Source of the DNA: Gammaproteobacteria bacterium Ga0077554
Lineage (GTDB): Bacteria > Pseudomonadota > Gammaproteobacteria > Ga0077554 > Ga007554
Direction: 5' to 3'
NCBI GenBank assembly: GCA_001464585.1
Contig: LNFF01000032.1
Coordinates: forward strand, 149,285-213,284
Length of the DNA: 64,000 bases
Shown here: piece after piece, positions 1 through 64,000 of the stretch
Position numbering within the stretch: position 1 is the first letter of the stretch
Layout: the number at the start of each line of letters is the position of its first letter
Notes under the pieces: generated by a model
The model's database searches: none
What the model was told of the DNA's origin: nothing
The model's input: only the letters and a program-made list of their open reading frames with translations
Position numbers and translations under genes: made by a program

Positions 1-1
1 T

Positions 2-559
2 TCATCTTCTCCGTTCCGGAAGGAATTGTTGCATCGCCTGGGTTTGCCATTTTCCGCAATCGCTCCTCAAGCCGATGAAACACCGTTGCCCGGCGAAAGT
101 GCGCAAGCACACGTGGCGCGGCTCGCCAGCGTCAAAGCGCATGCAATAGTGCGGCAGCATCCTCATGCGCTGATTATTGGCTCGGACCAAGTGGCGGTGC
201 TGGACGGCGAGATTATCGGTAAGCCTGGCGATCATCACACCGCCGTGCGGCAACTGGCCAAAGCATCCGGCAAACGCATGGAATTTCTCACCGGGCTATG
301 CCTGCTGAACAGCGCCACACACCGCATGCAGGTTGATGTAATTCCATTCTCCGTGGTGTTTCGCGTGCTCAGTGCCGCGCAGATTGAGCGTTACCTGCAT
401 CATGAGAAACCTTATAATTGCGCAGGCTCGTTCAAGTCAGAAGGCTTGGGTATTGCGTTGTTTGACAAACTGGAAGGCGATGACCCCACCGCGCTGGTCG
501 GCTTGCCATTAATCAGCCTGGTGCGCATGCTGGAACAGGAAAATGTGCATGTTATTTGA
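2..559 (+). CDS. yceF: Maf-family nucleotide pyrophosphatase, YceF type (5' end outside window)
   Basis: Frame open from base 2 (SSSPFRKELL); DETP, IIGSDQV, GKP and CAGSFKSEGLG motifs. Confidence 0.85.
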   Translation, partial: SSSPFRKELLHRLGLPFSAIAPQADETPLPGESAQAHVARLASVKAHAIVRQHPHALIIGSDQVAVLDGEIIGKPGDHHTAVRQLAKASGKRMEFLTGLCLLNSATHRMQVDVIPFSVVFRVLSAAQIERYLHHEKPYNCAGSFKSEGLGIALFDKLEGDDPTALVGLPLISLVRMLEQENVHVI

Positions 560-590
560 TATACTGCATTCCTTTCAGAACTGAACCCCC

Positions 591-1520
591 ATGCAGAAAT
601 TTTCAAAATGGCTGTGGCGCATCGCCACCTTGGTTTTCATCGCCATATTATTTTATCAAGGCTGGCTTTATTGGCAAGTGTCACGTCTTGACACGAAAAA
701 CCCCCAAGATACATCAATGATGCAGGCACGCCTGGCAGAAAAGAAGTCTGCGGGCAGGCCCGCTAACATCGACTACCGCTGGGTGCCGATGAAAAAGATC
801 TCGCGTTATTTGCAACGCGCCATCATCGCTTCTGAAGATGCCACTTTTTACAGTCATGAAGGTTTTGACTGGGAAGGCATTAAAGTCGCCGCCGAGAAAA
901 ATCTCAAGAAAGGCAAAATTGTGGCGGGTGGCAGCACCATCAGCCAGCAGCTTGCTAAAAATCTTTTTCTGTCTACCCAGCGCACGCCGTGGCGCAAGGC
1001 AGAGGAAGCTATCGTCACTGTGATGCTGGAAAACAGTCTCAGCAAACAGCGCATTTTTGAAATCTATTTGAATGTGATTGAATGGGGCGATGGCGTGTTT
1101 GGCGCGGAAGCGGCCGCGCGTCATTATTTCAAGAAATCCGCCGCCAGCCTCACACCCCGCGAAGCCGCATGGTTAGCGGCGATCGTGCCTAATCCACGTT
1201 ATTATGACAAACACCGCAGCCACCGCCGCGCCGCACGTAAATCCAATATCATTCTGGCACGCATGGCGGTGCGCTATGGCCGCGACTTCAATGCCGCACC
1301 GCGCGTGGTCGAGGCGCCGGCAACACCGGCGCCCGAGCTTACCTTGCCAGCAGAGCCAGAGCCATCTTCAGATGTCAGCACACCCGATAACAGCACACTG
1401 GATAACAGTACGTTGGCTGATCCAGCTACATCAGGCAATGAAGCATCTCCTGCGACAGAGATGCCGAGTCCCACACCACCGCCCGCTGCACCCATCCCGG
1501 AAAACATCCTGCCGGAATAA
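591..1520 (+). CDS. mtgA: Monofunctional peptidoglycan transglycosylase with Pro/Ser/Thr-rich C-terminal tail
   Basis: N-terminal TM; GT51 motifs SEDATF-HEG, GGSTISQQLAKNLFL, RKAEE, EIYLN. Confidence 0.9.
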   Translation: MQKFSKWLWRIATLVFIAILFYQGWLYWQVSRLDTKNPQDTSMMQARLAEKKSAGRPANIDYRWVPMKKISRYLQRAIIASEDATFYSHEGFDWEGIKVAAEKNLKKGKIVAGGSTISQQLAKNLFLSTQRTPWRKAEEAIVTVMLENSLSKQRIFEIYLNVIEWGDGVFGAEAAARHYFKKSAASLTPREAAWLAAIVPNPRYYDKHRSHRRAARKSNIILARMAVRYGRDFNAAPRVVEAPATPAPELTLPAEPEPSSDVSTPDNSTLDNSTLADPATSGNEASPATEMPSPTPPPAAPIPENILPE

Positions 1521-1544
1521 CGCCCATTTCACGACTCTACGTCC

Positions 1545-1577
1545 CTTAAGTTTGCGTTAAGCATCCTCATATATTAT
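1545..1577 (+). promoter_or_regulatory. PmrA/QseB-type direct-repeat box with downstream -10
   Basis: CTTAAG-N5-GTTAAG at 1545-1561, TATTAT at 1572-1577, upstream of a cluster encoding a QseB/PmrA-like regulator. Confidence 0.6.
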
Positions 1578-1631
1578 CTCTATCGTGGTCAGGCAGTGGG
1601 CCTTGCCATTAGATACTTAAGGAGATTTATT

Positions 1632-1982
1632 ATGAGCATAGCAAAAAAACATTTATTGATTAGCACCATGGTACTTGGCACCTTGATCGGCACGGTCGCA
1701 CTCGCTGACTCGGATCACCGCAAAAACACAAAGACCGTGTTCACACCTGCTGCGATCAGCTTAACCGATGCCATCCAAAAGGCCCAAGCGGCAGTGCCGG
1801 GTACGGTAGTAAGCGCCGAACTGGAAAATGAACGCGGCAAGGCCGTTTATCAGGTTGAAATCGCCAGCCTGAGTAAATCAGGCGAAACGACTGAGGTTTC
1901 GGTGGACGCCACCAATGGCGCCATACTAGCCAGCCGTGTCGACAAGGAAGATGATGATGAAGGTGGCGCGTCAGACAAATAA
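1632..1982 (+). CDS. Secreted PepSY-domain protein
   Basis: Signal peptide (VALA-D); ISLTDAI...GTVVSAELE...YQVEI...VDATNG; AAGGAG RBS before ATG 1632. Confidence 0.85.
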   Translation: MSIAKKHLLISTMVLGTLIGTVALADSDHRKNTKTVFTPAAISLTDAIQKAQAAVPGTVVSAELENERGKAVYQVEIASLSKSGETTEVSVDATNGAILASRVDKEDDDEGGASDK

Positions 1983-2000
1983 ACGCTTCCGTGAATAAAT

Positions 2001-2030
2001 CACGCCCGCCTGAAAACGGGCGTGCTTTTT
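2001..2030 (+). terminator. Rho-independent terminator
   Basis: CACGCCCG/CGGGCGTG stem followed by a T run. Confidence 0.65.
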
Positions 2031-2082
2031 CTTCATGAAATATCAATCCAACCTGGATGCTATCTAAAATAAGGAACACCCT

Positions 2083-2661
2083 GTGAAATACAACCAAACA
2101 ACACGCTGGCTGCATGCAGGCATCGCGCTGGGTGTCAGCGCACAATTGATTATCAGCCTGATCATGGATATACCAAAACCCGACCGCCCATTTACCGGCT
2201 TGGGTGCGACGGCATTTGAAGTCCATGAAATCACCGGCATGATCGTCGCGGCGCTGTTGTTAGTACATTGGCTGGCATTATTCTCCAACCATATCCCCCT
2301 TGGATTGGGCCATTTATTCCCTTGGTTTTCCAAGCAGCGGCTCTGTACCATGATCAGTGAAATCAAACGACAATGGACGCAGCGCCGTCTCGATGACACG
2401 CAGCAAGCCAGCGCGCTTGCAGGTGCGGTGCATGGCTTGGGACTATTAGTCACCACGCTCATGGCGATAACCGGTGTGGTGCTGTATTTCGGCATGGCGG
2501 AAAATGGCGCGATGCCGCCGCTGGTCAAAGACATCAAGGAAGTACACGAATTGACATCGAATCTGTTATGGGCTTACCTGATAAGTCATGCAGGCATAGC
2601 GATATTGCATCAATGGCTGGGACATCGTACTCTGGCGGATATGTTTAAGTTGGGAAAATAA
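2083..2661 (+). CDS. Cytochrome b561 / Ni-hydrogenase cytochrome b family membrane protein
   Basis: Four TM segments with His ligands (RWLH, EVHEITG, EVHE, SHAG). Confidence 0.8.
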   Translation: MKYNQTTRWLHAGIALGVSAQLIISLIMDIPKPDRPFTGLGATAFEVHEITGMIVAALLLVHWLALFSNHIPLGLGHLFPWFSKQRLCTMISEIKRQWTQRRLDDTQQASALAGAVHGLGLLVTTLMAITGVVLYFGMAENGAMPPLVKDIKEVHELTSNLLWAYLISHAGIAILHQWLGHRTLADMFKLGK

Positions 2662-2673
2662 CTCCATACCGCC

Positions 2674-3336
2674 ATGCGCTTATTAGTCATTGAAGATGAT
2701 CAAATGATCGGGGAAAGTCTCTGCCATGGCTTGCGTCAGGAAGGCTTTACCGTAGATTGGGTGCATGATGGCAAAGCAGCGGAATTAGCATTGGCGAATG
2801 ATGTCTATGCTTTGGCGCTACTCGATCTGGGCTTGCCGCGTAAATCCGGGCTGGAACTGCTCAAAGAGTTGCGCCAGCGCGACAACACGTTACCTGTCTT
2901 GATCATCACAGCGCGTGATTCTGTTGCCGACCGCGTGTCTGGGCTGAATAGTGGCGCGGATGATTATCTGGTTAAACCTTTTGACCTGCATGAACTGATT
3001 GCGCGCGTGCGGACATTACTGCGCCGTAATGCAGGACGCGCCCAATCCCTGCTGGTGTGCGGCACATTGAGCCTCGACCCGATTACGCATGAAGTCACCC
3101 ATCAGGGGAAAAATATCACACTGTCAGCGCGTGAATTCGCCTTGCTGTATACCTTGATGGAAAAACCGGGCGCCGTGCTGTCACGCGCGCAACTCGAAGA
3201 AAAGTTATATGGATGGAATGAAGAAGTAGAAAGCAATGCGGTGGAAGTGCATATTCATCACTTGCGTAAAAAACTGGGCACGGATGTCATCGGCAACGTG
3301 CGCGGCGTAGGTTACATGATCCTGAAAAAAACATGA
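2674..3336 (+). CDS. OmpR-family response regulator, QseB/PmrA-like
   Basis: IEDD, LLDLGLP, GADDYLVKPF, SNAVEVHIHHLRKK, VRGVGY. Confidence 0.9.
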   Translation: MRLLVIEDDQMIGESLCHGLRQEGFTVDWVHDGKAAELALANDVYALALLDLGLPRKSGLELLKELRQRDNTLPVLIITARDSVADRVSGLNSGADDYLVKPFDLHELIARVRTLLRRNAGRAQSLLVCGTLSLDPITHEVTHQGKNITLSAREFALLYTLMEKPGAVLSRAQLEEKLYGWNEEVESNAVEVHIHHLRKKLGTDVIGNVRGVGYMILKKT

Positions 3337-4646
3337 TTTCGATTCGCCGCCGGTTGCTATTATGGTCATTGCCCGCGCTGCTGGTCACCGGGCTGTTGGC
3401 AAGCATAGCGACCTATTTTGATGCGCGGGAAGAAGTCGACGAGCTATCCGATCAACACATGCGGCAAATAGCGTTGATATTATTGCAACAGATGTCGCGC
3501 CCGGATATACCCCACACCCTGCCTACGCCTGATGACACCGAAGAGGAAAGCCAATTAGTCACGCAACTGTGGGACAAAAATGGCACGCTGATCTATAGCT
3601 CGCTACGTGCGTTGCCCATGCCACACTACACTGCGCAGGGATTCATTACAGAAAATTGGCATGATCAACTGTGGCGAATCTACACAGCCCGTAACAACGC
3701 GCTCGCCGTGCAAGTCGCACAACCCATGCATGCCCGACAGGAAATAACCGCCGAAATTTCCTTGCGCATGTTGACGCCCATCGCCGTGCTGATCCCGACA
3801 TTGGCATTGGTAATCTGGATCGCCATTGGCCAAGGCCTGTCACCGTTGCGCCGCCTCACCAGTGAACTTGGCAGGCGTAATGCGCTTTCATTGCAACCCT
3901 TGCCTGTCGGTACCCTGCCCCTTGAGATTCAACCATTGGCAATGGCGCTCAATGATCTATTACACCGCCTGGATGACGCGCTGACGCATCAACGCCAGTT
4001 CATCGCCGATGCCGCCCATGAACTTCGCACGCCACTGACTGCCGTGAATCTGCAAGCACAAATTGTCGAACGTGCGCAAAACAGTGCGGAAAGCGCTGCC
4101 GCCATGCACACACTTAAACTCGGCATTGCACGCTCCATTCATCTGGCACAACAATTGTTGACTATGGCGCGACTGGAACCCGAGGCCGTGCAGCGCACCT
4201 TTGCTTTGGTTGACATGGAAACACTCGTAAAGCAAGTGCTGACTGACTATGCGCCTTTGGCACACGCGAAAAATATCGACTGCGGCCTGGCGCATAGCGA
4301 ACCTGCCAGCATCATGGGAGATGCGGACAGCCTGCGCATCCTGCTCGGCAATCTTGTCGACAATGCAATCCACCATACCCCTGCCGGTGGACGTATTGAT
4401 GTCAGCATCCACACCGATCACCAGCAGGTATTACTGGAAGTTCAGGATACGGGCTGCGGCATACCCGCCGAAGAACGCGCACGGGTATTTGACCGCTTTT
4501 ATCGCCGCATTGGCAACAATGCACCGGGCAGCGGCCTGGGTCTCGCCATTGTCAAACGCATTGCTGAACATCACCATGCGGAAATAATGCTGGGTGAAGG
4601 AATAGACCACACAGGATTGAAAGTAACGCTGAAATTTCCAATATAG
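3333..4646 (+). CDS. Sensor histidine kinase, QseC/PmrB-like
   Basis: Two TMs, HAMP, AAHELRTPL H-box, NLVDNA and G boxes; ATGA overlap with the regulator. Confidence 0.9.
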   Translation: MISIRRRLLLWSLPALLVTGLLASIATYFDAREEVDELSDQHMRQIALILLQQMSRPDIPHTLPTPDDTEEESQLVTQLWDKNGTLIYSSLRALPMPHYTAQGFITENWHDQLWRIYTARNNALAVQVAQPMHARQEITAEISLRMLTPIAVLIPTLALVIWIAIGQGLSPLRRLTSELGRRNALSLQPLPVGTLPLEIQPLAMALNDLLHRLDDALTHQRQFIADAAHELRTPLTAVNLQAQIVERAQNSAESAAAMHTLKLGIARSIHLAQQLLTMARLEPEAVQRTFALVDMETLVKQVLTDYAPLAHAKNIDCGLAHSEPASIMGDADSLRILLGNLVDNAIHHTPAGGRIDVSIHTDHQQVLLEVQDTGCGIPAEERARVFDRFYRRIGNNAPGSGLGLAIVKRIAEHHHAEIMLGEGIDHTGLKVTLKFPI

Positions 4647-4734
4647 AAACCCCTGAAAAACCCCTATTTTTCACGCTAATTCGTTACCAGATATTCTCAA
4701 TATAATCCTAAAAATGGCGTGATCTTCTGGGGAG

Positions 4735-4769
4735 ATGAGGATGGGCGCAGAGTTGCGCCACATCCTCAT
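4735..4769. terminator. Long hairpin between convergent genes
   Basis: ATGAGGATG-GGCGCA / TGCGCC-A-CATCCTCAT. Confidence 0.45.
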
Positions 4770-4781
4770 GTTGTAGTGGGG

Positions 4782-6044
4782 TTACGACCCACTGACACAG
4801 GCGCTGATCTGCGTCGGGGTTAATGGCTGGTACTGACAACCTGTGTCAGTACAGCTAAGGTTGTTCCATGCCATTCTGTTTTTTCCGCCGGTGAGTCCTT
4901 CAAGCCAGTCACGGAAGGTAGTCCCGCCCACGGTCTCTGTGGAATACATCGCAGTTGAACGCAGAATGGTGTGCGGGCAACCGGGGGCGATGTAGAAGCG
5001 GTAGTTAGGTGCGGCTGCTACGGTGTAGGAGTTGTTCAACATGCTGCTGGTCCAGGTGGCAAAGAGTTGTGGCGTGAGCTTATTCCACTGGCTCATATCG
5101 TCATCGTTGAGCATGATATTGTAGAACAAGGTCTGAACTGCGTCATGTACTGTGGTGTATTGTGAGAATCTGTCCTCGGGATAATGGTTGGTCAGTGCCG
5201 AATAGATAGCCGGCGTGAAGCTGCTGGCGGCGAGCACCGTGGTGGCCGTCATGCCGGGGACTGCTTGGGGCAAGTTGGCGGCGAAGTTCCAGGCAGAATT
5301 AGGGGGACGTATGGCTTCCTGCATCAGGCTCTCGGCGATCACACCGCTGCCACCATCAGCGAGAAGATAACCCTTTGCTCCAGGGAAAGCAGCCTTGATG
5401 TGGGCGTAGTTCAGCACCGCCCCATAGGCGCCCGCACTGGCGCCAGTGACCAATATCTTGCGTGGGTTATGCATCTTCCCTTCATGCATGAAATGACGCT
5501 TGAGCCACTTTCTGGCATAGAGGAAATTGTCGAAGCCGCGATGGCGGATGGTTTTGGTGACGCCGGGTGCAACCAGGTAAGTGGTATCTTTTGAACCGAA
5601 GTGAATGTCACCGGTGCAGTAAGGCAGATAGGCGACACTCCAGTCCCGATAGGGGTTGTCCGGATTATTCAGATTCAATACGCCATCTTGCAATAACGGG
5701 TTATTGGGCGGAAGATCATCAGAAGGAACATAGGCCGGCATGGCTGATTGCAATGAGGCGAGGCAGGTAGTGTTGTTCCAGCAGGCACCGCCACCGTTGA
5801 AGAAAATGACCAGCTTATCACTCTTGCCCTTTTTGAAATAGAACGAATAGTCATCGCCCTCGAAGGCGCAGCCTGGGTAAATCTCACGCTCCGCACCGTT
5901 GACCTTAACGGTGGCCTGCTGTGGCGCGCTGATGCGTTGCCAATCATTGCTGTCGGCACTGGCTGAACCAGTGTAGAAAAAGAGTGGTGCTAAAAGTGCG
6001 GTGAGACTTGCTGCTATGCTGAGTCTGTTCATGTAACCCCCCAT
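4782..6044 (-). CDS. Secreted pectinacetylesterase/Notum-family serine hydrolase
   Basis: Signal peptide; FNGGGACW, YLPYCTGDIHFG, nucleophile motif GASAG, C-terminal His (GCPHT). Confidence 0.75.
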   Translation of the reverse strand: MGGYMNRLSIAASLTALLAPLFFYTGSASADSNDWQRISAPQQATVKVNGAEREIYPGCAFEGDDYSFYFKKGKSDKLVIFFNGGGACWNNTTCLASLQSAMPAYVPSDDLPPNNPLLQDGVLNLNNPDNPYRDWSVAYLPYCTGDIHFGSKDTTYLVAPGVTKTIRHRGFDNFLYARKWLKRHFMHEGKMHNPRKILVTGASAGAYGAVLNYAHIKAAFPGAKGYLLADGGSGVIAESLMQEAIRPPNSAWNFAANLPQAVPGMTATTVLAASSFTPAIYSALTNHYPEDRFSQYTTVHDAVQTLFYNIMLNDDDMSQWNKLTPQLFATWTSSMLNNSYTVAAAPNYRFYIAPGCPHTILRSTAMYSTETVGGTTFRDWLEGLTGGKNRMAWNNLSCTDTGCQYQPLTPTQISACVSGS

Positions 6045-6224
6045 TCTCGTTGTTGTTGAGCGGGAACTCTAGCATAAAATTTACTGTGCCAGCATGTGAT
6101 TATTTCTTTCCATTAAAAAAATGAAACGGCGCATGATAAAAAATAAGCGTTTTATTAAGCCGCTTGAAACCGTAGCAAACGATAGCGAGCCTATATGTTC
6201 AAATAAAGCCCATAAACAGCATAG

Positions 6225-7070
6225 CTACTCTTTTCCATCGCCACGACGATTGATAGGATATTCGCCCGTCTTGCCGACGAACGGCAGCGCCAGCATCCAT
6301 AGCAACGTGAGCCGCTTCGGGTCACGAAACTGCGTGAGCCCGATGGTCATGCCTTCATGTCCCTGCTCCGGCTGGGCGCGATAGGTACCGAACAACCTGT
6401 CCCACCAGGGCAAGTTAAACCCAAAATTGCTGTTGGTCTCACGCGCGATCACCGAGTGATGTACACGGTGCATGTCGGGCGTGACGACGAAAAGTCGCAA
6501 CACCCTGTCAATCGCCACCGGAATACGCCAGTTGCTGTGGTTAAACATCGCCGTAGCATTTAACAACACTTCAAAGATTAACACCGCCAACACCGGTGGC
6601 CCAAGTACGCTTATCGCAGCCAGCTTGATCAGCATCGACACAATAATCTCGACAGGATGAAAACGCGCCCCGGTAGTTACGTCAAAATCCAGGTCTGCGT
6701 GGTGCATCATGTGCAACCGCCACAGTGCAGGCACTGCATGAAACATCACATGTTGCAGATAAATGACGAAATCGAGAACCACCACGGCGATCACCACCGC
6801 CAGCCAGTAAGGTATTTCAACATTATTCAACAACCCCCAGCCGCGCTCATCCGCCAGCAGCGCCATGCCCACCGCCGCCACTGGAAACAGCGCGCGCACC
6901 GTCAGCGTGTTGATAAATACAATACCCAGATTACCGAACCAGCGCATGCCCTTGGCGGTGGTCAGCGCGCGACGCGGCGCCAGCATCTCAGCCACGGCCA
7001 CCAGGATAAAAACCCCCAGAAAAACCCCCAGCCGTATCGCCGCCTCATGGCTCATCACAAACTCATTCAT
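6225..7070 (-). CDS. Sterol desaturase / fatty-acid hydroxylase family membrane protein
   Basis: His boxes HVMFH, HMMHH, HRVHH; SNFGFNLPWWDRLFGTY; likely start MNEFV at 7070. Confidence 0.85.
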   Translation of the reverse strand: MNEFVMSHEAAIRLGVFLGVFILVAVAEMLAPRRALTTAKGMRWFGNLGIVFINTLTVRALFPVAAVGMALLADERGWGLLNNVEIPYWLAVVIAVVVLDFVIYLQHVMFHAVPALWRLHMMHHADLDFDVTTGARFHPVEIIVSMLIKLAAISVLGPPVLAVLIFEVLLNATAMFNHSNWRIPVAIDRVLRLFVVTPDMHRVHHSVIARETNSNFGFNLPWWDRLFGTYRAQPEQGHEGMTIGLTQFRDPKRLTLLWMLALPFVGKTGEYPINRRGDGKE

Positions 7071-7166
7071 GTTTTTTATCCTACGCTCGCCTGGCACCCT
7101 CGCATCTTACAATCTATCCATGCTACATCTCAAACATTAAATTGACCCTTAAGATAGGTTATGTTC

Positions 7167-7304
7167 TGTCATTTCGACCGCAGGCGACCGCCATGGATGG
7201 CGGAAGGTAGAGCAACGCAGGAGCAGTTGCCGGGAGAAATCTTGAGCCTGAAACATTGTAGCAGCTCAACAGTATAAAGATTTCTCCCTGCGGTCGAAAT
7301 GACA
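7167..7304. repeat. TGTC-tagged REP-like inverted pair; left arm interrupted by a 49-bp insert
   Basis: TGTCATTTCGACCGCA[49 bp]GGGAGAAATCT ... AGATTTCTCCCTGCGGTCGAAATGACA. Confidence 0.85.
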
Positions 7305-7512
7305 GGGGGTTGTCATCGCCCCTATCATTTCAGGCGAAGAGAGGGATCTTGGTTTTGAGCGACAATTCACGACAGAACGCCTATTGGATTTTCCGGGTTG
7401 AAAACAAGCGGAACCAGGAGCCATGCCTATACTTTCTACTTTTTTTAGGCTAATCTTTACAAAAATGGATGGGGTAGAGGGCAGGTTATCGACTGTCCTT
7501 ACTGTTCAAAAC

Positions 7513-7558
7513 AAATAAAGGGCTTTGACCCCTTTATTTGGCTTTGACCCCTTTATTT
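7513..7558. repeat. Palindrome with tandemly duplicated right portion
   Basis: AAATAAAGGG-CTTTGAC-CCCTTTATTT followed by GGCTTTGACCCCTTTATTT. Confidence 0.7.
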
Positions 7559-7616
7559 ATACAACTATTCAAGCCTGACCATCGCCCTATTCACCACCAA
7601 CGCTCGCGACAAGAAA

Positions 7617-8753
7617 ATGAATCAAAGCACGCTGAACAAATTTCTCCTTTCGCGTAGCCTTTACTACTTAGCGAAGGAAAATCTCGTATCCCCGAGTGGA
7701 ATCCGGTTGTCAATCGCTTGCAACCTTCTTCAAGACTCAGTCGAATGCTTCCTGCTTGCGTTGTCTGAGCATGTAAATGCGGGAGTAGCACAACGAACCG
7801 ACTTCGACAAATACTTCGAACAAATCAATCAAAAGATCGCACCCCGCGAGTTACCTTTCAGAGCACGCCTCATTGCACTGAATAAGCTCCGCGTTAATTC
7901 GAAGCACTATGGGCTTGAACCATCAAAGTCGGAACTTGAACCGTTGCTAACCACAGTTTGGGAGTTCTTCGATGAGGTGATGAGTTCCAACTTTGGGAAA
8001 GCCTTCGCCACTATCAGTCTCGTAGATTTGCTACGCGACAATGAGAAGAAGGAATTCCTGCGACAAGCAGAGTCTGCATTTGATTCAGGGGACTACGCGA
8101 ACTGCTTAATCCTTTGCCGACAAGCTCTATTTGTTACCTTCGAGTGGCACTACGATGCTCGTAGGTTTCTTGAGGGAAAGAATGCACTTGGCTTGGCCTC
8201 GCTCGGCTCAAAAGTTCCCTACTTCGCAAGAGACCGAAAATATATTGAAGATAACGTAAAGGAACCGACAGACTTTCTGATCTACGATCACAAAGATCTT
8301 GAGATGGAGCTAATGAAGAATGGAGTGGATTCGGTTGCGTATTGGAACGTGTGGAGGCTCACCCCCGAGGTCTATCGTGCTAATAGAGATGCGCCATGGA
8401 TCGTCAAAAACGACTTTCGGAAACTTGATTCCGACGGAATCAAGGATCGTGCAGAATATGTGCTCCTCACGACCACTGATGTCCTACTCACGGCTGATCA
8501 GAAGCAGAGCCGCACGCGCAGCCCTGATTACCGCCGCTACTATCTAACGCTAAAACGGGATGCCGTGGCAGTTTATTCGAAGGCAAGTAAGTCGAGTCCA
8601 ATTGAACAAACAACGCCCACCGGAATTCGAAAGCTCTTCTGCGACTACAGCATCGCTGGTCTTGACGGTTCCGGAACATTCTGGCGCGTGGGGCACTGGG
8701 AAGAAGATGCACGCGTTAATGGGTTTGTCCATGAGGAAGATATTGACAGCTAA
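7617..8753 (+). CDS. Hypothetical protein with N-terminal HEPN-like region (RxxxxH) and possible C-terminal SH3b-like domain
   Basis: 378-aa ORF with codon usage unlike its neighbours; DSVECFL...RVNSKH; C-terminal VYSKASKSSP...FWRV...GFV. Confidence 0.6.
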   Translation: MNQSTLNKFLLSRSLYYLAKENLVSPSGIRLSIACNLLQDSVECFLLALSEHVNAGVAQRTDFDKYFEQINQKIAPRELPFRARLIALNKLRVNSKHYGLEPSKSELEPLLTTVWEFFDEVMSSNFGKAFATISLVDLLRDNEKKEFLRQAESAFDSGDYANCLILCRQALFVTFEWHYDARRFLEGKNALGLASLGSKVPYFARDRKYIEDNVKEPTDFLIYDHKDLEMELMKNGVDSVAYWNVWRLTPEVYRANRDAPWIVKNDFRKLDSDGIKDRAEYVLLTTTDVLLTADQKQSRTRSPDYRRYYLTLKRDAVAVYSKASKSSPIEQTTPTGIRKLFCDYSIAGLDGSGTFWRVGHWEEDARVNGFVHEEDIDS

Positions 8754-8847
8754 CAAAGGCATGGAGAGGGCTACACAGTTCGCGTCGGCTGAGCTTTGCA
8801 GAAGAGAAGGATCGGGCTTGCGTAGTTGTATTATTGGGGTTATCCAG

Positions 8848-8883
8848 CATCGCCATCTCATGGTTCATAACAAATTCATTCAT
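8848..8883 (-). pseudogene. Duplicated 5' remnant of the sterol-desaturase-family gene
   Basis: Encodes MNEFVMNHEMAM versus MNEFVMSHEAAI at 7070-7035; similarity then stops. Confidence 0.75.
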
Positions 8884-8914
8884 GTTATCTACCCAATCAA
8901 ACAAAGCTCCCAAC

Positions 8915-10288
8915 TCAAAGATTATCCATCGCCTCCGCAAGCCGCGTTACACCCACTACTTCAATACCCTTGATCGCCTGCTTGGGTAAATTGGCTTTGG
9001 GCATGATGGCGCGCTTGAAACCGTGCTTGGCGGCTTCACGTAAACGCTCCTGACCACTTTGCACCGGGCGGATTTCACCTGCCAGCCCCACTTCGCCAAA
9101 CACTACCAGATCGGCAGGTAACGGGCGGTTGCGCAAACTCGACAAGGCGGCGAGCAACAGCGGCAAATCGGCGGCGGTCTCGGTAACGCGCATGCCGCCC
9201 ACCACGTTGACGAATACATCCTGGTCGTACATCGCCACTCCGCCATGCCGATGCAGCACCGCCAGCAACATGGCCAGACGGGTTTGATCCAGCCCCACGG
9301 TAATGCGTCGCGGGTTGGGTGAATGGCTCTCTGCCACCAAGGCCTGCACTTCTACCAGCAAGGGCCGGGTGCCTTCGCGCGTGACCATGATGATGCTGCC
9401 GGGAACTTCTTCTTCATGGCGTGAGAGAAAGATTGCAGAAGGGTTAGTGACTTCGCGCAAGCCTTTTTCTGTCATGGCAAATACACCCAGTTCATTCACC
9501 GCGCCGAAACGGTTTTTGATGGCGCGGATGACACGAAACTGGCTGCCAACATCGCCTTCGAAATACAACACGGTGTCTACCATGTGTTCCAGAACGCGCG
9601 GCCCGGCGAGACTGCCTTCTTTGGTGACATGACCCACCAGAAATAATGCGGTGCCAGTCTGTTTGGCGTAGCGCACCAGTTGTGCGGCGCTTTCACGCAC
9701 CTGCGACACACCACCCGGCGCAGACTGCAGCATCTCGGTATAAATAGTCTGAATCGAGTCGATGACCATCACCTGCGGACGCTCCTGCTGCGCCACGGCG
9801 ATGATGCGCTCTACCTGCGTTTCAGTGAGCAGGCGCAGGTGATCACCGGCGCCATCATCTATCAAGCCCAGCCGCCGGGCGCGCATGCTGACTTGTTGTA
9901 ATGACTCTTCACCCGTGACGTAAAGCGTTTTCAGCGTGCGCGCCAACGACACCATGCTTTGCAGCAGCAAGGTGGATTTGCCTATGCCGGGATCACCACC
10001 AATCAATATCACCGAGCCTTGCACTAACCCACCGCCCAGCACGCGATCCAGCTCGCTGAAGCCGCTTGGTACGCGTGCCTCGGTAACCTCTTCTACAGAG
10101 GTCATGGACTGCACTTTTGATTCACCCGCATAGCCACTAAAACGCGGGCTACGGCGCGCGGCATCAGTGGCAGATGCAATCACCTCGACCATCGTGTTCC
10201 AGCCGCCACAGTCCGCACAGCGCCCTGCCCATTTGGGCGCTTGGGCACCGCATTCAGTGCAGGCATATAGAATTTTATCTTTTGCCAT
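8915..10288 (-). CDS. radA: DNA repair protein RadA/Sms
   Basis: C4 zinc finger, GDPGIGKS, KNRFG, Lon-like C-terminus. Confidence 0.97.
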   Translation of the reverse strand: MAKDKILYACTECGAQAPKWAGRCADCGGWNTMVEVIASATDAARRSPRFSGYAGESKVQSMTSVEEVTEARVPSGFSELDRVLGGGLVQGSVILIGGDPGIGKSTLLLQSMVSLARTLKTLYVTGEESLQQVSMRARRLGLIDDGAGDHLRLLTETQVERIIAVAQQERPQVMVIDSIQTIYTEMLQSAPGGVSQVRESAAQLVRYAKQTGTALFLVGHVTKEGSLAGPRVLEHMVDTVLYFEGDVGSQFRVIRAIKNRFGAVNELGVFAMTEKGLREVTNPSAIFLSRHEEEVPGSIIMVTREGTRPLLVEVQALVAESHSPNPRRITVGLDQTRLAMLLAVLHRHGGVAMYDQDVFVNVVGGMRVTETAADLPLLLAALSSLRNRPLPADLVVFGEVGLAGEIRPVQSGQERLREAAKHGFKRAIMPKANLPKQAIKGIEVVGVTRLAEAMDNL

Positions 10289-10289
10289 G

Positions 10290-10775
10290 TTATTCCTCTA
10301 TCAACACCCTGGTGCCTGCCCCTGCGTGATCAAACAATTCTATAATGTTTTCATTACGCATGCGCACACAGCCGTGTGAACCCGGCACACCCATGGGCAC
10401 ATCATCGGGTGTGCCGTGCAGATAAATATAACGTCGCATGGTATCAACATTACCCAAGCGATTTTTGCCGACTTCCAACCCACTTAACCACAGGATGCGG
10501 GTTAATATCCAGTCACGATCCGGGAATTGTGCGCGCAGCGCTGGCGAGTATATTTCGCCGGTGGGGCGACGTTTGATGAATACGGTATTGGGCGCGCACC
10601 CCGCACCAATTTTTGCGCGTATGATGTGCCAGCCACGCGGTGTGCAATTGCTGCCACGCTGTTCGCCTGGGCCATTGGCCGCAGTGGATACCGGATATTC
10701 CAGCAACACCGTGCCGTCCTGCAATAACTGCAAGCGCTGTTTTTCAATGCTGATGTGGATTATTTTTTCAGTCAT
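10290..10775 (-). CDS. L,D-transpeptidase (YkuD domain); start 10775 or 10787
   Basis: YPVST, TPRG, IYLHGT...SHGCVRM. Confidence 0.85.
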   Translation of the reverse strand: MTEKIIHISIEKQRLQLLQDGTVLLEYPVSTAANGPGEQRGSNCTPRGWHIIRAKIGAGCAPNTVFIKRRPTGEIYSPALRAQFPDRDWILTRILWLSGLEVGKNRLGNVDTMRRYIYLHGTPDDVPMGVPGSHGCVRMRNENIIELFDHAGAGTRVLIEE

Positions 10776-10796
10776 AGGGTTATTCATCTTGCATGC

Positions 10797-10897
10797 TGTC
10801 ATTTCGACCGCAGGGAGAAATCTTGGTGTTATTGAACTGCTTCAATGTTTACCATTATTGATAAGGGGCAAGATTTCTCCCTGCGGTCGAAATGACA
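10797..10897. repeat. TGTC-tagged REP-like inverted pair
   Basis: TGTCATTTCGACCGCAGGGAGAAATCT and its exact reverse complement. Confidence 0.9.
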
Positions 10898-10923
10898 GGA
10901 TGCGGCACATCGTCAGAGGTTTT

Positions 10924-12426
10924 TTAATGGGCATCAGGTAGCTTTACTACCGACCTGTTTACTTTCATCAACCCATCATAATTCCCATCGGGGGCTACTG
11001 TATAGCCCGACACATTATTTCGCGCGATAAAGATATGATCTTCATACCATAGCGGGACATAGGGCAATTTTTCCAGCAATAAATGTTGTATTTCCCGGTA
11101 TTTTAGCGCCTGTAACGGCAATTCTGGCTCGGCTTGCGCCGCTTCGATCAAATGATCCGCCACTGGACTGGAAAAACGTCCACGATTAGCGCCTTCCGGT
11201 GGCATGGACGTGCTGTGAAAGGCATAATGAAAAACATCAGGGTTCTTGATGCCTACCCAGCTCAGGCTGAACATCTGGAAGCGCCCACTTTTAATGTCAC
11301 CATAAAACGTGCCCCAGTCATAACTGCGCAGATCGACCTTGATACCTACTTCCTGCAATTGGCTTTGAATAATGGTGGCGAGGCGGATGCGGAATGGATC
11401 ACTCGAGGTTTTGTAAGTGATCTGCGCGGGATGTGCCGCGCTAAAGCCCGCTTTTTTCAACCAGGCGCGCGCCTGCTGTGGATCGTAGGCATACCCCAAT
11501 GAATCGGTGATGCCCGCCCAGTGATCGGGCGGGAACATGGCAGCGGCGGGGCGCGCGGCGTTGCCTAATACATACTTTATAATAGCGTCGCGATCCAACG
11601 CATGGGCAATAGCACGGCGCACTTCAAGCCGCCCAGTGATGGGGTCATTCATATTAAAGCCAAGGTAACTGAAATTGGAACCGCGCCCGCGCAACACCTG
11701 CATATCTTTTTGACTGCCGAGATAGCTGACAAGTTCGGGGGGCAGGTCATTTTGCAGCATGTCGATCTCGCCACGCATTAACTTGATGGCGCGCACCGTG
11801 GGATCGGGTACATGTAAAAACTCGACTTTCTGTTTGTCTGCAACGCGCATCAGACGCAAATGGCCTTCGCTGGGCCAGTCAACAAAGGAAAAAGCGCCGC
11901 TGCCTACCGGCTTTTGATTGAACAAATGCTGCGTCGCACTGAGTGTGGCAGGAACGATACCTACCACCAATTTTCCGGGAAATAAAGCATCCGCTTTATT
12001 GAGGTAAAAATCTACCGCGTCGACATCCACCACCTCGATACGCTGTATCAAATCCAGCGGAGCACGGTGCGGCGAGGCATTTTTGACATCAAGCACAAAA
12101 TCATACGTTGCCTTCACATCGGTTGCGGTTAAGTTATTTCCATCATGAAATACTCTACCTGCCTTACCTAAAATAAAGCGGTAATGTGTGGGTGTAAGTT
12201 TTTTCCAGGTCGCCAGTGCAGGAATGGGATAAGACGCCGCATCGAAATCTACCAACTGCTGATACAGCAAGCGGTTAATGCGTGTCGACGTTGCGTCAGT
12301 GGAAAAGCGGGGATCGAGCGTCACTGGCGCGCTGGCTAAACCGAAACGCAATGCGTCTGATGTTGGATCAGCACACCCCGCCAAAGCCAATAGCAAGAGT
12401 ATAAAAACAAAAAACCGTTTAAGCAC
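10924..12426 (-). CDS. ABC transporter substrate-binding lipoprotein, family 5 (DppA/OppA-like)
   Basis: Lipobox LAGC; TLDPR, FHDG..LTA.DV, PVGSGAF, VRRAIAHALDR. Confidence 0.88.
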   Translation of the reverse strand: MLKRFFVFILLLLALAGCADPTSDALRFGLASAPVTLDPRFSTDATSTRINRLLYQQLVDFDAASYPIPALATWKKLTPTHYRFILGKAGRVFHDGNNLTATDVKATYDFVLDVKNASPHRAPLDLIQRIEVVDVDAVDFYLNKADALFPGKLVVGIVPATLSATQHLFNQKPVGSGAFSFVDWPSEGHLRLMRVADKQKVEFLHVPDPTVRAIKLMRGEIDMLQNDLPPELVSYLGSQKDMQVLRGRGSNFSYLGFNMNDPITGRLEVRRAIAHALDRDAIIKYVLGNAARPAAAMFPPDHWAGITDSLGYAYDPQQARAWLKKAGFSAAHPAQITYKTSSDPFRIRLATIIQSQLQEVGIKVDLRSYDWGTFYGDIKSGRFQMFSLSWVGIKNPDVFHYAFHSTSMPPEGANRGRFSSPVADHLIEAAQAEPELPLQALKYREIQHLLLEKLPYVPLWYEDHIFIARNNVSGYTVAPDGNYDGLMKVNRSVVKLPDAH

Positions 12427-12892
12427 GCCAATTCTTGAACGGATTTTTCACCAGGCAAACATTGTAATAACGTGGATCGTGCGACACTTCTTCCCCGGCC
12501 CATGCGGGCAAGGCAAAGGATTCATCGGCGGCATCAAGTTCAATTTCGGCGACAACCAAACCTTCATTATCACCCGCGAACACATCCACCTCCCACACAT
12601 GCCCGGCATGTTCGACGAGATAACGGGTTTTTTCGATCAGCGGCCCTTCGCAAAACAGATCCAGCATCTCATTGGCATCCTGCTCTGGAATCGGGTAATC
12701 ATATTCCTTGCGCGTAATGCCCAGGGTGGCGCTTTTCAGGTTGATAAATCCTTGCCCACCCCCACAGCGCACGCGCATCGAGCATGTGGCGGTGCTGGCC
12801 ATGTAACCTTGCCGATAAAAAATACCTGATGACACGTGAGTACGCCAATCCTCATTACGCACCAAAAATTTGCGTTCTATTTCTGTTGCCAT
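12419..12892 (-). CDS. CYTH-domain triphosphate tunnel metalloenzyme
   Basis: EIERKFL, QGY, IEKTRY, WEVDVF, AEIEL. Confidence 0.9.
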   Translation of the reverse strand: MATEIERKFLVRNEDWRTHVSSGIFYRQGYMASTATCSMRVRCGGGQGFINLKSATLGITRKEYDYPIPEQDANEMLDLFCEGPLIEKTRYLVEHAGHVWEVDVFAGDNEGLVVAEIELDAADESFALPAWAGEEVSHDPRYYNVCLVKNPFKNWRA

Positions 12893-12932
12893 GTTATTTC
12901 TACTTTACGGAAAGCTTGATTAATTCCACATG

Positions 12933-13041
12933 TGTCATTTCGAGCATAGCGAGAAATCCTTTGCAAATACGGTTAAATGTCATCCGGGAATATTTTTCAC
13001 TTCGTTCGAAATAAGGATTTCTCCCTACGGTCGAAATGACA
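12933..13041. repeat. TGTC-tagged REP-like inverted pair with internal partial arm
   Basis: TGTCATTTCGAGCATAGCGAGAAATCC ... CACTTCGTTCGAAATAA ... GGATTTCTCCCTACGGTCGAAATGACA. Confidence 0.85.
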
Positions 13042-13047
13042 ACACAT

Positions 13048-13758
13048 TCAGTGGCTCCTTACTTTATCAGCCGCCAGTGCATCAAATATTTTCTCCATTT
13101 CCGTTTCGATATGACCACGCAGCTCAGGATCAAGACCCGCCACATACTGCATTCTTTCTTTGGCATGCTCGATATCCAGCTCAACCAATGAATATAGAAA
13201 ATTACTTTGTTCATCACGCCAACGCGCGACCGGCTTCGCATCTTTGAGCATCTCGCTGATGATGTCTTTACCTAATGTCCGCGTTTTTACTAACCCGCTG
13301 CCGCCGGGCGCTAATGGGTTACTCTCCAGTTGGCGGAGTATCGCAGCCAGCACTTTGGCGACCTCGGCACGGGCACGCTCATCGGCAACGGGACCTTGCA
13401 CCGTAATATTGCCCAGCGTGGCCGCGCCAATCGGTGGAATTTCGTTGCTATAACCTCCTATTTGCGCAGGCGGTGTTACATGGCTCCACCACGGCACGAC
13501 AGGTTGAGGATTTGATTGATAACTATTGAATGGCCGTTGCGCGGACATCTCTGATAAAGCCGCCATTTTAACGCCATGGATCACGCGCTGAGTATCGCTT
13601 TTTACCACATGCGTACCCTGCATGACCCACTCTGGCATACCTTTTATATTATGCCTTTCGCTGTTGGTCAGGTTTGGCGCAGCACACGCGGCCAGCACAC
13701 CGACCAGTGACATGAAAAAAAACCCGCGAATTAATCGTTGCGATTGAACCATGGTCAT
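13048..13758 (-). CDS. Lipoprotein, LPP20-like
   Basis: Lipobox LAAC; PEWV, ADERARAEVAK, LYSLVELD. Confidence 0.55.
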   Translation of the reverse strand: MTMVQSQRLIRGFFFMSLVGVLAACAAPNLTNSERHNIKGMPEWVMQGTHVVKSDTQRVIHGVKMAALSEMSAQRPFNSYQSNPQPVVPWWSHVTPPAQIGGYSNEIPPIGAATLGNITVQGPVADERARAEVAKVLAAILRQLESNPLAPGGSGLVKTRTLGKDIISEMLKDAKPVARWRDEQSNFLYSLVELDIEHAKERMQYVAGLDPELRGHIETEMEKIFDALAADKVRSH

Positions 13759-13783
13759 TCCGCCGTTTTTAGGTTGAATTATC

Positions 13784-15280
13784 TTATCTGGAGATTGTAC
13801 GCTTTTCCGTAATTTTCATTAAACTCTGACGAGCAAGTTCATCACCTTGTTCTGCCGCTTTGCGGTACCATTCAGCGGCTTGCTGGTCGTCTTGCGGAAC
13901 ATCGCGGCCATTGGCATATATTTCAGCAAGATTGTGCTGCGCCATGACATTGCCTTGTTCAGCGGCTTTGCGATACCACGACAACGCTTGCGCATAGTCC
14001 TGACTGATGCCCCGCCCTTCTTCATACATGACACCCAAATTATTCTGCGCGGCCGCATGACCTTGCTCTGCTGCTTTGCGATACCATGTGATGGCCTGTG
14101 CCTCATTGCGTGCCGCACCGCGACCTTTAGCAAGCATTAAACCTAAATTATTTTGTGCGGCAGCCTGGCCCAGTTGCGCGGCTTTGCGGTACCATTCTAC
14201 GGCTTGCGCGTCATCCTGAGCCACGCCACGTCCATTTGCATACATGATACCGAGATTGTATTGTGCCAGAGCATTGCCCAACTCAGCGGCCTGACGAAAC
14301 CATTGCACGGCCTGCCTGTCATCTTGCGCAACACCTCGACCATTCATGGACATCAACCCCAGATTAAGACTGGCGGCGGCCTCGCCACGTTGTGCGGCTT
14401 TTTGATACCACTCGGCAGCCTGCGCATCATTTTGCGCGAGGCCCCGCCCCTGTTCATAGAGCGTACCCAGATTGTATTGCGCCAGACCATGCCCTTGCTC
14501 AGCCGCTTTTTGATACCACGCCGCCGCCTGTTTATAGTCTACCCATGCGCCACGGCCTTCGGCATACATCAATCCTGCATCATATTGCGCAAACGAAAAT
14601 CCTTTTTCAGCGGCCTTGAGATACCATGCCAGCGCGCTTGAATCATTACGCGCTACACCCTCACCACGTTCGTACATGCTGCCCAGGCGGTGCTGCGCCC
14701 ATACATAACCCTGCTCTGCCGCCTTGCGATACCATTGAGCGGCGAGTGCGCTGTCCTGAAGTATGCCACGGCCTTTTTCATAGCGTGACGCCAGATTGTA
14801 TTGCGCCAACACATCACCCTGTTGTGCCGCTTTGCGATACCATTCGACGGCCTGCCGATCATCGCGTAGCGTGCCACGGCGATATTCATACATCCACGCC
14901 AGACTATATTGCGCAGAGGCAAGCCCCTGCTCGGCCGCTTTGCGATACCACCCCAGCGCCTGCTTGTCGTCACGCGGCACGCCCCAGCCATTGGCATACA
15001 TTAATCCAAGATTATATTGCGCGATGGCGTAGCCTTGGTCTGCGGCCTTGCGATACCACTCTTCCGCTTGCTTATAGTCACGCGCCGCGCCGCGCTCATT
15101 GGCATATACACCTGCAAGGCTGTTTTGCGCCAGAACGTCGCCCTGCTCCGCGAGAGGAACCAATTCTTTCAGGGCTGTTTCGGAGTCACCTTTTTCGTAA
15201 GCGGCCACGCCCTCATCAAAACCCGCATGGGAAACACCAGCAAGGCCAAAAAAACATAACAAAAACAATATTTTTTTCAT
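13784..15280 (-). CDS. Secreted Sel1-like repeat protein (12 repeats of 36 aa)
   Basis: Signal peptide; repeated WYRKAAEQG..AQYNLG.MY..GRG. Confidence 0.92.
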   Translation of the reverse strand: MKKILFLLCFFGLAGVSHAGFDEGVAAYEKGDSETALKELVPLAEQGDVLAQNSLAGVYANERGAARDYKQAEEWYRKAADQGYAIAQYNLGLMYANGWGVPRDDKQALGWYRKAAEQGLASAQYSLAWMYEYRRGTLRDDRQAVEWYRKAAQQGDVLAQYNLASRYEKGRGILQDSALAAQWYRKAAEQGYVWAQHRLGSMYERGEGVARNDSSALAWYLKAAEKGFSFAQYDAGLMYAEGRGAWVDYKQAAAWYQKAAEQGHGLAQYNLGTLYEQGRGLAQNDAQAAEWYQKAAQRGEAAASLNLGLMSMNGRGVAQDDRQAVQWFRQAAELGNALAQYNLGIMYANGRGVAQDDAQAVEWYRKAAQLGQAAAQNNLGLMLAKGRGAARNEAQAITWYRKAAEQGHAAAQNNLGVMYEEGRGISQDYAQALSWYRKAAEQGNVMAQHNLAEIYANGRDVPQDDQQAAEWYRKAAEQGDELARQSLMKITEKRTISR

Positions 15281-15337
15281 AATCTTATCTTACCCCCACC
15301 AACCCCATGACGCATTACAACCTTTATAGCATAGCCA

Positions 15338-16693
15338 TTAATATTTTTCAAAAAGCGCAATCGACTCCACATGCGTGGTGTGCGGGAACATATCCATCAC
15401 ACCCGCGCTGATCATCCGATAACCGTGTTGGTGCACCAGTTCCGCCGCATCACGCGCCAGGGTGGCGGGATTGCACGACACGTACACAATGCGTGATGCG
15501 CCAAATTCGGGTAAACGCTTGACGATTTCCAGTGCGCCAGTGCGTGGTGGGTCCAGCAAAATCTTGTTAAATCCGCGCCCGAACCACGCGTCACCCATCA
15601 TAAAATTAAGGTCAGCGGCATGAAATTCGGCATTGGTAATGCCATTATGTTTGGCATTTTCGCGTGCGCGCTGCACCAGCTTTTCATCGCCTTCCACACC
15701 TACCACATGACCCGCGCGACGCGCCAGAGGCAAGGTGAAATTACCCAAACCACAGAACAGATCCAGCACCCGATCCGCAGGCTGCGGATCAAGCAGCGCC
15801 AGGGCATGGTTGATCATGGTGCGGTTCATTTGCGCATTGACTTGCGTAAAATCGGTGGGTAAAAAGAACATCTCAAGATCATATTCCGGCAAGCTATAAC
15901 TGAGCCGGGCGCTGGATTCCAATTGGGTCGGCCACAGCAGGGTGACGCTCTCGTACCCGCCGGGCTGCAAATAGATTTGAAAACCGTATTGTTCACCAAA
16001 CTCACATAACCGGGCAAGGTCATGCTCATCCAGCGTCACCATATTTCGAAACACCAATGCAGTGGCGTAGTTGCGCCCCTCGCCTACGGCCACTTCAATT
16101 TGCGGAATCTCCTGGCGCGCATGCATGCCATCAAGCAACGCGCGCAATTCCATAATGCGCTCACCCACTGCGGGATGAAGCACCTCACAACGCGTTAACT
16201 GGGCAAGCAAAGGGCCGCGTTTTTCACGAAAACCCACCAGCATGATGGACTTTTTCAGCACATATTTAGCGCCTAAACGTCCCTTGTGCCGATAACCCCA
16301 CTGCGGCCCGGTGAGCGGGGTTAACCAGGATTCCGGCATGACCTTGCCAATGTGGGTGAGGCTGTCGTGCAACATCCGCTGTTTGGCGTGGATCTGTTCG
16401 GCAGGATCCATATGCTGCAAACTGCAACCCCCACACGCAGAAAAATGCACACAGCGTGGCTCGACGCGATGCGCGGAGGGTTGCAGCACTTCGATTAATT
16501 GCCCTTCATCATAGCGCTTGTGCTGATCCACATAGGTGAACATCACCACCTCACCCGGCAATGCACCCCCAATAAACACCGCTTTACCATTGACGCGCGC
16601 CACGCCACGCGCGTCGTGCGTAAGTGATTCAACCACCGCTTGTATCGGCCCAGTAGGGAGAGGTTTTCGATTACGCTTTGAACGTCTTGTCAT
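15338..16693 (-). CDS. rlmD: 23S rRNA m5U1939 methyltransferase
   Basis: TRAM domain, C..FSACGGC cluster, LDLFCGLGNF, LDPPR, YVSCNP, DMFPHTTHVE. Confidence 0.95.
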   Translation of the reverse strand: MTRRSKRNRKPLPTGPIQAVVESLTHDARGVARVNGKAVFIGGALPGEVVMFTYVDQHKRYDEGQLIEVLQPSAHRVEPRCVHFSACGGCSLQHMDPAEQIHAKQRMLHDSLTHIGKVMPESWLTPLTGPQWGYRHKGRLGAKYVLKKSIMLVGFREKRGPLLAQLTRCEVLHPAVGERIMELRALLDGMHARQEIPQIEVAVGEGRNYATALVFRNMVTLDEHDLARLCEFGEQYGFQIYLQPGGYESVTLLWPTQLESSARLSYSLPEYDLEMFFLPTDFTQVNAQMNRTMINHALALLDPQPADRVLDLFCGLGNFTLPLARRAGHVVGVEGDEKLVQRARENAKHNGITNAEFHAADLNFMMGDAWFGRGFNKILLDPPRTGALEIVKRLPEFGASRIVYVSCNPATLARDAAELVHQHGYRMISAGVMDMFPHTTHVESIALFEKY

Positions 16694-16793
16694 TTTGATT
16701 GTGGGTCGGTATCGGTAGTGGAAAGATGTAGGGAATTTTAATAGCGGTTGTTTTTTATTCGTGAATCACGTTGCCTGTCGGTGGGTCTTACTG

Positions 16794-16831
16794 TCGTGCG
16801 CATAGCGCACGCTACACGACTACGCTTGCTA
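16794..16831 (-). repeat. GTAG-family REP (left of cupin cargo)
   Basis: TCGTGCGCATAGCGCACGCTAC-ACGACTAC-GCTTGCTA. Confidence 0.75.
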
Positions 16832-16864
16832 AACAGAGTATCTACCGGGCTTTGCAACAAATAA

Positions 16865-17203
16865 TCACATGTTTATGTCACTGATCTTTGCAAATGGGGG
16901 ACTCCAAACAATTTGTACTGATGCCGGACCATTCTCTGCGGTCACGCGAAACGGCCTTCCAGGAGGTATAACTGCTTGACACAACTCGCTTGCGCGTTCT
17001 GGCTGTCCATCTACCGATACGACAACTTCTCCCCCAATCACAGTGATCAACGCGCTTCCGTCACACATCCAATCGCCGAGCTTCTCTTTATCCAAAAGGT
17101 TAAAGACTTGGATACGCAGGTGATCTTCCGACGCCAAATGATAGCTCGGTTGATCGCTACGGTTACGATATAGCGCCCGGAGATCAACAACTACGTTGTT
17201 CAT
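16865..17203 (-). CDS. Small cupin-fold protein
   Basis: VIGGEVVVSVDG...AVIPPG.PF.V.A beta-strand pattern; canonical metal His residues absent. Confidence 0.6.
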   Translation of the reverse strand: MNNVVVDLRALYRNRSDQPSYHLASEDHLRIQVFNLLDKEKLGDWMCDGSALITVIGGEVVVSVDGQPERASELCQAVIPPGRPFRVTAENGPASVQIVWSPPFAKISDINM

Positions 17204-17325
17204 TTAACGATACCTCGATTAAATGCATTGATAGCTTCAGAGCCACGGAGAACGTTCTCGGGCAAGGTTTGTTTGGTTACGAAACCCGGCCATGTACGGT
17301 CTGGCGATATTTGACCTGCTTGTTG

Positions 17326-17355
17326 TAGCAAGCGTAGCGTGCGCTGTGCGCACGA
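17326..17355 (+). repeat. GTAG-family REP (right of cupin cargo)
   Basis: TAGCAAGC-GTAGCGTGCGCTGTGCGCACGA, inverted copy of 16794-16831. Confidence 0.75.
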
Positions 17356-17436
17356 TTTACCCACAAAGACAATCCAAGCCGCATTGATGAGAAACACCTG
17401 CACTCACCCCTTTCATCGTGCCACGCCCGATTCGTG

Positions 17437-18213
17437 CTACGCTGTTCCCCACGCCTGCAAAAATTCATTCAAATGTGGCTTGTTATCTTTGGCAAGGGTG
17501 CCACGCAACAGTTGGCATTCGCCTTGATACTCTTCAGCAGTTAAATGGCCGCGTATCAACTCGAAACGCAAATACACCAGGTAGGTATTAAGCACATCAG
17601 TTTCACAATAATTACGGATGCCGGCAATGTTGCCATTCAAATAATTTTCCCATACCAGCGCGCCGCTCATGCCCATTTTGCCAGGAAAGCCCAACAGGGT
17701 TGCCACTTGATCCAGCGGTGCGGTGGCACGACCTTGGTAAGCGGAGAGTACGTCCATCAGGTCGGTATGGCGCGCATGGTAACGGCTTAGGTAATTATTC
17801 CAGCGGAAGTCGCGGTCTTCATCACCGGCGTCCCAGTAGCGTCGCGCCACTACGCCATGCACCAGCGCGCGGTAATGCAACACGGGCAGGTCAAACCCGC
17901 CGCCGTTCCACGACACCAGCGTGGGAGAAAACCGTTCGATGCCATCAAAAAAACGCTGCACCAGCTCCTGCTCGGGCGCGTCTGGCTCGCCCAGTGACCA
18001 CACCTTAACGGTGTCACGCGTGCGCATCACGGCGGAGATGGCGACGATGCGCTGCATGTGCAGGCGCAAAAAATCGGAGCCGCCGGTTTCCTGGCGACGC
18101 AGGTGATACATTACGTCAGCCACTTCTTTGTCGCTCAGGCCATCCAGGCCATGCAAACGGCGGCCTGCATCGACATCAGGGATGGTTTCGATATCAAAGA
18201 CTAAAACATTCAT
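17437..18213 (-). CDS. PolB-like 3'-5' exonuclease
   Basis: DEDDy motifs FDIET, WNG..FDLP, YCETD; ATGA overlap with cysM. Confidence 0.88.
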   Translation of the reverse strand: MNVLVFDIETIPDVDAGRRLHGLDGLSDKEVADVMYHLRRQETGGSDFLRLHMQRIVAISAVMRTRDTVKVWSLGEPDAPEQELVQRFFDGIERFSPTLVSWNGGGFDLPVLHYRALVHGVVARRYWDAGDEDRDFRWNNYLSRYHARHTDLMDVLSAYQGRATAPLDQVATLLGFPGKMGMSGALVWENYLNGNIAGIRNYCETDVLNTYLVYLRFELIRGHLTAEEYQGECQLLRGTLAKDNKPHLNEFLQAWGTA

Positions 18214-19100
18214 TCAGGAAATACACCCGTGGAAAGATAGCGATCGCCCCGATCGCAGATAATGGTGACGATCACCGCATTGCTCACTTCCTGCGACAAG
18301 CGCAACGCCGCATGCACAGCACCGCCCGATGAGATGCCGGCGAAAATCCCCTCACGCGCCGCCAGGGCGCGGGTGGTATCCTCGGCATCATTCTGGCTGA
18401 CCTCCATAATCCGGTCAACGCAAGCGGGATTGTAAATTTTGGGCAGGTATTCTTCTGGCCAGCGGCGTATACCGGGGATATTGGCACCTTCCGCAGGATG
18501 CACGCCGACGATTTGAATGTCAGGATTTTTTTCCTTGAAAAAGCGTGACGTTCCCATGATGGTGCCGGTGGTGCCCATCGCACTGACAAAGTGGGTAATA
18601 CTCCCATCAGTATCACGCCAGATTTCCGGACCGGTGCTCTCATAATGCGCCAGGGGATTAGCTGCATTGGAAAATTGATCGAGCCGCGTGCCCTGCCCGT
18701 CTTTTTCCATTTGTGCGGCCAGATCGCGCGCTGCTTCCATGCCGCCCTCACGCGGCACCAGCACCAGCTCGGCGCCAAACGCCTTCATGGTGGCACGACG
18801 CTCTATGCTCATATGTTCTGGCATGATCAATACCATGCGATAACCCTTGATGGCCGCTACCATCGCCAGCGCGATGCCGGTGTTGCCACTGGTGGCTTCA
18901 ATCAGGGTGTCGCCGGGCCGAATCTCGCCGCGCGCCTCAGCGTGGCGGATCATGCTCAGTGCGGGGCGATCCTTCACTGAACCAGCAGGATTATTGCCTT
19001 CCAGCTTTGCCAGAATCACATTCGACGTGACGCCCGGCAGGCGCTGCAGCCTGACCAATGGGGTGTTACCGATAAAGCTTTCCAGCGTAGGGAAATTCAT
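18210..19100 (-). CDS. cysM: Cysteine synthase B
   Basis: NPAGSVKDR, EATSGNTG, MGTTGT, IPGIRRWP, DRGDRYLSTG. Confidence 0.95.
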   Translation of the reverse strand: MNFPTLESFIGNTPLVRLQRLPGVTSNVILAKLEGNNPAGSVKDRPALSMIRHAEARGEIRPGDTLIEATSGNTGIALAMVAAIKGYRMVLIMPEHMSIERRATMKAFGAELVLVPREGGMEAARDLAAQMEKDGQGTRLDQFSNAANPLAHYESTGPEIWRDTDGSITHFVSAMGTTGTIMGTSRFFKEKNPDIQIVGVHPAEGANIPGIRRWPEEYLPKIYNPACVDRIMEVSQNDAEDTTRALAAREGIFAGISSGGAVHAALRLSQEVSNAVIVTIICDRGDRYLSTGVFPE

Positions 19101-19239
19101 GGCGGGCAGAGCAACCTGTTGAGTTTTTGGATAAGGGCTATTTTACAGGAAAATCTAGCACGTGAGCGGGGGCGAATGCAATGAAACCGATCCAGCGAGA
19201 TCGTAAACAGTTTCTTAGGATCAGCGGTTTCTGAAGAGC

Positions 19240-19866
19240 TTACTCCCCAATCACATCCACTCCCTTGGGGGGCGTAAATACAAACGCGCTGGCTTCAATG
19301 CTGGGGTTGCGTTGCAGGTTGTTGAATTTCAGGTGCGTGGTGTTGCCGAAGTTGTCAGTGATGGTCATCATGCGCAGGTCGCGTTGATCGAAGCCCAGTT
19401 GCACTTTTTCGAAATCTTTTTCGCTGGCTTTAGGCGTGAGTTCAACCCAGTCAAGGGCGTTGCGTGTGCCTAATGAAATAACAGTGAAGTCTTGCTGGGG
19501 AAAACGTGCGCCGCTTAGCAGTTGCGCAGGAGTGCCGCCGAGTACGCTGTCGAGTTGTTTGACGGTAACTTGTTCCAGGTCAGGATCATAAATCCACAGT
19601 TTGCGTCCATCCGCGACAATCAGTTGCGGGTAGGGCGCGCGATAATCCCAGCGAAATTTGCCGGGGCGTTGCAACACGAAGGTGCCTTTGGCGTCCTGGA
19701 TAATTTTGCCTTTACTGTCGGTAACGGTTTGTTCAAAGTCAGCACGCAGGCTTTTTACTTCGGTGAAGAATTGCTGGATGCGTTCATCGCCGCTTGCGGC
19801 ATGCGCGAGGCTGGTGGCGCACAGCAGGACAATAAAAAACAGTGGGCGAGTGAGCCAGTTGATCAT
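19240..19866 (-). CDS. lolA: Outer-membrane lipoprotein chaperone
   Basis: ADFEQ, RPGKFRW, IYDPDLEQV, FTPPKGVDV; follows ftsK. Confidence 0.93.
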   Translation of the reverse strand: MINWLTRPLFFIVLLCATSLAHAASGDERIQQFFTEVKSLRADFEQTVTDSKGKIIQDAKGTFVLQRPGKFRWDYRAPYPQLIVADGRKLWIYDPDLEQVTVKQLDSVLGGTPAQLLSGARFPQQDFTVISLGTRNALDWVELTPKASEKDFEKVQLGFDQRDLRMMTITDNFGNTTHLKFNNLQRNPSIEASAFVFTPPKGVDVIGE

Positions 19867-19877
19867 GCTATTTCCTA

Positions 19878-22184
19878 TTAATTAGACGGCGGTGGCGGCG
19901 CGAAGATTTCGCGGGTGCCATTGGATTGCAGGGGGCCGACGACGCCGCTGCGCTCCATTTCTTCGATAAGCCGTGCGGCGCGGTTATAGCCGATCTTGAG
20001 GCGGCGTTGCACGCCGGAGATGGATGCGCGGCGGGATTCGGTGACGATACGCAACGCCTGGTCGTAGAGCGGGTCAGAGTCACCACCGCCACCACCGGGC
20101 GGTTGATCTTCGCCAAGATAATCGCCGCCGCCAAGATCTTCGCCTTGCAGGATTTCTTCGAGGTATTGCGGCGCGCCAGCGCGCTTGAGTTGTGCTACAA
20201 CTTTATGCACTTCGTGGTCAGCAACGAATGCGCCGTGTACGCGTATCGGTATGCCGGTGCCGGGCGCGAGAAACAGCATGTCGCCGTGGCCGAGCAGTTG
20301 TTCGGCGCCCATTTGATCGAGGATGGTGCGCGAGTCGATTTTGGATGACACCTGAAAAGCGATGCGCGTGGGGATGTTGGCTTTGATCAGTCCGGTGATT
20401 ACATCCACCGAGGGACGCTGTGTAGCCAATATCAAATGAATACCGGCGGCGCGCGCCTTTTGCGCCAGACGGGCGATGAGTTCTTCGACTTTTTTGCCGA
20501 CCACCATCATCATGTCGGCCAGCTCGTCGATGACGACGACGATATAAGGCAAGGGTGCGAGCGTGGGGCAGACGAGCCCTTCGGCGGGCTTGAAGAAAGG
20601 ATCCGCAATCGGCGTTTCAGCGTCGATGGCGTCTTGTACCTTGCGGTTATGGCCGGTAATGTTGCGCACGCCCATCGCGGCCATCAGCTTATAGCGCCGT
20701 TCCATTTCCGCCACGCACCAGCGCAGTGCCTGGGCCGCCTCTTTCATGTCGGTGACGACTGGTGTGAGCAAATGGGGGATGCCTTCGTAGACCGACAGCT
20801 CAAGCATTTTCGGGTCGATCATGATCAGCCGCGCGTCTTTGGGCGTGGCATTGTAGAGCAGGCTTAGAATCATGGCGTTAATACCCACCGATTTACCCGA
20901 GCCAGTGGTGCCCGCCACCAGCAGGTGCGGCATCTTCGCCAGATCAACCACCACCGGTATGCCGGAAATGTTTTTGCCCAGCGCCAGGCTCAATGGCGAG
21001 GCGGCATTTTCGTATTCTTTGGAGCTGAGGATCTCACTCAGGCGCACGGTTTCGCGGTGCTCGTTGGGGATTTCCAGCCCCATCACGGATTTGCCCGGAA
21101 TAATCTCGACCACGCGCACGCTGATGACGGACAGCGAGCGCGCCAGGTCTTTTGACAGGTTGCTGATCTGGTTACTTTTGACGCCCGCCGCTGGCTGTAT
21201 TTCAAAGCGTGTGATCACCGGGCCTGGGTGGACTTCAACAACTTGCGCGTCAACGCCGAAATCCTTGAGCTTCAGTTCAACCTGGCGTGACATGGCTTCC
21301 AGCGCAGCAGGCGAAACCGTTGCCTTGTGCGGTTCGGGCGCGTCCAGCAGTGACAAGGGCGGCAGATCGGTGGCGGTCACCTGATCAAACATTTGGATTT
21401 GGCGCTCTTTTTCCACGCGCGCGCTGGGTTCGGGTTTTTTAATCACGGGTTCGATGCGCACTGGCACGCGACCCTCGCTCTTTTTCTTGTCGGCTTCCAG
21501 AGATTCGGTGCGTTCCTTGCGTGCACGTCGGCCAGCCAGATGCTCTTTGAACTCAATCCAGGCAATTTTGGATTTTTCAAAAGCCTGAATGGCAAGATGG
21601 CCGGTGACATCCATCAACCGGAACCACGACAGACCTGTAAAGAGCGTCACTCCGCTCAAGAACAGAGCTAAAACAAACAGTGTGGCGCCGACCGTGCTGA
21701 AGGAATGGGTGAGCGTGTTAGCCACTACGTCGCCGAGTATGCCGCCGGAATTCAGTGGTAACGATGGCGCTGTGCTGCTGAAACGTAGCGTGGCCAGGCC
21801 GCTACCCGCCATCATGGTCAGTATGCCGCCGACAGCGCGCCACGCCAAATGAGTGGAGCTGGGTTTCTCATGTTCTTTGTATAAAAACCAGCCGCCCACA
21901 CCCACCATGATAGGAAAAAGATACGCAAAATAACCAAACACATAGAGAAATACATCGGCAAACCACGCACCCGCCACGCCACCACTGTTTTCGACATGGT
22001 CGCTCGCGCCCGTGCGCGACCAACCCGGATCGGCGGGATGATACGTCACCAGCGATACCAGCAGATAAATGGCGATGGCGCCCAGCACCAGCAGCGCGCC
22101 CTCGCGCAGGCCACGGCTCACGCCACTGTTGATCTGGGCAAGCAGTGGCAGTTTTCCATCTTTTTTGCGTGTTGCCTGCGCCAA
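19878..22184 (-). CDS. ftsK: DNA translocase FtsK (likely TTG start at 22184)
   Basis: N-terminal TMs, [22 protein letters not shown], gamma domain IGYNRAARL. Confidence 0.95.
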
Positions 22185-22277
22185 GCTGATTATCCTCTGT
22201 GTTTGCTGATGAACCGCGATTGGCTTATTATACAACCTCTAACGATATCGTGCCCATTCTCTAAGGAACCCCATGTG

Positions 22278-22360
22278 TGTCATTTCGACCGCAGGGAGAA
22301 ATCCTGGAAGAGTCCCACATTCGTTCGAGACAAGGATTTCTCCCTGCGGTCGAAATGACA
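22278..22360. repeat. TGTC-tagged REP-like inverted pair with internal partial arm
   Basis: TGTCATTTCGACCGCAGGGAGAAATCC ... GGATTTCTCCCTGCGGTCGAAATGACA. Confidence 0.9.
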
Positions 22361-22373
22361 GTACACCCATTAA

Positions 22374-23369
<996 letters not shown>

Positions 23370-23429
23370 ATAAAGCATCGTATTTCTCTTGCCCGGTTAT
23401 ATTTAGTGTGCGCCTATGCTGGACAGTGG

Positions 23430-23499
23430 TGTCATCTCGACCGCAGGGAGAGATCTTTTGTGGCGGCGAACAAGATCCCTCACTTCGTTCGGGATGACA
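23430..23499. repeat. TGTC-tagged REP-like pair with arms from two subtypes
   Basis: TGTCATCTCGACCGCAGGGAGAGATCT ... AGATCCCTCACTTCGTTCGGGATGACA. Confidence 0.85.
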
Positions 23500-23560
23500 G
23501 GGGAATGACAGTAAATATCCGCAATGCCGGGGGTAATTTAACTCGCAGGAGCGCTAAAAG

Positions 23561-24106
23561 ATGGGACAAAAATACTCAGAGCTAAACGAAAAACTGCAAG
23601 AATTTATCAAACAGCAGAAGATCTTTTTTGTTGCTACGGCAGCGCCAGAGGGCAGGGTTAATCTCTCGCCGAAGGGCATGGACAGTTTTCGCATCATTAG
23701 CGCCAACAAAATAATCTGGCTGAATTTAACCGGCAGCGGTAATGAAACAGCGGCGCATCTGCTGGAAAGCAATCGCATCACCGTGATGTTTTGCGCGGTG
23801 GAAGGAACGCCGATGATCTTGCGTTTATATGGCCGGGCAACGGTGTTTCATCCCAGGGATGACGAATGGAATACGCTTGCGGCAATGTTCCCGCCGATTG
23901 CAGGCGCGCGGCAATTTATTGAAATGGATATTGATCTGGTGCAAACCTCATGTGGGATGGGCGTGCCTTATTTTGACTATATGGGAGATCGGCAGCAATT
24001 GACAGATTGGGCCGAAAAGAAAGGCGATGCCGGTCTGCAACAGTATTGGAGTGATAAAAATCAGGTCAGCCTTGATGGTAAGCCGACGGGGATATTTGAA
24101 CCGTAA
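23561..24106 (+). CDS. Pyridoxamine 5'-phosphate oxidase-family FMN-binding protein
   Basis: FFVATA, NLSPKG, TGSGNET, ILRLYG, VQTSCG. Confidence 0.85.
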   Translation: MGQKYSELNEKLQEFIKQQKIFFVATAAPEGRVNLSPKGMDSFRIISANKIIWLNLTGSGNETAAHLLESNRITVMFCAVEGTPMILRLYGRATVFHPRDDEWNTLAAMFPPIAGARQFIEMDIDLVQTSCGMGVPYFDYMGDRQQLTDWAEKKGDAGLQQYWSDKNQVSLDGKPTGIFEP

Positions 24107-24132
24107 GTCCCCGGCGCGCTGACGTTAGGATC

Positions 24133-25293
24133 ATGAAAAAAATGCGCCTGACCCTCCTCGATAGCGTTGACACCCTGACCGCCGATCAATGGAATGCGTT
24201 GGCGGGTGATACCAATCCCTTTTTGCGCCATGAATTTCTTGTTGCGCTGGAACGTCATCAATGCGTCGGTGCAGCGGCAGGATGGTGGCCGCAACATCTG
24301 ATCGTTGAACATGACGGCCAACTCATCGGTGCAATGCCGATGTATATGAAAAACAATTCCTACGGCGAGTTTGTGTTTGATTGGGATTGGGCGGATGCCT
24401 ATCATCGTGCCGGGCTGCGCTATTATCCCAAGCTGGTGGTGGCTGTGCCTTATACCCCGGCCACGGGGTCGCGCCTGCTACTTGCAGATACACAGCAACG
24501 CGCGCAGGTTGCGGATCTGCTGATTAGTGGCGCGATAGAGCATGCGCAACGCAGTAATGCCTCAGGTTTGCACTGGCTGTTTACCAACGCTGCGGACACG
24601 GCGCATCTGGCGCGGCATGGTTTGTTGCAGCGTGTGGGTTGTCAATATCATTGGGAGAATCGGGGCTACCGTGATTTTGATGATTTCCTCAGCCAGTTGT
24701 CAGCCGAAAAACGCAAAAAAATTAAGCGTGAGCGACGTCATGTGAATGATGCGGGCGTAGTGCTGGAGTTGCTGGATGGTCATCAAACCAGCGCGGCGCA
24801 ATGGGCGATTTTTCATGAATTTTATAAATCCACCTTTGACGAAAAAGGCGGCATTGCGTCCTTGACCTTGGAGTTTTTCAAAGAATTGGGAGAAGCCATG
24901 CCCGATCAAACATTGCTGATTATGGCAAGTTATCAGGGCCAGTATGTGGCAGGCTCATTTTTTCTGCGCGGGCGTGATACCTTGTATGGTCGACACTGGG
25001 GTTGTACGGCGCAATTTCATAGCCTGCATTTTGAAGCATGTTATTACCGCGCAATTGAGTATTGCATCGCACAGGGGTTGCAACGTTTTGAAGCGGGCGC
25101 GCAAGGCGAACACAAGATCAGCCGTGGTTTTTTACCTACTCCTACCTATTCCATGCACTGGATAGCCAATGCGCGTTTTCGTGAGGCGATTGATAATTTT
25201 CTGGTGCGTGAAACGCAATCGATTGAACAGTATATGCACGAACTGAAGCAGCACTCCCCTTACAAAAGCCTTTTTCAATCTCTTGGAGTTTGA
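24133..25293 (+). CDS. FemAB-like GNAT protein (DUF482 type)
   Basis: SYGEFVFDW.WA, YYPKL, LYGRHWG, LHFEACYY, FEAGAQGEHK. Confidence 0.88.
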   Translation: MKKMRLTLLDSVDTLTADQWNALAGDTNPFLRHEFLVALERHQCVGAAAGWWPQHLIVEHDGQLIGAMPMYMKNNSYGEFVFDWDWADAYHRAGLRYYPKLVVAVPYTPATGSRLLLADTQQRAQVADLLISGAIEHAQRSNASGLHWLFTNAADTAHLARHGLLQRVGCQYHWENRGYRDFDDFLSQLSAEKRKKIKRERRHVNDAGVVLELLDGHQTSAAQWAIFHEFYKSTFDEKGGIASLTLEFFKELGEAMPDQTLLIMASYQGQYVAGSFFLRGRDTLYGRHWGCTAQFHSLHFEACYYRAIEYCIAQGLQRFEAGAQGEHKISRGFLPTPTYSMHWIANARFREAIDNFLVRETQSIEQYMHELKQHSPYKSLFQSLGV

Positions 25294-25307
25294 TTTCCCC
25301 GGCAGTT

Positions 25308-25370
25308 TGTCATCCCGAACGTAGTGAGGGATCTTGCTTAAGAAGATTCCTCGCGGTGCTCGGAATGACA
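25308..25370. repeat. TGTC-tagged REP-like pair, subtype B
   Basis: TGTCATCCCGAACGTAGTGAGGGATCT ... AGATTCCTCGCGGTGCTCGGAATGACA. Confidence 0.85.
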
Positions 25371-25478
25371 CTTCTTATTGCGAGGATTTTTATTAACCCG
25401 TGAGATGCTTGGTGATACCTTCATCGCGGGCAAAATGATAAATTTTTGAACATACATCCAATGCCCCCAAATTATTCT

Positions 25479-25508
25479 TTGTCTAAACTGAACGGCTGGG
25501 GCTATAAT
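25479..25508 (+). promoter_or_regulatory. Sigma70-type promoter candidate for the EPS operon
   Basis: TTGTCT-N18-TATAAT. Confidence 0.5.
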
Positions 25509-25579
25509 TATAGTATGTAGTAATGTAAGAGATCAAAGGGATTTTGAAACAGGGTCAACCACAGTAAAGGGAATTCGCC

Positions 25580-26410
25580 ATGCATATACATACCCCAAAG
25601 ATTTTTGGTATTGCAATCATTCTGTCTTCTTTGTTGTCGCCCGCCCATGCAGCCGTTGTTGATTTGGATCCGCTGCAAGCGGGTGTATACACTGGCGGTG
25701 ACGGTGTATTGAGCCGCTGGGTACAGACGAAGTCCTCCTGGCCCGGCGTCAATGGTAGCAGCCCCGGTCTTGAAACTCTTGCCGACCAGGATGCCGCCTT
25801 GGCTTTGCCTTCCACCGATTCAAATATCCTGCGCAGTTTCGAAGGTACAGTTGCTACGATCAATTTCTCTGACGATGTGTACCGTGATAAGTGGGCGGCT
25901 ACATGGAGTCCTGCAGGAACGACTCCAGTACCGTTATTCCCCGCCTCCAATGACCCTAATCAGAATGATTTCGCCGTGTCTTTTGCAGGATTCATCGCTA
26001 TCACCACCCCCGGCGAATACAACTTCGGGGTACTTTTTGATGATGCCTTCCGCTTCACGCTGACAGGCGCCAACGGTTCTTATACGATCTTCAAGGATGG
26101 GCTGAATCCGCGCGAGATCGTTGGATTCGATTCAAACTTCGCCCTCGAAGCCGGAATGTATCAATTTTCCCTGGCCTCATTTGAGCATCTGGAAGCCGGT
26201 GTCGTCGCCCTTAACTGGTGGCATGGCCCAACCACGTCCGACTTCGGAGTCATTCCCCCGGGTAACCTGTTTAGCGCCCTGCCGCCTGTGCCGGAACCTG
26301 AGGAATGGCTGCTGTTTGTGGTTGGGTTGCTGACGCTGGCATGGTATTTCCGGAAAAAACCGTCCACTCTTTCTGTACTCGCCACCCCTGCTTTATCCTC
26401 GCAGCCATGA
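25580..26410 (+). CDS. PA14-domain PEP-CTERM protein
   Basis: Signal peptide (AHA); PA14 pattern FAVSFAGFI...GEYNFG..DD.FRF...LEAG.Y; VPEP-TM-RKK sorting signal. Confidence 0.8.
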   Translation: MHIHTPKIFGIAIILSSLLSPAHAAVVDLDPLQAGVYTGGDGVLSRWVQTKSSWPGVNGSSPGLETLADQDAALALPSTDSNILRSFEGTVATINFSDDVYRDKWAATWSPAGTTPVPLFPASNDPNQNDFAVSFAGFIAITTPGEYNFGVLFDDAFRFTLTGANGSYTIFKDGLNPREIVGFDSNFALEAGMYQFSLASFEHLEAGVVALNWWHGPTTSDFGVIPPGNLFSALPPVPEPEEWLLFVVGLLTLAWYFRKKPSTLSVLATPALSSQP

Positions 26411-26778
26411 CACGGCAACCTCTTGCATCGCTGGGCCATCGCATCGTCCATGCGCTGGCAATTGGTGGCGGCTGGTTTATCTATTTCTGGTTATGGTGGC
26501 GCGTCATTTACGTGTATGGCCAGGGTTTGAGTCCGCTGGTAGCGCTGTTTCTCGTCATCACCATCATTATCGTACCTACCATTACCCTGATCTGGATCTT
26601 GCACAATGTCCGTATCTTCAAGCGCAAAGGTCTGCGGCGCGGTCGTACCACCACCCAAGACAATTATGTTTCCGACTGGAAAGGACGCCGTGTAACAGCA
26701 GACTGGATCAACATGAAACAGGCGTCGAGCATCGTCATCTCAGTGCGCGAAAACGATAAGCAATACGAGGCAGGATAA
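26407..26778 (+). CDS. PgaD-like two-TM synthase partner
   Basis: ATGA overlap with the preceding gene; 2 TMs then WILHNVRIFKRKGLRR, resembling the PgaD W..YN..RF...RR pattern. Confidence 0.6.
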   Translation: MTRQPLASLGHRIVHALAIGGGWFIYFWLWWRVIYVYGQGLSPLVALFLVITIIIVPTITLIWILHNVRIFKRKGLRRGRTTTQDNYVSDWKGRRVTADWINMKQASSIVISVRENDKQYEAG

Positions 26779-26816
26779 CTCTCGCCACAGATACTTCACA
26801 ACCTAGATAAAAATGC

Positions 26817-28085
26817 ATGGACGCACTCTCGATAATCACATGGATTGACAACAGCCTGTTGTATGCGGCAATGCTGGGTTTCTTTGCCCTGTATCCGATG
26901 GTCACCAGCATTATGTGGATCACGACCTCGATGTTTTTCCGCTGGCGGCAGGAGAAAAACACCACAATGCCGCTCGACACGGCAACCACCTATACGCCGA
27001 AAGTGTCGATACTCATTGCCGCGCACAATGAAGAGGCCGTTATCGAGGCGTCGCTGAAAGCCGCCCATGCCATCGACTACCCGGACTTTGAGGTGGTAGT
27101 AGTGGACGATGGCTCCACGGACCAGACGGCGAATATCGTTGCACGTTACCAGCAATCCCACGGCGTTCGTCTGATCCGCAAAACCATTAACGAAGGCAAG
27201 GCGATGGCGCTCAACGATGCGTTGCCCTGTTTGCGCGGAGAAATTGTGTTGATTCTTGACGCCGATGCTGAACCCGAGCCGCAGGCGCTACGGTATATGG
27301 TGCGCCACTTCGAGAGCGCGCGGGTCGCGGCGGTTACCGGTAATCCCCGTGTTAAAAATGCCACGACGCTGTTATCACGTTTGCAACTCATGGAATTTAC
27401 CTCCATCGTCAGTTTGCTGCGCCGCTCGCAACGCGTATGGGGCCGTCTGCTCACGGTATCCGGCGTGGTATCGGCCTTTCGCAAGGACGCCATTCTGGAT
27501 GTGGGAGGCTTCAGCCCTGAAATGCCTACTGAAGACATCGAACTGACCTGGAAATTGCAGAAACGTTTTTATGATGTGCGCTACGAGCCGAATGCAGTGA
27601 TCTGGATGATCGTGCCGCAAAAGTTACGTGGGCTTTATAAACAGCGCCTGCGCTGGGCGCACGGTTTGATGCAGGTATTGCGCAAACATTACGACATCAT
27701 GCTGCACTGGAAATATCGTCGCATGTGGCCGGTGTATGTAGAGTCGGTGCTCTCAGTGCTTTGGGCGGTATGTTTCGTCGCGCTCACCCTGCTTTGGGGA
27801 GTCTCGTTCAGCCTCGGCCACACACCCATAGGTGCAAACCCATTGCCCAACATCTGGGGCATGCTCATTGCCACCTTCTGTCTGCTGCAATTGCTGGCCG
27901 GCGCAGTGATGGATAAAAAATATGATCCCCATATCATGAAATATTATCCCTACGCGATTTTTTATCCGATCATCTACTGGATGCTGATGTCTGTCACCAC
28001 GGTGATATCGATGACGGCGTTGTTCAGGAAACCGGCCAAACAAGCAGTACGCTGGGATACTGCCCGTAATGGCAAAATGGCGTGA
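26817..28085 (+). CDS. pgaC: Poly-beta-1,6-GlcNAc synthase-like processive GT2 (PgaC/IcaA family)
   Basis: DDGSTD, GKAMALN, DAD, VTGNPR, TVSGV, TEDIE, QRLRW; C-terminal TMs with YPIIYW. Confidence 0.8.
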   Translation: MDALSIITWIDNSLLYAAMLGFFALYPMVTSIMWITTSMFFRWRQEKNTTMPLDTATTYTPKVSILIAAHNEEAVIEASLKAAHAIDYPDFEVVVVDDGSTDQTANIVARYQQSHGVRLIRKTINEGKAMALNDALPCLRGEIVLILDADAEPEPQALRYMVRHFESARVAAVTGNPRVKNATTLLSRLQLMEFTSIVSLLRRSQRVWGRLLTVSGVVSAFRKDAILDVGGFSPEMPTEDIELTWKLQKRFYDVRYEPNAVIWMIVPQKLRGLYKQRLRWAHGLMQVLRKHYDIMLHWKYRRMWPVYVESVLSVLWAVCFVALTLLWGVSFSLGHTPIGANPLPNIWGMLIATFCLLQLLAGAVMDKKYDPHIMKYYPYAIFYPIIYWMLMSVTTVISMTALFRKPAKQAVRWDTARNGKMA

Positions 28086-28091
28086 GGTGAC

Positions 28092-29792
28092 GTGATCACG
28101 ATGAAAGCAAGGATCGCGGTGCCCTTATTGCTGGTGAGTCTGTCGGTGCTGTGGCCGGGGTTGTCGTGCGCCGGAATGCGTGAGGATGCCAGGCAGCTTG
28201 TCGATCAAAAGAATTTCGTCGGCGCCTTGGAAAAGTATGACCGGCTGCTGGCCGAAACACCTGATGACGCCGACCTTCTGATCGAAGCTGGCCGCGTCAA
28301 TGCCTGGGCGGATCGGCACCAGGAGGCGGTAATAATCTATCAGCGCGTTCTCGTTGTGGCGCCGCAACGCCGCAATGACGTATTGCTGCCGCTGGCATGG
28401 CAATTGACCTGGTCGGGACAGCATCGGGGCGCGATCCCACTATTCCGCGAATCTCTCATCGCTGATCCTGATAATCGCGACGCACGACGCGGCCTCGCCG
28501 AAGCACTTAGCGGCGACAACCGTCTGGCGGAGGCATTGGGCGAATACCAGAAGCTGATCGCCTCTAATGCCGGTGACCTGCAAGCGCGTCACGGCGAAGC
28601 ACGCCTGCTGTTATGGATGGATCGTTATGCCGAAGCCGAACAGCGTTATCAGGCGATGCTGCGGGAAAATCCCGACGACAAGGAAGCTGCAATTGGATTG
28701 GCTCGCACACACAACTGGAGTGGCCGACATTTTCTCGCGGCACGCGAATATGAAGCCGCTGCCAGAAAATGGCCTGCGGACGAGACCATCAAAACCGACC
28801 TGGCGACGGCGCAACGCTGGGCGGGAGCCGACAACCTTGCTCTGCGCACGTTGAGCGGAATTTCCGGAGACAGCGCCGCGACACTGCGCCGTCAGATCAA
28901 GATAGATTCGCTTCGTGGGCTGCGCTTCGGCGCCACCACGGCTTATGATACCGACAGGCTGCGGGTTAATACCGCAACGCTGGCGTTCCGTTACCCGTTT
29001 GATGCAACCCGATTATTGCAAACCTCGCTCCGCCGGGCGCAGATCGAACAACGCGGACAGCATGCCGACGGCAAGGAATTACTCGTTTCCTACGGCGACA
29101 GGTTTGGCGCTTTCGATGCGCCACGCGGGATGCTCTGGCCCTCCGTCAGTGCGGGTATCCGCGACTACGAGGGTTGGCAAACCTTTGCATGGCGCGCCGG
29201 TGTAAAGTGGTTGCCCGCCGATCTGTGGCGAATCGATTTCGACGCAGGTAATGAAGTCATCGAAAACATCCCCTCCGTGCGCAACCACGTCACATTCACC
29301 TCTCTTGGCGCAGGAACGGAAGTCAGGATTCATCCGCGCATCACCGCTGCCGCCAGCCTTGGCGTGGGGCGCTTCGATGATGGAAATATCCGTAATCGCT
29401 TGCGGGCACGCATCGAGGGCTTGGTGCTGACCCAACCACGCATCACGCTGGGTTGGGAAGGTTTACGTTTTTCCAACAGCAAACCCGACATCGTGCGTGG
29501 CTACTACAACCCGGAAAGTTATATCGAAAACAAATTGATTACAAGTATCGAAACTACACGCTGGGACTGGAATTTCCAGGCCAGAGCAGGCTTGGGGCGG
29601 CTCAGCGAAGAACCGTCGGGAATAGGCCGTGGAATCTATTCCTGGGAACTTCATGCCTGGCGCTATATCAGGGATTCAACAAACCTGCGCCTGTTTGTCG
29701 GGCGCTCCGATTCCGCCTTCAACTCCAACTCAACATTCGGCAGCGGATACTCGCGTAGCTACGGCGGCATCGATCTAACCATCATCTTCTGA
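28092..29792 (+). CDS. TPR + outer-membrane beta-barrel export protein (PgaA-like)
   Basis: Signal peptide, multiple TPRs, amphipathic beta-strands, YYNP motif, terminal YGGIDLTIIF. Confidence 0.65.
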   Translation: MITMKARIAVPLLLVSLSVLWPGLSCAGMREDARQLVDQKNFVGALEKYDRLLAETPDDADLLIEAGRVNAWADRHQEAVIIYQRVLVVAPQRRNDVLLPLAWQLTWSGQHRGAIPLFRESLIADPDNRDARRGLAEALSGDNRLAEALGEYQKLIASNAGDLQARHGEARLLLWMDRYAEAEQRYQAMLRENPDDKEAAIGLARTHNWSGRHFLAAREYEAAARKWPADETIKTDLATAQRWAGADNLALRTLSGISGDSAATLRRQIKIDSLRGLRFGATTAYDTDRLRVNTATLAFRYPFDATRLLQTSLRRAQIEQRGQHADGKELLVSYGDRFGAFDAPRGMLWPSVSAGIRDYEGWQTFAWRAGVKWLPADLWRIDFDAGNEVIENIPSVRNHVTFTSLGAGTEVRIHPRITAAASLGVGRFDDGNIRNRLRARIEGLVLTQPRITLGWEGLRFSNSKPDIVRGYYNPESYIENKLITSIETTRWDWNFQARAGLGRLSEEPSGIGRGIYSWELHAWRYIRDSTNLRLFVGRSDSAFNSNSTFGSGYSRSYGGIDLTIIF

Positions 29793-29810
29793 CGATCAGC
29801 GCGAATTGGT

Positions 29811-32992
<3,182 letters not shown>

Positions 32993-32993
32993 T

Positions 32994-33911
32994 TCATTCT
33001 CCCTTGGCGGCCTTCACTGCATGGCCGCCAAAGGCGTTGCGCATCAGTGACAGGAGACGGAACGGGTAGCCTTCGCTGTCCTGGCTGTTAAAGCGCATTT
33101 GCAGCGCCAGCGTCATCACTGGCGTGGCGACACCTTGGTCGATACCTTCAATGGCCGTCCAGCGGCCTTCGCCAGAGTCCGGTACATAGGGCGCGATTTT
33201 ATCCAGGGATTGATCATCCTTGATCGCTTCGGCGGTCAGGTCAAGCAGCCAGCTACGCACCACGGAACTGTGACGCCACAACTCGGTGATTTGCCCCAGA
33301 TCCAGCGCAAATTCATCCTTGCCACGCAACAGCGCCAGACCTTCAGCGAAGGCCTGCATCATGCCGTATTCAATGCCGTTATGAATCATTTTGGTGAAGT
33401 GGCCAGCGCCAATCGGGCCGACATGCGCCCAGCCGCGATCAGGCGCGGGCGCCAGAACTTTGAGCGCGGGTTCCAGCATCTTGGCAACCTCGGGCTTGCC
33501 TCCCACCATCAAACAGTAACCGTTATCCAGTCCCCAGATGCCGCCCGAGGTGCCTGCATCCATGAAGTTAATGCCATGCTCGGCCAGCCAGGCGCCCCGG
33601 CGCTGGCTATCGTGATAATTGGAGTTGCCGCCATCCACTACCAGATCGCCACGGGAAAGCAGCGGGATTAATTCACGAATCTGCTGCTCAGTGGGGTCAC
33701 CGCTGGGCAGCATCAGCCATACAATACGCGGTGCAGCAAGTTTTGTAACGGCATCGGCGACAGAGGTGGCGGGAATCATGCCCTCTTCGGCCGCGATTTT
33801 GTTAACGACATCCATGGAGCGGTTATAGCCGACCACCTGCACCCCGCCACGGCACAGGCGACGCGCCATGTTGCCGCCCATTTTGCCAAGCCCTATCAAT
33901 GCCATTTTCAT
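32994..33911 (-). CDS. gnd: Short-type decarboxylating 6-phosphogluconate dehydrogenase
   Basis: [35 protein letters not shown]. Confidence 0.92.
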
Positions 33912-33971
33912 GCTGTGTCTCCCTTCAAGTGGTGCCTGCCCGCGCTCTGGGTCGTTTGGCCATTTATATAT

Positions 33972-33994
33972 TTAGAGCCTGTTGAAACAGGCTC
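33972..33994. repeat. Short palindrome resembling two fused IS5-like ends
   Basis: TTAGAGCCTGTT-GA-AACAGGCTC; same end motif as 41601-41620. Confidence 0.45.
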
Positions 33995-34126
33995 CAGGCG
34001 TATCTTCTATATCGCCAATTTGTTTTGTTACTTTAGGTTCCTTGCAAGATAAGTCCTTTATGTGTCAAATTGCGGTGTGTAGTTGACCATTCATAGTAAA
34101 ATAGCCACACTCATTTTGCGATAGTC

Positions 34127-35224
34127 ATGCTCATGTCCGATGCTAAAAAATCTGCTGAAACTACCGAATCGCTTGATATGTCAGCATTGGCCAACGACAT
34201 CAAGCGCTGGAGCAGTGAGTTGGGTTTTCAGCAGACGGGCATCACTGATACCCATCTCGACGAAGCCGAAGCACACTTGATGAACTGGCTCAAGGCCGAC
34301 CGGCATGGCGAGATGGCGTACATGGCCGCGCATGGACATAAGCGCAGCCGACCTGACTTGTTACAGCCGGGCACCATCCGGATTATTTCGGTGCGCATGG
34401 ATTACCTTCCTCCCGCCGCAGTGGATGCCGCCGTGGTGCTTAATGACGCGCAATTGGGATATATTTCACGCTATGCATTGGGTCGAGATTATCACAAAGT
34501 GCTGCGCAAACGCCTGCAAAAACTTGCGGAACGCATCAGCGCGGCTATAGGGCCATTCAATTATCGTGCCTTTACGGACAGCGCGCCAGTGCTGGAAAAA
34601 GCCTTGGCGCAAAAAGCCGGTTTGGGCTGGATTGGCAAGCACACTAATTTGCTCAATCAGAAAGCCGGATCGTGGTTTTTTCTCGGTGAATTGTACACGG
34701 ATTTGCCACTGCCAATTGATGGCGCGGCGGAAAATCACTGCGGCACCTGCCAGGCCTGCATCGACGTGTGCCCTACGCAAGCCATCACTGGTCCGTATCA
34801 ACTTGATGCACGCCGCTGCATTTCGTATCACACCATCGAACTGCGTGGCGCCATTCCGCTGGAATTCCGGCGTTTGATCGGTAACCGTGTGTATGGTTGC
34901 GATGATTGCCAGTTAGTGTGTCCGTGGAATCGCTTTGCGCGTCCTACGGGTGAAGCGGATTTTATGCCACGTACCGGCCTGGATGCGCCGCAGTTAGTGG
35001 AGTTGTTTGCCTGGAGCGAAGCGGAATTTTTGCGGCGTACTGAAGGCTCTGCCATACGCCGTATTGGTTATGAGTGCTGGTTGCGCAATGTTGCCGTGGG
35101 CTTGGGTAATGCGCCGACCTCACCGCAAGTAATCGCTGCGTTGCAAGCGCGCCTGGATCACCCTTCGGCGTTAGTGCGTGAGCATGTGCAATGGGCATGG
35201 GAGCAGCATCATGGATCTGATTAA
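34127..35224 (+). CDS. queG: Epoxyqueuosine reductase
   Basis: SRYALGRDYH, DSAPVLEK, CGTCQACIDVCPT, YGCDDCQLVCPWN. Confidence 0.96.
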   Translation: MLMSDAKKSAETTESLDMSALANDIKRWSSELGFQQTGITDTHLDEAEAHLMNWLKADRHGEMAYMAAHGHKRSRPDLLQPGTIRIISVRMDYLPPAAVDAAVVLNDAQLGYISRYALGRDYHKVLRKRLQKLAERISAAIGPFNYRAFTDSAPVLEKALAQKAGLGWIGKHTNLLNQKAGSWFFLGELYTDLPLPIDGAAENHCGTCQACIDVCPTQAITGPYQLDARRCISYHTIELRGAIPLEFRRLIGNRVYGCDDCQLVCPWNRFARPTGEADFMPRTGLDAPQLVELFAWSEAEFLRRTEGSAIRRIGYECWLRNVAVGLGNAPTSPQVIAALQARLDHPSALVREHVQWAWEQHHGSD

Positions 35225-36458
35225 TCATCGTAAAAATCTGCTGGACATATTCTACAGCGCGCTGCAGGCAGTGAATGGGCGCACCTGTGTGCGTGATTAT
35301 TTGCTTGAGCATCCTGTCGCACGCCAGCCTCTCTATCTGGTGTCCGTCGGCAAAGCGGCCAATGAGATGGCGGAGGGTGCCTTTGAGGTAATGCCAGCGC
35401 AGATTACGCGCGCGCTGGTGATCACCAAGGCCGGGCATGGCGATGCCAGCCTGTTTAAATCCCACGCCGTCACCTTGCTGGAATCAGCGCACCCACTGCC
35501 CGATCAACGTAGCCTGCAGGCGGGTGCCGTGTTGCTGAGTTTTATACACGACGCACCGCCGGATGCGCATTTTCTGTTTTTAATCTCAGGGGGCACATCA
35601 AGTCTGGTTGAAGTGTTGCCAGACGGTATGACATTGGCAGCGTTAGCGCAGGTGAATGAATGGTTATTGGGCAGTGGTCTGGATATCCATCATATCAACT
35701 GCGTACGCAAAGCTATGTCATGTATCAAGGGCGGGCGTCTGGCAGTGGATCTCGCGGGACGCACTGCCGATGTGCTGTTAATCTCCGATGTGCCGGGCAA
35801 TGCGCTGGCGAATATTGGTTCCGGCCTGCTGGTGGCAGATGATGAAAACGCGCCGCGTGTGAGCGATATTGATATGCCGTCACAGATACGCGCGCTCATT
35901 AAGACCGCGCCTGCCGCACCGGCGAAAAATCACCCCTGTTTTTTAGGCATCAAAAGCCACATTATTGCCAGTAACGAAGTTGCCTGCCGCGCTGCCGAAA
36001 GACATGCACAACAATTAGGCTACACTGTACACCGCCATGCCGATATCATTACCGGCGATACTATTGACGTGGCTCATGTGCAGGCGCGCATGCTCAAAGA
36101 GGGTGTTCCGGGTGTATATATTGGTGGCGGAGAGACCACCATACAGTTACCGCCGCAACCGGGGCGCGGTGGCCGCAATCAGAGTTTGGCGCTGGCAGTG
36201 GCTCAGGAAATTGCAGGTTACAACAATATCGTGTTTTTAGCCGCTGGAACGGACGGTAGCGATGGCTCCACCCATGATGCCGGGGCGATAGTGGATGGGG
36301 CCACTATTAAACGTGGTGAGGGTAAAGGTTATGATGCGGCAAGCTGCCTGATGCGCGCCGACGCGGGCACATTTCTCGCCGCCAGCGGCGATTTGATTAC
36401 CACTGACCCGACCGGAACGAATGTCATGGACCTTATGCTAGGCATGAAAACCGCATGA
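35211..36458 (+). CDS. Glycerate 2-kinase (DUF4147/MOFRL family)
   Basis: VGKAA, HPLPD, LISGG.SSL, ISDVPG, GGETT, GGRNQ, GTDGSDG, TGTNVMD. Confidence 0.88.
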   Translation: MDLINHRKNLLDIFYSALQAVNGRTCVRDYLLEHPVARQPLYLVSVGKAANEMAEGAFEVMPAQITRALVITKAGHGDASLFKSHAVTLLESAHPLPDQRSLQAGAVLLSFIHDAPPDAHFLFLISGGTSSLVEVLPDGMTLAALAQVNEWLLGSGLDIHHINCVRKAMSCIKGGRLAVDLAGRTADVLLISDVPGNALANIGSGLLVADDENAPRVSDIDMPSQIRALIKTAPAAPAKNHPCFLGIKSHIIASNEVACRAAERHAQQLGYTVHRHADIITGDTIDVAHVQARMLKEGVPGVYIGGGETTIQLPPQPGRGGRNQSLALAVAQEIAGYNNIVFLAAGTDGSDGSTHDAGAIVDGATIKRGEGKGYDAASCLMRADAGTFLAASGDLITTDPTGTNVMDLMLGMKTA

Positions 36459-36481
36459 TAAGTGTGGTATTGTAGACAACT

Positions 36482-37462
36482 ATGCGCATAGTGCTATTAG
36501 ACCAAGGTGCAATGGAGCTGATCGGATCGGTGGGCAGTCACGGCGATCTGGATTTTTCACGCCTCGCCGCCACGCTCCCGGAATGGCAAGCGTATGAGGC
36601 GACGGCCGATACGCAGGTTGCCGAGCGCATCGCCAATGCCACTGTCGCCGTGAGTAACAAGGTGCGCATTGACGATGCCGCCATGAGCCGCGCGCCGCAC
36701 CTGCGCCTGATCTGTATCGCCGCCACCGGCACCAATCATGTGGATCTGGAAGCTGCGCGCCGCCGGGGGATTGCCGTATGCAATGTGCCGGGTTATGCCA
36801 CGGCCTCGGTAGTGCAACATGTGTTTGCCTTGATATTGGCGCTGTCGATCCGCTTGCCGGATTATCAGCAAGCGCTACGCGCTGGGCGCTGGCAACAGGG
36901 TAGCCAATTCTGTCTCCTGGATTACCCGATCCGTGAAATCGCCGGAAAGACTTTGGGTATCATTGGCTACGGCGAGCTAGGTCAGGCGGTGGCGCGTATC
37001 GCCGAAGCGTTTGGTATGAAGATAATGGTGGCTCATTATCGGGAGGGGCAACCCAATGCCGGGCAAACACGCACACCCCTGCAGGAACTGCTGCCGCAGG
37101 TCGACATACTCAGTTTGCACTGCCCGTTAACCCCGGAAACACGCGGCTTGATCGGTGCGGCAGAACTGGCGCTGATGCGGCCCGATGCCTTGCTGATTAA
37201 TACAGCGCGTGGCGGCATTGTCGATGAAGCGGCTTTGGCGGCAGCCTTGTGTCAGGGCAAACTGGGAGGCGCGGGGGTGGACGTGCTAACGCAAGAACCG
37301 CCCACGCAGGATAACCCACTGCTGGCGGCGAACATCCCTAACCTGATATTGACGCCGCACATTGCCTGGGCCAGCCGCGAGGCACGCCAGCGGTTAGTGG
37401 ATGAAGTGGCGGCGAATATACGGGCATTTTTGCAGGGTGAAACACGCCATCGGGTCGCCTGA
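36482..37462 (+). CDS. hprA: Glycerate dehydrogenase / hydroxypyruvate reductase
   Basis: ATGTNHVD, FCLLDYPI, GYGELG, HCPLT, NTARG, TPHIAWAS. Confidence 0.8.
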   Translation: MRIVLLDQGAMELIGSVGSHGDLDFSRLAATLPEWQAYEATADTQVAERIANATVAVSNKVRIDDAAMSRAPHLRLICIAATGTNHVDLEAARRRGIAVCNVPGYATASVVQHVFALILALSIRLPDYQQALRAGRWQQGSQFCLLDYPIREIAGKTLGIIGYGELGQAVARIAEAFGMKIMVAHYREGQPNAGQTRTPLQELLPQVDILSLHCPLTPETRGLIGAAELALMRPDALLINTARGGIVDEAALAAALCQGKLGGAGVDVLTQEPPTQDNPLLAANIPNLILTPHIAWASREARQRLVDEVAANIRAFLQGETRHRVA

Positions 37463-37579
37463 AAAGGTTTATTATTTATCAGCTTAGAGAATAACTTGCT
37501 TTACCCAAGTGGGATTTATATGGTAATAATAAAAAATACCGGATCGCTTGAATAAAGGCGTAACACAGCAGGGATATCA

Positions 37580-39493
37580 ATGGGAATCATTAATCGCCGT
37601 TTTGCGATTGTAGTGCATGACTTGTGTATAGTGTTATTGGCTTGGGTAGCGGCCTATTTACTCCGGCATAATTTTGCCTGGCAGAGCATAGAATGGCGGC
37701 CTGTCATGCACCTGTTGCCCGTGGTGGCAGCGGCGCAAGGCCTGGTATTCTGGGGTATTGGCCTGCATCGCGGTTTGTGGCGTTTTGCCAGCCTTCCTGA
37801 TTTGTGGAATATTATCCGCGCCGCCGTGTTGGGGGCGTTGGCAGTCGCGTTGGCGCTGTTTTTGTTCAACCGCCTGGAGGGTGTGCCGCGTGTGGTGCTG
37901 GCCGTTTATCCGGTCCTGTTGATTCTGTTGCTGAGCGCGCCGCGCCTTGCTTACCGTATGTGGCGGGACCGTGGGCTGACGGCGCAGGCGATGGCTGTCG
38001 GAAAACGCGTTTTGATCCTCGGCGCCGGGCGTGCTGGCGAAATGCTGGCGCGCGACATACGACGCGATAGTGAATACCTGCTGGTGGGTTTCCTGGACGA
38101 TAACCCCCAGCTCAAAGGCACCAAAATCCATGGCCTGCCAGTGTTGGGCTCTACGGAACGCCTGGCGCATGTGCTCGACACCTTGGATATAGATGTGGTG
38201 ATTATCGCCATCACCTCCGCCGGCGGCGCACAGATACGCCATGTGGTGGAGATGTGCGAGCAGGCCAAGGTGCAATTCAGAATTCTGCCGCGTATGCAGG
38301 ATTTGATGTCAGGGTTGATCAGCCTCAAAGATGTGCGTGAGGTAGCGATTGATGATCTACTCGGCCGCGAGCCGGTATCGCTGGACTGGTGCGCGATCAG
38401 TGCCGGATTGGCGGGCAAGGCAGTGCTGGTGAGTGGTGCGGGCGGCTCGATTGGCTCTGAGTTATGCCGGCAGATTGCGCGTCTGAAACCGGCGTCTATC
38501 ATCCTGTTCGAGCGTTGCGAATTTAATCTTTACAGCATCGAGATGGAGCTGCGTGAGCAATATCCCAGTCTGGTAGTGCACGTGTGTCTGGGTGATGTGT
38601 GCGATCGGAGTGGGGTGGAGCATGCGCTGAGCAAGCATCGGCCAGAAGTGATTTTTCATGCGGCGGCTTACAAGCATGTGCCGATGCTGCAAACCCAGGC
38701 GCGTGAAGCGGTGCGCAACAATGTGCTGGGTACCAAGACTCTGGCGCTGGCCGCTGATAAATATAGTTGCACCACTTTCGTCATGATATCCACTGACAAG
38801 GCGGTGAACCCTGCCAATATTATGGGCACCAGCAAACGTGTCGCAGAGATTTTCTGCCAGATGCTGGACCGTTGCTCCGCCACCCGCTATATCACCGTGC
38901 GCTTTGGTAATGTGCTGGGTTCGGCAGGCAGTGTGGTGCCGCTATTTCAGAAGCAAATCGCGGCAGGCGGGCCAGTCACCGTCACCCACCCCGATATCAC
39001 CCGCTATTTCATGACAATTCCCGAGGCCTGCCAGTTAATCATGCAATCTGCTGTGATGGGTAAGGGCGGTGAAATTTTTGTGCTCAATATGGGTGAACCC
39101 GTCAAGATCCGTTATCTTGCCGAACAAATGATTCGCTTGTCGGGAAAAATTCCTGGCGAAGATATTAAAATCGCCTATACCGGTTTGCGGCCCGGTGAAA
39201 AATTGTATGAAGAGTTGTTCCACAAGCAGGAAGGTCTGAACGAAACCGGGCATGAAAAAATCTTCCTGGCGCAGAGCCGGGAGGTTGCCTGGGATTATTT
39301 GAACGAAGTTATTGATGCCATGGATCGGTCATGCAAGGAGTATGACGATGCACAATGTGTGCTGCTGCTGAAGAAACTTGTGCCTGAAATGGAAGATCCC
39401 TCTGTTCATAAGATTACCAATGCCCTTCTGCCCGTCATCTCCAAAGTACTGGAATTCAAGCGCGGCAACCGCAATGATGCAAAAGAGCCGTGA
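37580..39493 (+). CDS. Membrane-bound nucleotide-sugar 4,6-dehydratase (WbpM/PglF/CapD family)
   Basis: 4 TMs, [38 protein letters not shown]. Confidence 0.92.
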
Positions 39494-40389
39494 CGCAAAA
39501 GATTAGAAAAGCTGTTTTTCCGGTCGCTGGCATGGGTACGCGCTTTTTACCCGCGACCAAAGCCAATCCCAAGGAAATGTTACCCATCGTCGACAAACCG
39601 CTGATTCAATATGCGGCAGAAGAAGCGATCGCAGCAGGCATGACCGAGCTTATTTTTGTGACCAGCAGCAGCAAGCGCGCCATTGAAGACCATTTTGATA
39701 AAAACTATGAAATGGAAACCGAGCTTGAAAAACGCGGCAAGCATGAGCTGTTGTCGATTGTGCGCAGCGTGGTGCCTGCCGGCGTGTCCTGTATTTATGT
39801 GCGCCAGCCTGAGGCGCTGGGTTTGGGGCATGCAGTATTATGTGCCAAATCCGTAGTCGGCAATGAAGCCTTTGCCGTGATTTTGGCAGACGACTTGATT
39901 GATGGTGGGATTGACGGCGATGGAGCCAATTGTTTAACACAAATGGCCGCAGTCTACGAAAATCATGGATGCAGTATTTTGGGCGTGGAAGAAGTGCCGC
40001 AGGCTGAAACTGACAAATACGGCATTGTCAAAGCCTCGTCCTTGATAGACCGTGTCAGCAAAGTCGACACCATTGTCGAAAAGCCCACTCCTGATGTCGC
40101 GTCGTCTAATCTTGCCGTCGTCGGGCGTTATATTTTAACACCGCGCATTTTCGAATTATTGGAGCATACCGGGCGCGGCGCTGGGGGTGAAATTCAATTA
40201 ACCGATGCAATCGCCCGGCTGCTGCTTGAAGAGCGCGTGTTAGCCTATCGCTTTTTAGGCAAACGCCATGATTGCGGCAGTAAATTAGGCTACCTGCAGG
40301 CCACGGTGGAATACGCCTTGCGTCATCCGCAGTTAAAGGATGAGTTCAGGGAATATTTGCAATCCATCCTGCCCAGCTTAAAGGGCTGA
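39490..40389 (+). CDS. galU: UTP-glucose-1-phosphate uridylyltransferase
   Basis: [38 protein letters not shown]. Confidence 0.95.
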
Positions 40390-40488
40390 CGCCCGACGCT
40401 TCCGGCTTCTCCCGGGTGGGGGTTTAGTCCTGAATCAGGCAATGATACGTCTTTAGGCCGCTTGCAGGCGAGATGGACAATGTTCAAG

Positions 40489-40941
40489 TTATTCTTGTTT
40501 TACGACTAACATGCGCGTCATCACCTTCACCAACATCTCGGCCTCTGCTACGCTCAGGTGACGGGCAAACAGCACCTCAATCTGCTCGCCATACACCGGC
40601 CACATGGTTTTTCGAGTATCCAACCCGGCCTGTGTAATCACGCAAAATGACCCGCGCCGATCATCCGGACACGGCTCACGACGCAATAATCCCGCCGCTT
40701 CCAGACGATCCGCAAGGCGCGTTAAATTACTGCGTGACAGCACAATCCGCTCGGCCAGTTGATGCATGCGCAAACGCTGATCCGGCGCTTTTTCCAACTC
40801 CCACAACACGTCATACCACGCCAGCGGAGGCAGCTTGGCGCGCGCCAAGGCGTCCTCAATCCGCTCCATTAAACGGCTATGCGTCGCCAAAAATAACGGC
40901 CAGGCACGGCCTTTGGGATCAGGATCCTTATGTATGGGCAT
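40489..40941 (-). CDS. MarR-family transcriptional regulator
   Basis: WYDVL, SRSNLTRLADRLE, DDRRG, IT..G. Confidence 0.9.
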   Translation of the reverse strand: MPIHKDPDPKGRAWPLFLATHSRLMERIEDALARAKLPPLAWYDVLWELEKAPDQRLRMHQLAERIVLSRSNLTRLADRLEAAGLLRREPCPDDRRGSFCVITQAGLDTRKTMWPVYGEQIEVLFARHLSVAEAEMLVKVMTRMLVVKQE

Positions 40942-40985
40942 TTGTTTTACCTCGAAAAATCGCTCAACCGCCATCATCTCAAAAT

Positions 40986-41053
40986 ATAGTTGCAATTTCA
41001 ACTATTTCATGGAATCATATTGTTGAAATTACAACTATATTTAATTCAACTAT
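40986..41053. promoter_or_regulatory. Tandem palindromic operators between marR and the rhodanese gene
   Basis: ATAGTTG-N6-CAACTAT (40986-41005), ATTGTTG-N6-CAACTAT (41019-41038), half-site CAACTAT (41047-41053). Confidence 0.7.
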
Positions 41054-41071
41054 ATTACCAAAGAGATCGTC

Positions 41072-41401
41072 ATGTCCAAAACACTCTCACTTAATGAATT
41101 ACAGACCCGACTCCAAGCCAACCCCGGCATAGTCCTGCTGGAGGCGCTGCCAGAAAAATATTATCAGGACTGGCATCTGCCGGGTGCCAAGCACATGCCT
41201 CACGATGCGGTGGGCGCGCTTGCACCGACATTAATATCCGATAAATCATCAGAAGTCGTTGTTTACTGCGCCAGCAACACCTGCCAGAACTCGCATATTG
41301 CGGCCAGGGTTTTGACGCAACTGGGGTACAGCAATGTGGCAGTGTATGCCGGTGGAAAAGAAGAATGGCACGACGCAGGGCTACCTGCACAACGTAACTG
41401 A
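41072..41401 (+). CDS. Single-domain rhodanese-like protein
   Basis: HLPGA, VVVYC, LGYSNV..Y.GG.EEW. Confidence 0.88.
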   Translation: MSKTLSLNELQTRLQANPGIVLLEALPEKYYQDWHLPGAKHMPHDAVGALAPTLISDKSSEVVVYCASNTCQNSHIAARVLTQLGYSNVAVYAGGKEEWHDAGLPAQRN

Positions 41402-41600
41402 GTGATGAATTACCCTAAAAACGGCGATTCACCACAGAAGGACGCGGCCATCATCTATACCATCATCCATAAAGGCGTAGAGGAAAAACAAGACCTTGGC
41501 TTGTGTGCCAAGTTACCCACCGGGTGAGGGCGCGTGTTGCGCTAACCACCTGAATTTCTTTGCGTCCTCCGCGGTTCAGCTGCTTTTTCCAGGTTGATCG

Positions 41601-41620
41601 AGATATTGAACAGGCTCTAA
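41601..41620. repeat. IS5/MITE-like end at the island boundary
   Basis: AGATATTGAACAGGCTCTAA; contains the TAG stop of the adjacent gene. Confidence 0.4.
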
Positions 41621-42804
41621 GCTTGGCCGGCCAACCGAGCCGTCTCCGGATCATAGACCACTTCGGTAATCGATCCATCTCGAATGCGCTGAACCGCTTC
41701 GTCAATCACATGGAGCGGTACTAGAAACCACTCCCTTGGCTTCACCGGATTTCCGAAGCGGTCTTCAATGGTCAAGTCTAGCTGCGCTGCACCGAACAAG
41801 CGGTGGAAGATGTTTTCCAGTCTGGTGCGGTTCAGGTTGTGCAGTTTGTAGGTGGCTACCACCTCCACGTCGGCCAACAGATAGGTGGCATCCTTTTCCG
41901 CGCCTGCGATGCGAGTCACTACTTTCCCGCCGGTCACGCCGATCTTGTGGATCAACTCGCGGTGCTCGGCGACGAATGGGTGGCTGGACAGGCTACGCAG
42001 CACGTAGATGGTTCCGGTTTCAATATCATCTGGTTCTGGCGCATCGCCAAACAGCGGTCCCATGTCCGTGCCGGTCAACATGCGAGCGTTTTCGTCTTTA
42101 TAGAGCGCACGCTGTAGCGAGCGCATCAACAGATTGCTTTCGGTACCGTTGGAGTAAACCACACGCAGGCGCGCATCCGGTTCGTTGTTGCTCGTGCGAA
42201 AAATGTCACCCTGCTCGGCCACATAAACCAGCAAACCGCCCAAGACAAAGAAATTGCCTACCTTAAAGTTGGAGTCACGCCCAAACTGGCGGGACTGGCG
42301 AACGCCAGCCTTCAACTCCCGCTCCACCTGCTCAAACAGCGGTTGGAATTTGTCAAAATCTGCGCACGGCGTGCGGTCGGCAATTTCCTCCGCCGCGCGC
42401 TTTTCAACGCTGGAACGCACATGGCGCAGCACGGTGATGTCGTTTTGATTGGCGGGTTCATCGCCAATTCCCAGTTGGGCCAACAAGGCATCTTCGTCCA
42501 AGCCATCCACATCTGACTGAGCCGCTGCCGCACCAGACAACAGGCCGGGGCCATCCAATTCAACCAGCAAGGTTTGCGCTTCTGGCAACTTGCGTAGCTG
42601 GTCCAGGCGCACGGCATACAGGCGTTCGAAGATGTCACGGCCTTCGCCATGCAGCGGGGCGCGACCATGCGTTTGATGGAAGCGCAGGATGTCCTCAAAG
42701 CCCGCGATGATGCGTTCCTCGCGCGGGGTTCGGCTGAAAACCTTGAATGAGGTGACTTCTACTCCCAGCGCATCCAGCAGTTCGTCATCGTCCATCTCAG
42801 CCAT
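41617..42804 (-). CDS. YeeC-like GIY-YIG / T5orf172 nuclease
   Basis: GTIYVL, HKIGVT, LENIFH, PREWF; start MAEMDD overlaps the helicase stop. Confidence 0.85.
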   Translation of the reverse strand: MAEMDDDELLDALGVEVTSFKVFSRTPREERIIAGFEDILRFHQTHGRAPLHGEGRDIFERLYAVRLDQLRKLPEAQTLLVELDGPGLLSGAAAAQSDVDGLDEDALLAQLGIGDEPANQNDITVLRHVRSSVEKRAAEEIADRTPCADFDKFQPLFEQVERELKAGVRQSRQFGRDSNFKVGNFFVLGGLLVYVAEQGDIFRTSNNEPDARLRVVYSNGTESNLLMRSLQRALYKDENARMLTGTDMGPLFGDAPEPDDIETGTIYVLRSLSSHPFVAEHRELIHKIGVTGGKVVTRIAGAEKDATYLLADVEVVATYKLHNLNRTRLENIFHRLFGAAQLDLTIEDRFGNPVKPREWFLVPLHVIDEAVQRIRDGSITEVVYDPETARLAGQA

Positions 42805-44905
42805 TGCCGGACTCTCCCCGCGCTTGTGCCGCCTTCGCCTGGGCACGGTAGCGCGCCAGCGCAGCCACGCCTTCGGCCATGCGCTTTTCCCATGCGTCGG
42901 TGGAGTTGATGTCCGGCAGGCGGCTACGCTCGTTCTTGAACTGCAAGGCGCGTTTTGCCAGCTCGCGGGCATCCTCTTCGGGGATGCTCACCTTCTTGGC
43001 GGCAATGCTGGCCTGCACCTGGCGCAGCGATTTCTCATCCATCGCTTTGGCCAGCACCGCATAGGCGGCATCGAAGGGGTTGATGCGGTCGATCAGGTCA
43101 ATATCCAGGTCGCGCACGTTAACGAACTTGCGCACCCCATCCAGTAACGCCGTACTGCCTTGCGTTGTTCCATCGCCGTTGGCATCGGCCTGGGCCAACG
43201 CCAGCTTGGCCTGCTGGGTGATGTTCATGGCGGCAATGGCGTGTTGGCGGATGGCCTCCTGGTCGACTGGATTCAAGTCCGGATAACGCTCGCGCACAAT
43301 CTTGCCCATGCGCAACTGAGTCAGCTCTTCGGGCAGGGTGTTCTCCTTGTCGAACAGACCACGCTCCAGCACGGTTTTGTCCTGCAAAAAACTGGTGACG
43401 ACTTCGTTCAAGTCCTCCTTGCAGATACGCGTGGCCTCCGGGCTTTGCGGTGTTGCCAGCCCGTTGATCTCGACGTGAATCTGGCCGGTGTCCTTGTTTA
43501 CCCCGATATTTTGACGACCGTCCTTGTAGCCATCCTCGCCGTAGTCGAAGCCGCCCAATGGGCCGGTGTTTCTTGGCGTGAACTCATAGCGCGGAGCCAA
43601 TACCTGCTCCATCAGCAGACTGGCGGAAATAGCCTTGATCATATCGTTCACCGCTTCGGCCACAGCCGCTTGTTCGGCCGCAGGTTCGGCGATCAGATTG
43701 GTGAAGCGCGCCCGTTCCTTGCCGTCGGCATCACGGGTGGCGCGGCCAATGATCTGCACGATTTCAGTCAGGCTGCTGCGGTAGCCAATGGTCAGCGCGT
43801 GTTCGCACCAGATCCAGTCAAAGCCTTCCTTAGCCATGCCCAGCGCGATGATGATATCCACGTTATCGCGGTTGTTCTTCTGCGTCGGGTCTTTCAGCGC
43901 AGTCAGTACGCGAGAACGCCTGGTCGGATCGCTGTCATCCACCAAATCCGCCACTTTCAGGATACGGCCATCATGGGCCTGCACCAGATGGAAGCCGGTG
44001 GCCGGGTCAACACCTTTCCATTCGCCCAAACCGTGCATGATCTCATTCACCTCGCGCTCCTTATCTTTAAGGCTCTCGCGGGCATTCACATTGGGAATAT
44101 GGACGATGGTTTTCAATGCCGGATCCAACACCTTGGTGACGGCATCCACGTAAGGGCCAGTGTAGAAGAAGTAGCCGATGTCCAGCGACTTGAGCCATTG
44201 GTAGCCGTTGAGCTGCTCGTAGTAGGTGTAAGTGATCGTCTCGAATCTGGCTTCATCCACCGGCCCCAACACGGCCTCGCTGTCGCCACGAAAGTAGGAG
44301 CCGGTCATGGCCACCAGATGCACCTTGTCGCGAGCGATGAATGCGCCCAACTGACTGCCCAGCTTGTTGTCTGGATTGCTGGAGACGTGATGGAACTCGT
44401 CAATCGCAATCAGACGATTATCGAATGCCTCGATACCCAACTCATCCACCGCAAAGCGGAAGGTGGCATGGGTGCAAACCAGCAGCTTGTCGGTGCTTTC
44501 CAGAAACTTGCGCACCGCGTCCACCTTGGACTTGGCCACGCGCGGCTCGTCCACGCCGGGGGCGTTGCACAGATTCCATTGCGGGGCGACCTGCCAATCC
44601 CAATAGAATCCATACTCGCTCAGGGGTTCATCGGCAAAGCTGCCACCAATGGAACGCTCCGGCACCACGATGATGGCCTGCCGCAGGCCCTGATTGTTGA
44701 GCTTGTCCAGTGCGATAAACATCAGCGCGCGGGATTTGCCCGATGCCGGTGGCGATTTGATCAGCAGATACTGCTCGCCGCGCTTGGCATAGGCGCGCTC
44801 CTGCATGGCGCGCATCCCCAGCGCGTTGGCCTTGCTGGACGCCCCGGTGCGCGCCGTGGTGATGGACACCGACGGCACGGTGTAGGTGTTGGTCGGGTTA
44901 ATCAC
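42797..44905 (-). CDS. YeeB-like SF2 DExH helicase/ATPase
   Basis: PPASGKS, IDEFHH, MTGS, MAKEGFD, QIIGRATR. Confidence 0.87.
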   Translation of the reverse strand: MINPTNTYTVPSVSITTARTGASSKANALGMRAMQERAYAKRGEQYLLIKSPPASGKSRALMFIALDKLNNQGLRQAIIVVPERSIGGSFADEPLSEYGFYWDWQVAPQWNLCNAPGVDEPRVAKSKVDAVRKFLESTDKLLVCTHATFRFAVDELGIEAFDNRLIAIDEFHHVSSNPDNKLGSQLGAFIARDKVHLVAMTGSYFRGDSEAVLGPVDEARFETITYTYYEQLNGYQWLKSLDIGYFFYTGPYVDAVTKVLDPALKTIVHIPNVNARESLKDKEREVNEIMHGLGEWKGVDPATGFHLVQAHDGRILKVADLVDDSDPTRRSRVLTALKDPTQKNNRDNVDIIIALGMAKEGFDWIWCEHALTIGYRSSLTEIVQIIGRATRDADGKERARFTNLIAEPAAEQAAVAEAVNDMIKAISASLLMEQVLAPRYEFTPRNTGPLGGFDYGEDGYKDGRQNIGVNKDTGQIHVEINGLATPQSPEATRICKEDLNEVVTSFLQDKTVLERGLFDKENTLPEELTQLRMGKIVRERYPDLNPVDQEAIRQHAIAAMNITQQAKLALAQADANGDGTTQGSTALLDGVRKFVNVRDLDIDLIDRINPFDAAYAVLAKAMDEKSLRQVQASIAAKKVSIPEEDARELAKRALQFKNERSRLPDINSTDAWEKRMAEGVAALARYRAQAKAAQARGESGNG

Positions 44906-44954
44906 TGCGTATCGTCCTCCCTAGATGTGTCGCCGCTAATGGGCTGAACTAATC

Positions 44955-45289
44955 GTCCAACAGGCTGTTGGACAATCAAAACCCGATCAAAACTTTCCTG
45001 AGCCTGTGTTATGTCGCAACTAATTGTTTTTGTTAATTTGTTCATATTTGAGTTGATGACGGCCTACCTGTTTTGCCCGCTCATCCAAAACAGGATCAAA
45101 ACCTTTTGCGTATCTATTACCATCCGTTTCCATCCGTTTCCATCCGATTTTCAAGGCTCACTCCTGGGAAGGGGCTGTGGCGTGTTCGACATACATCGAA
45201 GCCCGCCCAGCGCCACGCAATTCGATCTTGTGTGCAACGACTAGGCGAGATTTATGGCGAGCAAAATCAAAACCCGATCAAAACTTTCC
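44955..45289. repeat. Structured non-coding region with an inverted repeat, 25-bp direct repeats and 10-bp tandem repeats
   Basis: GTCCAACAG-G-CTGTTGGAC; AATCAAAACCCGATCAAAACTTTCC at 44974 and 45265 plus a degenerate copy near 45083; (CCATCCGTTT)x3 at 45120-45149. Confidence 0.8.
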
Positions 45290-45326
45290 CGTTTAGGCCC
45301 AGAACGGGATGTAGCAGATGCGCTAT

Positions 45327-45824
45327 TTAGCTCCCCTCTTCCAGAAATGCATTAAAAAAAACTCTGAAAAGTAGGCTCATGAACATGATGCTGACAGCCA
45401 CCAACCCAAGTGATATGGCTGTAAGCAATTGATCGACGCATATGTCGACAATCCAAACGGAAACGGAACTGACTATGAGTTTATGCTCGTTGTTAGCTGT
45501 TAACCCCATCAAGTTGAGTAACAGCAATACAAAAATCGAAGACAGCGAGGCCAGTGAGCTATATTTAAAATATGCTCTGAGAGTGTGGAGCTTCGTTTGC
45601 GTCTTCTTACGCATATCCTCTTCTTGCCCTAACCTTTTGCTGAAATTCGATCCGAACAGAATGGATAGCCCTGTCAGATAAAAACCGAAAACGATGGAAA
45701 GGAAGGTAATGGTGTTGCTTACAAAAGATTCCGGCAATAGCAGTTTCGCGCTGTAAGAAAAAAACATAACAGCAAAAAATAGGATTGAAGCTAATATTTT
45801 ATGATGACTATACATTGTAGGCAT
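45327..45824 (-). CDS. Hypothetical multi-pass (about 4 TM) membrane protein
   Basis: Four hydrophobic segments with one charged loop; AT-rich; overlaps the upstream gene stop. Confidence 0.7.
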   Translation of the reverse strand: MPTMYSHHKILASILFFAVMFFSYSAKLLLPESFVSNTITFLSIVFGFYLTGLSILFGSNFSKRLGQEEDMRKKTQTKLHTLRAYFKYSSLASLSSIFVLLLLNLMGLTANNEHKLIVSSVSVWIVDICVDQLLTAISLGLVAVSIMFMSLLFRVFFNAFLEEGS

Positions 45825-46614
45825 CCCTTAGCTTTGTAACCGTTTGAGTCTTCACATCGCCTGGGGGGAAAAGGAGTTGGCTATCCTTTTGCAAGGGAAT
45901 GCTGATTTTGTTGATGAATTTATTTGTATCGAATACATTCTCAAATCCTCTTTCATCCTTCCCAATACAAACCATGGTTCTGATGTCTCCGGTACTTTGG
46001 AGGCCTGCAAGCCGAAGAATTCCTTGCTTCAAACCATTTTTCATTGGAATTCTGTATTTGGCCTCTATTGAGAACTCCTCTGGCTCCCCATAGCCAAATA
46101 TATTTTTAAGGCTGGAAAATAGATCGCCTTCACGATTAAATATATCCCTAGATCCAGTAAATTTTACAGTTTCCAGTGATTTTATAACCTCAAGAAAGTC
46201 GCTGATGCTTTTATATATATTTTTAACGACAACCTCTTCATCGGTGAACTTGGAGAGAAAATCTCTTAGGAACCCTTTTTTCTTTAGATTTGAAATGTAG
46301 AAAATGGAAGTTACACTATCGTAAATGGCAAATAGCTGGTCATTTGGCTCTATCTGATGAGCGGTTCTTGGATTGGCTAGCTCAGTGCCAGACGGGATAT
46401 CTATCACAATATCCCGATGTGGCATTGCTTTGCCAACATTTGAGTAGAACCAGTAAAATCTGTCGTCAATCACCTCACGAACGATTTGATGCGAGTATTC
46501 CTCGTGAACAATACTCATCTTCTCAGGGGAGAAGGCTTTCTGGAGGTAATTAGCATCTGGCAACTTACCACCTACCACAAGCTCAAACGAAGAGAATGAT
46601 ACGGAGTCAGTCAT
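45808..46614 (-). CDS. Hypothetical soluble protein (268 aa)
   Basis: AT-rich ORF; ATGA overlap with the methylase stop at 46611-46614. Confidence 0.7.
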   Translation of the reverse strand: MTDSVSFSSFELVVGGKLPDANYLQKAFSPEKMSIVHEEYSHQIVREVIDDRFYWFYSNVGKAMPHRDIVIDIPSGTELANPRTAHQIEPNDQLFAIYDSVTSIFYISNLKKKGFLRDFLSKFTDEEVVVKNIYKSISDFLEVIKSLETVKFTGSRDIFNREGDLFSSLKNIFGYGEPEEFSIEAKYRIPMKNGLKQGILRLAGLQSTGDIRTMVCIGKDERGFENVFDTNKFINKISIPLQKDSQLLFPPGDVKTQTVTKLRDAYNV

Positions 46615-49385
46615 TTTATGACACATCCTTTTTTGCTAGTTATCTTGGTATAAAGCTCAAACAGTTTTTCCAGCCGCTCGGTGTCGTTTTTGAAGCGGCG
46701 GCCGATGTAGATGCGCTCCAGCACCTCGTCGTTGCGCTCATGGGCGTGGCGCAGGTTCTCCGGCATGTTGTCTGGGTCGTACAGGTCGGCGATGGTGGCG
46801 GGGAAATGCGCTTCGCGGGCCAGCAGGATGTTTTCGGCGCAGGTAGTCAGGTCGGTTTTGTTCTGCTCGGTAAGCAGGGGGACGGGGAAGGTGTTCCAGC
46901 CGAGGGTATTGGAGTAGCGATAGCGGGTTTCCAGCTTGCCACAGACAGTACCAATCCAGACCAGATGCAGGCGGGAGGCGATAAGAGCTATATTCCACAG
47001 CGGTGCGTCGTAGAGAGCGAAAGCCTCGCTGGTTACGGTGCTTCGAGCATCGATTAAACCATTGGGTAAAAAAGGGCGATTCTCAGACGAGGTTCTAGGA
47101 ACAGTAATCGTCCACTTTTGAGCGATGTTCATTTCCCTCATCTGGTGTGCCCGCGCAGCCATCTCATTGGCTCCGCTGTCTCGACTCGCCAGCCGCATCG
47201 CTCGCACCCCTTCAACGCGTTGCCGAATGGCATCAATACCCATAGCTTCTTCGAGGTGGACATCCTCAATCCACAGGCAATAGCGTTCCAGACCACGAAT
47301 AAACTCTGCCGAGCCGTAGATACGGCGAATAAAGTGAGCATGCTGCTCTGGTGTTAGACCAAGTGCATCGACTTCATCTCTGGATAGCAGCAGATGTCCG
47401 CCATCAACAGGCTTGTTGCCGAAGGTCATTTCCGCCTGCCCACTCAACGGACGGGATGCCTTGTCCAACATCACACTGTCTCCGGGCACCAAGTAGGCAT
47501 TGATGTGCTCTACCTCCTTCACAATATCCACCGCGTCGCCCTTTCCACTATTGGCGATGGAATACAGGCGGCGCAACGATTTAGTTTGCGATGATAAGCC
47601 CACGATGACCACGGTCACGCCCGCATTGTGGCTGGCGAGATTGGCCCACTTGAACGAGGTGTGCGCAAACGCAATCTTGTTGCCTGTGCTGAAAACCAGC
47701 GGCCAGAGGATGGGAACTTGCTGTCCTTGGCAGATGGAATTGGTGGACACGAACGCGGCGGCAGCATTCGTCTTGGTGCCGTAATCGGCGGCCTTCATGA
47801 ACCAGCCCGCCACATAGTCCAGTGACTTCCAGTTCTTGGTGCGGTTGCCAAAGATGGCTTGCAAATCTGCCTTCTGTTCGTCCGTTTGCCAAGTTGAACC
47901 AAGATACGGCGGGTTGCCACAGATGTAGGTCTCGCCGCCTTCGTTTTTGAAGTCCATTTCCGTCTGATCCAGCGGTGTGTTGAACAAGTCGTCACTAACC
48001 AGCTTCACGCCCGTCCCCGTCGGCGGACAAATGCTCAGCCAATCCAGCCGCAGCGCATTGCCACAGACAATCCAGTTCTGCGCATCCAGCGGCAGAAACT
48101 CCGCCAGCGCATCCTTCTGCCCGCGATACAGTACATCGCACTGGAACTCGGCAATGATGAGCGCAAGGCGCGCTATCTCCGCCGGAAATTCCCGCAGCTC
48201 GATGCCCCGGAAGTTGGTCAGCGGAATCTCGCTGCCCAGATGCGGCTCGCCCCGGCGGTGGTTGATTTCCGCCTCGATCTCGCGCATCTGCTTGTAGGCG
48301 ATGACGAGGAAATTGCCGGAGCCGCAGGCGGGGTCAAACACGCGGATGCGCGCCATGCGTTTGCGCAGGTTCAGCAGCTTGATTTTGTTATCGCCCGCCT
48401 CTGCCAACTGCGCGCGCAGGTCGTCCAGGAACAAGGGGTTCAACACCTTCAGGATGTTGGGCACGCTGGTGTAGTGCATGCCCAATGCGCCGCGCTCTTC
48501 GTCGTCGGCCACGGCCTGGATCATGCTGCCGAAGATGTCCGGGTTGATCTGTTTCCAGTTCAGGCCGCCCGCGTGCAGCAGGTAGGTGCGCGCCATGCGG
48601 GTGAAGCGCGGCACGTCGGTTGCGCCGGAGAACAGGCCGCCATTCACATAGGGGAAGCCATTGGCCCAGTTTGACAAACGGGACTCGGCACTGGCGCGCT
48701 CGGCGTTCTTGATGTTCATGGCGCGGAAGATGACTTGCAGCACCTCATGGGTATTGGCGCCGTCGCGTTCGCTCATTTGCTCAACGGTGTGGGTGAACAG
48801 GCCCTCGCCATTGAAGATGTCGGTGTCTTCGGCAAAGAAACAGAACACCAGCCGCGCCATGAAGTGATTCATGTCGGCGCGGCGCTCGTCCTTGGCCCAG
48901 TCCGGATTTTCTCTCAGCAGCTCGACGTAGAGCTTGTTCAACCGCGTAGTGGCGCGCCTATCTAACTCAGTGTCCTTGAGCTCCTTGGGGAAAGAAATAC
49001 CAGCCAGCGGCAGGAAGAAGCCGAAATGATTGGGGAAGTCCGGGTAGGCGCAAGCAATGGTTTCGCCGCCGACCAACTCTTCGGCCTCCAGAGTCTGCCC
49101 ATCGGTGACGAGGATGAACTTGGCCTTGGCTTTTGTAGTGGCGGGGCTGGCGCGCAACGCTTTGAGGGAAGCACCCACTGCGCCCGCTTCGCACACGGCG
49201 ATATGGATGTTGTTGCGCTGGAGCACGCCCCCCACATCCGAAGCATTGTTGTTGCCCGTGCGCAGGCGCTTGAGTGCCGTGTCCTTATTGCCGAAAGCGG
49301 CCAGAAACGCAAACGGGAACGCCGCCGCGTCGAAGGGCTGAAGAGCCAGGTCCGATATGGCTTCTTCGATTTCTACTGCATTCAT
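46611..49385 (-). CDS. YeeA / MmeI-like N6-adenine DNA methyltransferase with target-recognition domain
   Basis: GMHYTS, FDPACGSGNFL (motif I), GNPPY (motif IV), STNSICQG, RYSNTL..NTFP. Confidence 0.9.
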   Translation of the reverse strand: MNAVEIEEAISDLALQPFDAAAFPFAFLAAFGNKDTALKRLRTGNNNASDVGGVLQRNNIHIAVCEAGAVGASLKALRASPATTKAKAKFILVTDGQTLEAEELVGGETIACAYPDFPNHFGFFLPLAGISFPKELKDTELDRRATTRLNKLYVELLRENPDWAKDERRADMNHFMARLVFCFFAEDTDIFNGEGLFTHTVEQMSERDGANTHEVLQVIFRAMNIKNAERASAESRLSNWANGFPYVNGGLFSGATDVPRFTRMARTYLLHAGGLNWKQINPDIFGSMIQAVADDEERGALGMHYTSVPNILKVLNPLFLDDLRAQLAEAGDNKIKLLNLRKRMARIRVFDPACGSGNFLVIAYKQMREIEAEINHRRGEPHLGSEIPLTNFRGIELREFPAEIARLALIIAEFQCDVLYRGQKDALAEFLPLDAQNWIVCGNALRLDWLSICPPTGTGVKLVSDDLFNTPLDQTEMDFKNEGGETYICGNPPYLGSTWQTDEQKADLQAIFGNRTKNWKSLDYVAGWFMKAADYGTKTNAAAAFVSTNSICQGQQVPILWPLVFSTGNKIAFAHTSFKWANLASHNAGVTVVIVGLSSQTKSLRRLYSIANSGKGDAVDIVKEVEHINAYLVPGDSVMLDKASRPLSGQAEMTFGNKPVDGGHLLLSRDEVDALGLTPEQHAHFIRRIYGSAEFIRGLERYCLWIEDVHLEEAMGIDAIRQRVEGVRAMRLASRDSGANEMAARAHQMREMNIAQKWTITVPRTSSENRPFLPNGLIDARSTVTSEAFALYDAPLWNIALIASRLHLVWIGTVCGKLETRYRYSNTLGWNTFPVPLLTEQNKTDLTTCAENILLAREAHFPATIADLYDPDNMPENLRHAHERNDEVLERIYIGRRFKNDTERLEKLFELYTKITSKKGCVIK

Positions 49386-49840
49386 GGGGGATCTTGCCTG
49401 TGTGAGGCCTTGCTTACACTTCCCGCAGGGGGATGATTGCTGGTGCGGAGTTGCGGGAGACGATTGTGTATAGGGTTGCCGTCGTCGTCGAAGTTTTTCA
49501 TCATTATGGTGAAGGAGGTGTGGTTCTGTGCATAGCAGCCCGTTGTGGCGGCCTAGGTGCTCTGTATGCTGTCGTCATGTCGTGTTTTCCGGCATGACAA
49601 AGCCAGCCGCCTCAACCCTATCGCCAACCCGTCAAAAAGTGCGGAAAACTGCGTCACTATGGTATAGCATACGCAAACCATACGCTACTCTGGTTCGGGC
49701 CACGCCTCACTGACCTGGATGAGCAACTGAAGGAATTTTCGGCGGTTTGGGCTTACACCCTTAGGAGGTGCGAAAAAATCATTCACGGTTTTCTGCGCCT
49801 TCCCAATCCAGCCATGATATTAGGCGAGATGGGGGCACGG

Positions 49841-49864
49841 CGATGAAATCAACGGATTTCATCG
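49841..49864. terminator. Hairpin just downstream of the cNMP-binding gene
   Basis: CGATGAAATC-AACG-GATTTCATCG. Confidence 0.4.
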
Positions 49865-49868
49865 TGCG

Positions 49869-50354
49869 TCAATAACGCCCATGCTGTTTATTAATGTAAT
49901 TGGTAAGCTCTACATATTGATTATTCATGCGCCGCACAATGCCGTGAACCGCACGTACAATCGAGCGCATGACACGGTAGACGATAACGGGGTCGGTGGC
50001 CAGTAGCGACTCGAAGGCATCGCGTTGCAGGGAAAAAAGTTCGGTGTTGCCGATGGAACTCAGCGTTGCGCTGTGTTCCATGCCATCAATAAAACCCAGC
50101 GCGCCAGCGAGGTCGCCGGACTTCAGGATATGCAGGGTAATGACCTCACCCCCGCCGCTGTCTTTCATCACCGCCAGCATGCCGCTAATCACCACGTGCA
50201 AGCTGTTATCGCTGTGGCCTTCTTGGATTAAGATCTCGTCTTCCTTGAGGCTGCGCACTGAAATGATCTTGCTCAGTTCCCGGCACTGGGCATCCGTCAA
50301 CTCGGCGGCGAACGGCGAAGCATGCAGAATGTCGTATTTCTCTTGCTCGGTCAT
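49869..50354 (-). CDS. Stand-alone cyclic-nucleotide-binding domain protein
   Basis: LIQEG...LHVVISG.L...GDLAG.LGFIDG..HSAT; no HTH; start MTEQ. Confidence 0.8.
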   Translation of the reverse strand: MTEQEKYDILHASPFAAELTDAQCRELSKIISVRSLKEDEILIQEGHSDNSLHVVISGMLAVMKDSGGGEVITLHILKSGDLAGALGFIDGMEHSATLSSIGNTELFSLQRDAFESLLATDPVIVYRVMRSIVRAVHGIVRRMNNQYVELTNYINKQHGRY

Positions 50355-50380
50355 GGCAGTGTGTACCTGTATTAAAACGC

Positions 50381-51460
50381 CTAAGTCATATTCTCCAAAA
50401 TAGCGCGCTTCACGGAATCCAGCGTGGCTTCCACTGTAATCAGCGGTGTGTTGCTCTGGCTGATGGCGATGTCCGGGTCTTTCAGTCCGTGCCCTGTCAA
50501 GGTGCAAACCACTTTGCTGCCTTCAGGTATTTTGCCTGATTTAATGTCGCGCATGGCGCCGGCCAACGAAGTGGCCGATGCCGGCTCGCAGAACACGCCT
50601 TCTGTTTGTGCGAGCAATTTCTGCGCCGCCAATATTTCCTGATCGGTGCATTCGTCAAACCAGCCATTCGACTCTTCGCGCACTTGCCAGGCTTTGTCCC
50701 AGCTTTGCGGATAACCGATGCGGATGGCGGTGGCAATGGTGTCAGGATTATCGACCGGCTTGCCGCGCATGAACGGCGCAGAACCTGCCGCTTGATAACC
50801 GACCATGCGCGGGGAATTATTGACGATACCGTGCTCGTGATATTCTTTATAACCCATCCAGTGTGCAGTGATATTGCCCGCATTGCCCACTGGCAAGCAA
50901 TGAAAGTCCGGCGCGCATTCCAGCTCTTCCACAATTTCAAATGCGGCAGTCTTCTGGCCTTGCAGACGAAATGGATTGATGGAGTTGACGATGGTTACCG
51001 GCGCCTGCAACGCCACATCTTTCACCAACTGCATACCCGCATCAAAATTACCTTTGATCTGGATCACCACCGCACCATGAATCATCGCTTGCGCTAATTT
51101 ACCCAGGGCAATTTTGCCGTCAGGAATCAGCACAAACGAAGCGATGCCCGCGCGCGAGGCATAGGCGGCGGCGGCGGCTGAAGTGTTGCCGGTAGATGCG
51201 CAGATAATCGCACGGCTACCGTCTTCCACCGCCTTGGTCACTGCCATGGTCATGCCACGATCCTTGAATGAACCGGTGGGATTCAGGCCTTCAAACTTGA
51301 CGTAGATATCCACTTCCTTACCGAGCACGCGCGGAATGTTGTTGAGGCGAATCAGCGGGGTATTACCTTCACCCAGACTGATAATGCGCGTGTCATCATG
51401 CACCGGTAAACGGTCACGGTATTTGTTAATCAGGCCGGTGTAGCGGGGACGGAAGGGCAT
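50381..51460 (-). CDS. thrC: Threonine synthase
   Basis: EGNTPL, NPTGSFKDRG, CASTGNT, PVGNAGN, TGHGLKD. Confidence 0.95.
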   Translation of the reverse strand: MPFRPRYTGLINKYRDRLPVHDDTRIISLGEGNTPLIRLNNIPRVLGKEVDIYVKFEGLNPTGSFKDRGMTMAVTKAVEDGSRAIICASTGNTSAAAAAYASRAGIASFVLIPDGKIALGKLAQAMIHGAVVIQIKGNFDAGMQLVKDVALQAPVTIVNSINPFRLQGQKTAAFEIVEELECAPDFHCLPVGNAGNITAHWMGYKEYHEHGIVNNSPRMVGYQAAGSAPFMRGKPVDNPDTIATAIRIGYPQSWDKAWQVREESNGWFDECTDQEILAAQKLLAQTEGVFCEPASATSLAGAMRDIKSGKIPEGSKVVCTLTGHGLKDPDIAISQSNTPLITVEATLDSVKRAILENMT

Positions 51461-51488
51461 GGTATTTCCTGTTTAAATTTACTGTTAC

Positions 51489-51920
51489 TCAAGATAACTC
51501 TAACGAAAAATGGTGACTAACAATTTGCATACGTTTTGCCAGATAAAACCGATGGGCAGAAAATCGCTGTACGCCAGAATCCAGATGCAACTGACCGCAA
51601 GCATTTTCTTTGGCGTGACGCACTAACCAGTCAAACAAAACACCGCCATAACCTTGCGAACGATTGCCTTCGTCTGCCACCAGATCATCCACGTACATAT
51701 GCACACCCGCGTATAAATTTTCAAGTATTCTAAATCCAGCCACGGCTTTTACGCTATCGCCCTCATAAAGGGCAGCAAGCCGATAGCCTTGGTCCATTTG
51801 GCGACGAATACGCGGCACAAAATCAGCCTTGGTTAAATGCGGGCGAAGCTGCGCCATCACAGAGTAACACCCAGCTATTTCAGCATCGGAATCCAGAATG
51901 GCAATTCTTGACATCGGCAT
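51489..51920 (-). CDS. GNAT acetyltransferase
   Basis: YVDDLV...RSQGYG, LHLDSG, AHRFY. Confidence 0.85.
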   Translation of the reverse strand: MPMSRIAILDSDAEIAGCYSVMAQLRPHLTKADFVPRIRRQMDQGYRLAALYEGDSVKAVAGFRILENLYAGVHMYVDDLVADEGNRSQGYGGVLFDWLVRHAKENACGQLHLDSGVQRFSAHRFYLAKRMQIVSHHFSLELS

Positions 51921-51931
51921 TTTCCTGCGCG

Positions 51932-53248
51932 TTACTTACTATCCAACCGCTCCAACCGTATGCGCGTCACTGGCCCCGTCATGCTGCCCAGCGCTTCGAT
52001 GCGCTGTATCGCTTCGTTCATACGCTGTTCGCGGGTACGGTGAGTGAGTATCACGACCGGCACATCACTGGCGCCCGCTGCCGAAGGCTTTTGCAACATG
52101 GCTTCGATACTGATGTTCTGGTCAGCAAGGATGCGCGTAACGTCGGCCAGCACGCCGGGGCGGTCTTGCGCCTGCATACGCAGATAATAAGCGGTTTCAA
52201 CTTGCTCGATCGGCAAGATCGGCATGTCCGACAAGGAATCGGGCTGGAAGGCCAAATGCGGCACGCGGTTTTCGGGGTCAGCGGTGAGGGTGCGCACCAC
52301 ATCCACCAGATCTGCCACCACCGCAGAGGCGGTTGGCTCTGCGCCGGCACCCGCGCCGTAGTATAACGTAGCACCGACGGCATCGCCTTTCACCAGCACC
52401 GCGTTCATCACGCCGTCAACATTGGCGATGAGACGACGATGCGGAATCAGGGTAGGATGCACGCGCAATTCGATGCCGTGTTCCGTGCGCCGCGCAATGC
52501 CTAAATGTTTAATGCGATAACCCAACTCTTCGGCATAGCCGACATCCTGCCGCGTGATGCGGGTGATGCCTTCGGTGTAGGCTTTGTCGAACTGCAAGGG
52601 AATGCCAAACGCAATCGACGCCAGAATGGTGAGCTTGTGCGCGGCGTCGATGCCTTCCACATCAAAGGTGGGATCAGCTTCGGCATAACCCAACTGCTGC
52701 GCTTCGGCCAGCACATCGGCAAAGTCACGGCCTTTATCACGCATTTCAGTCAGAATAAAATTGCCGGTGCCATTGATGATGCCCGCCAGCCATTCGATAC
52801 GGTTACCCGCCAGGCCTTCGCGGATGGCTTTGATAATGGGAATGCCACCTGCCACCGCCGCTTCGAACGACACCATCACGCCTTTTTTGCGCGCGGCGGC
52901 GAAAATTTCGTTGCCGTATTTGGCGATCAATGCTTTGTTCGCGGTGACCACATGCTTGCCGTTGGCAATCGCAGCCATCACCAAGTCGCGCGCGACGGTG
53001 GTGCCGCCCATCAATTCGACAATCACTTCAAGGTCGGGGTTGTTCACCACCTCGAATGGGTCCTGGGTGAGCTTGATGCCTGTGGTGGAACAAATGCGCG
53101 GCTTACTCAAGTCGCGCGCGCTGGCATGTACAATTTCAATGCCGCGCCCGGCGCGCCGCACAATTTCAGCGGCGTTGCGCGATAACACATTGACCGTGCC
53201 GCCACCGACGGTGCCTAATCCCAACACGCCCACTTTAACGGGATTCAT
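51932..53248 (-). CDS. hom: Homoserine dehydrogenase with ACT domain
   Basis: [33 protein letters not shown]. Confidence 0.96.
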
Positions 53249-54455
53249 TGACTACTGCTCCTAATGCTTCATTACGGTCTTTTCTGAACATATCACGTAT
53301 GCCGCGCACTGCCTGACGGGTGCGGTGCTCATTTTCAATCAAACCAAACCGCACATGATCATCGCCACACTCACCAAATCCCACGCCCGGCGACACGGCA
53401 ACCTTGGCGTCGTCGAGCAACTTCTTGGAAAACTCCAGCGAACCCATGTGGCGGTATTGTTCGGGAATCCGCGCCCACACAAACATGCTGGCCTTGGGTG
53501 GAACAATCGGCCAGCCGATGGAATTCAAACCGTTGCACAATACATCACGGCGGCGCTGATACAACGCGGAGATTTCATGTACGCAATCCTGCGGGCCTTC
53601 CAGCGCGGCAATGGCTGCCACCTGAATCGGCGTGAACATGCCGTAATCCAGATAGGATTTCATGCGCGCCAACGCGGCCACCAGAATCGGATTACCCGCC
53701 ATAAACCCCACACGCCAACCCGGCATGTTATAGCTCTTGGACAGCGTGAAAAATTCCACGGCAACATCTTTTGCGCCCGGCACTTGCAAAATCGAGGGGG
53801 CGACATAGCCATCAAACGCGATGTCGGCATACGCCAGATCATGCACCACCCACACGCCATATTCGCGCGCCAAGGCGACCAGCTTTTCAAAAAACGCCAG
53901 ATCCACGCAATGCGTCGTGGGATTGCCAGGGAAATTCACCACCAGCATTTTGGGGCGCGGCCAGCACTCTTGCAGGGATTTTTCCAGCGCCAGCAGAAAG
54001 TCATCGCTGGATCCAGTCAGCGGCACATGGCGCACTTCGGCGCCCGCCATAATGAAACCATACGGATGGATCGGATACGCCGGATTAGGCACCAGCACCA
54101 CATCGCCCGGCCCCATCGTCGCAAACGCCAGATGCGCCAGCCCTTCTTTGGAGCCGATGGTGACAATCGCCTCAGTGTCCGGGTTCAGCTCGACGTTGAA
54201 ACGATTGTGATACCAGGTAGCCAGTGCTTTACGCAAACGCGGAATGCCGCGCGACACTGAATAGCGATGCGTATCGCCACGCTGCGCGGCTTCAATGAGC
54301 TTGTCTACAATATGCTGCGGCGTGGGCTGGTCGGGATTACCCATGCCAAAGTCAATAATGTCTTCACCGCGCGCGCGCGCCTTGGCCTTTAACTCACCCA
54401 CGATGTTAAATACATAGGGGGGCAGGAGCTTGATTCTGGGGAAGTCGGTATTCAA
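53235..54455 (-). CDS. alaC: Alanine transaminase, class I PLP (likely TTG start)
   Basis: [38 protein letters not shown]. Confidence 0.9.
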
Positions 54456-54568
54456 ACGTATGATTCCATCTGTAAATTCCAAATAAGGCACAGCACACAA
54501 AAAGCCTAACTTTTCATTATATTACTATTCAGGATGTTACAAAAGTGGCAAATGTGCCGCCCGGCGAG

Positions 54569-54949
54569 CTACTCGTATAGCTTTACCTTCAACACCTGAT
54601 TCAAAAGGCGAAAGTGTTTGTCGAGGGAGTAGACCTTACAATTAGTTTGCTTTGCATTTTGGGCGATAATCAAATCAGGAATCCCCACCCCACCGCACCC
54701 ACTTTTCAAACACTTCACCTGAAATTCAATAATTTCATCCCAGTGGATTTCCAAAGGGATACGTTTTAATTCATGAAGCAGATTAATGACCTTGGTTTGC
54801 TTCTTTATTTTTAGATAGGGGATCAATTCCGCGAGTATTATATCGTTGGTAACAATGAGGTTTTCGTCAATCAGGAGATCAAGATCCTGGGAGTTATTGG
54901 CGCCCCGAAAATAATCAATCCATATTGACGTATCGACCAAAACCTCCAT
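54569..54949 (-). CDS. vapC: PIN-domain toxin
   Basis: VDTSIWI, LAEL, DLIIA, SLDKHF. Confidence 0.88.
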   Translation of the reverse strand: MEVLVDTSIWIDYFRGANNSQDLDLLIDENLIVTNDIILAELIPYLKIKKQTKVINLLHELKRIPLEIHWDEIIEFQVKCLKSGCGGVGIPDLIIAQNAKQTNCKVYSLDKHFRLLNQVLKVKLYE

Positions 54950-55143
54950 TAATGGCGATCCCGGATTTCATTAAGATCAACCTCTAGATCAATCTTTCCC
55001 TTGTACTGCTTCAGGCCAGCAATAGCTGATTTTCTTATCAATTCTTCCAATGCTTTGACGATCACCCCGGTTTTTGTATCAATATGGGTTACTTTCATTG
55101 CCTCATTCAGCAATTTCTCGGGTAAATCAAGCGTAGTTCTCAT
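54949..55143 (-). CDS. vapB: Antitoxin, RHH type
   Basis: MRTTLDL...L..A......TK..V...AL; TAATG overlap with the toxin. Confidence 0.85.
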   Translation of the reverse strand: MRTTLDLPEKLLNEAMKVTHIDTKTGVIVKALEELIRKSAIAGLKQYKGKIDLEVDLNEIRDRH

Positions 55144-55202
55144 CGGCACCTCCCAGGTTATGCATATGATACTATAATACCATGCATATCTTTTCAAGGC
55201 GC

Positions 55203-55889
55203 CTACCTGCGCCGCAATATCGCCATCCAGCGCCACAGGTTAAACAGGCTGGCGAGCGACCCAGCCACGTAGGTGAGCGCGCAGGCCTTGAGAATGCGCC
55301 GCGCGGCGCGTTGTTCCTGCCCTGAAATATATTGCCCATCGCGCAAGAGGGGCAGCGCCCGGCCGAAACTGGCGTCCCATTCCACCGGCAGGGTGACCAG
55401 ATGCACCAGGGTAGACAGCGCAAAACCGCCCAACCCGGCGACGAACAACACCAGCCCGGCCGTCGGGGAACGGGTAACGAGCATCACCACCGGCATCACC
55501 AGCATTACCATGGAGGCGATTTTCTCGGTGCGCTGCGCGATTTGCACTAAATTAGTACGCGTTTTGAGCGGGACATAGCCGGTTTGATCTTGAATGGCGT
55601 GACCCACCTCGTGCGCCGCCACGGCAATTGCGGTGAGTGATTTGCCTTTCAGATTAGCCGGGCTGAGCCGCACGCACTTCGCCAGCGGGTCGTAGTGGTC
55701 GCCACTGTCGGTAGCTTCGACCTGGACATTATGCAAACCCTGCTTATCCAGCAGGTGCCGCGCCAATTCACCTCCCGTACCCGGAAAATGATCCTGCTCG
55801 ACGCTATAGCGTTTCAACACATGCCGCGCCCAGAACTGCGGACCAAACACCAGCAGCACGCCAAGCACGATTAGAATGACAATGGACAA
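55203..55889 (-). CDS. Putative neutral zinc metallopeptidase (YugP type); start uncertain
   Basis: DHYDP, AAHEVGHA (HExxH), TLPVEWDAS, ALTYVA. Confidence 0.85.
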   Translation of the reverse strand: MSIVILIVLGVLLVFGPQFWARHVLKRYSVEQDHFPGTGGELARHLLDKQGLHNVQVEATDSGDHYDPLAKCVRLSPANLKGKSLTAIAVAAHEVGHAIQDQTGYVPLKTRTNLVQIAQRTEKIASMVMLVMPVVMLVTRSPTAGLVLFVAGLGGFALSTLVHLVTLPVEWDASFGRALPLLRDGQYISGQEQRAARRILKACALTYVAGSLASLFNLWRWMAILRRR

Positions 55890-55915
55890 CGTCTTGATCC
55901 GTAAAATAATCAATG

Positions 55916-55948
55916 TAGGGCGGGTTAGCGTTTTTTGCGTAACCCGCC
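55916..55948 (+). repeat. GTAG-family REP
   Basis: GTAG-GGCGGGTTAGCG-TTTTTTG-CGTAACCCGCC. Confidence 0.75.
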
Positions 55949-55998
55949 AAGCGTTGCGTAGCAACACCAGCCAAGGCATTGGTGCGCACGAATTATAC

Positions 55999-56090
55999 TG
56001 TCATTTCGAGCGTAGCGAGAAATCCTTGTTTCAAATGAAGTACAAAATAATCATGACGCTAAAAGATTTCTCCCGTTGGTCGAAATGACA
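55999..56090. repeat. TGTC-tagged REP-like inverted pair
   Basis: TGTCATTTCGAGCGTAGCGAGAAATC ... GATTTCTCCCGTTGGTCGAAATGACA. Confidence 0.85.
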
Positions 56091-56144
56091 TATCCGTGTT
56101 TATCATTAAGCAATCGATTAAACTCAGCCGCTATGCGGCATCGG

Positions 56145-56579
56145 CTAGATGGCTGGCATATGTTTTACCATGAGCACTGCGCTTCCCGGACATAAGCTTG
56201 TGAACTCCACAGTGTTCCGAATGGCTTCAGGAGCCTCCTCGCGAGAGATCCGCGAATACCCGCGTTTCTCAAAGTAAGACTCTGCCGTAGTTGTTAGAAG
56301 AAACATGGAGCGAACACCTTTTTCCATTGCATACTTCTCTGCCTGAGCTAATAGCGCTGAGCCCAAACCCGAACAACGTTTTAATACAGCAATGGCCAAT
56401 GAGCGAAGCAAAGCAGCCGTCCCAAGAGGCTCCATACCGACAACGCCTGCCAGGCTTGAACCTTCCCAAGCACCAAAGAAATGTTCCATATGTTCAGGCG
56501 TAATGTCGGCTATTGGCAACTGCGCGGAGTCCAAGAGCTTCTTGACTGCAATTTCTGATGGTTTACGAACGATGTTCAT
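56145..56579 (-). CDS. ArsN2-like GNAT acetyltransferase
   Basis: LPIADI, ALLRSLA, FLLTTTAE.YF, EFTSLCP.SA. Confidence 0.75.
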   Translation of the reverse strand: MNIVRKPSEIAVKKLLDSAQLPIADITPEHMEHFFGAWEGSSLAGVVGMEPLGTAALLRSLAIAVLKRCSGLGSALLAQAEKYAMEKGVRSMFLLTTTAESYFEKRGYSRISREEAPEAIRNTVEFTSLCPGSAVLMVKHMPAI

Positions 56580-56595
56580 GATTGCTACTTAACCT

Positions 56596-57108
56596 TTAAA
56601 TCGGCGCCCGCCTCGCCGCGTCCACCGCCCGCAACTGCCGCACCGACTCTTTGGCGGTAAACCAGTCCACCGCTTCCGCTGTGAAATAAACGCCCCGGAA
56701 TTCACCGTCTACCGGCTTCAGAACAATGTAATACGTCGCGCCCGCTGTAAATGACCACTTTTGACTTTTAACCATTTCTTTAACGCGCCAGTCCGGACCC
56801 ACCGTCGTCAGTGACTTGAGCGTCATGGTAGTAGTTTCACGGGGCTTCATATGCACCAGGCTATACTCCCCTTTGGCCAGCGCCAGCAATTGATGGTTGT
56901 CAAACTCAATATTGAGTGGATTATCGGGGAAGCCCATCGCGCGTTCCGTGAGCGGGCGAATAAAGTAGACTTTGGCCGATGACGTCTGGCTGCCTGTGTC
57001 AATTAAAGGGTGATCAGACATAATTTTGGTCGCCGTACACCCCGCCAGCCCGCCAATCACACCAGCCAACATGACGCCAAAAATTCGCCGCATCCACGAT
57101 ATTTTCAT
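56596..57108 (-). CDS. Lipoprotein, DUF2846-like
   Basis: Lipobox LAGC; AKVYFIRP, L.KGEY, AGATYY. Confidence 0.55.
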   Translation of the reverse strand: MKISWMRRIFGVMLAGVIGGLAGCTATKIMSDHPLIDTGSQTSSAKVYFIRPLTERAMGFPDNPLNIEFDNHQLLALAKGEYSLVHMKPRETTTMTLKSLTTVGPDWRVKEMVKSQKWSFTAGATYYIVLKPVDGEFRGVYFTAEAVDWFTAKESVRQLRAVDAARRAPI

Positions 57109-57223
57109 TAAATCCGCCCCCCTTTAACCCATATATCTGAATTTAGAATCATCGCACTCTTCCGTTAGCAACGCAATCCGGTAAAATAGTTCACTTACCG
57201 AATCATAAGGAGCACGTCACACC

Positions 57224-58441
57224 ATGTCAAAACTCGTCAAACCTCACGGCGGCGGTCCGCTTAAGCCCCTGTTATTACAAGGCGATGCACGCGCCGCCGA
57301 ACTGGCTCGCGCACGCACGCTGCCGCAGGTGCGCATTACGTCACGCGAGGTGGGCGACCTGATCATGATGGGCATCGGCGGCTTCACGCCGCTGGACGGC
57401 TTTATGACCCACGCCGACTGGCAGGGTGTGTGCGACAATTACCGCATGGCGGATGGCCTGTTCTGGCCGATTCCCATTACCCTGTCGACGGTGCCTGACA
57501 TCGCCAACGGCATCCAGATTGGCGCTGACATCGCGCTCGTCAATGACGAGGATGGCGAGATCATGGCGACGATGCGCGTCACTGAAAAATACCGCATCGA
57601 CAAACGCCACGAATGCACCACCGTGTTCAAAACCACCGACACGGAACACCCCGGCGTACAAATGGTGATGGCGCAAGGTGACATCAACCTCGCCGGCCCG
57701 GTCAAAGTGCTTTCTGAAAGCGATTTCCCCACGCGCTTCCCCGACACCTATCTGACGCCCACCGAAACCCGCGCGCTGTTTGCAGCCAAGGGCTGGAACA
57801 CCGTGGCGGCATTCCAGACCCGCAACCCCATGCACCGTTCGCACGAATACCTGGTGAAAGTCGCCGTGGAAATCTGCGACGGCGTGCTGATCCACTCACT
57901 GCTCGGCAAGCTCAAACCCGGCGACATTCCCGCCGACGTGCGCAGCAATGCCATTAAAACCCTTATCGACAAATATTTTGTAAAAGACACCGTCATTCAA
58001 GCCGGTTATCCATTGGACATGCGCTACGCCGGGCCACGCGAAGCGCTGTTGCACGCGCTGTTCCGCCAGAATTACGGCTGCTCACACCTCATCGTCGGGC
58101 GCGACCATGCCGGCGTGGGCGAATACTACGGCCCGTTTGATGCTCAACACATCTTTAACGACATCCCCGCCAATGCGCTGGAAACCCAACCGCTCAAGAT
58201 CGACTGGACGTTCTGGTGCTACCAATGCGGCGGCATGGCCTCCGCGCGCACCTGTCCGCATCAGCCCGGCGACCGCCTGCTGCTGTCCGGCACCAAACTG
58301 CGCAAAGCCTTATCCGAAAACGGCGACGTCCCCGCCGAATTCAGCCGCGCAGAAGTGTTAGCGATCCTGCGTGATTATTACGCCACGATTAAAGATGAGG
58401 ATCGGGTGGAGGTAAAGTTGTCGGGGCATTCGGCGAAGTGA
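57224..58441 (+). CDS. sat: Sulfate adenylyltransferase (homo-oligomeric type)
   Basis: [32 protein letters not shown]. Confidence 0.95.
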
Positions 58442-58481
58442 GGTTAAATCCGCTGCGCAGTCTAGCTGCGGGGTATTGTTA

Positions 58482-58565
58482 TGTCATTCCGAGCACCGCG
58501 AGGAATCTTATAAAGATCCCTCACTCCGTTCGGGATGACAGTTATTCTTTACGTTCGGGATAACA
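58482..58565. repeat. TGTC-tagged REP-like pair, subtype B, plus trailing partial arm
   Basis: TGTCATTCCGAGCACCGCGAGGAATCT-TATAA-AGATCCCTCACTCCGTTCGGGATGACA ... CGTTCGGGATAACA. Confidence 0.85.
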
Positions 58566-58693
58566 ATACCCTTAGCACGCTCCGGGGAGAGTAGCGAGGG
58601 GCTCAAACCCGAAAAGATTGAGGTGGTAAAACTCCTCGCATAAGGGTCTACGTAAGTAACCGAAAATCCAAAAAATTGTTCATGGAGGATCAC

Positions 58694-59911
58694 ATGAATT
58701 TATTCTGGAATCGTTTTTCTGCGTGTTGTGGCGTTTCCTGTGCCTTGTTAGCGATGTTTTTCATCAACACAAGCGCGGCGGAAATCACCCCATTGCGTTA
58801 TCAAACCCAATCGTTAACTATCGATGGCCGACAGGTGCAGGCCCGGATACCACAAGGCTACCGGCTCGAATTTCTGGGCCCGCTAAACACACCGCGCATG
58901 TTGACGTTTGCGTCGGATGGCGCGCTTTTTGTCGGCTCGAAAGCGGGTATTGTTTATCGGCTCGCGCCACCTTATACCACTGCCAACAAATTAATAGATA
59001 TCGGCGGCTATCCCCACAGTGTGGCATTTCGTCAAGGCGAAATACTCATTGCGAAAACCGATGGCGTCTATCGCGCGCCTTTCCAAGCCGGGCAAGAACG
59101 TCTTGATTCGAGCGCAGTAAAATTGCTTGCGGCGTTGCCCGGCGGATGGGGACACAATAGCCGCACATTAAGTGTCGGCCCCGACGGACGCATCTATGTG
59201 AGTCTCGGCATTCAAGGCAATTGCAGCGATCAATACCTCGGCAAGGATTATGATTTTGATGATCAACGTGGCGGCGTGCTGGTATTGCGTGAGGATGGCA
59301 AGCCGCGCTGGCAACCCTACGCATCGGGCTTACGCAATCCGGTCGGGCTGGCCTGGCAACCAAAAAGCAACGTGCTGTATGCAAGCAACAATGGCCCAGA
59401 TCATTCGGGTTATGATTTTCCACCGGAATATTTTAGCAAACTCACACCGGATTCGTTTCACGGCATGCCATGGTTTCAGAGCGATGGCGCGCGGTTAAAG
59501 CGCGATACATGCGAATCCAGCAAGCCTCCACGGCCGGCCTCTGAAGTAAGCTTGCCAGTTGCAACCTTCCCGGCACGTAGCGCGCCTATGGGTGTCAGCT
59601 TCGTCCCTGAAGGCGCGCTTGACCCCGCACTCAGCGGTGACGCCATTGTCGCGATCCATGGCTCGTGGGGCACCCAGCCCAGCGGCGGGCCACTGGGCGA
59701 TCCGGCATCACGACGCCCGCCCCGACTTGCGATTGTACGTTTCGAAGGGAACAACGCCCAGCGTGTCGATGATTTCGTCACCGGCTTTCAAGCTGCGAAT
59801 GGCGAACGCTGGGCGCGCCCTATCGGCGTGGCATTCGGCCCCGACGGCGCACTGTATTTCACCAGCGATAGCGCAACTGAAGGCCTGTTCCGGATACGGC
59901 GCGCGCCATAA
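58694..59911 (+). CDS. Secreted PQQ-dependent sugar/sorbosone dehydrogenase-family beta-propeller
   Basis: GGAGGA RBS, signal peptide; GPDGRIYVSLG, SGLRNPVG, HGSW, RPIGVAFGPDGALY. Confidence 0.8.
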   Translation: MNLFWNRFSACCGVSCALLAMFFINTSAAEITPLRYQTQSLTIDGRQVQARIPQGYRLEFLGPLNTPRMLTFASDGALFVGSKAGIVYRLAPPYTTANKLIDIGGYPHSVAFRQGEILIAKTDGVYRAPFQAGQERLDSSAVKLLAALPGGWGHNSRTLSVGPDGRIYVSLGIQGNCSDQYLGKDYDFDDQRGGVLVLREDGKPRWQPYASGLRNPVGLAWQPKSNVLYASNNGPDHSGYDFPPEYFSKLTPDSFHGMPWFQSDGARLKRDTCESSKPPRPASEVSLPVATFPARSAPMGVSFVPEGALDPALSGDAIVAIHGSWGTQPSGGPLGDPASRRPPRLAIVRFEGNNAQRVDDFVTGFQAANGERWARPIGVAFGPDGALYFTSDSATEGLFRIRRAP

Positions 59912-60000
59912 CGCCCGTTGACACGAGCCACGCCATGGTGTCAGATCTCACTACTGTTTACCTTGGGGGAGTAACGTTTTCACCTCAACCCTCTCCAGGC

Positions 60001-60060
60001 TGTCATCCCGAACGCCGTGAGGGATCTTGGGGGGGGATTCCTCGCTGCTCGTCGGAATGC
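60001..60060. repeat. Degenerate TGTC-tagged REP-like pair, subtype B
   Basis: TGTCATCCCGAACGCCGTGAGGGATCT ... GATTCCTCGCTGCTCGTCGGAATG. Confidence 0.75.
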
Positions 60061-60108
60061 CGCAGTCGGTAGCTCGGTAGATACCATATGGGTTAAGGTT
60101 TATTTAAC

Positions 60109-60178
60109 GCGCGGGCACAAAAAAATGTGCCCACGCTACCAGGTTGGTTTTAGCCTTGTAGGGCGGGTCACACCCGCC
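60109..60178. repeat. Two outward-facing GTAG REPs at the 3' end of the RAYT remnant
   Basis: GCGCGGGCACAAAAAAATGTGCCCACGCTAC then GTAGGGCGGGTCACACCCGCC. Confidence 0.75.
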
Positions 60179-60181
60179 ATA

Positions 60182-60643
60182 TTAACCAACCGCCTCACCA
60201 AACGCTCCATCAAGGTTTTCTTCCCCCGCCCATGCCGGGGTCAATACGCCTTCACGCACATAGCGATGGAAGCTTGAATAAGGCCCTTGCACCACTTGTT
60301 CCACATGGGCATGTTTCACCGGGTTCCGGTGAATATAATCCACGTGCGCGGCAAAATCCTTTTCATCATGGATTAGGTGCTCCCAAAAACGGTGTTGCTA
60401 CAAGGTGCTTTGTCCCTTGGTAACCCGCCGACGAGACAACCACGCCGCGTTATTTAATCGTTCACCACAACGTTGCGTAACCGTCGTTTTAATGATTCGC
60501 CAACGGGTAGAAAAATCAGCGTCGCCATCAGACAAAGACCAGAGGCAATGCATGTGATCCGGTAACAGCACCCAGGCATCAATAACGAACGGCAGCGTTT
60601 GCCGCACCCGTTCAATACCTGCACGCAGTGCCAACCGGCTCAC
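60182..60643 (-). pseudogene. REP-associated tyrosine transposase (RAYT/TnpA-REP), 5'-truncated with an in-frame stop
   Basis: AWVLLPDHMH (HUH); L*QHRFWEH with TAG at 60398-60400 where Trp is expected; frame continues DYIHRNPVKH...PYSSFHR...FGE to TAA at 60182. Confidence 0.88.
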
Positions 60644-60816
60644 TATCGCTTATTTTGGTTCTGTCCATGCCAACCTGAAACGGTGGATTCTACCAAACCA
60701 GCAAAACGTCAACAGAACCTACATTGTGACTGTGCTCAAGGGGGACGGATCCGACAAATAGCCGATGAACGCGCTCTGAGTACGCACAGGGATGGCGCAC
60801 AAACCAAGCCCGCCGT

Positions 60817-61470
60817 CTACTCATTCACCAACACGGCACCTACCGGACACGCCACCCCCGTACCATCCAGCCCGCAGTAGCCACCGGGATTTTTGGCGAG
60901 GTATTGCTGGTGATCATCTTCGGCATAGAAAAATGTCGGCGCGGGTTGGATTTCAGTAGTGATTGCGCCGTAGCCCGCCTTGTGCAGTAACGCTTGATAG
61001 GCATCGCGGCTCGCCAGTGCGGCGCTGTGTTGTGCATCGTCAAAGGTGTAAATCGCGGAGCGGTATTGCGTGCCGACATCATTACCCTGACGCATGCCTT
61101 GCGTTGGATTATGCGTTTCCCAAAATATTTTCAGCAAGGCTTCATAGCTTATGGCGTGCGGGTCGTACACCACCAACACGACTTCGGTATGACCCGTCAT
61201 GCCGCTGCACACTTCACGATAGGTGGGGTTGGGCGTGATGCCGCCCGCATAACCCACCGCCGTGGTGTACACACCCGGTGTTTGCCAGAACTTGCGTTCT
61301 GCGCCCCAGAAACAACCCAGCGCAAACACGGCTGACTGCATGCCATGAGGGAAGGGTGGCTTGATTACGCGCTCATTGACATAGTGGCGATTGGTTACCT
61401 GCATCGGCTCGGTGCGTCCGGGCAAGGCTTGGCTTGGGGTAGGAAACTGTAATGGTTTGCTGGATGACAT
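60817..61470 (-). CDS. msrA: Peptide-methionine (S)-S-oxide reductase
   Basis: [34 protein letters not shown]. Confidence 0.96.
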
Positions 61471-61497
61471 GATTAAGTTTCCTGTGTAAGTCATAAT

Positions 61498-61586
61498 TGT
61501 CATTTCGACCGCAGGGAGAAATCTTTATGCCGTTGAATTATTTCGCGGCCTGGATCTTAGGATTTCTCCCTGCGGTCGAAATGACA
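61498..61586. repeat. TGTC-tagged REP-like inverted pair
   Basis: TGTCATTTCGACCGCAGGGAGAAATC ... GATTTCTCCCTGCGGTCGAAATGACA. Confidence 0.9.
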
Positions 61587-61590
61587 CATC

Positions 61591-61800
61591 TCAATAATGC
61601 GGTGGCGGCGGTTCCTGCGACGTTGGCAGCACGTCAAACTGCGCCTGGGCACGCATCTGCTGCCTTACTGATTCAAGCTGGGCGCCGAGGCTATCCAGCA
61701 TTTTTTGCTGGCGCACAATCACATCGTTCAATTCCTGCAACGCGGCTTCCTGATAAGTAAGCCGCGTTTCCAGATCAACTATATGCGCATCCTGATCCAT
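61591..61800 (-). CDS. slyX: SlyX-family protein
   Basis: LETRLTYQE...LN...QQ, C-terminal EPPPPHY. Confidence 0.9.
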   Translation of the reverse strand: MDQDAHIVDLETRLTYQEAALQELNDVIVRQQKMLDSLGAQLESVRQQMRAQAQFDVLPTSQEPPPPHY

Positions 61801-61801
61801 A

Positions 61802-64000
61802 TTACTTTTGACGCAATTTTGAAAATGCGGCTGACATGGCATTCTCCATGACAGGTTTGGACTCCTGTTTAGGCCTGGAAGCGTGCTGCCGCTTGCGTGG
61901 CACCTCCGGCTTTGCAGCAACAACGGCAACCGCCGCGTCTTCCAGGCGCATAGTCAGCGCAATGCGGCGACGCTTCTCATCGACCTCAAGCACACGCACC
62001 TTCACAATATCACCGGTTTTGACAACGCTGTGTACGTCTTTAACAAATTTATTCGCCAACGCCGAGACATGCACCAGTCCATCCTGATGCACGCCAATAT
62101 CCACAAACGCACCGAAGTTGGTAACGTTAGTCACGGTGCCTTCCAGTATCATGCCCACTTGCAGGTCTTTCAATTCTTCTACGCCTTCCTTGAAGACCGC
62201 CGCTTTGAATTCAGGGCGTGGATCACGGCCGGGCTTTTCCAGTTCGGCAAGAATGTCCTGCACCGTGGGCAGACCAAAGCGTTCGTCGGTGAAATCCCGG
62301 GGCGAAAGTGTTTTTAACAGGGCGTTGTTACCTATCAGCGTGCGAATGTCGACACCCAGCTTGCCAACGATGCGCTGCACCACCGGGTAACTTTCCGGAT
62401 GCACTGCGGATGCATCCACCGGATTATCACCGTTCATGATACGCAAAAATCCGGCGGCCTGTTCAAAGGTTTTATCGCCCAGACGCGGTACTTTTTTGAG
62501 TTGATCGCGGTTCATGAAAGAGCCATGATGATCACGAAACTCTACAATATTTTTGGCCAGGGTCTGATTCAAACCAGAAATACGCGCCAGCAAAGGAACC
62601 GACGCAGTATTCACATCCACGCCCACCGCATTCACGCAATCTTCCACCACCGCGTCCAGTGTACGCGCCAGCTCTACCTGATTCACATCATGCTGATATT
62701 GCCCCACACCAATTGCCTTGGGATCAATTTTCACCAACTCGGCCAGGGGATCCTGCAAGCGCCGCGCAATGGATACCGCACCGCGCAGACTGACATCAAG
62801 ATCAGGGAATTCCTGCGAGGCAAATTCTGATGCTGAATACACCGACGCGCCGGCTTCTGATACAACCAGCTTTTGCAATGCGAACTCGGGGTAGCGCTTG
62901 GCCAATTCGGTGGACAGGCGTTCGGTTTCGCGCGATGCCGTGCCATTGCCAATGCTCACCAGCTCTACCTTGTGCTTGCGCGACAACTCGGCTAACGCAT
63001 GCAGCGCAGCATCCCATTGGTTGCGTGGCACATGCGGATAAATGGTTGCAGTATCGAGCAATTTGCCGTTGATATCCACCACAGCGACTTTCACGCCACT
63101 GCGCAACCCAGGATCCAGACCCATCACGACGCGCGGCCCGGCGGGGGCGGCCAGCAGCAGGTCATGCATATTACGTGCAAATACCTTCATCGCCTCAGCT
63201 TCGGCGTTATCACGCAGATGCATCATCAACTCAAGATCAAGGTGTATGAATATTTTCACGCGCCACGACCAGCGCACTGTCTCGCCCAACCAGGTATCGG
63301 CAGCACGGCCTTGCTGCGAAATTTTGAAACGCTGCGCAATCATGCGTTCACAGGTGTTTTGTTGCGCCTGCTTATTTGATTTCTCGGGCGCGTCTGATGC
63401 GACGGTTTCTTCCGGCAACACCATGCTCACCTGCAAAAAGCCTTCATTACGACCCCGCAGCAACGCCAGCGCGCGATGCGAAGGCACGGCGTTGAGCGGT
63501 TCACGATAATCAAAATAGTCGCGGAACTTCGCGCCCTCTTCCTGCTTGCCTTCTTTCACGCAACTGACAATCGCCGCATTGCTCCACACAAATTCGCGCA
63601 ATCGACCCAATAATTCCGCGTCTTCGGCAAACTGTTCAATCAAAATATGACGCGCGCCTTCCAGCGCCGCTTTCACATCGGCCACACCCTTATCGACACT
63701 CACATAGGCTACGGCGGCCTCTTCAGGCGTTAACTCGGGATCAAGCAACAATGCCTGCGCCAGCGGCGCCAACCCGGCTTCACGCGCAATCTGCGCCTTG
63801 GTGCGGCGCTTGGGCTTATACGGTAAGTACAGATCTTCGAGACGGGTCTTGGTATCCGCTTCACTAATCTCCTTACCCAACTGCGGCGTGAGCTTGTCTT
63901 GCTCCGTAATACTCTTTAATATCGCAGCACGGCGATCTTCCATCTCACGCAAATAACGCACGCGCTCTTCCAGAAAACGCAGTTGTATGTCATCCAGGCC
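61802..64000 (-). CDS. tex: Tex transcription accessory protein (5' end outside window)
   Basis: [36 protein letters not shown], HhH and S1 domains. Confidence 0.95.

Follow-up and report, generated by a model that had tools for sequence, protein, structure and literature searches.

A PA14-fold protein with a PEP-CTERM tag heads a putative PgaB-less exopolysaccharide operon in Gammaproteobacteria bacterium Ga0077554

Four genes on one strand, P1-P2-P3-P4, occupy positions 25580-29792 of the window (the whole 64,000-nucleotide stretch analysed, from contig LNFF01000032.1 of Gammaproteobacteria bacterium Ga0077554) in an open reading frame reading of the DNA, and are best read as a self-contained, PgaB-less, synthase-dependent exopolysaccharide system. 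The operon is led by a protein of sugar-binding type carrying a sorting tag, which suggests a built-in means to hold or handle its polymer, and we tentatively propose, with somewhat less than even confidence, that this protein, P1, is a lectin processed by an exosortase and reserved for the polymer that the operon itself makes. The operon also offers a simple setting in which to study a sorting system that is still poorly understood. Its genes and candidate promoter are:

25479-25508, + strand: candidate sigma-70-like promoter, TTGTCT-18 nt-TATAAT, matching at 10/12 positions
25580-26410, + strand: P1, 276 aa, secreted protein of PA14 fold bearing a PEP-CTERM tag for sorting
26407-26778, + strand: P2, 123 aa if started at the ATG of the ATGA overlap, small membrane protein occupying the place of PgaD
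26817-28085, + strand: P3, 422 aa, PgaC-like processive GT2 synthase
28092-29792, + strand: P4, 566 aa, GTG start, outer-membrane export porin with TPR and 16-strand beta-barrel

The initial annotation described four co-oriented genes with an ATGA overlap between P1 and P2 and a 6-nt gap between P3 and P4, and all are present exactly where it had placed them, with the overlap read directly at 26407-26410 and the gap lying between 28085, where P3 stops, and the P4 GTG at 28092. The P2 stop and P3 start are separated by 38 nt, an in-frame ATG of P4 occurs at 28101, and pgi is convergent to the operon, its stop lying 18 nt past that of P4. Of the sigma70-like promoter also proposed, the hexamers are matched at 10/12 positions and conserved upstream in the same-genus relative G004, but the match alone is not significant, because the 4.8 kb contain 6 promoter-like sites compared with 3.8 +/- 2.2 in shuffles. 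P1-P2-P3-P4 would be co-transcribed.

It is the conservation of the arrangement in other genomes, and not the window alone, that sets it apart from chance. The order P1-P2-P3-P4 is kept in three relatives (G004, G007, and G009), with P1-P2-P3 kept in 16 of 17 contig-search loci, the 17th ending just past P1, and P4 present in 15 of the 17, the two loci without it being cut by contig ends. The PEP-CTERM gene is therefore linked to homologous clusters elsewhere, as the initial annotation had supposed, with every informative locus keeping P1-P2-P3(-P4). Among 81 genomes sampled from the family that contains Thiobacillus, P1 lies immediately upstream in all four genomes bearing P2. A second cluster type (type B), P1'-GT2'-TPR/barrel, occurs in four genomes and carries a P1 homologue, and the P1 and GT2 trees have their main clades in common, each cluster type with its own P1 clade. 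A meaningless adjacency, with a PEP-CTERM gene upstream of a pga-like operon by chance, could draw on the many PEP-CTERM genes of the genome and on a promoter match that is not significant by itself, yet is highly improbable given that the order holds at 35-47% P1 identity in many genomes, with spacings of 0-20 nt or overlaps, and that a P1 of its own accompanies the second synthase type; the relatives, the contig-search loci, the 81-genome sample, and the type B clusters all contradict it. Between close relatives P1 is the fastest evolving of the four proteins (64% identity to G009, compared with 83% for P2, 94% for P3, and 85% for P4), which fits an exposed protein.

P3 matches Pfam GT2 families and carries the motifs DDGS (97), DAD (148), TED (238), and QRLRW (276), with hydrophobic segments at its N- and C-termini. 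Its score against TIGR03937 is 404.8 bits, below the 422.3 cut-off, whilst canonical PgaC in genomes G019 and G021, where it adjoins PgaB, scores 601-633 bits. P2 is weakly PgaD-like as judged from sequence, the label resting on size, position, and hydrophobic segments; the match of the window's own protein to the PgaD model is not significant (E 0.21), with PF13994 matching 4 of 16 P2 family members at E <= 1 (best 0.0098). Past the second hydrophobic segment, an HN..I..RKGxR segment is conserved (alignment A2). P4 divides into two domains:

28152-28910, + strand: P4 TPR-like helical domain, aa 21-273, 15 helices (DSSP of the model, TPR Pfam matches)
28917-29786, + strand: P4 beta-barrel, aa 276-565, 16 strands (DSSP of the model, 4y25 match)

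The AF2 model of P4 (pLDDT 88.2) yields Foldseek matches to BcsC (9b8a), PelBC (9h80), and the PgaA barrel (4y25, TM 0.80 by target), with TPR families and TIGR03939 (E 1.5e-21) matching the sequence and PgaA_barrel scoring 24.4 against a cut-off of 27. No true PgaB was found in G000, G004, G007, or G009, either in the cluster or in the genome, and this, together with the sub-threshold score of P3, weakens a firm PNAG identity for the polymer.

The absence of PgaB from these four genomes, set beside the PgaB that adjoins canonical PgaC in G019 and G021, also favours the main rival to our proposal, in which P1 is a periplasmic stand-in for PgaB, either anchored by its C-terminal helix or free in the periplasm, whose PA14 domain would bind the nascent chain and pass it from P3/P2 to P4, and which would be needed for export and not for retention. 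P1 is the sole other exported protein of the operon, and is found in every type A cluster seen as well as in the simpler type B triad, as a core part should be; being obligatory and not sporadic in a PgaB-less system, it suits a part in periplasmic export at least as well as one in surface tethering. P4 has moreover retained a TPR domain, which in PgaA is reported to bind PNAG and to modulate PgaB (PMC9384988). Even so, we consider the stand-in role doubtful, as a plain membrane anchor does not need the conserved PEP motif described below, a core component of the machinery would not usually evolve faster than P2-P4 among close relatives, as P1 does, and no fused P1 forms were found, the last being weak evidence.

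The proposal of a dedicated lectin draws on the following features of P1:

25580-25651, + strand: signal peptide, aa 1-24, ending in AHA and followed by A (cleavage site inferred from sequence)
25655-26296, + strand: PA14 beta-sandwich, aa 26-239 (AF2 model, Foldseek, VIA)
26039-26044, + strand: D154-D155, aligning at the DcisD motif through which PA14 lectins bind Ca2+ and sugar
26285-26356, + strand: PEP-CTERM region, aa 236-259 (VPEP, helix, RKK), then a 16-aa tail (Pfam match)

The N-terminus has a hydrophobic segment at residues 8-29 and an AHA motif conserved in alignment A1. The predicted PA14 fold is solid, with an AF2 model of pLDDT 80.4 and pTM 0.74 for which every top Foldseek match is a PA14 domain (of lectins, sensors, and adhesins), and with VIA giving Z values of 15.1 (6qdi), 14.4 (5j6y), and 14.2 for residues 26-239, at rmsd 2.9-3.5 over 140-161 residues. 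The A1 family profile matches RsgI PA14 (E 4e-12 and 5e-8), the window's own P1 scoring 14.1 bits against Pfam PA14, under the 24-bit cut-off. D154-D155 sits inside FDDAF, and HMMER aligns it to DN/DD in RsgI PA14 and to DD in MpPA14, such that a PA14 region with an adjacent Asp-Asp pair, as first annotated, is borne out at the level of both fold and profile. In PA14 domains of solved structure, the Ca2+ that binds the sugar is reported to be held by DcisD/DcisN motifs (PMC8092209, PMC6852018). Among the 38 alignment rows of the P1 family, the first Asp is kept in all 38, and the second is Glu in six, representing four distinct proteins of one subclade. The Tyr-x-Asn signature of Ca-binding loop 2 is not evidently kept, with [FY]-E-[HR] instead in the P1 family; an Arg in this place would not bind Ca2+, which counts against a Ca2+-dependent lectin.

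Those PA14 lectins of solved structure that come closest in fold are described as parts of adhesins or sensors and bind sugars from outside the cell (PMC8092209), in keeping with P1 being a surface adhesin for foreign glycans on other cells, surfaces, or particles, only co-expressed with the polymer in a biofilm programme and not binding the operon's product. We regard this as unlikely, since P1 co-diverges with its own synthase, each cluster type having its own P1 clade, and the linkage is tight and obligatory, which argue for a partner-specific role.

The C-terminus of P1 consists of VPEP (237-240), a hydrophobic helix, RKK (258-260), and a tail of 16 residues. Such a tail is unusual, the tag usually being terminal. 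Against Pfam PEP-CTERM the window's P1 scores 14.0 bits (E 0.056) compared with a cut-off of 20.7, whilst its homologues L012 (25.5 bits), L030 (30.9 bits), P0032, P0027, and P0046 lie above the cut-off, and [VI]PEP, helix, and basic cluster are together found in 33 of the 38 family rows, with PxP variants in the remaining five. The exosortase that the initial annotation presupposed is present in the source genome in two forms, XrtA with fused EpsI and XrtB with a B-type EpsI, along with at least 15 other PEP-CTERM matches. The xrtA locus is far from the operon (contig C8, compared with C32), and no exosortase gene lies beside the operon. Exosortases are present in 14 of 17 P1-carrying genomes, and were not found in the carriers G004 (85% complete), G066, and G081; in the 81-genome sample co-occurrence is not discriminating, because 6/7 carriers and 47/74 non-carriers have an exosortase.

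In the mechanism we propose, P3 with P2 would polymerise a beta-linked, probably GlcNAc-based polymer and move it across the inner membrane, and P4 would export it. P1, exported through its Sec signal peptide and retained at the inner membrane by the PEP-CTERM helix, would then be processed by XrtA or XrtB, and would act as a PA14-type, probably Ca2+-dependent, lectin keeping the polymer at the cell envelope or matrix. Overexpression of the PEP-CTERM protein PepA in Aquincola tertiaricarbonis is reported to shift EPS from soluble to cell-bound, raising the latter and lowering the former (PMC9850573), a precedent for retention of polymer by P1. The original interpretation, of an exosortase-anchored lectin tethering the polymer, is partly supported, in its linkage, its exosortases, and its PA14 domain with DD pair; the tethering by a processed lectin is a proposal, and for the pgaD label the HMM match is not significant.

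A literature search found no description of this P1-headed architecture. With the PNAG operon pgaABCD of E. coli it has in common a GT2 synthase bearing the D, DxD, TED, and QxxRW motifs, a small membrane partner adjoining the synthase, and a TPR and 16-strand barrel porin, the P4 barrel superposing on that of PgaA (4y25). Unlike pgaABCD, it is without PgaB, has an extra PA14/PEP-CTERM gene, and runs P1-D-C-A as opposed to A-B-C-D; P3 also scores lower than canonical PgaC, P2 is not significantly PgaD, and P4 has 566 aa compared with the 800 positions of the PgaA model. Rearranged pga loci without detectable pgaB and pgaD are reported from environmental bacteria, with no mention of a PA14/PEP-CTERM gene in the available portions of that report (PMC7112194). 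P3 also weakly matches the exosortase-associated GT2 families TIGR03111 (XrtG, E 7e-28) and NF053846 (XrtP, E 2.3e-16), with scores of 97.6 and 59.5 that fall far under the respective cut-offs of 363.95 and 520, and these families are PgaC-like GT2 enzymes already tied to other exosortase systems. In its proposed mode of action P1 resembles the matrix lectins of the LecB-Psl, CdrA-Psl, and RbmA/Bap1/RbmC-VPS pairs, in which a secreted protein binds and retains the cell's own polymer; the folds and secretion routes of LecB, CdrA, and RbmA/Bap1/RbmC are unrelated to those of P1, and none is known to bear a PEP-CTERM tag.

P1 shares its beta-sandwich with the PA14 domains of MpIBP, RsgI, and the yeast Flo/Epa/Cea1 adhesins (VIA Z 10-15), and its DD pair occupies the DcisD position of the carbohydrate-binding members, the cis peptide and Ca2+ being invisible in sequence. 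It differs from them in the loop-2 signature, and in being a single small domain with a tag, where the others are part of a giant adhesin or anti-sigma factor. TraA of Myxococcus xanthus likewise joins a PA14-like domain to a C-terminal sorting tag, MYXO-CTERM, of the exosortase/archaeosortase superfamily kind, but is larger, has Cys-rich repeats, functions in outer-membrane exchange, and is not known to belong to a polysaccharide operon. Its description was the only paper in the literature search to contain both 'PEP-CTERM' and 'PA14 domain' (PMC3325183). With the XrtA/PEP-CTERM system of PepA, P1 has in common the PEP motif, helix, basic cluster, and genomic exosortases. The PEP-CTERM genes described so far go with Wzy-type EPS loci and with PrsK/PrsR/RpoN control; P1 differs from the XrtA/PEP-CTERM system in having a defined lectin fold, encoded inside a synthase-dependent operon far from xrtA.

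The four co-oriented genes proposed at positions 25580-29792 are present as open reading frames at exactly these coordinates, and encode a PA14/PEP-CTERM protein (P1), a small membrane protein in the position of PgaD (P2), a PgaC-like GT2 enzyme (P3), and a TPR/β-barrel porin (P4). The ATGA overlap of P1 and P2 described in the initial annotation is confirmed by the sequence, P2 and P3 are separated by 38 nt, and P3 and P4 are separated by 6 nt, as also described, with GTG at 28092 as the P4 start. The next gene after P4, pgi, is convergent. From these spacings only, we infer a single transcript for P1-P4. The spacer upstream of P1 is 286 nt long; the sigma70-like promoter proposed for the operon stands in part, with a TTGTCT-18-TATAAT match shared with G004, a genome of the same genus, but with a site count not above that of shuffled sequences. 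An Rfam search of positions 25150-25700 returned a single, chance snoRNA match (E 0.43). A putative leader at 25515-25579, before P1, contains two AAGGGA motifs, one covering the ribosome-binding site, with similar motifs kept in G004 and the related genome G007. The repressor CsrA, which acts on E. coli pgaA via such sites, is encoded in the genome of the window, G000 (C31:90450-90605, 91.1 bits).

Directly upstream of P1 lies a FemAB_like gene (PF04339, 24133-25293), for which an NCBIfam match was not found. XrtA loci are known to contain FemAB-related genes, and a link of this gene to the system is conceivable, but not supported here; it was rejected as a member, being syntenic only in G004 and not in G007, G009, or the Thiobacillus-type loci. 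Elsewhere in the window, positions 41617-49385 form a likely defence or mobile stretch of uneven GC content (0.50 to 0.59), and a Sel1-repeat gene adjoins a 236-aa ORF lacking Pfam matches:

13784-15280, 498-aa protein with 11 Sel1 repeats (E 7e-122)
41617-42972, T5orf172/MUG113 protein
42797-44905, ORF with no Pfam match
45327-45824, ORF with no Pfam match
45808-46626, ORF with no Pfam match
46611-49385, MmeI-family restriction-modification enzyme

P1 homologues occur in five genomes besides G000 among 61 relatives, with one of the five (G019) represented by a weak PA14-only match within a 1163-aa frame, and with the P1-P2-P3-P4 order kept in G004, G007, and G009. The linkage of the PEP-CTERM gene to homologous clusters elsewhere, on which the earlier proposal depended, is borne out by a pattern scan covering a single genome from each species, in which 17 loci were returned from records titled Thiobacillus, Sulfuriferula, Hydrogenophilales, Burkholderiales, and other MAGs. 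The P1-P2-P3 order is observed in 16 of these 17 loci and P4 is also present in 15, with locus L015 ending ~150 nt past P1, and L029 ending after P3. Conversely, P2 homologues are found in four of 81 genomes sampled from the family to which the Thiobacillus MAG G062 belongs, all four with P1 immediately upstream; adjacency of P1 and the operon by chance is extremely improbable. Identity to the G009 proteins is 64% for P1, 83% for P2, 94% for P3, and 85% for P4, and across the 17 loci ranges from 35-47% for P1 and 57-66% for P3, with the faster divergence of P1 fitting an exposed protein. In L013 (G004), the P1 frame (7001-8011) lacks the usual stop and extends to 336 aa, and P4 is divided between two frames (9699-11401), with both P3 (8280-9534) and P4 (9738-11392) of L028 likewise in two pieces; these broken frames represent either frameshifts or MAG assembly errors. 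In G009 (L011:11160-14824) and G007 (L014:11187-14797), an additional synthase-type cluster comprising a response regulator, a YaiO-like barrel, a HEAT-repeat protein, and a 470-aa GT2 lies convergent to P4, and is missing at the equivalent position of the window, where pgi is found instead.

A second cluster type (type B), consisting of a P1 homologue, a GT2, and a TPR/barrel protein, is present in three genomes of the 81-genome sample (G081, G091, and G118) and in G001, of the same genus as the window, at the following loci:

L030:7650-11271, type B cluster
L031:1162-4538, type B cluster
L032:4938-8439, type B cluster
L012:7039-10170, type B cluster

A P2-like gene is absent from all four. 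The type B GT2 enzymes (456-506 aa) are ~32% identical to P3 and give chitin-synthase-like Pfam matches, and the TPR/barrel proteins are short, at 470-475 aa, or 310 aa in G001. The genes are co-oriented in three genomes, with the P1 homologue inverted in G001, and the neighbours include nadC in G081 and G091, and clpB in G081 and G118. In maximum-likelihood trees of P1 and GT2, each built from 21 paired rows (L015 and L028, which have no whole GT2, were excluded), a single branch separates the type B proteins from the others in each tree (98/96 for P1, 100/100 for GT2), and the main subclades agree. One discordance is observed, with P1 of the window clade (the window, L013, L011, and L014) joining type B P1 (95/94), and the GT2 of this clade placed within the P2-containing type A clusters, which reflects either exchange of the lectin gene between cluster types, or a rooting or long-branch effect.

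The assignment of a PA14 domain to P1 is upheld by both structural and profile comparisons. Window P1 scores 14.1 bits against PF07691 (E 0.043), under the gathering cut-off of 24 bits, with the homologue P0046 passing at 25.8 bits, and the L012 protein, P0025, and P0026 falling just below (23.8, 23.6, and 23.2 bits). An AF2 model of P1 with 19 homologues as input (pLDDT 80.4, pTM 0.74) has the PA14 β-sandwich fold, its top Foldseek matches all being PA14 domains, from RsgI sensors, the MpIBP lectin, Cea1A, Epa/Flo adhesins, and toxin PA14. VIA-align of residues 26-239 gives Z scores of 15.1 (6qdi), 14.4 (5j6y), and 13.2 (6m8m), and the family profile, from sequence alone, matches the RsgI PA14 chains 6qdi (E 4e-12) and 6qe7 (E 5e-8). 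The adjacent Asp-Asp pair noted previously is kept, D154-D155 being aligned to the corresponding pairs of RsgI PA14 (DD/DN) and MpPA14 (DD). In two papers (PMC8092209, PMC6852018), the DcisD motif of PA14 lectins is described as an Asp pair holding the sugar-binding Ca2+. Across the 38 rows of the family alignment, in which L011/P0009 and L014/P0010 are identical proteins, the D154 position is Asp throughout, and the D155 position is Glu in six. The Tyr-x-Asn of Ca-binding loop 2, part of the DD-N triad of PA14 lectins, aligns with [FY]-E-[HR]-L-E-A-G in the P1 family (register +/- one residue), and the canonical Ca2+ geometry is therefore not assured. Sugar binding by P1 is favoured by the DD motif and the PA14 fold; that P1 is an adhesin for foreign glycans is considered unlikely.

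The P1 family has 39 representatives (50% identity) at E <= 1e-30, mostly full-length at 250-340 aa, with weaker matches beyond these being PA14 repeats in giant proteins. A search of 8000 scored candidates (484-2000 aa) gave no longer or fused form at E <= 1e-5, which is weak evidence; the 477-aa P0046 is extended at its N-terminus by a region lacking Pfam matches. In the ESM Atlas, the best feature match scores 0.98 and is a cluster of 352 members, 44% of which carry PEP-CTERM and 22% PA14, and among NCBIfam models the family has no match above cut-off.

The C-terminal architecture of window P1 is that of a PEP-CTERM protein, as proposed, with VPEP at 237-240, a model helix at 242-259, and RKK at 258-260, although the score of 14.0 bits against PF07589/TIGR02595 (E 0.056) misses the cut-off of 20.7 bits, and window P1 is not among the at least 15 PEP-CTERM matches above cut-off in G000. 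The cut-off is passed by the homologues from L012 (25.5 bits) and L030 (30.9 bits), and by P0032 (27.3), P0027 (25.8), P0046 (23.8), P0025 (22.8), and P0064 (21.8), with P0046 thus above both the PA14 and PEP-CTERM cut-offs. The motif is [VI]PEP in 33 of the 38 P1 rows and a PxP variant in five, followed by a hydrophobic helix and basic cluster, beyond which P1 of the window clade has a tail of 6-17 residues, and Thiobacillus-type P1 ends after 2-6. The exosortase sought in the genome is present, with G000 encoding XrtA fused to an EpsI domain (368.3 bits, cut-off 208), and XrtB accompanied by a B-type EpsI (418.4 bits, cut-off 275). Exosortases are found in 14 of the 17 P1-carrying genomes tested, the exceptions being G004 (85% complete), G066, and G081, and also in 47 of the 74 sampled genomes that lack P1. 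This background is high, and the co-occurrence therefore indicates compatibility rather than dependence; with 53 of the 81 genomes of the whole sample having an exosortase, co-occurrence is not discriminating, and was dropped as a test of dependence.

Taken as a whole, P1 is tentatively viewed as a PA14 lectin binding the polymer of its own operon. P1 would be processed by an exosortase, the conserved PEP motif favouring processing over a mere anchor, and would then hold the polymer to the cell or matrix. In a study of Aquincola, a PEP-CTERM protein is reported to turn soluble EPS into bound EPS (PMC9850573). A far more speculative reading, to which we attach little probability, is that the exosortase acts in a sortase-like manner, cutting the PEP motif and coupling the new P1 C-terminus by a covalent bond to the growing polymer, such as at the free amine of a de-N-acetylated sugar, with the lectin-capped polysaccharide then exiting via P4, able to cross-link other chains. 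If true, such coupling would identify the long-sought acceptor of exosortase transpeptidation, and would explain a PEP-CTERM lectin as the obligatory first gene of two PgaB-less synthase operons.

The pgaC call for P3 holds with respect to its membrane segments (14-35, 303-335, 343-366, and 380-403) and its motifs (DDGS 97, DAD 148, TED 238, QRLRW 276), which are those of a processive GT2, but the TIGR03937 score of 404.8 bits falls just below the cut-off of 422.3. Similarly, the pgaD-like description of P2 is supported by its size (123 aa), two hydrophobic segments (~13-37 by eye, 33-71 by hydropathy), and position by the synthase, but not by PF13994 (E 0.21, 12 bits against 27), which reaches E <= 1 in four of 16 P2 homologues (best 0.0098). 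P2 has a conserved HN..I..RKGxR stretch, gave no match below E 3 against solved structures, and immediately precedes P3 in each of the 16 informative loci; it resembles PgaD in position only. Apparent P1-P2 fusions in L016, L019, and L021 were rejected as artefacts of a tblastn match crossing a stop, with the P1 stop codon in these loci sitting 5 nt before the P2 ATG.

The TPR/β-barrel description of P4 agrees with its model (pLDDT 88.2), in which 15 helices are followed by 16 strands. PgaA HMMs score below cut-off (TIGR03939 76.3 vs 366.65 bits, PF21197 24.4 vs 27), with Foldseek matching 9b8a (BcsC, 1.5e-13), 9h80_M (PelBC, 3e-12), and 4y25 (PgaA barrel, 9.3e-12; target TM 0.80, rmsd 3.7), which places P4 among the TPR/barrel porins of synthase-dependent EPS systems (PgaA, BcsC, PelB). 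The best 60 of 123 solved-structure matches by sequence (E <= 0.01) are generic TPR/helical-repeat proteins, and the porin nature of P4 is thus seen only via the fold search. A predicted complex of the P4 TPR region (27-265) with the P1 PA14 domain (24-236) gave a score of 0.00 against a mark of 0.32, and counts neither way.

The function of PEP-CTERM proteins and exosortases is a question for the field. Known PEP-CTERM cargo proteins are numerous, mostly lack a recognisable fold, and are found in large Wzy-type loci. P1 represents a putative cargo with a well-understood lectin fold, tied in at least 20 genomes to a polymer machine of three genes, and the four-gene system could be transferred to a laboratory host that carries or lacks an exosortase. 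DNA nearly identical to positions 25400-29900, at 80-92% of sampled words, is present in six runs from two studies labelled as drinking-water/biofilter metagenomes, and the system may therefore bear on biofilm retention in such settings. Two activated-carbon runs match as well, from which this DNA may itself derive, and there was no RNA run among the matches listed.

In canonical pgaABCD, the PgaB deacetylase/hydrolase is encoded with the synthase, whereas the window system lacks it. TIGR03938 has no match in G000 at E <= 1e-20, and PgaB was not found above cut-off in the four P1-type genomes (G000, G004, G007, and G009), in which PgaC-like TIGR03937 scores are 388-405 bits. Canonical PgaC is found in G019 and G021, among the same 61 genomes (601-633 bits), with true PgaB directly beside it (829-850 bits). 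The three other PF01522 deacetylases of G000 are unrelated and lie outside the contig of the operon, one of them near xrtA. PgaB is needed for PNAG export in E. coli. A PNAG-like synthase and porin pair can thus exist without PgaB, raising the question of periplasmic transit of the chain, and P1 is obligatory in this system. This supports the main rival to polymer retention, a possible but less probable role of P1 as a periplasmic stand-in for the missing PgaB-like handling factor; the two roles are not mutually exclusive.

No account of a pga-like operon with a PA14/PEP-CTERM gene was found in literature searches, nor any report of PEP-CTERM together with PgaC, and PEP-CTERM was not found among the matches listed for PNAG, poly-N-acetylglucosamine, and pgaABCD. 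The EmbRS paper is concerned with Wzy-type loci, and the available sections of the epsSMASH paper cover exosortases and PNAG separately. A rearranged pga organisation with no detectable pgaB or pgaD is described in environmental bacteria in a survey of synthase-dependent operons (PMC7112194), and may be the cluster presented here. Each part of the system is of a known kind, with the combination, and the absence of PgaB, being new.
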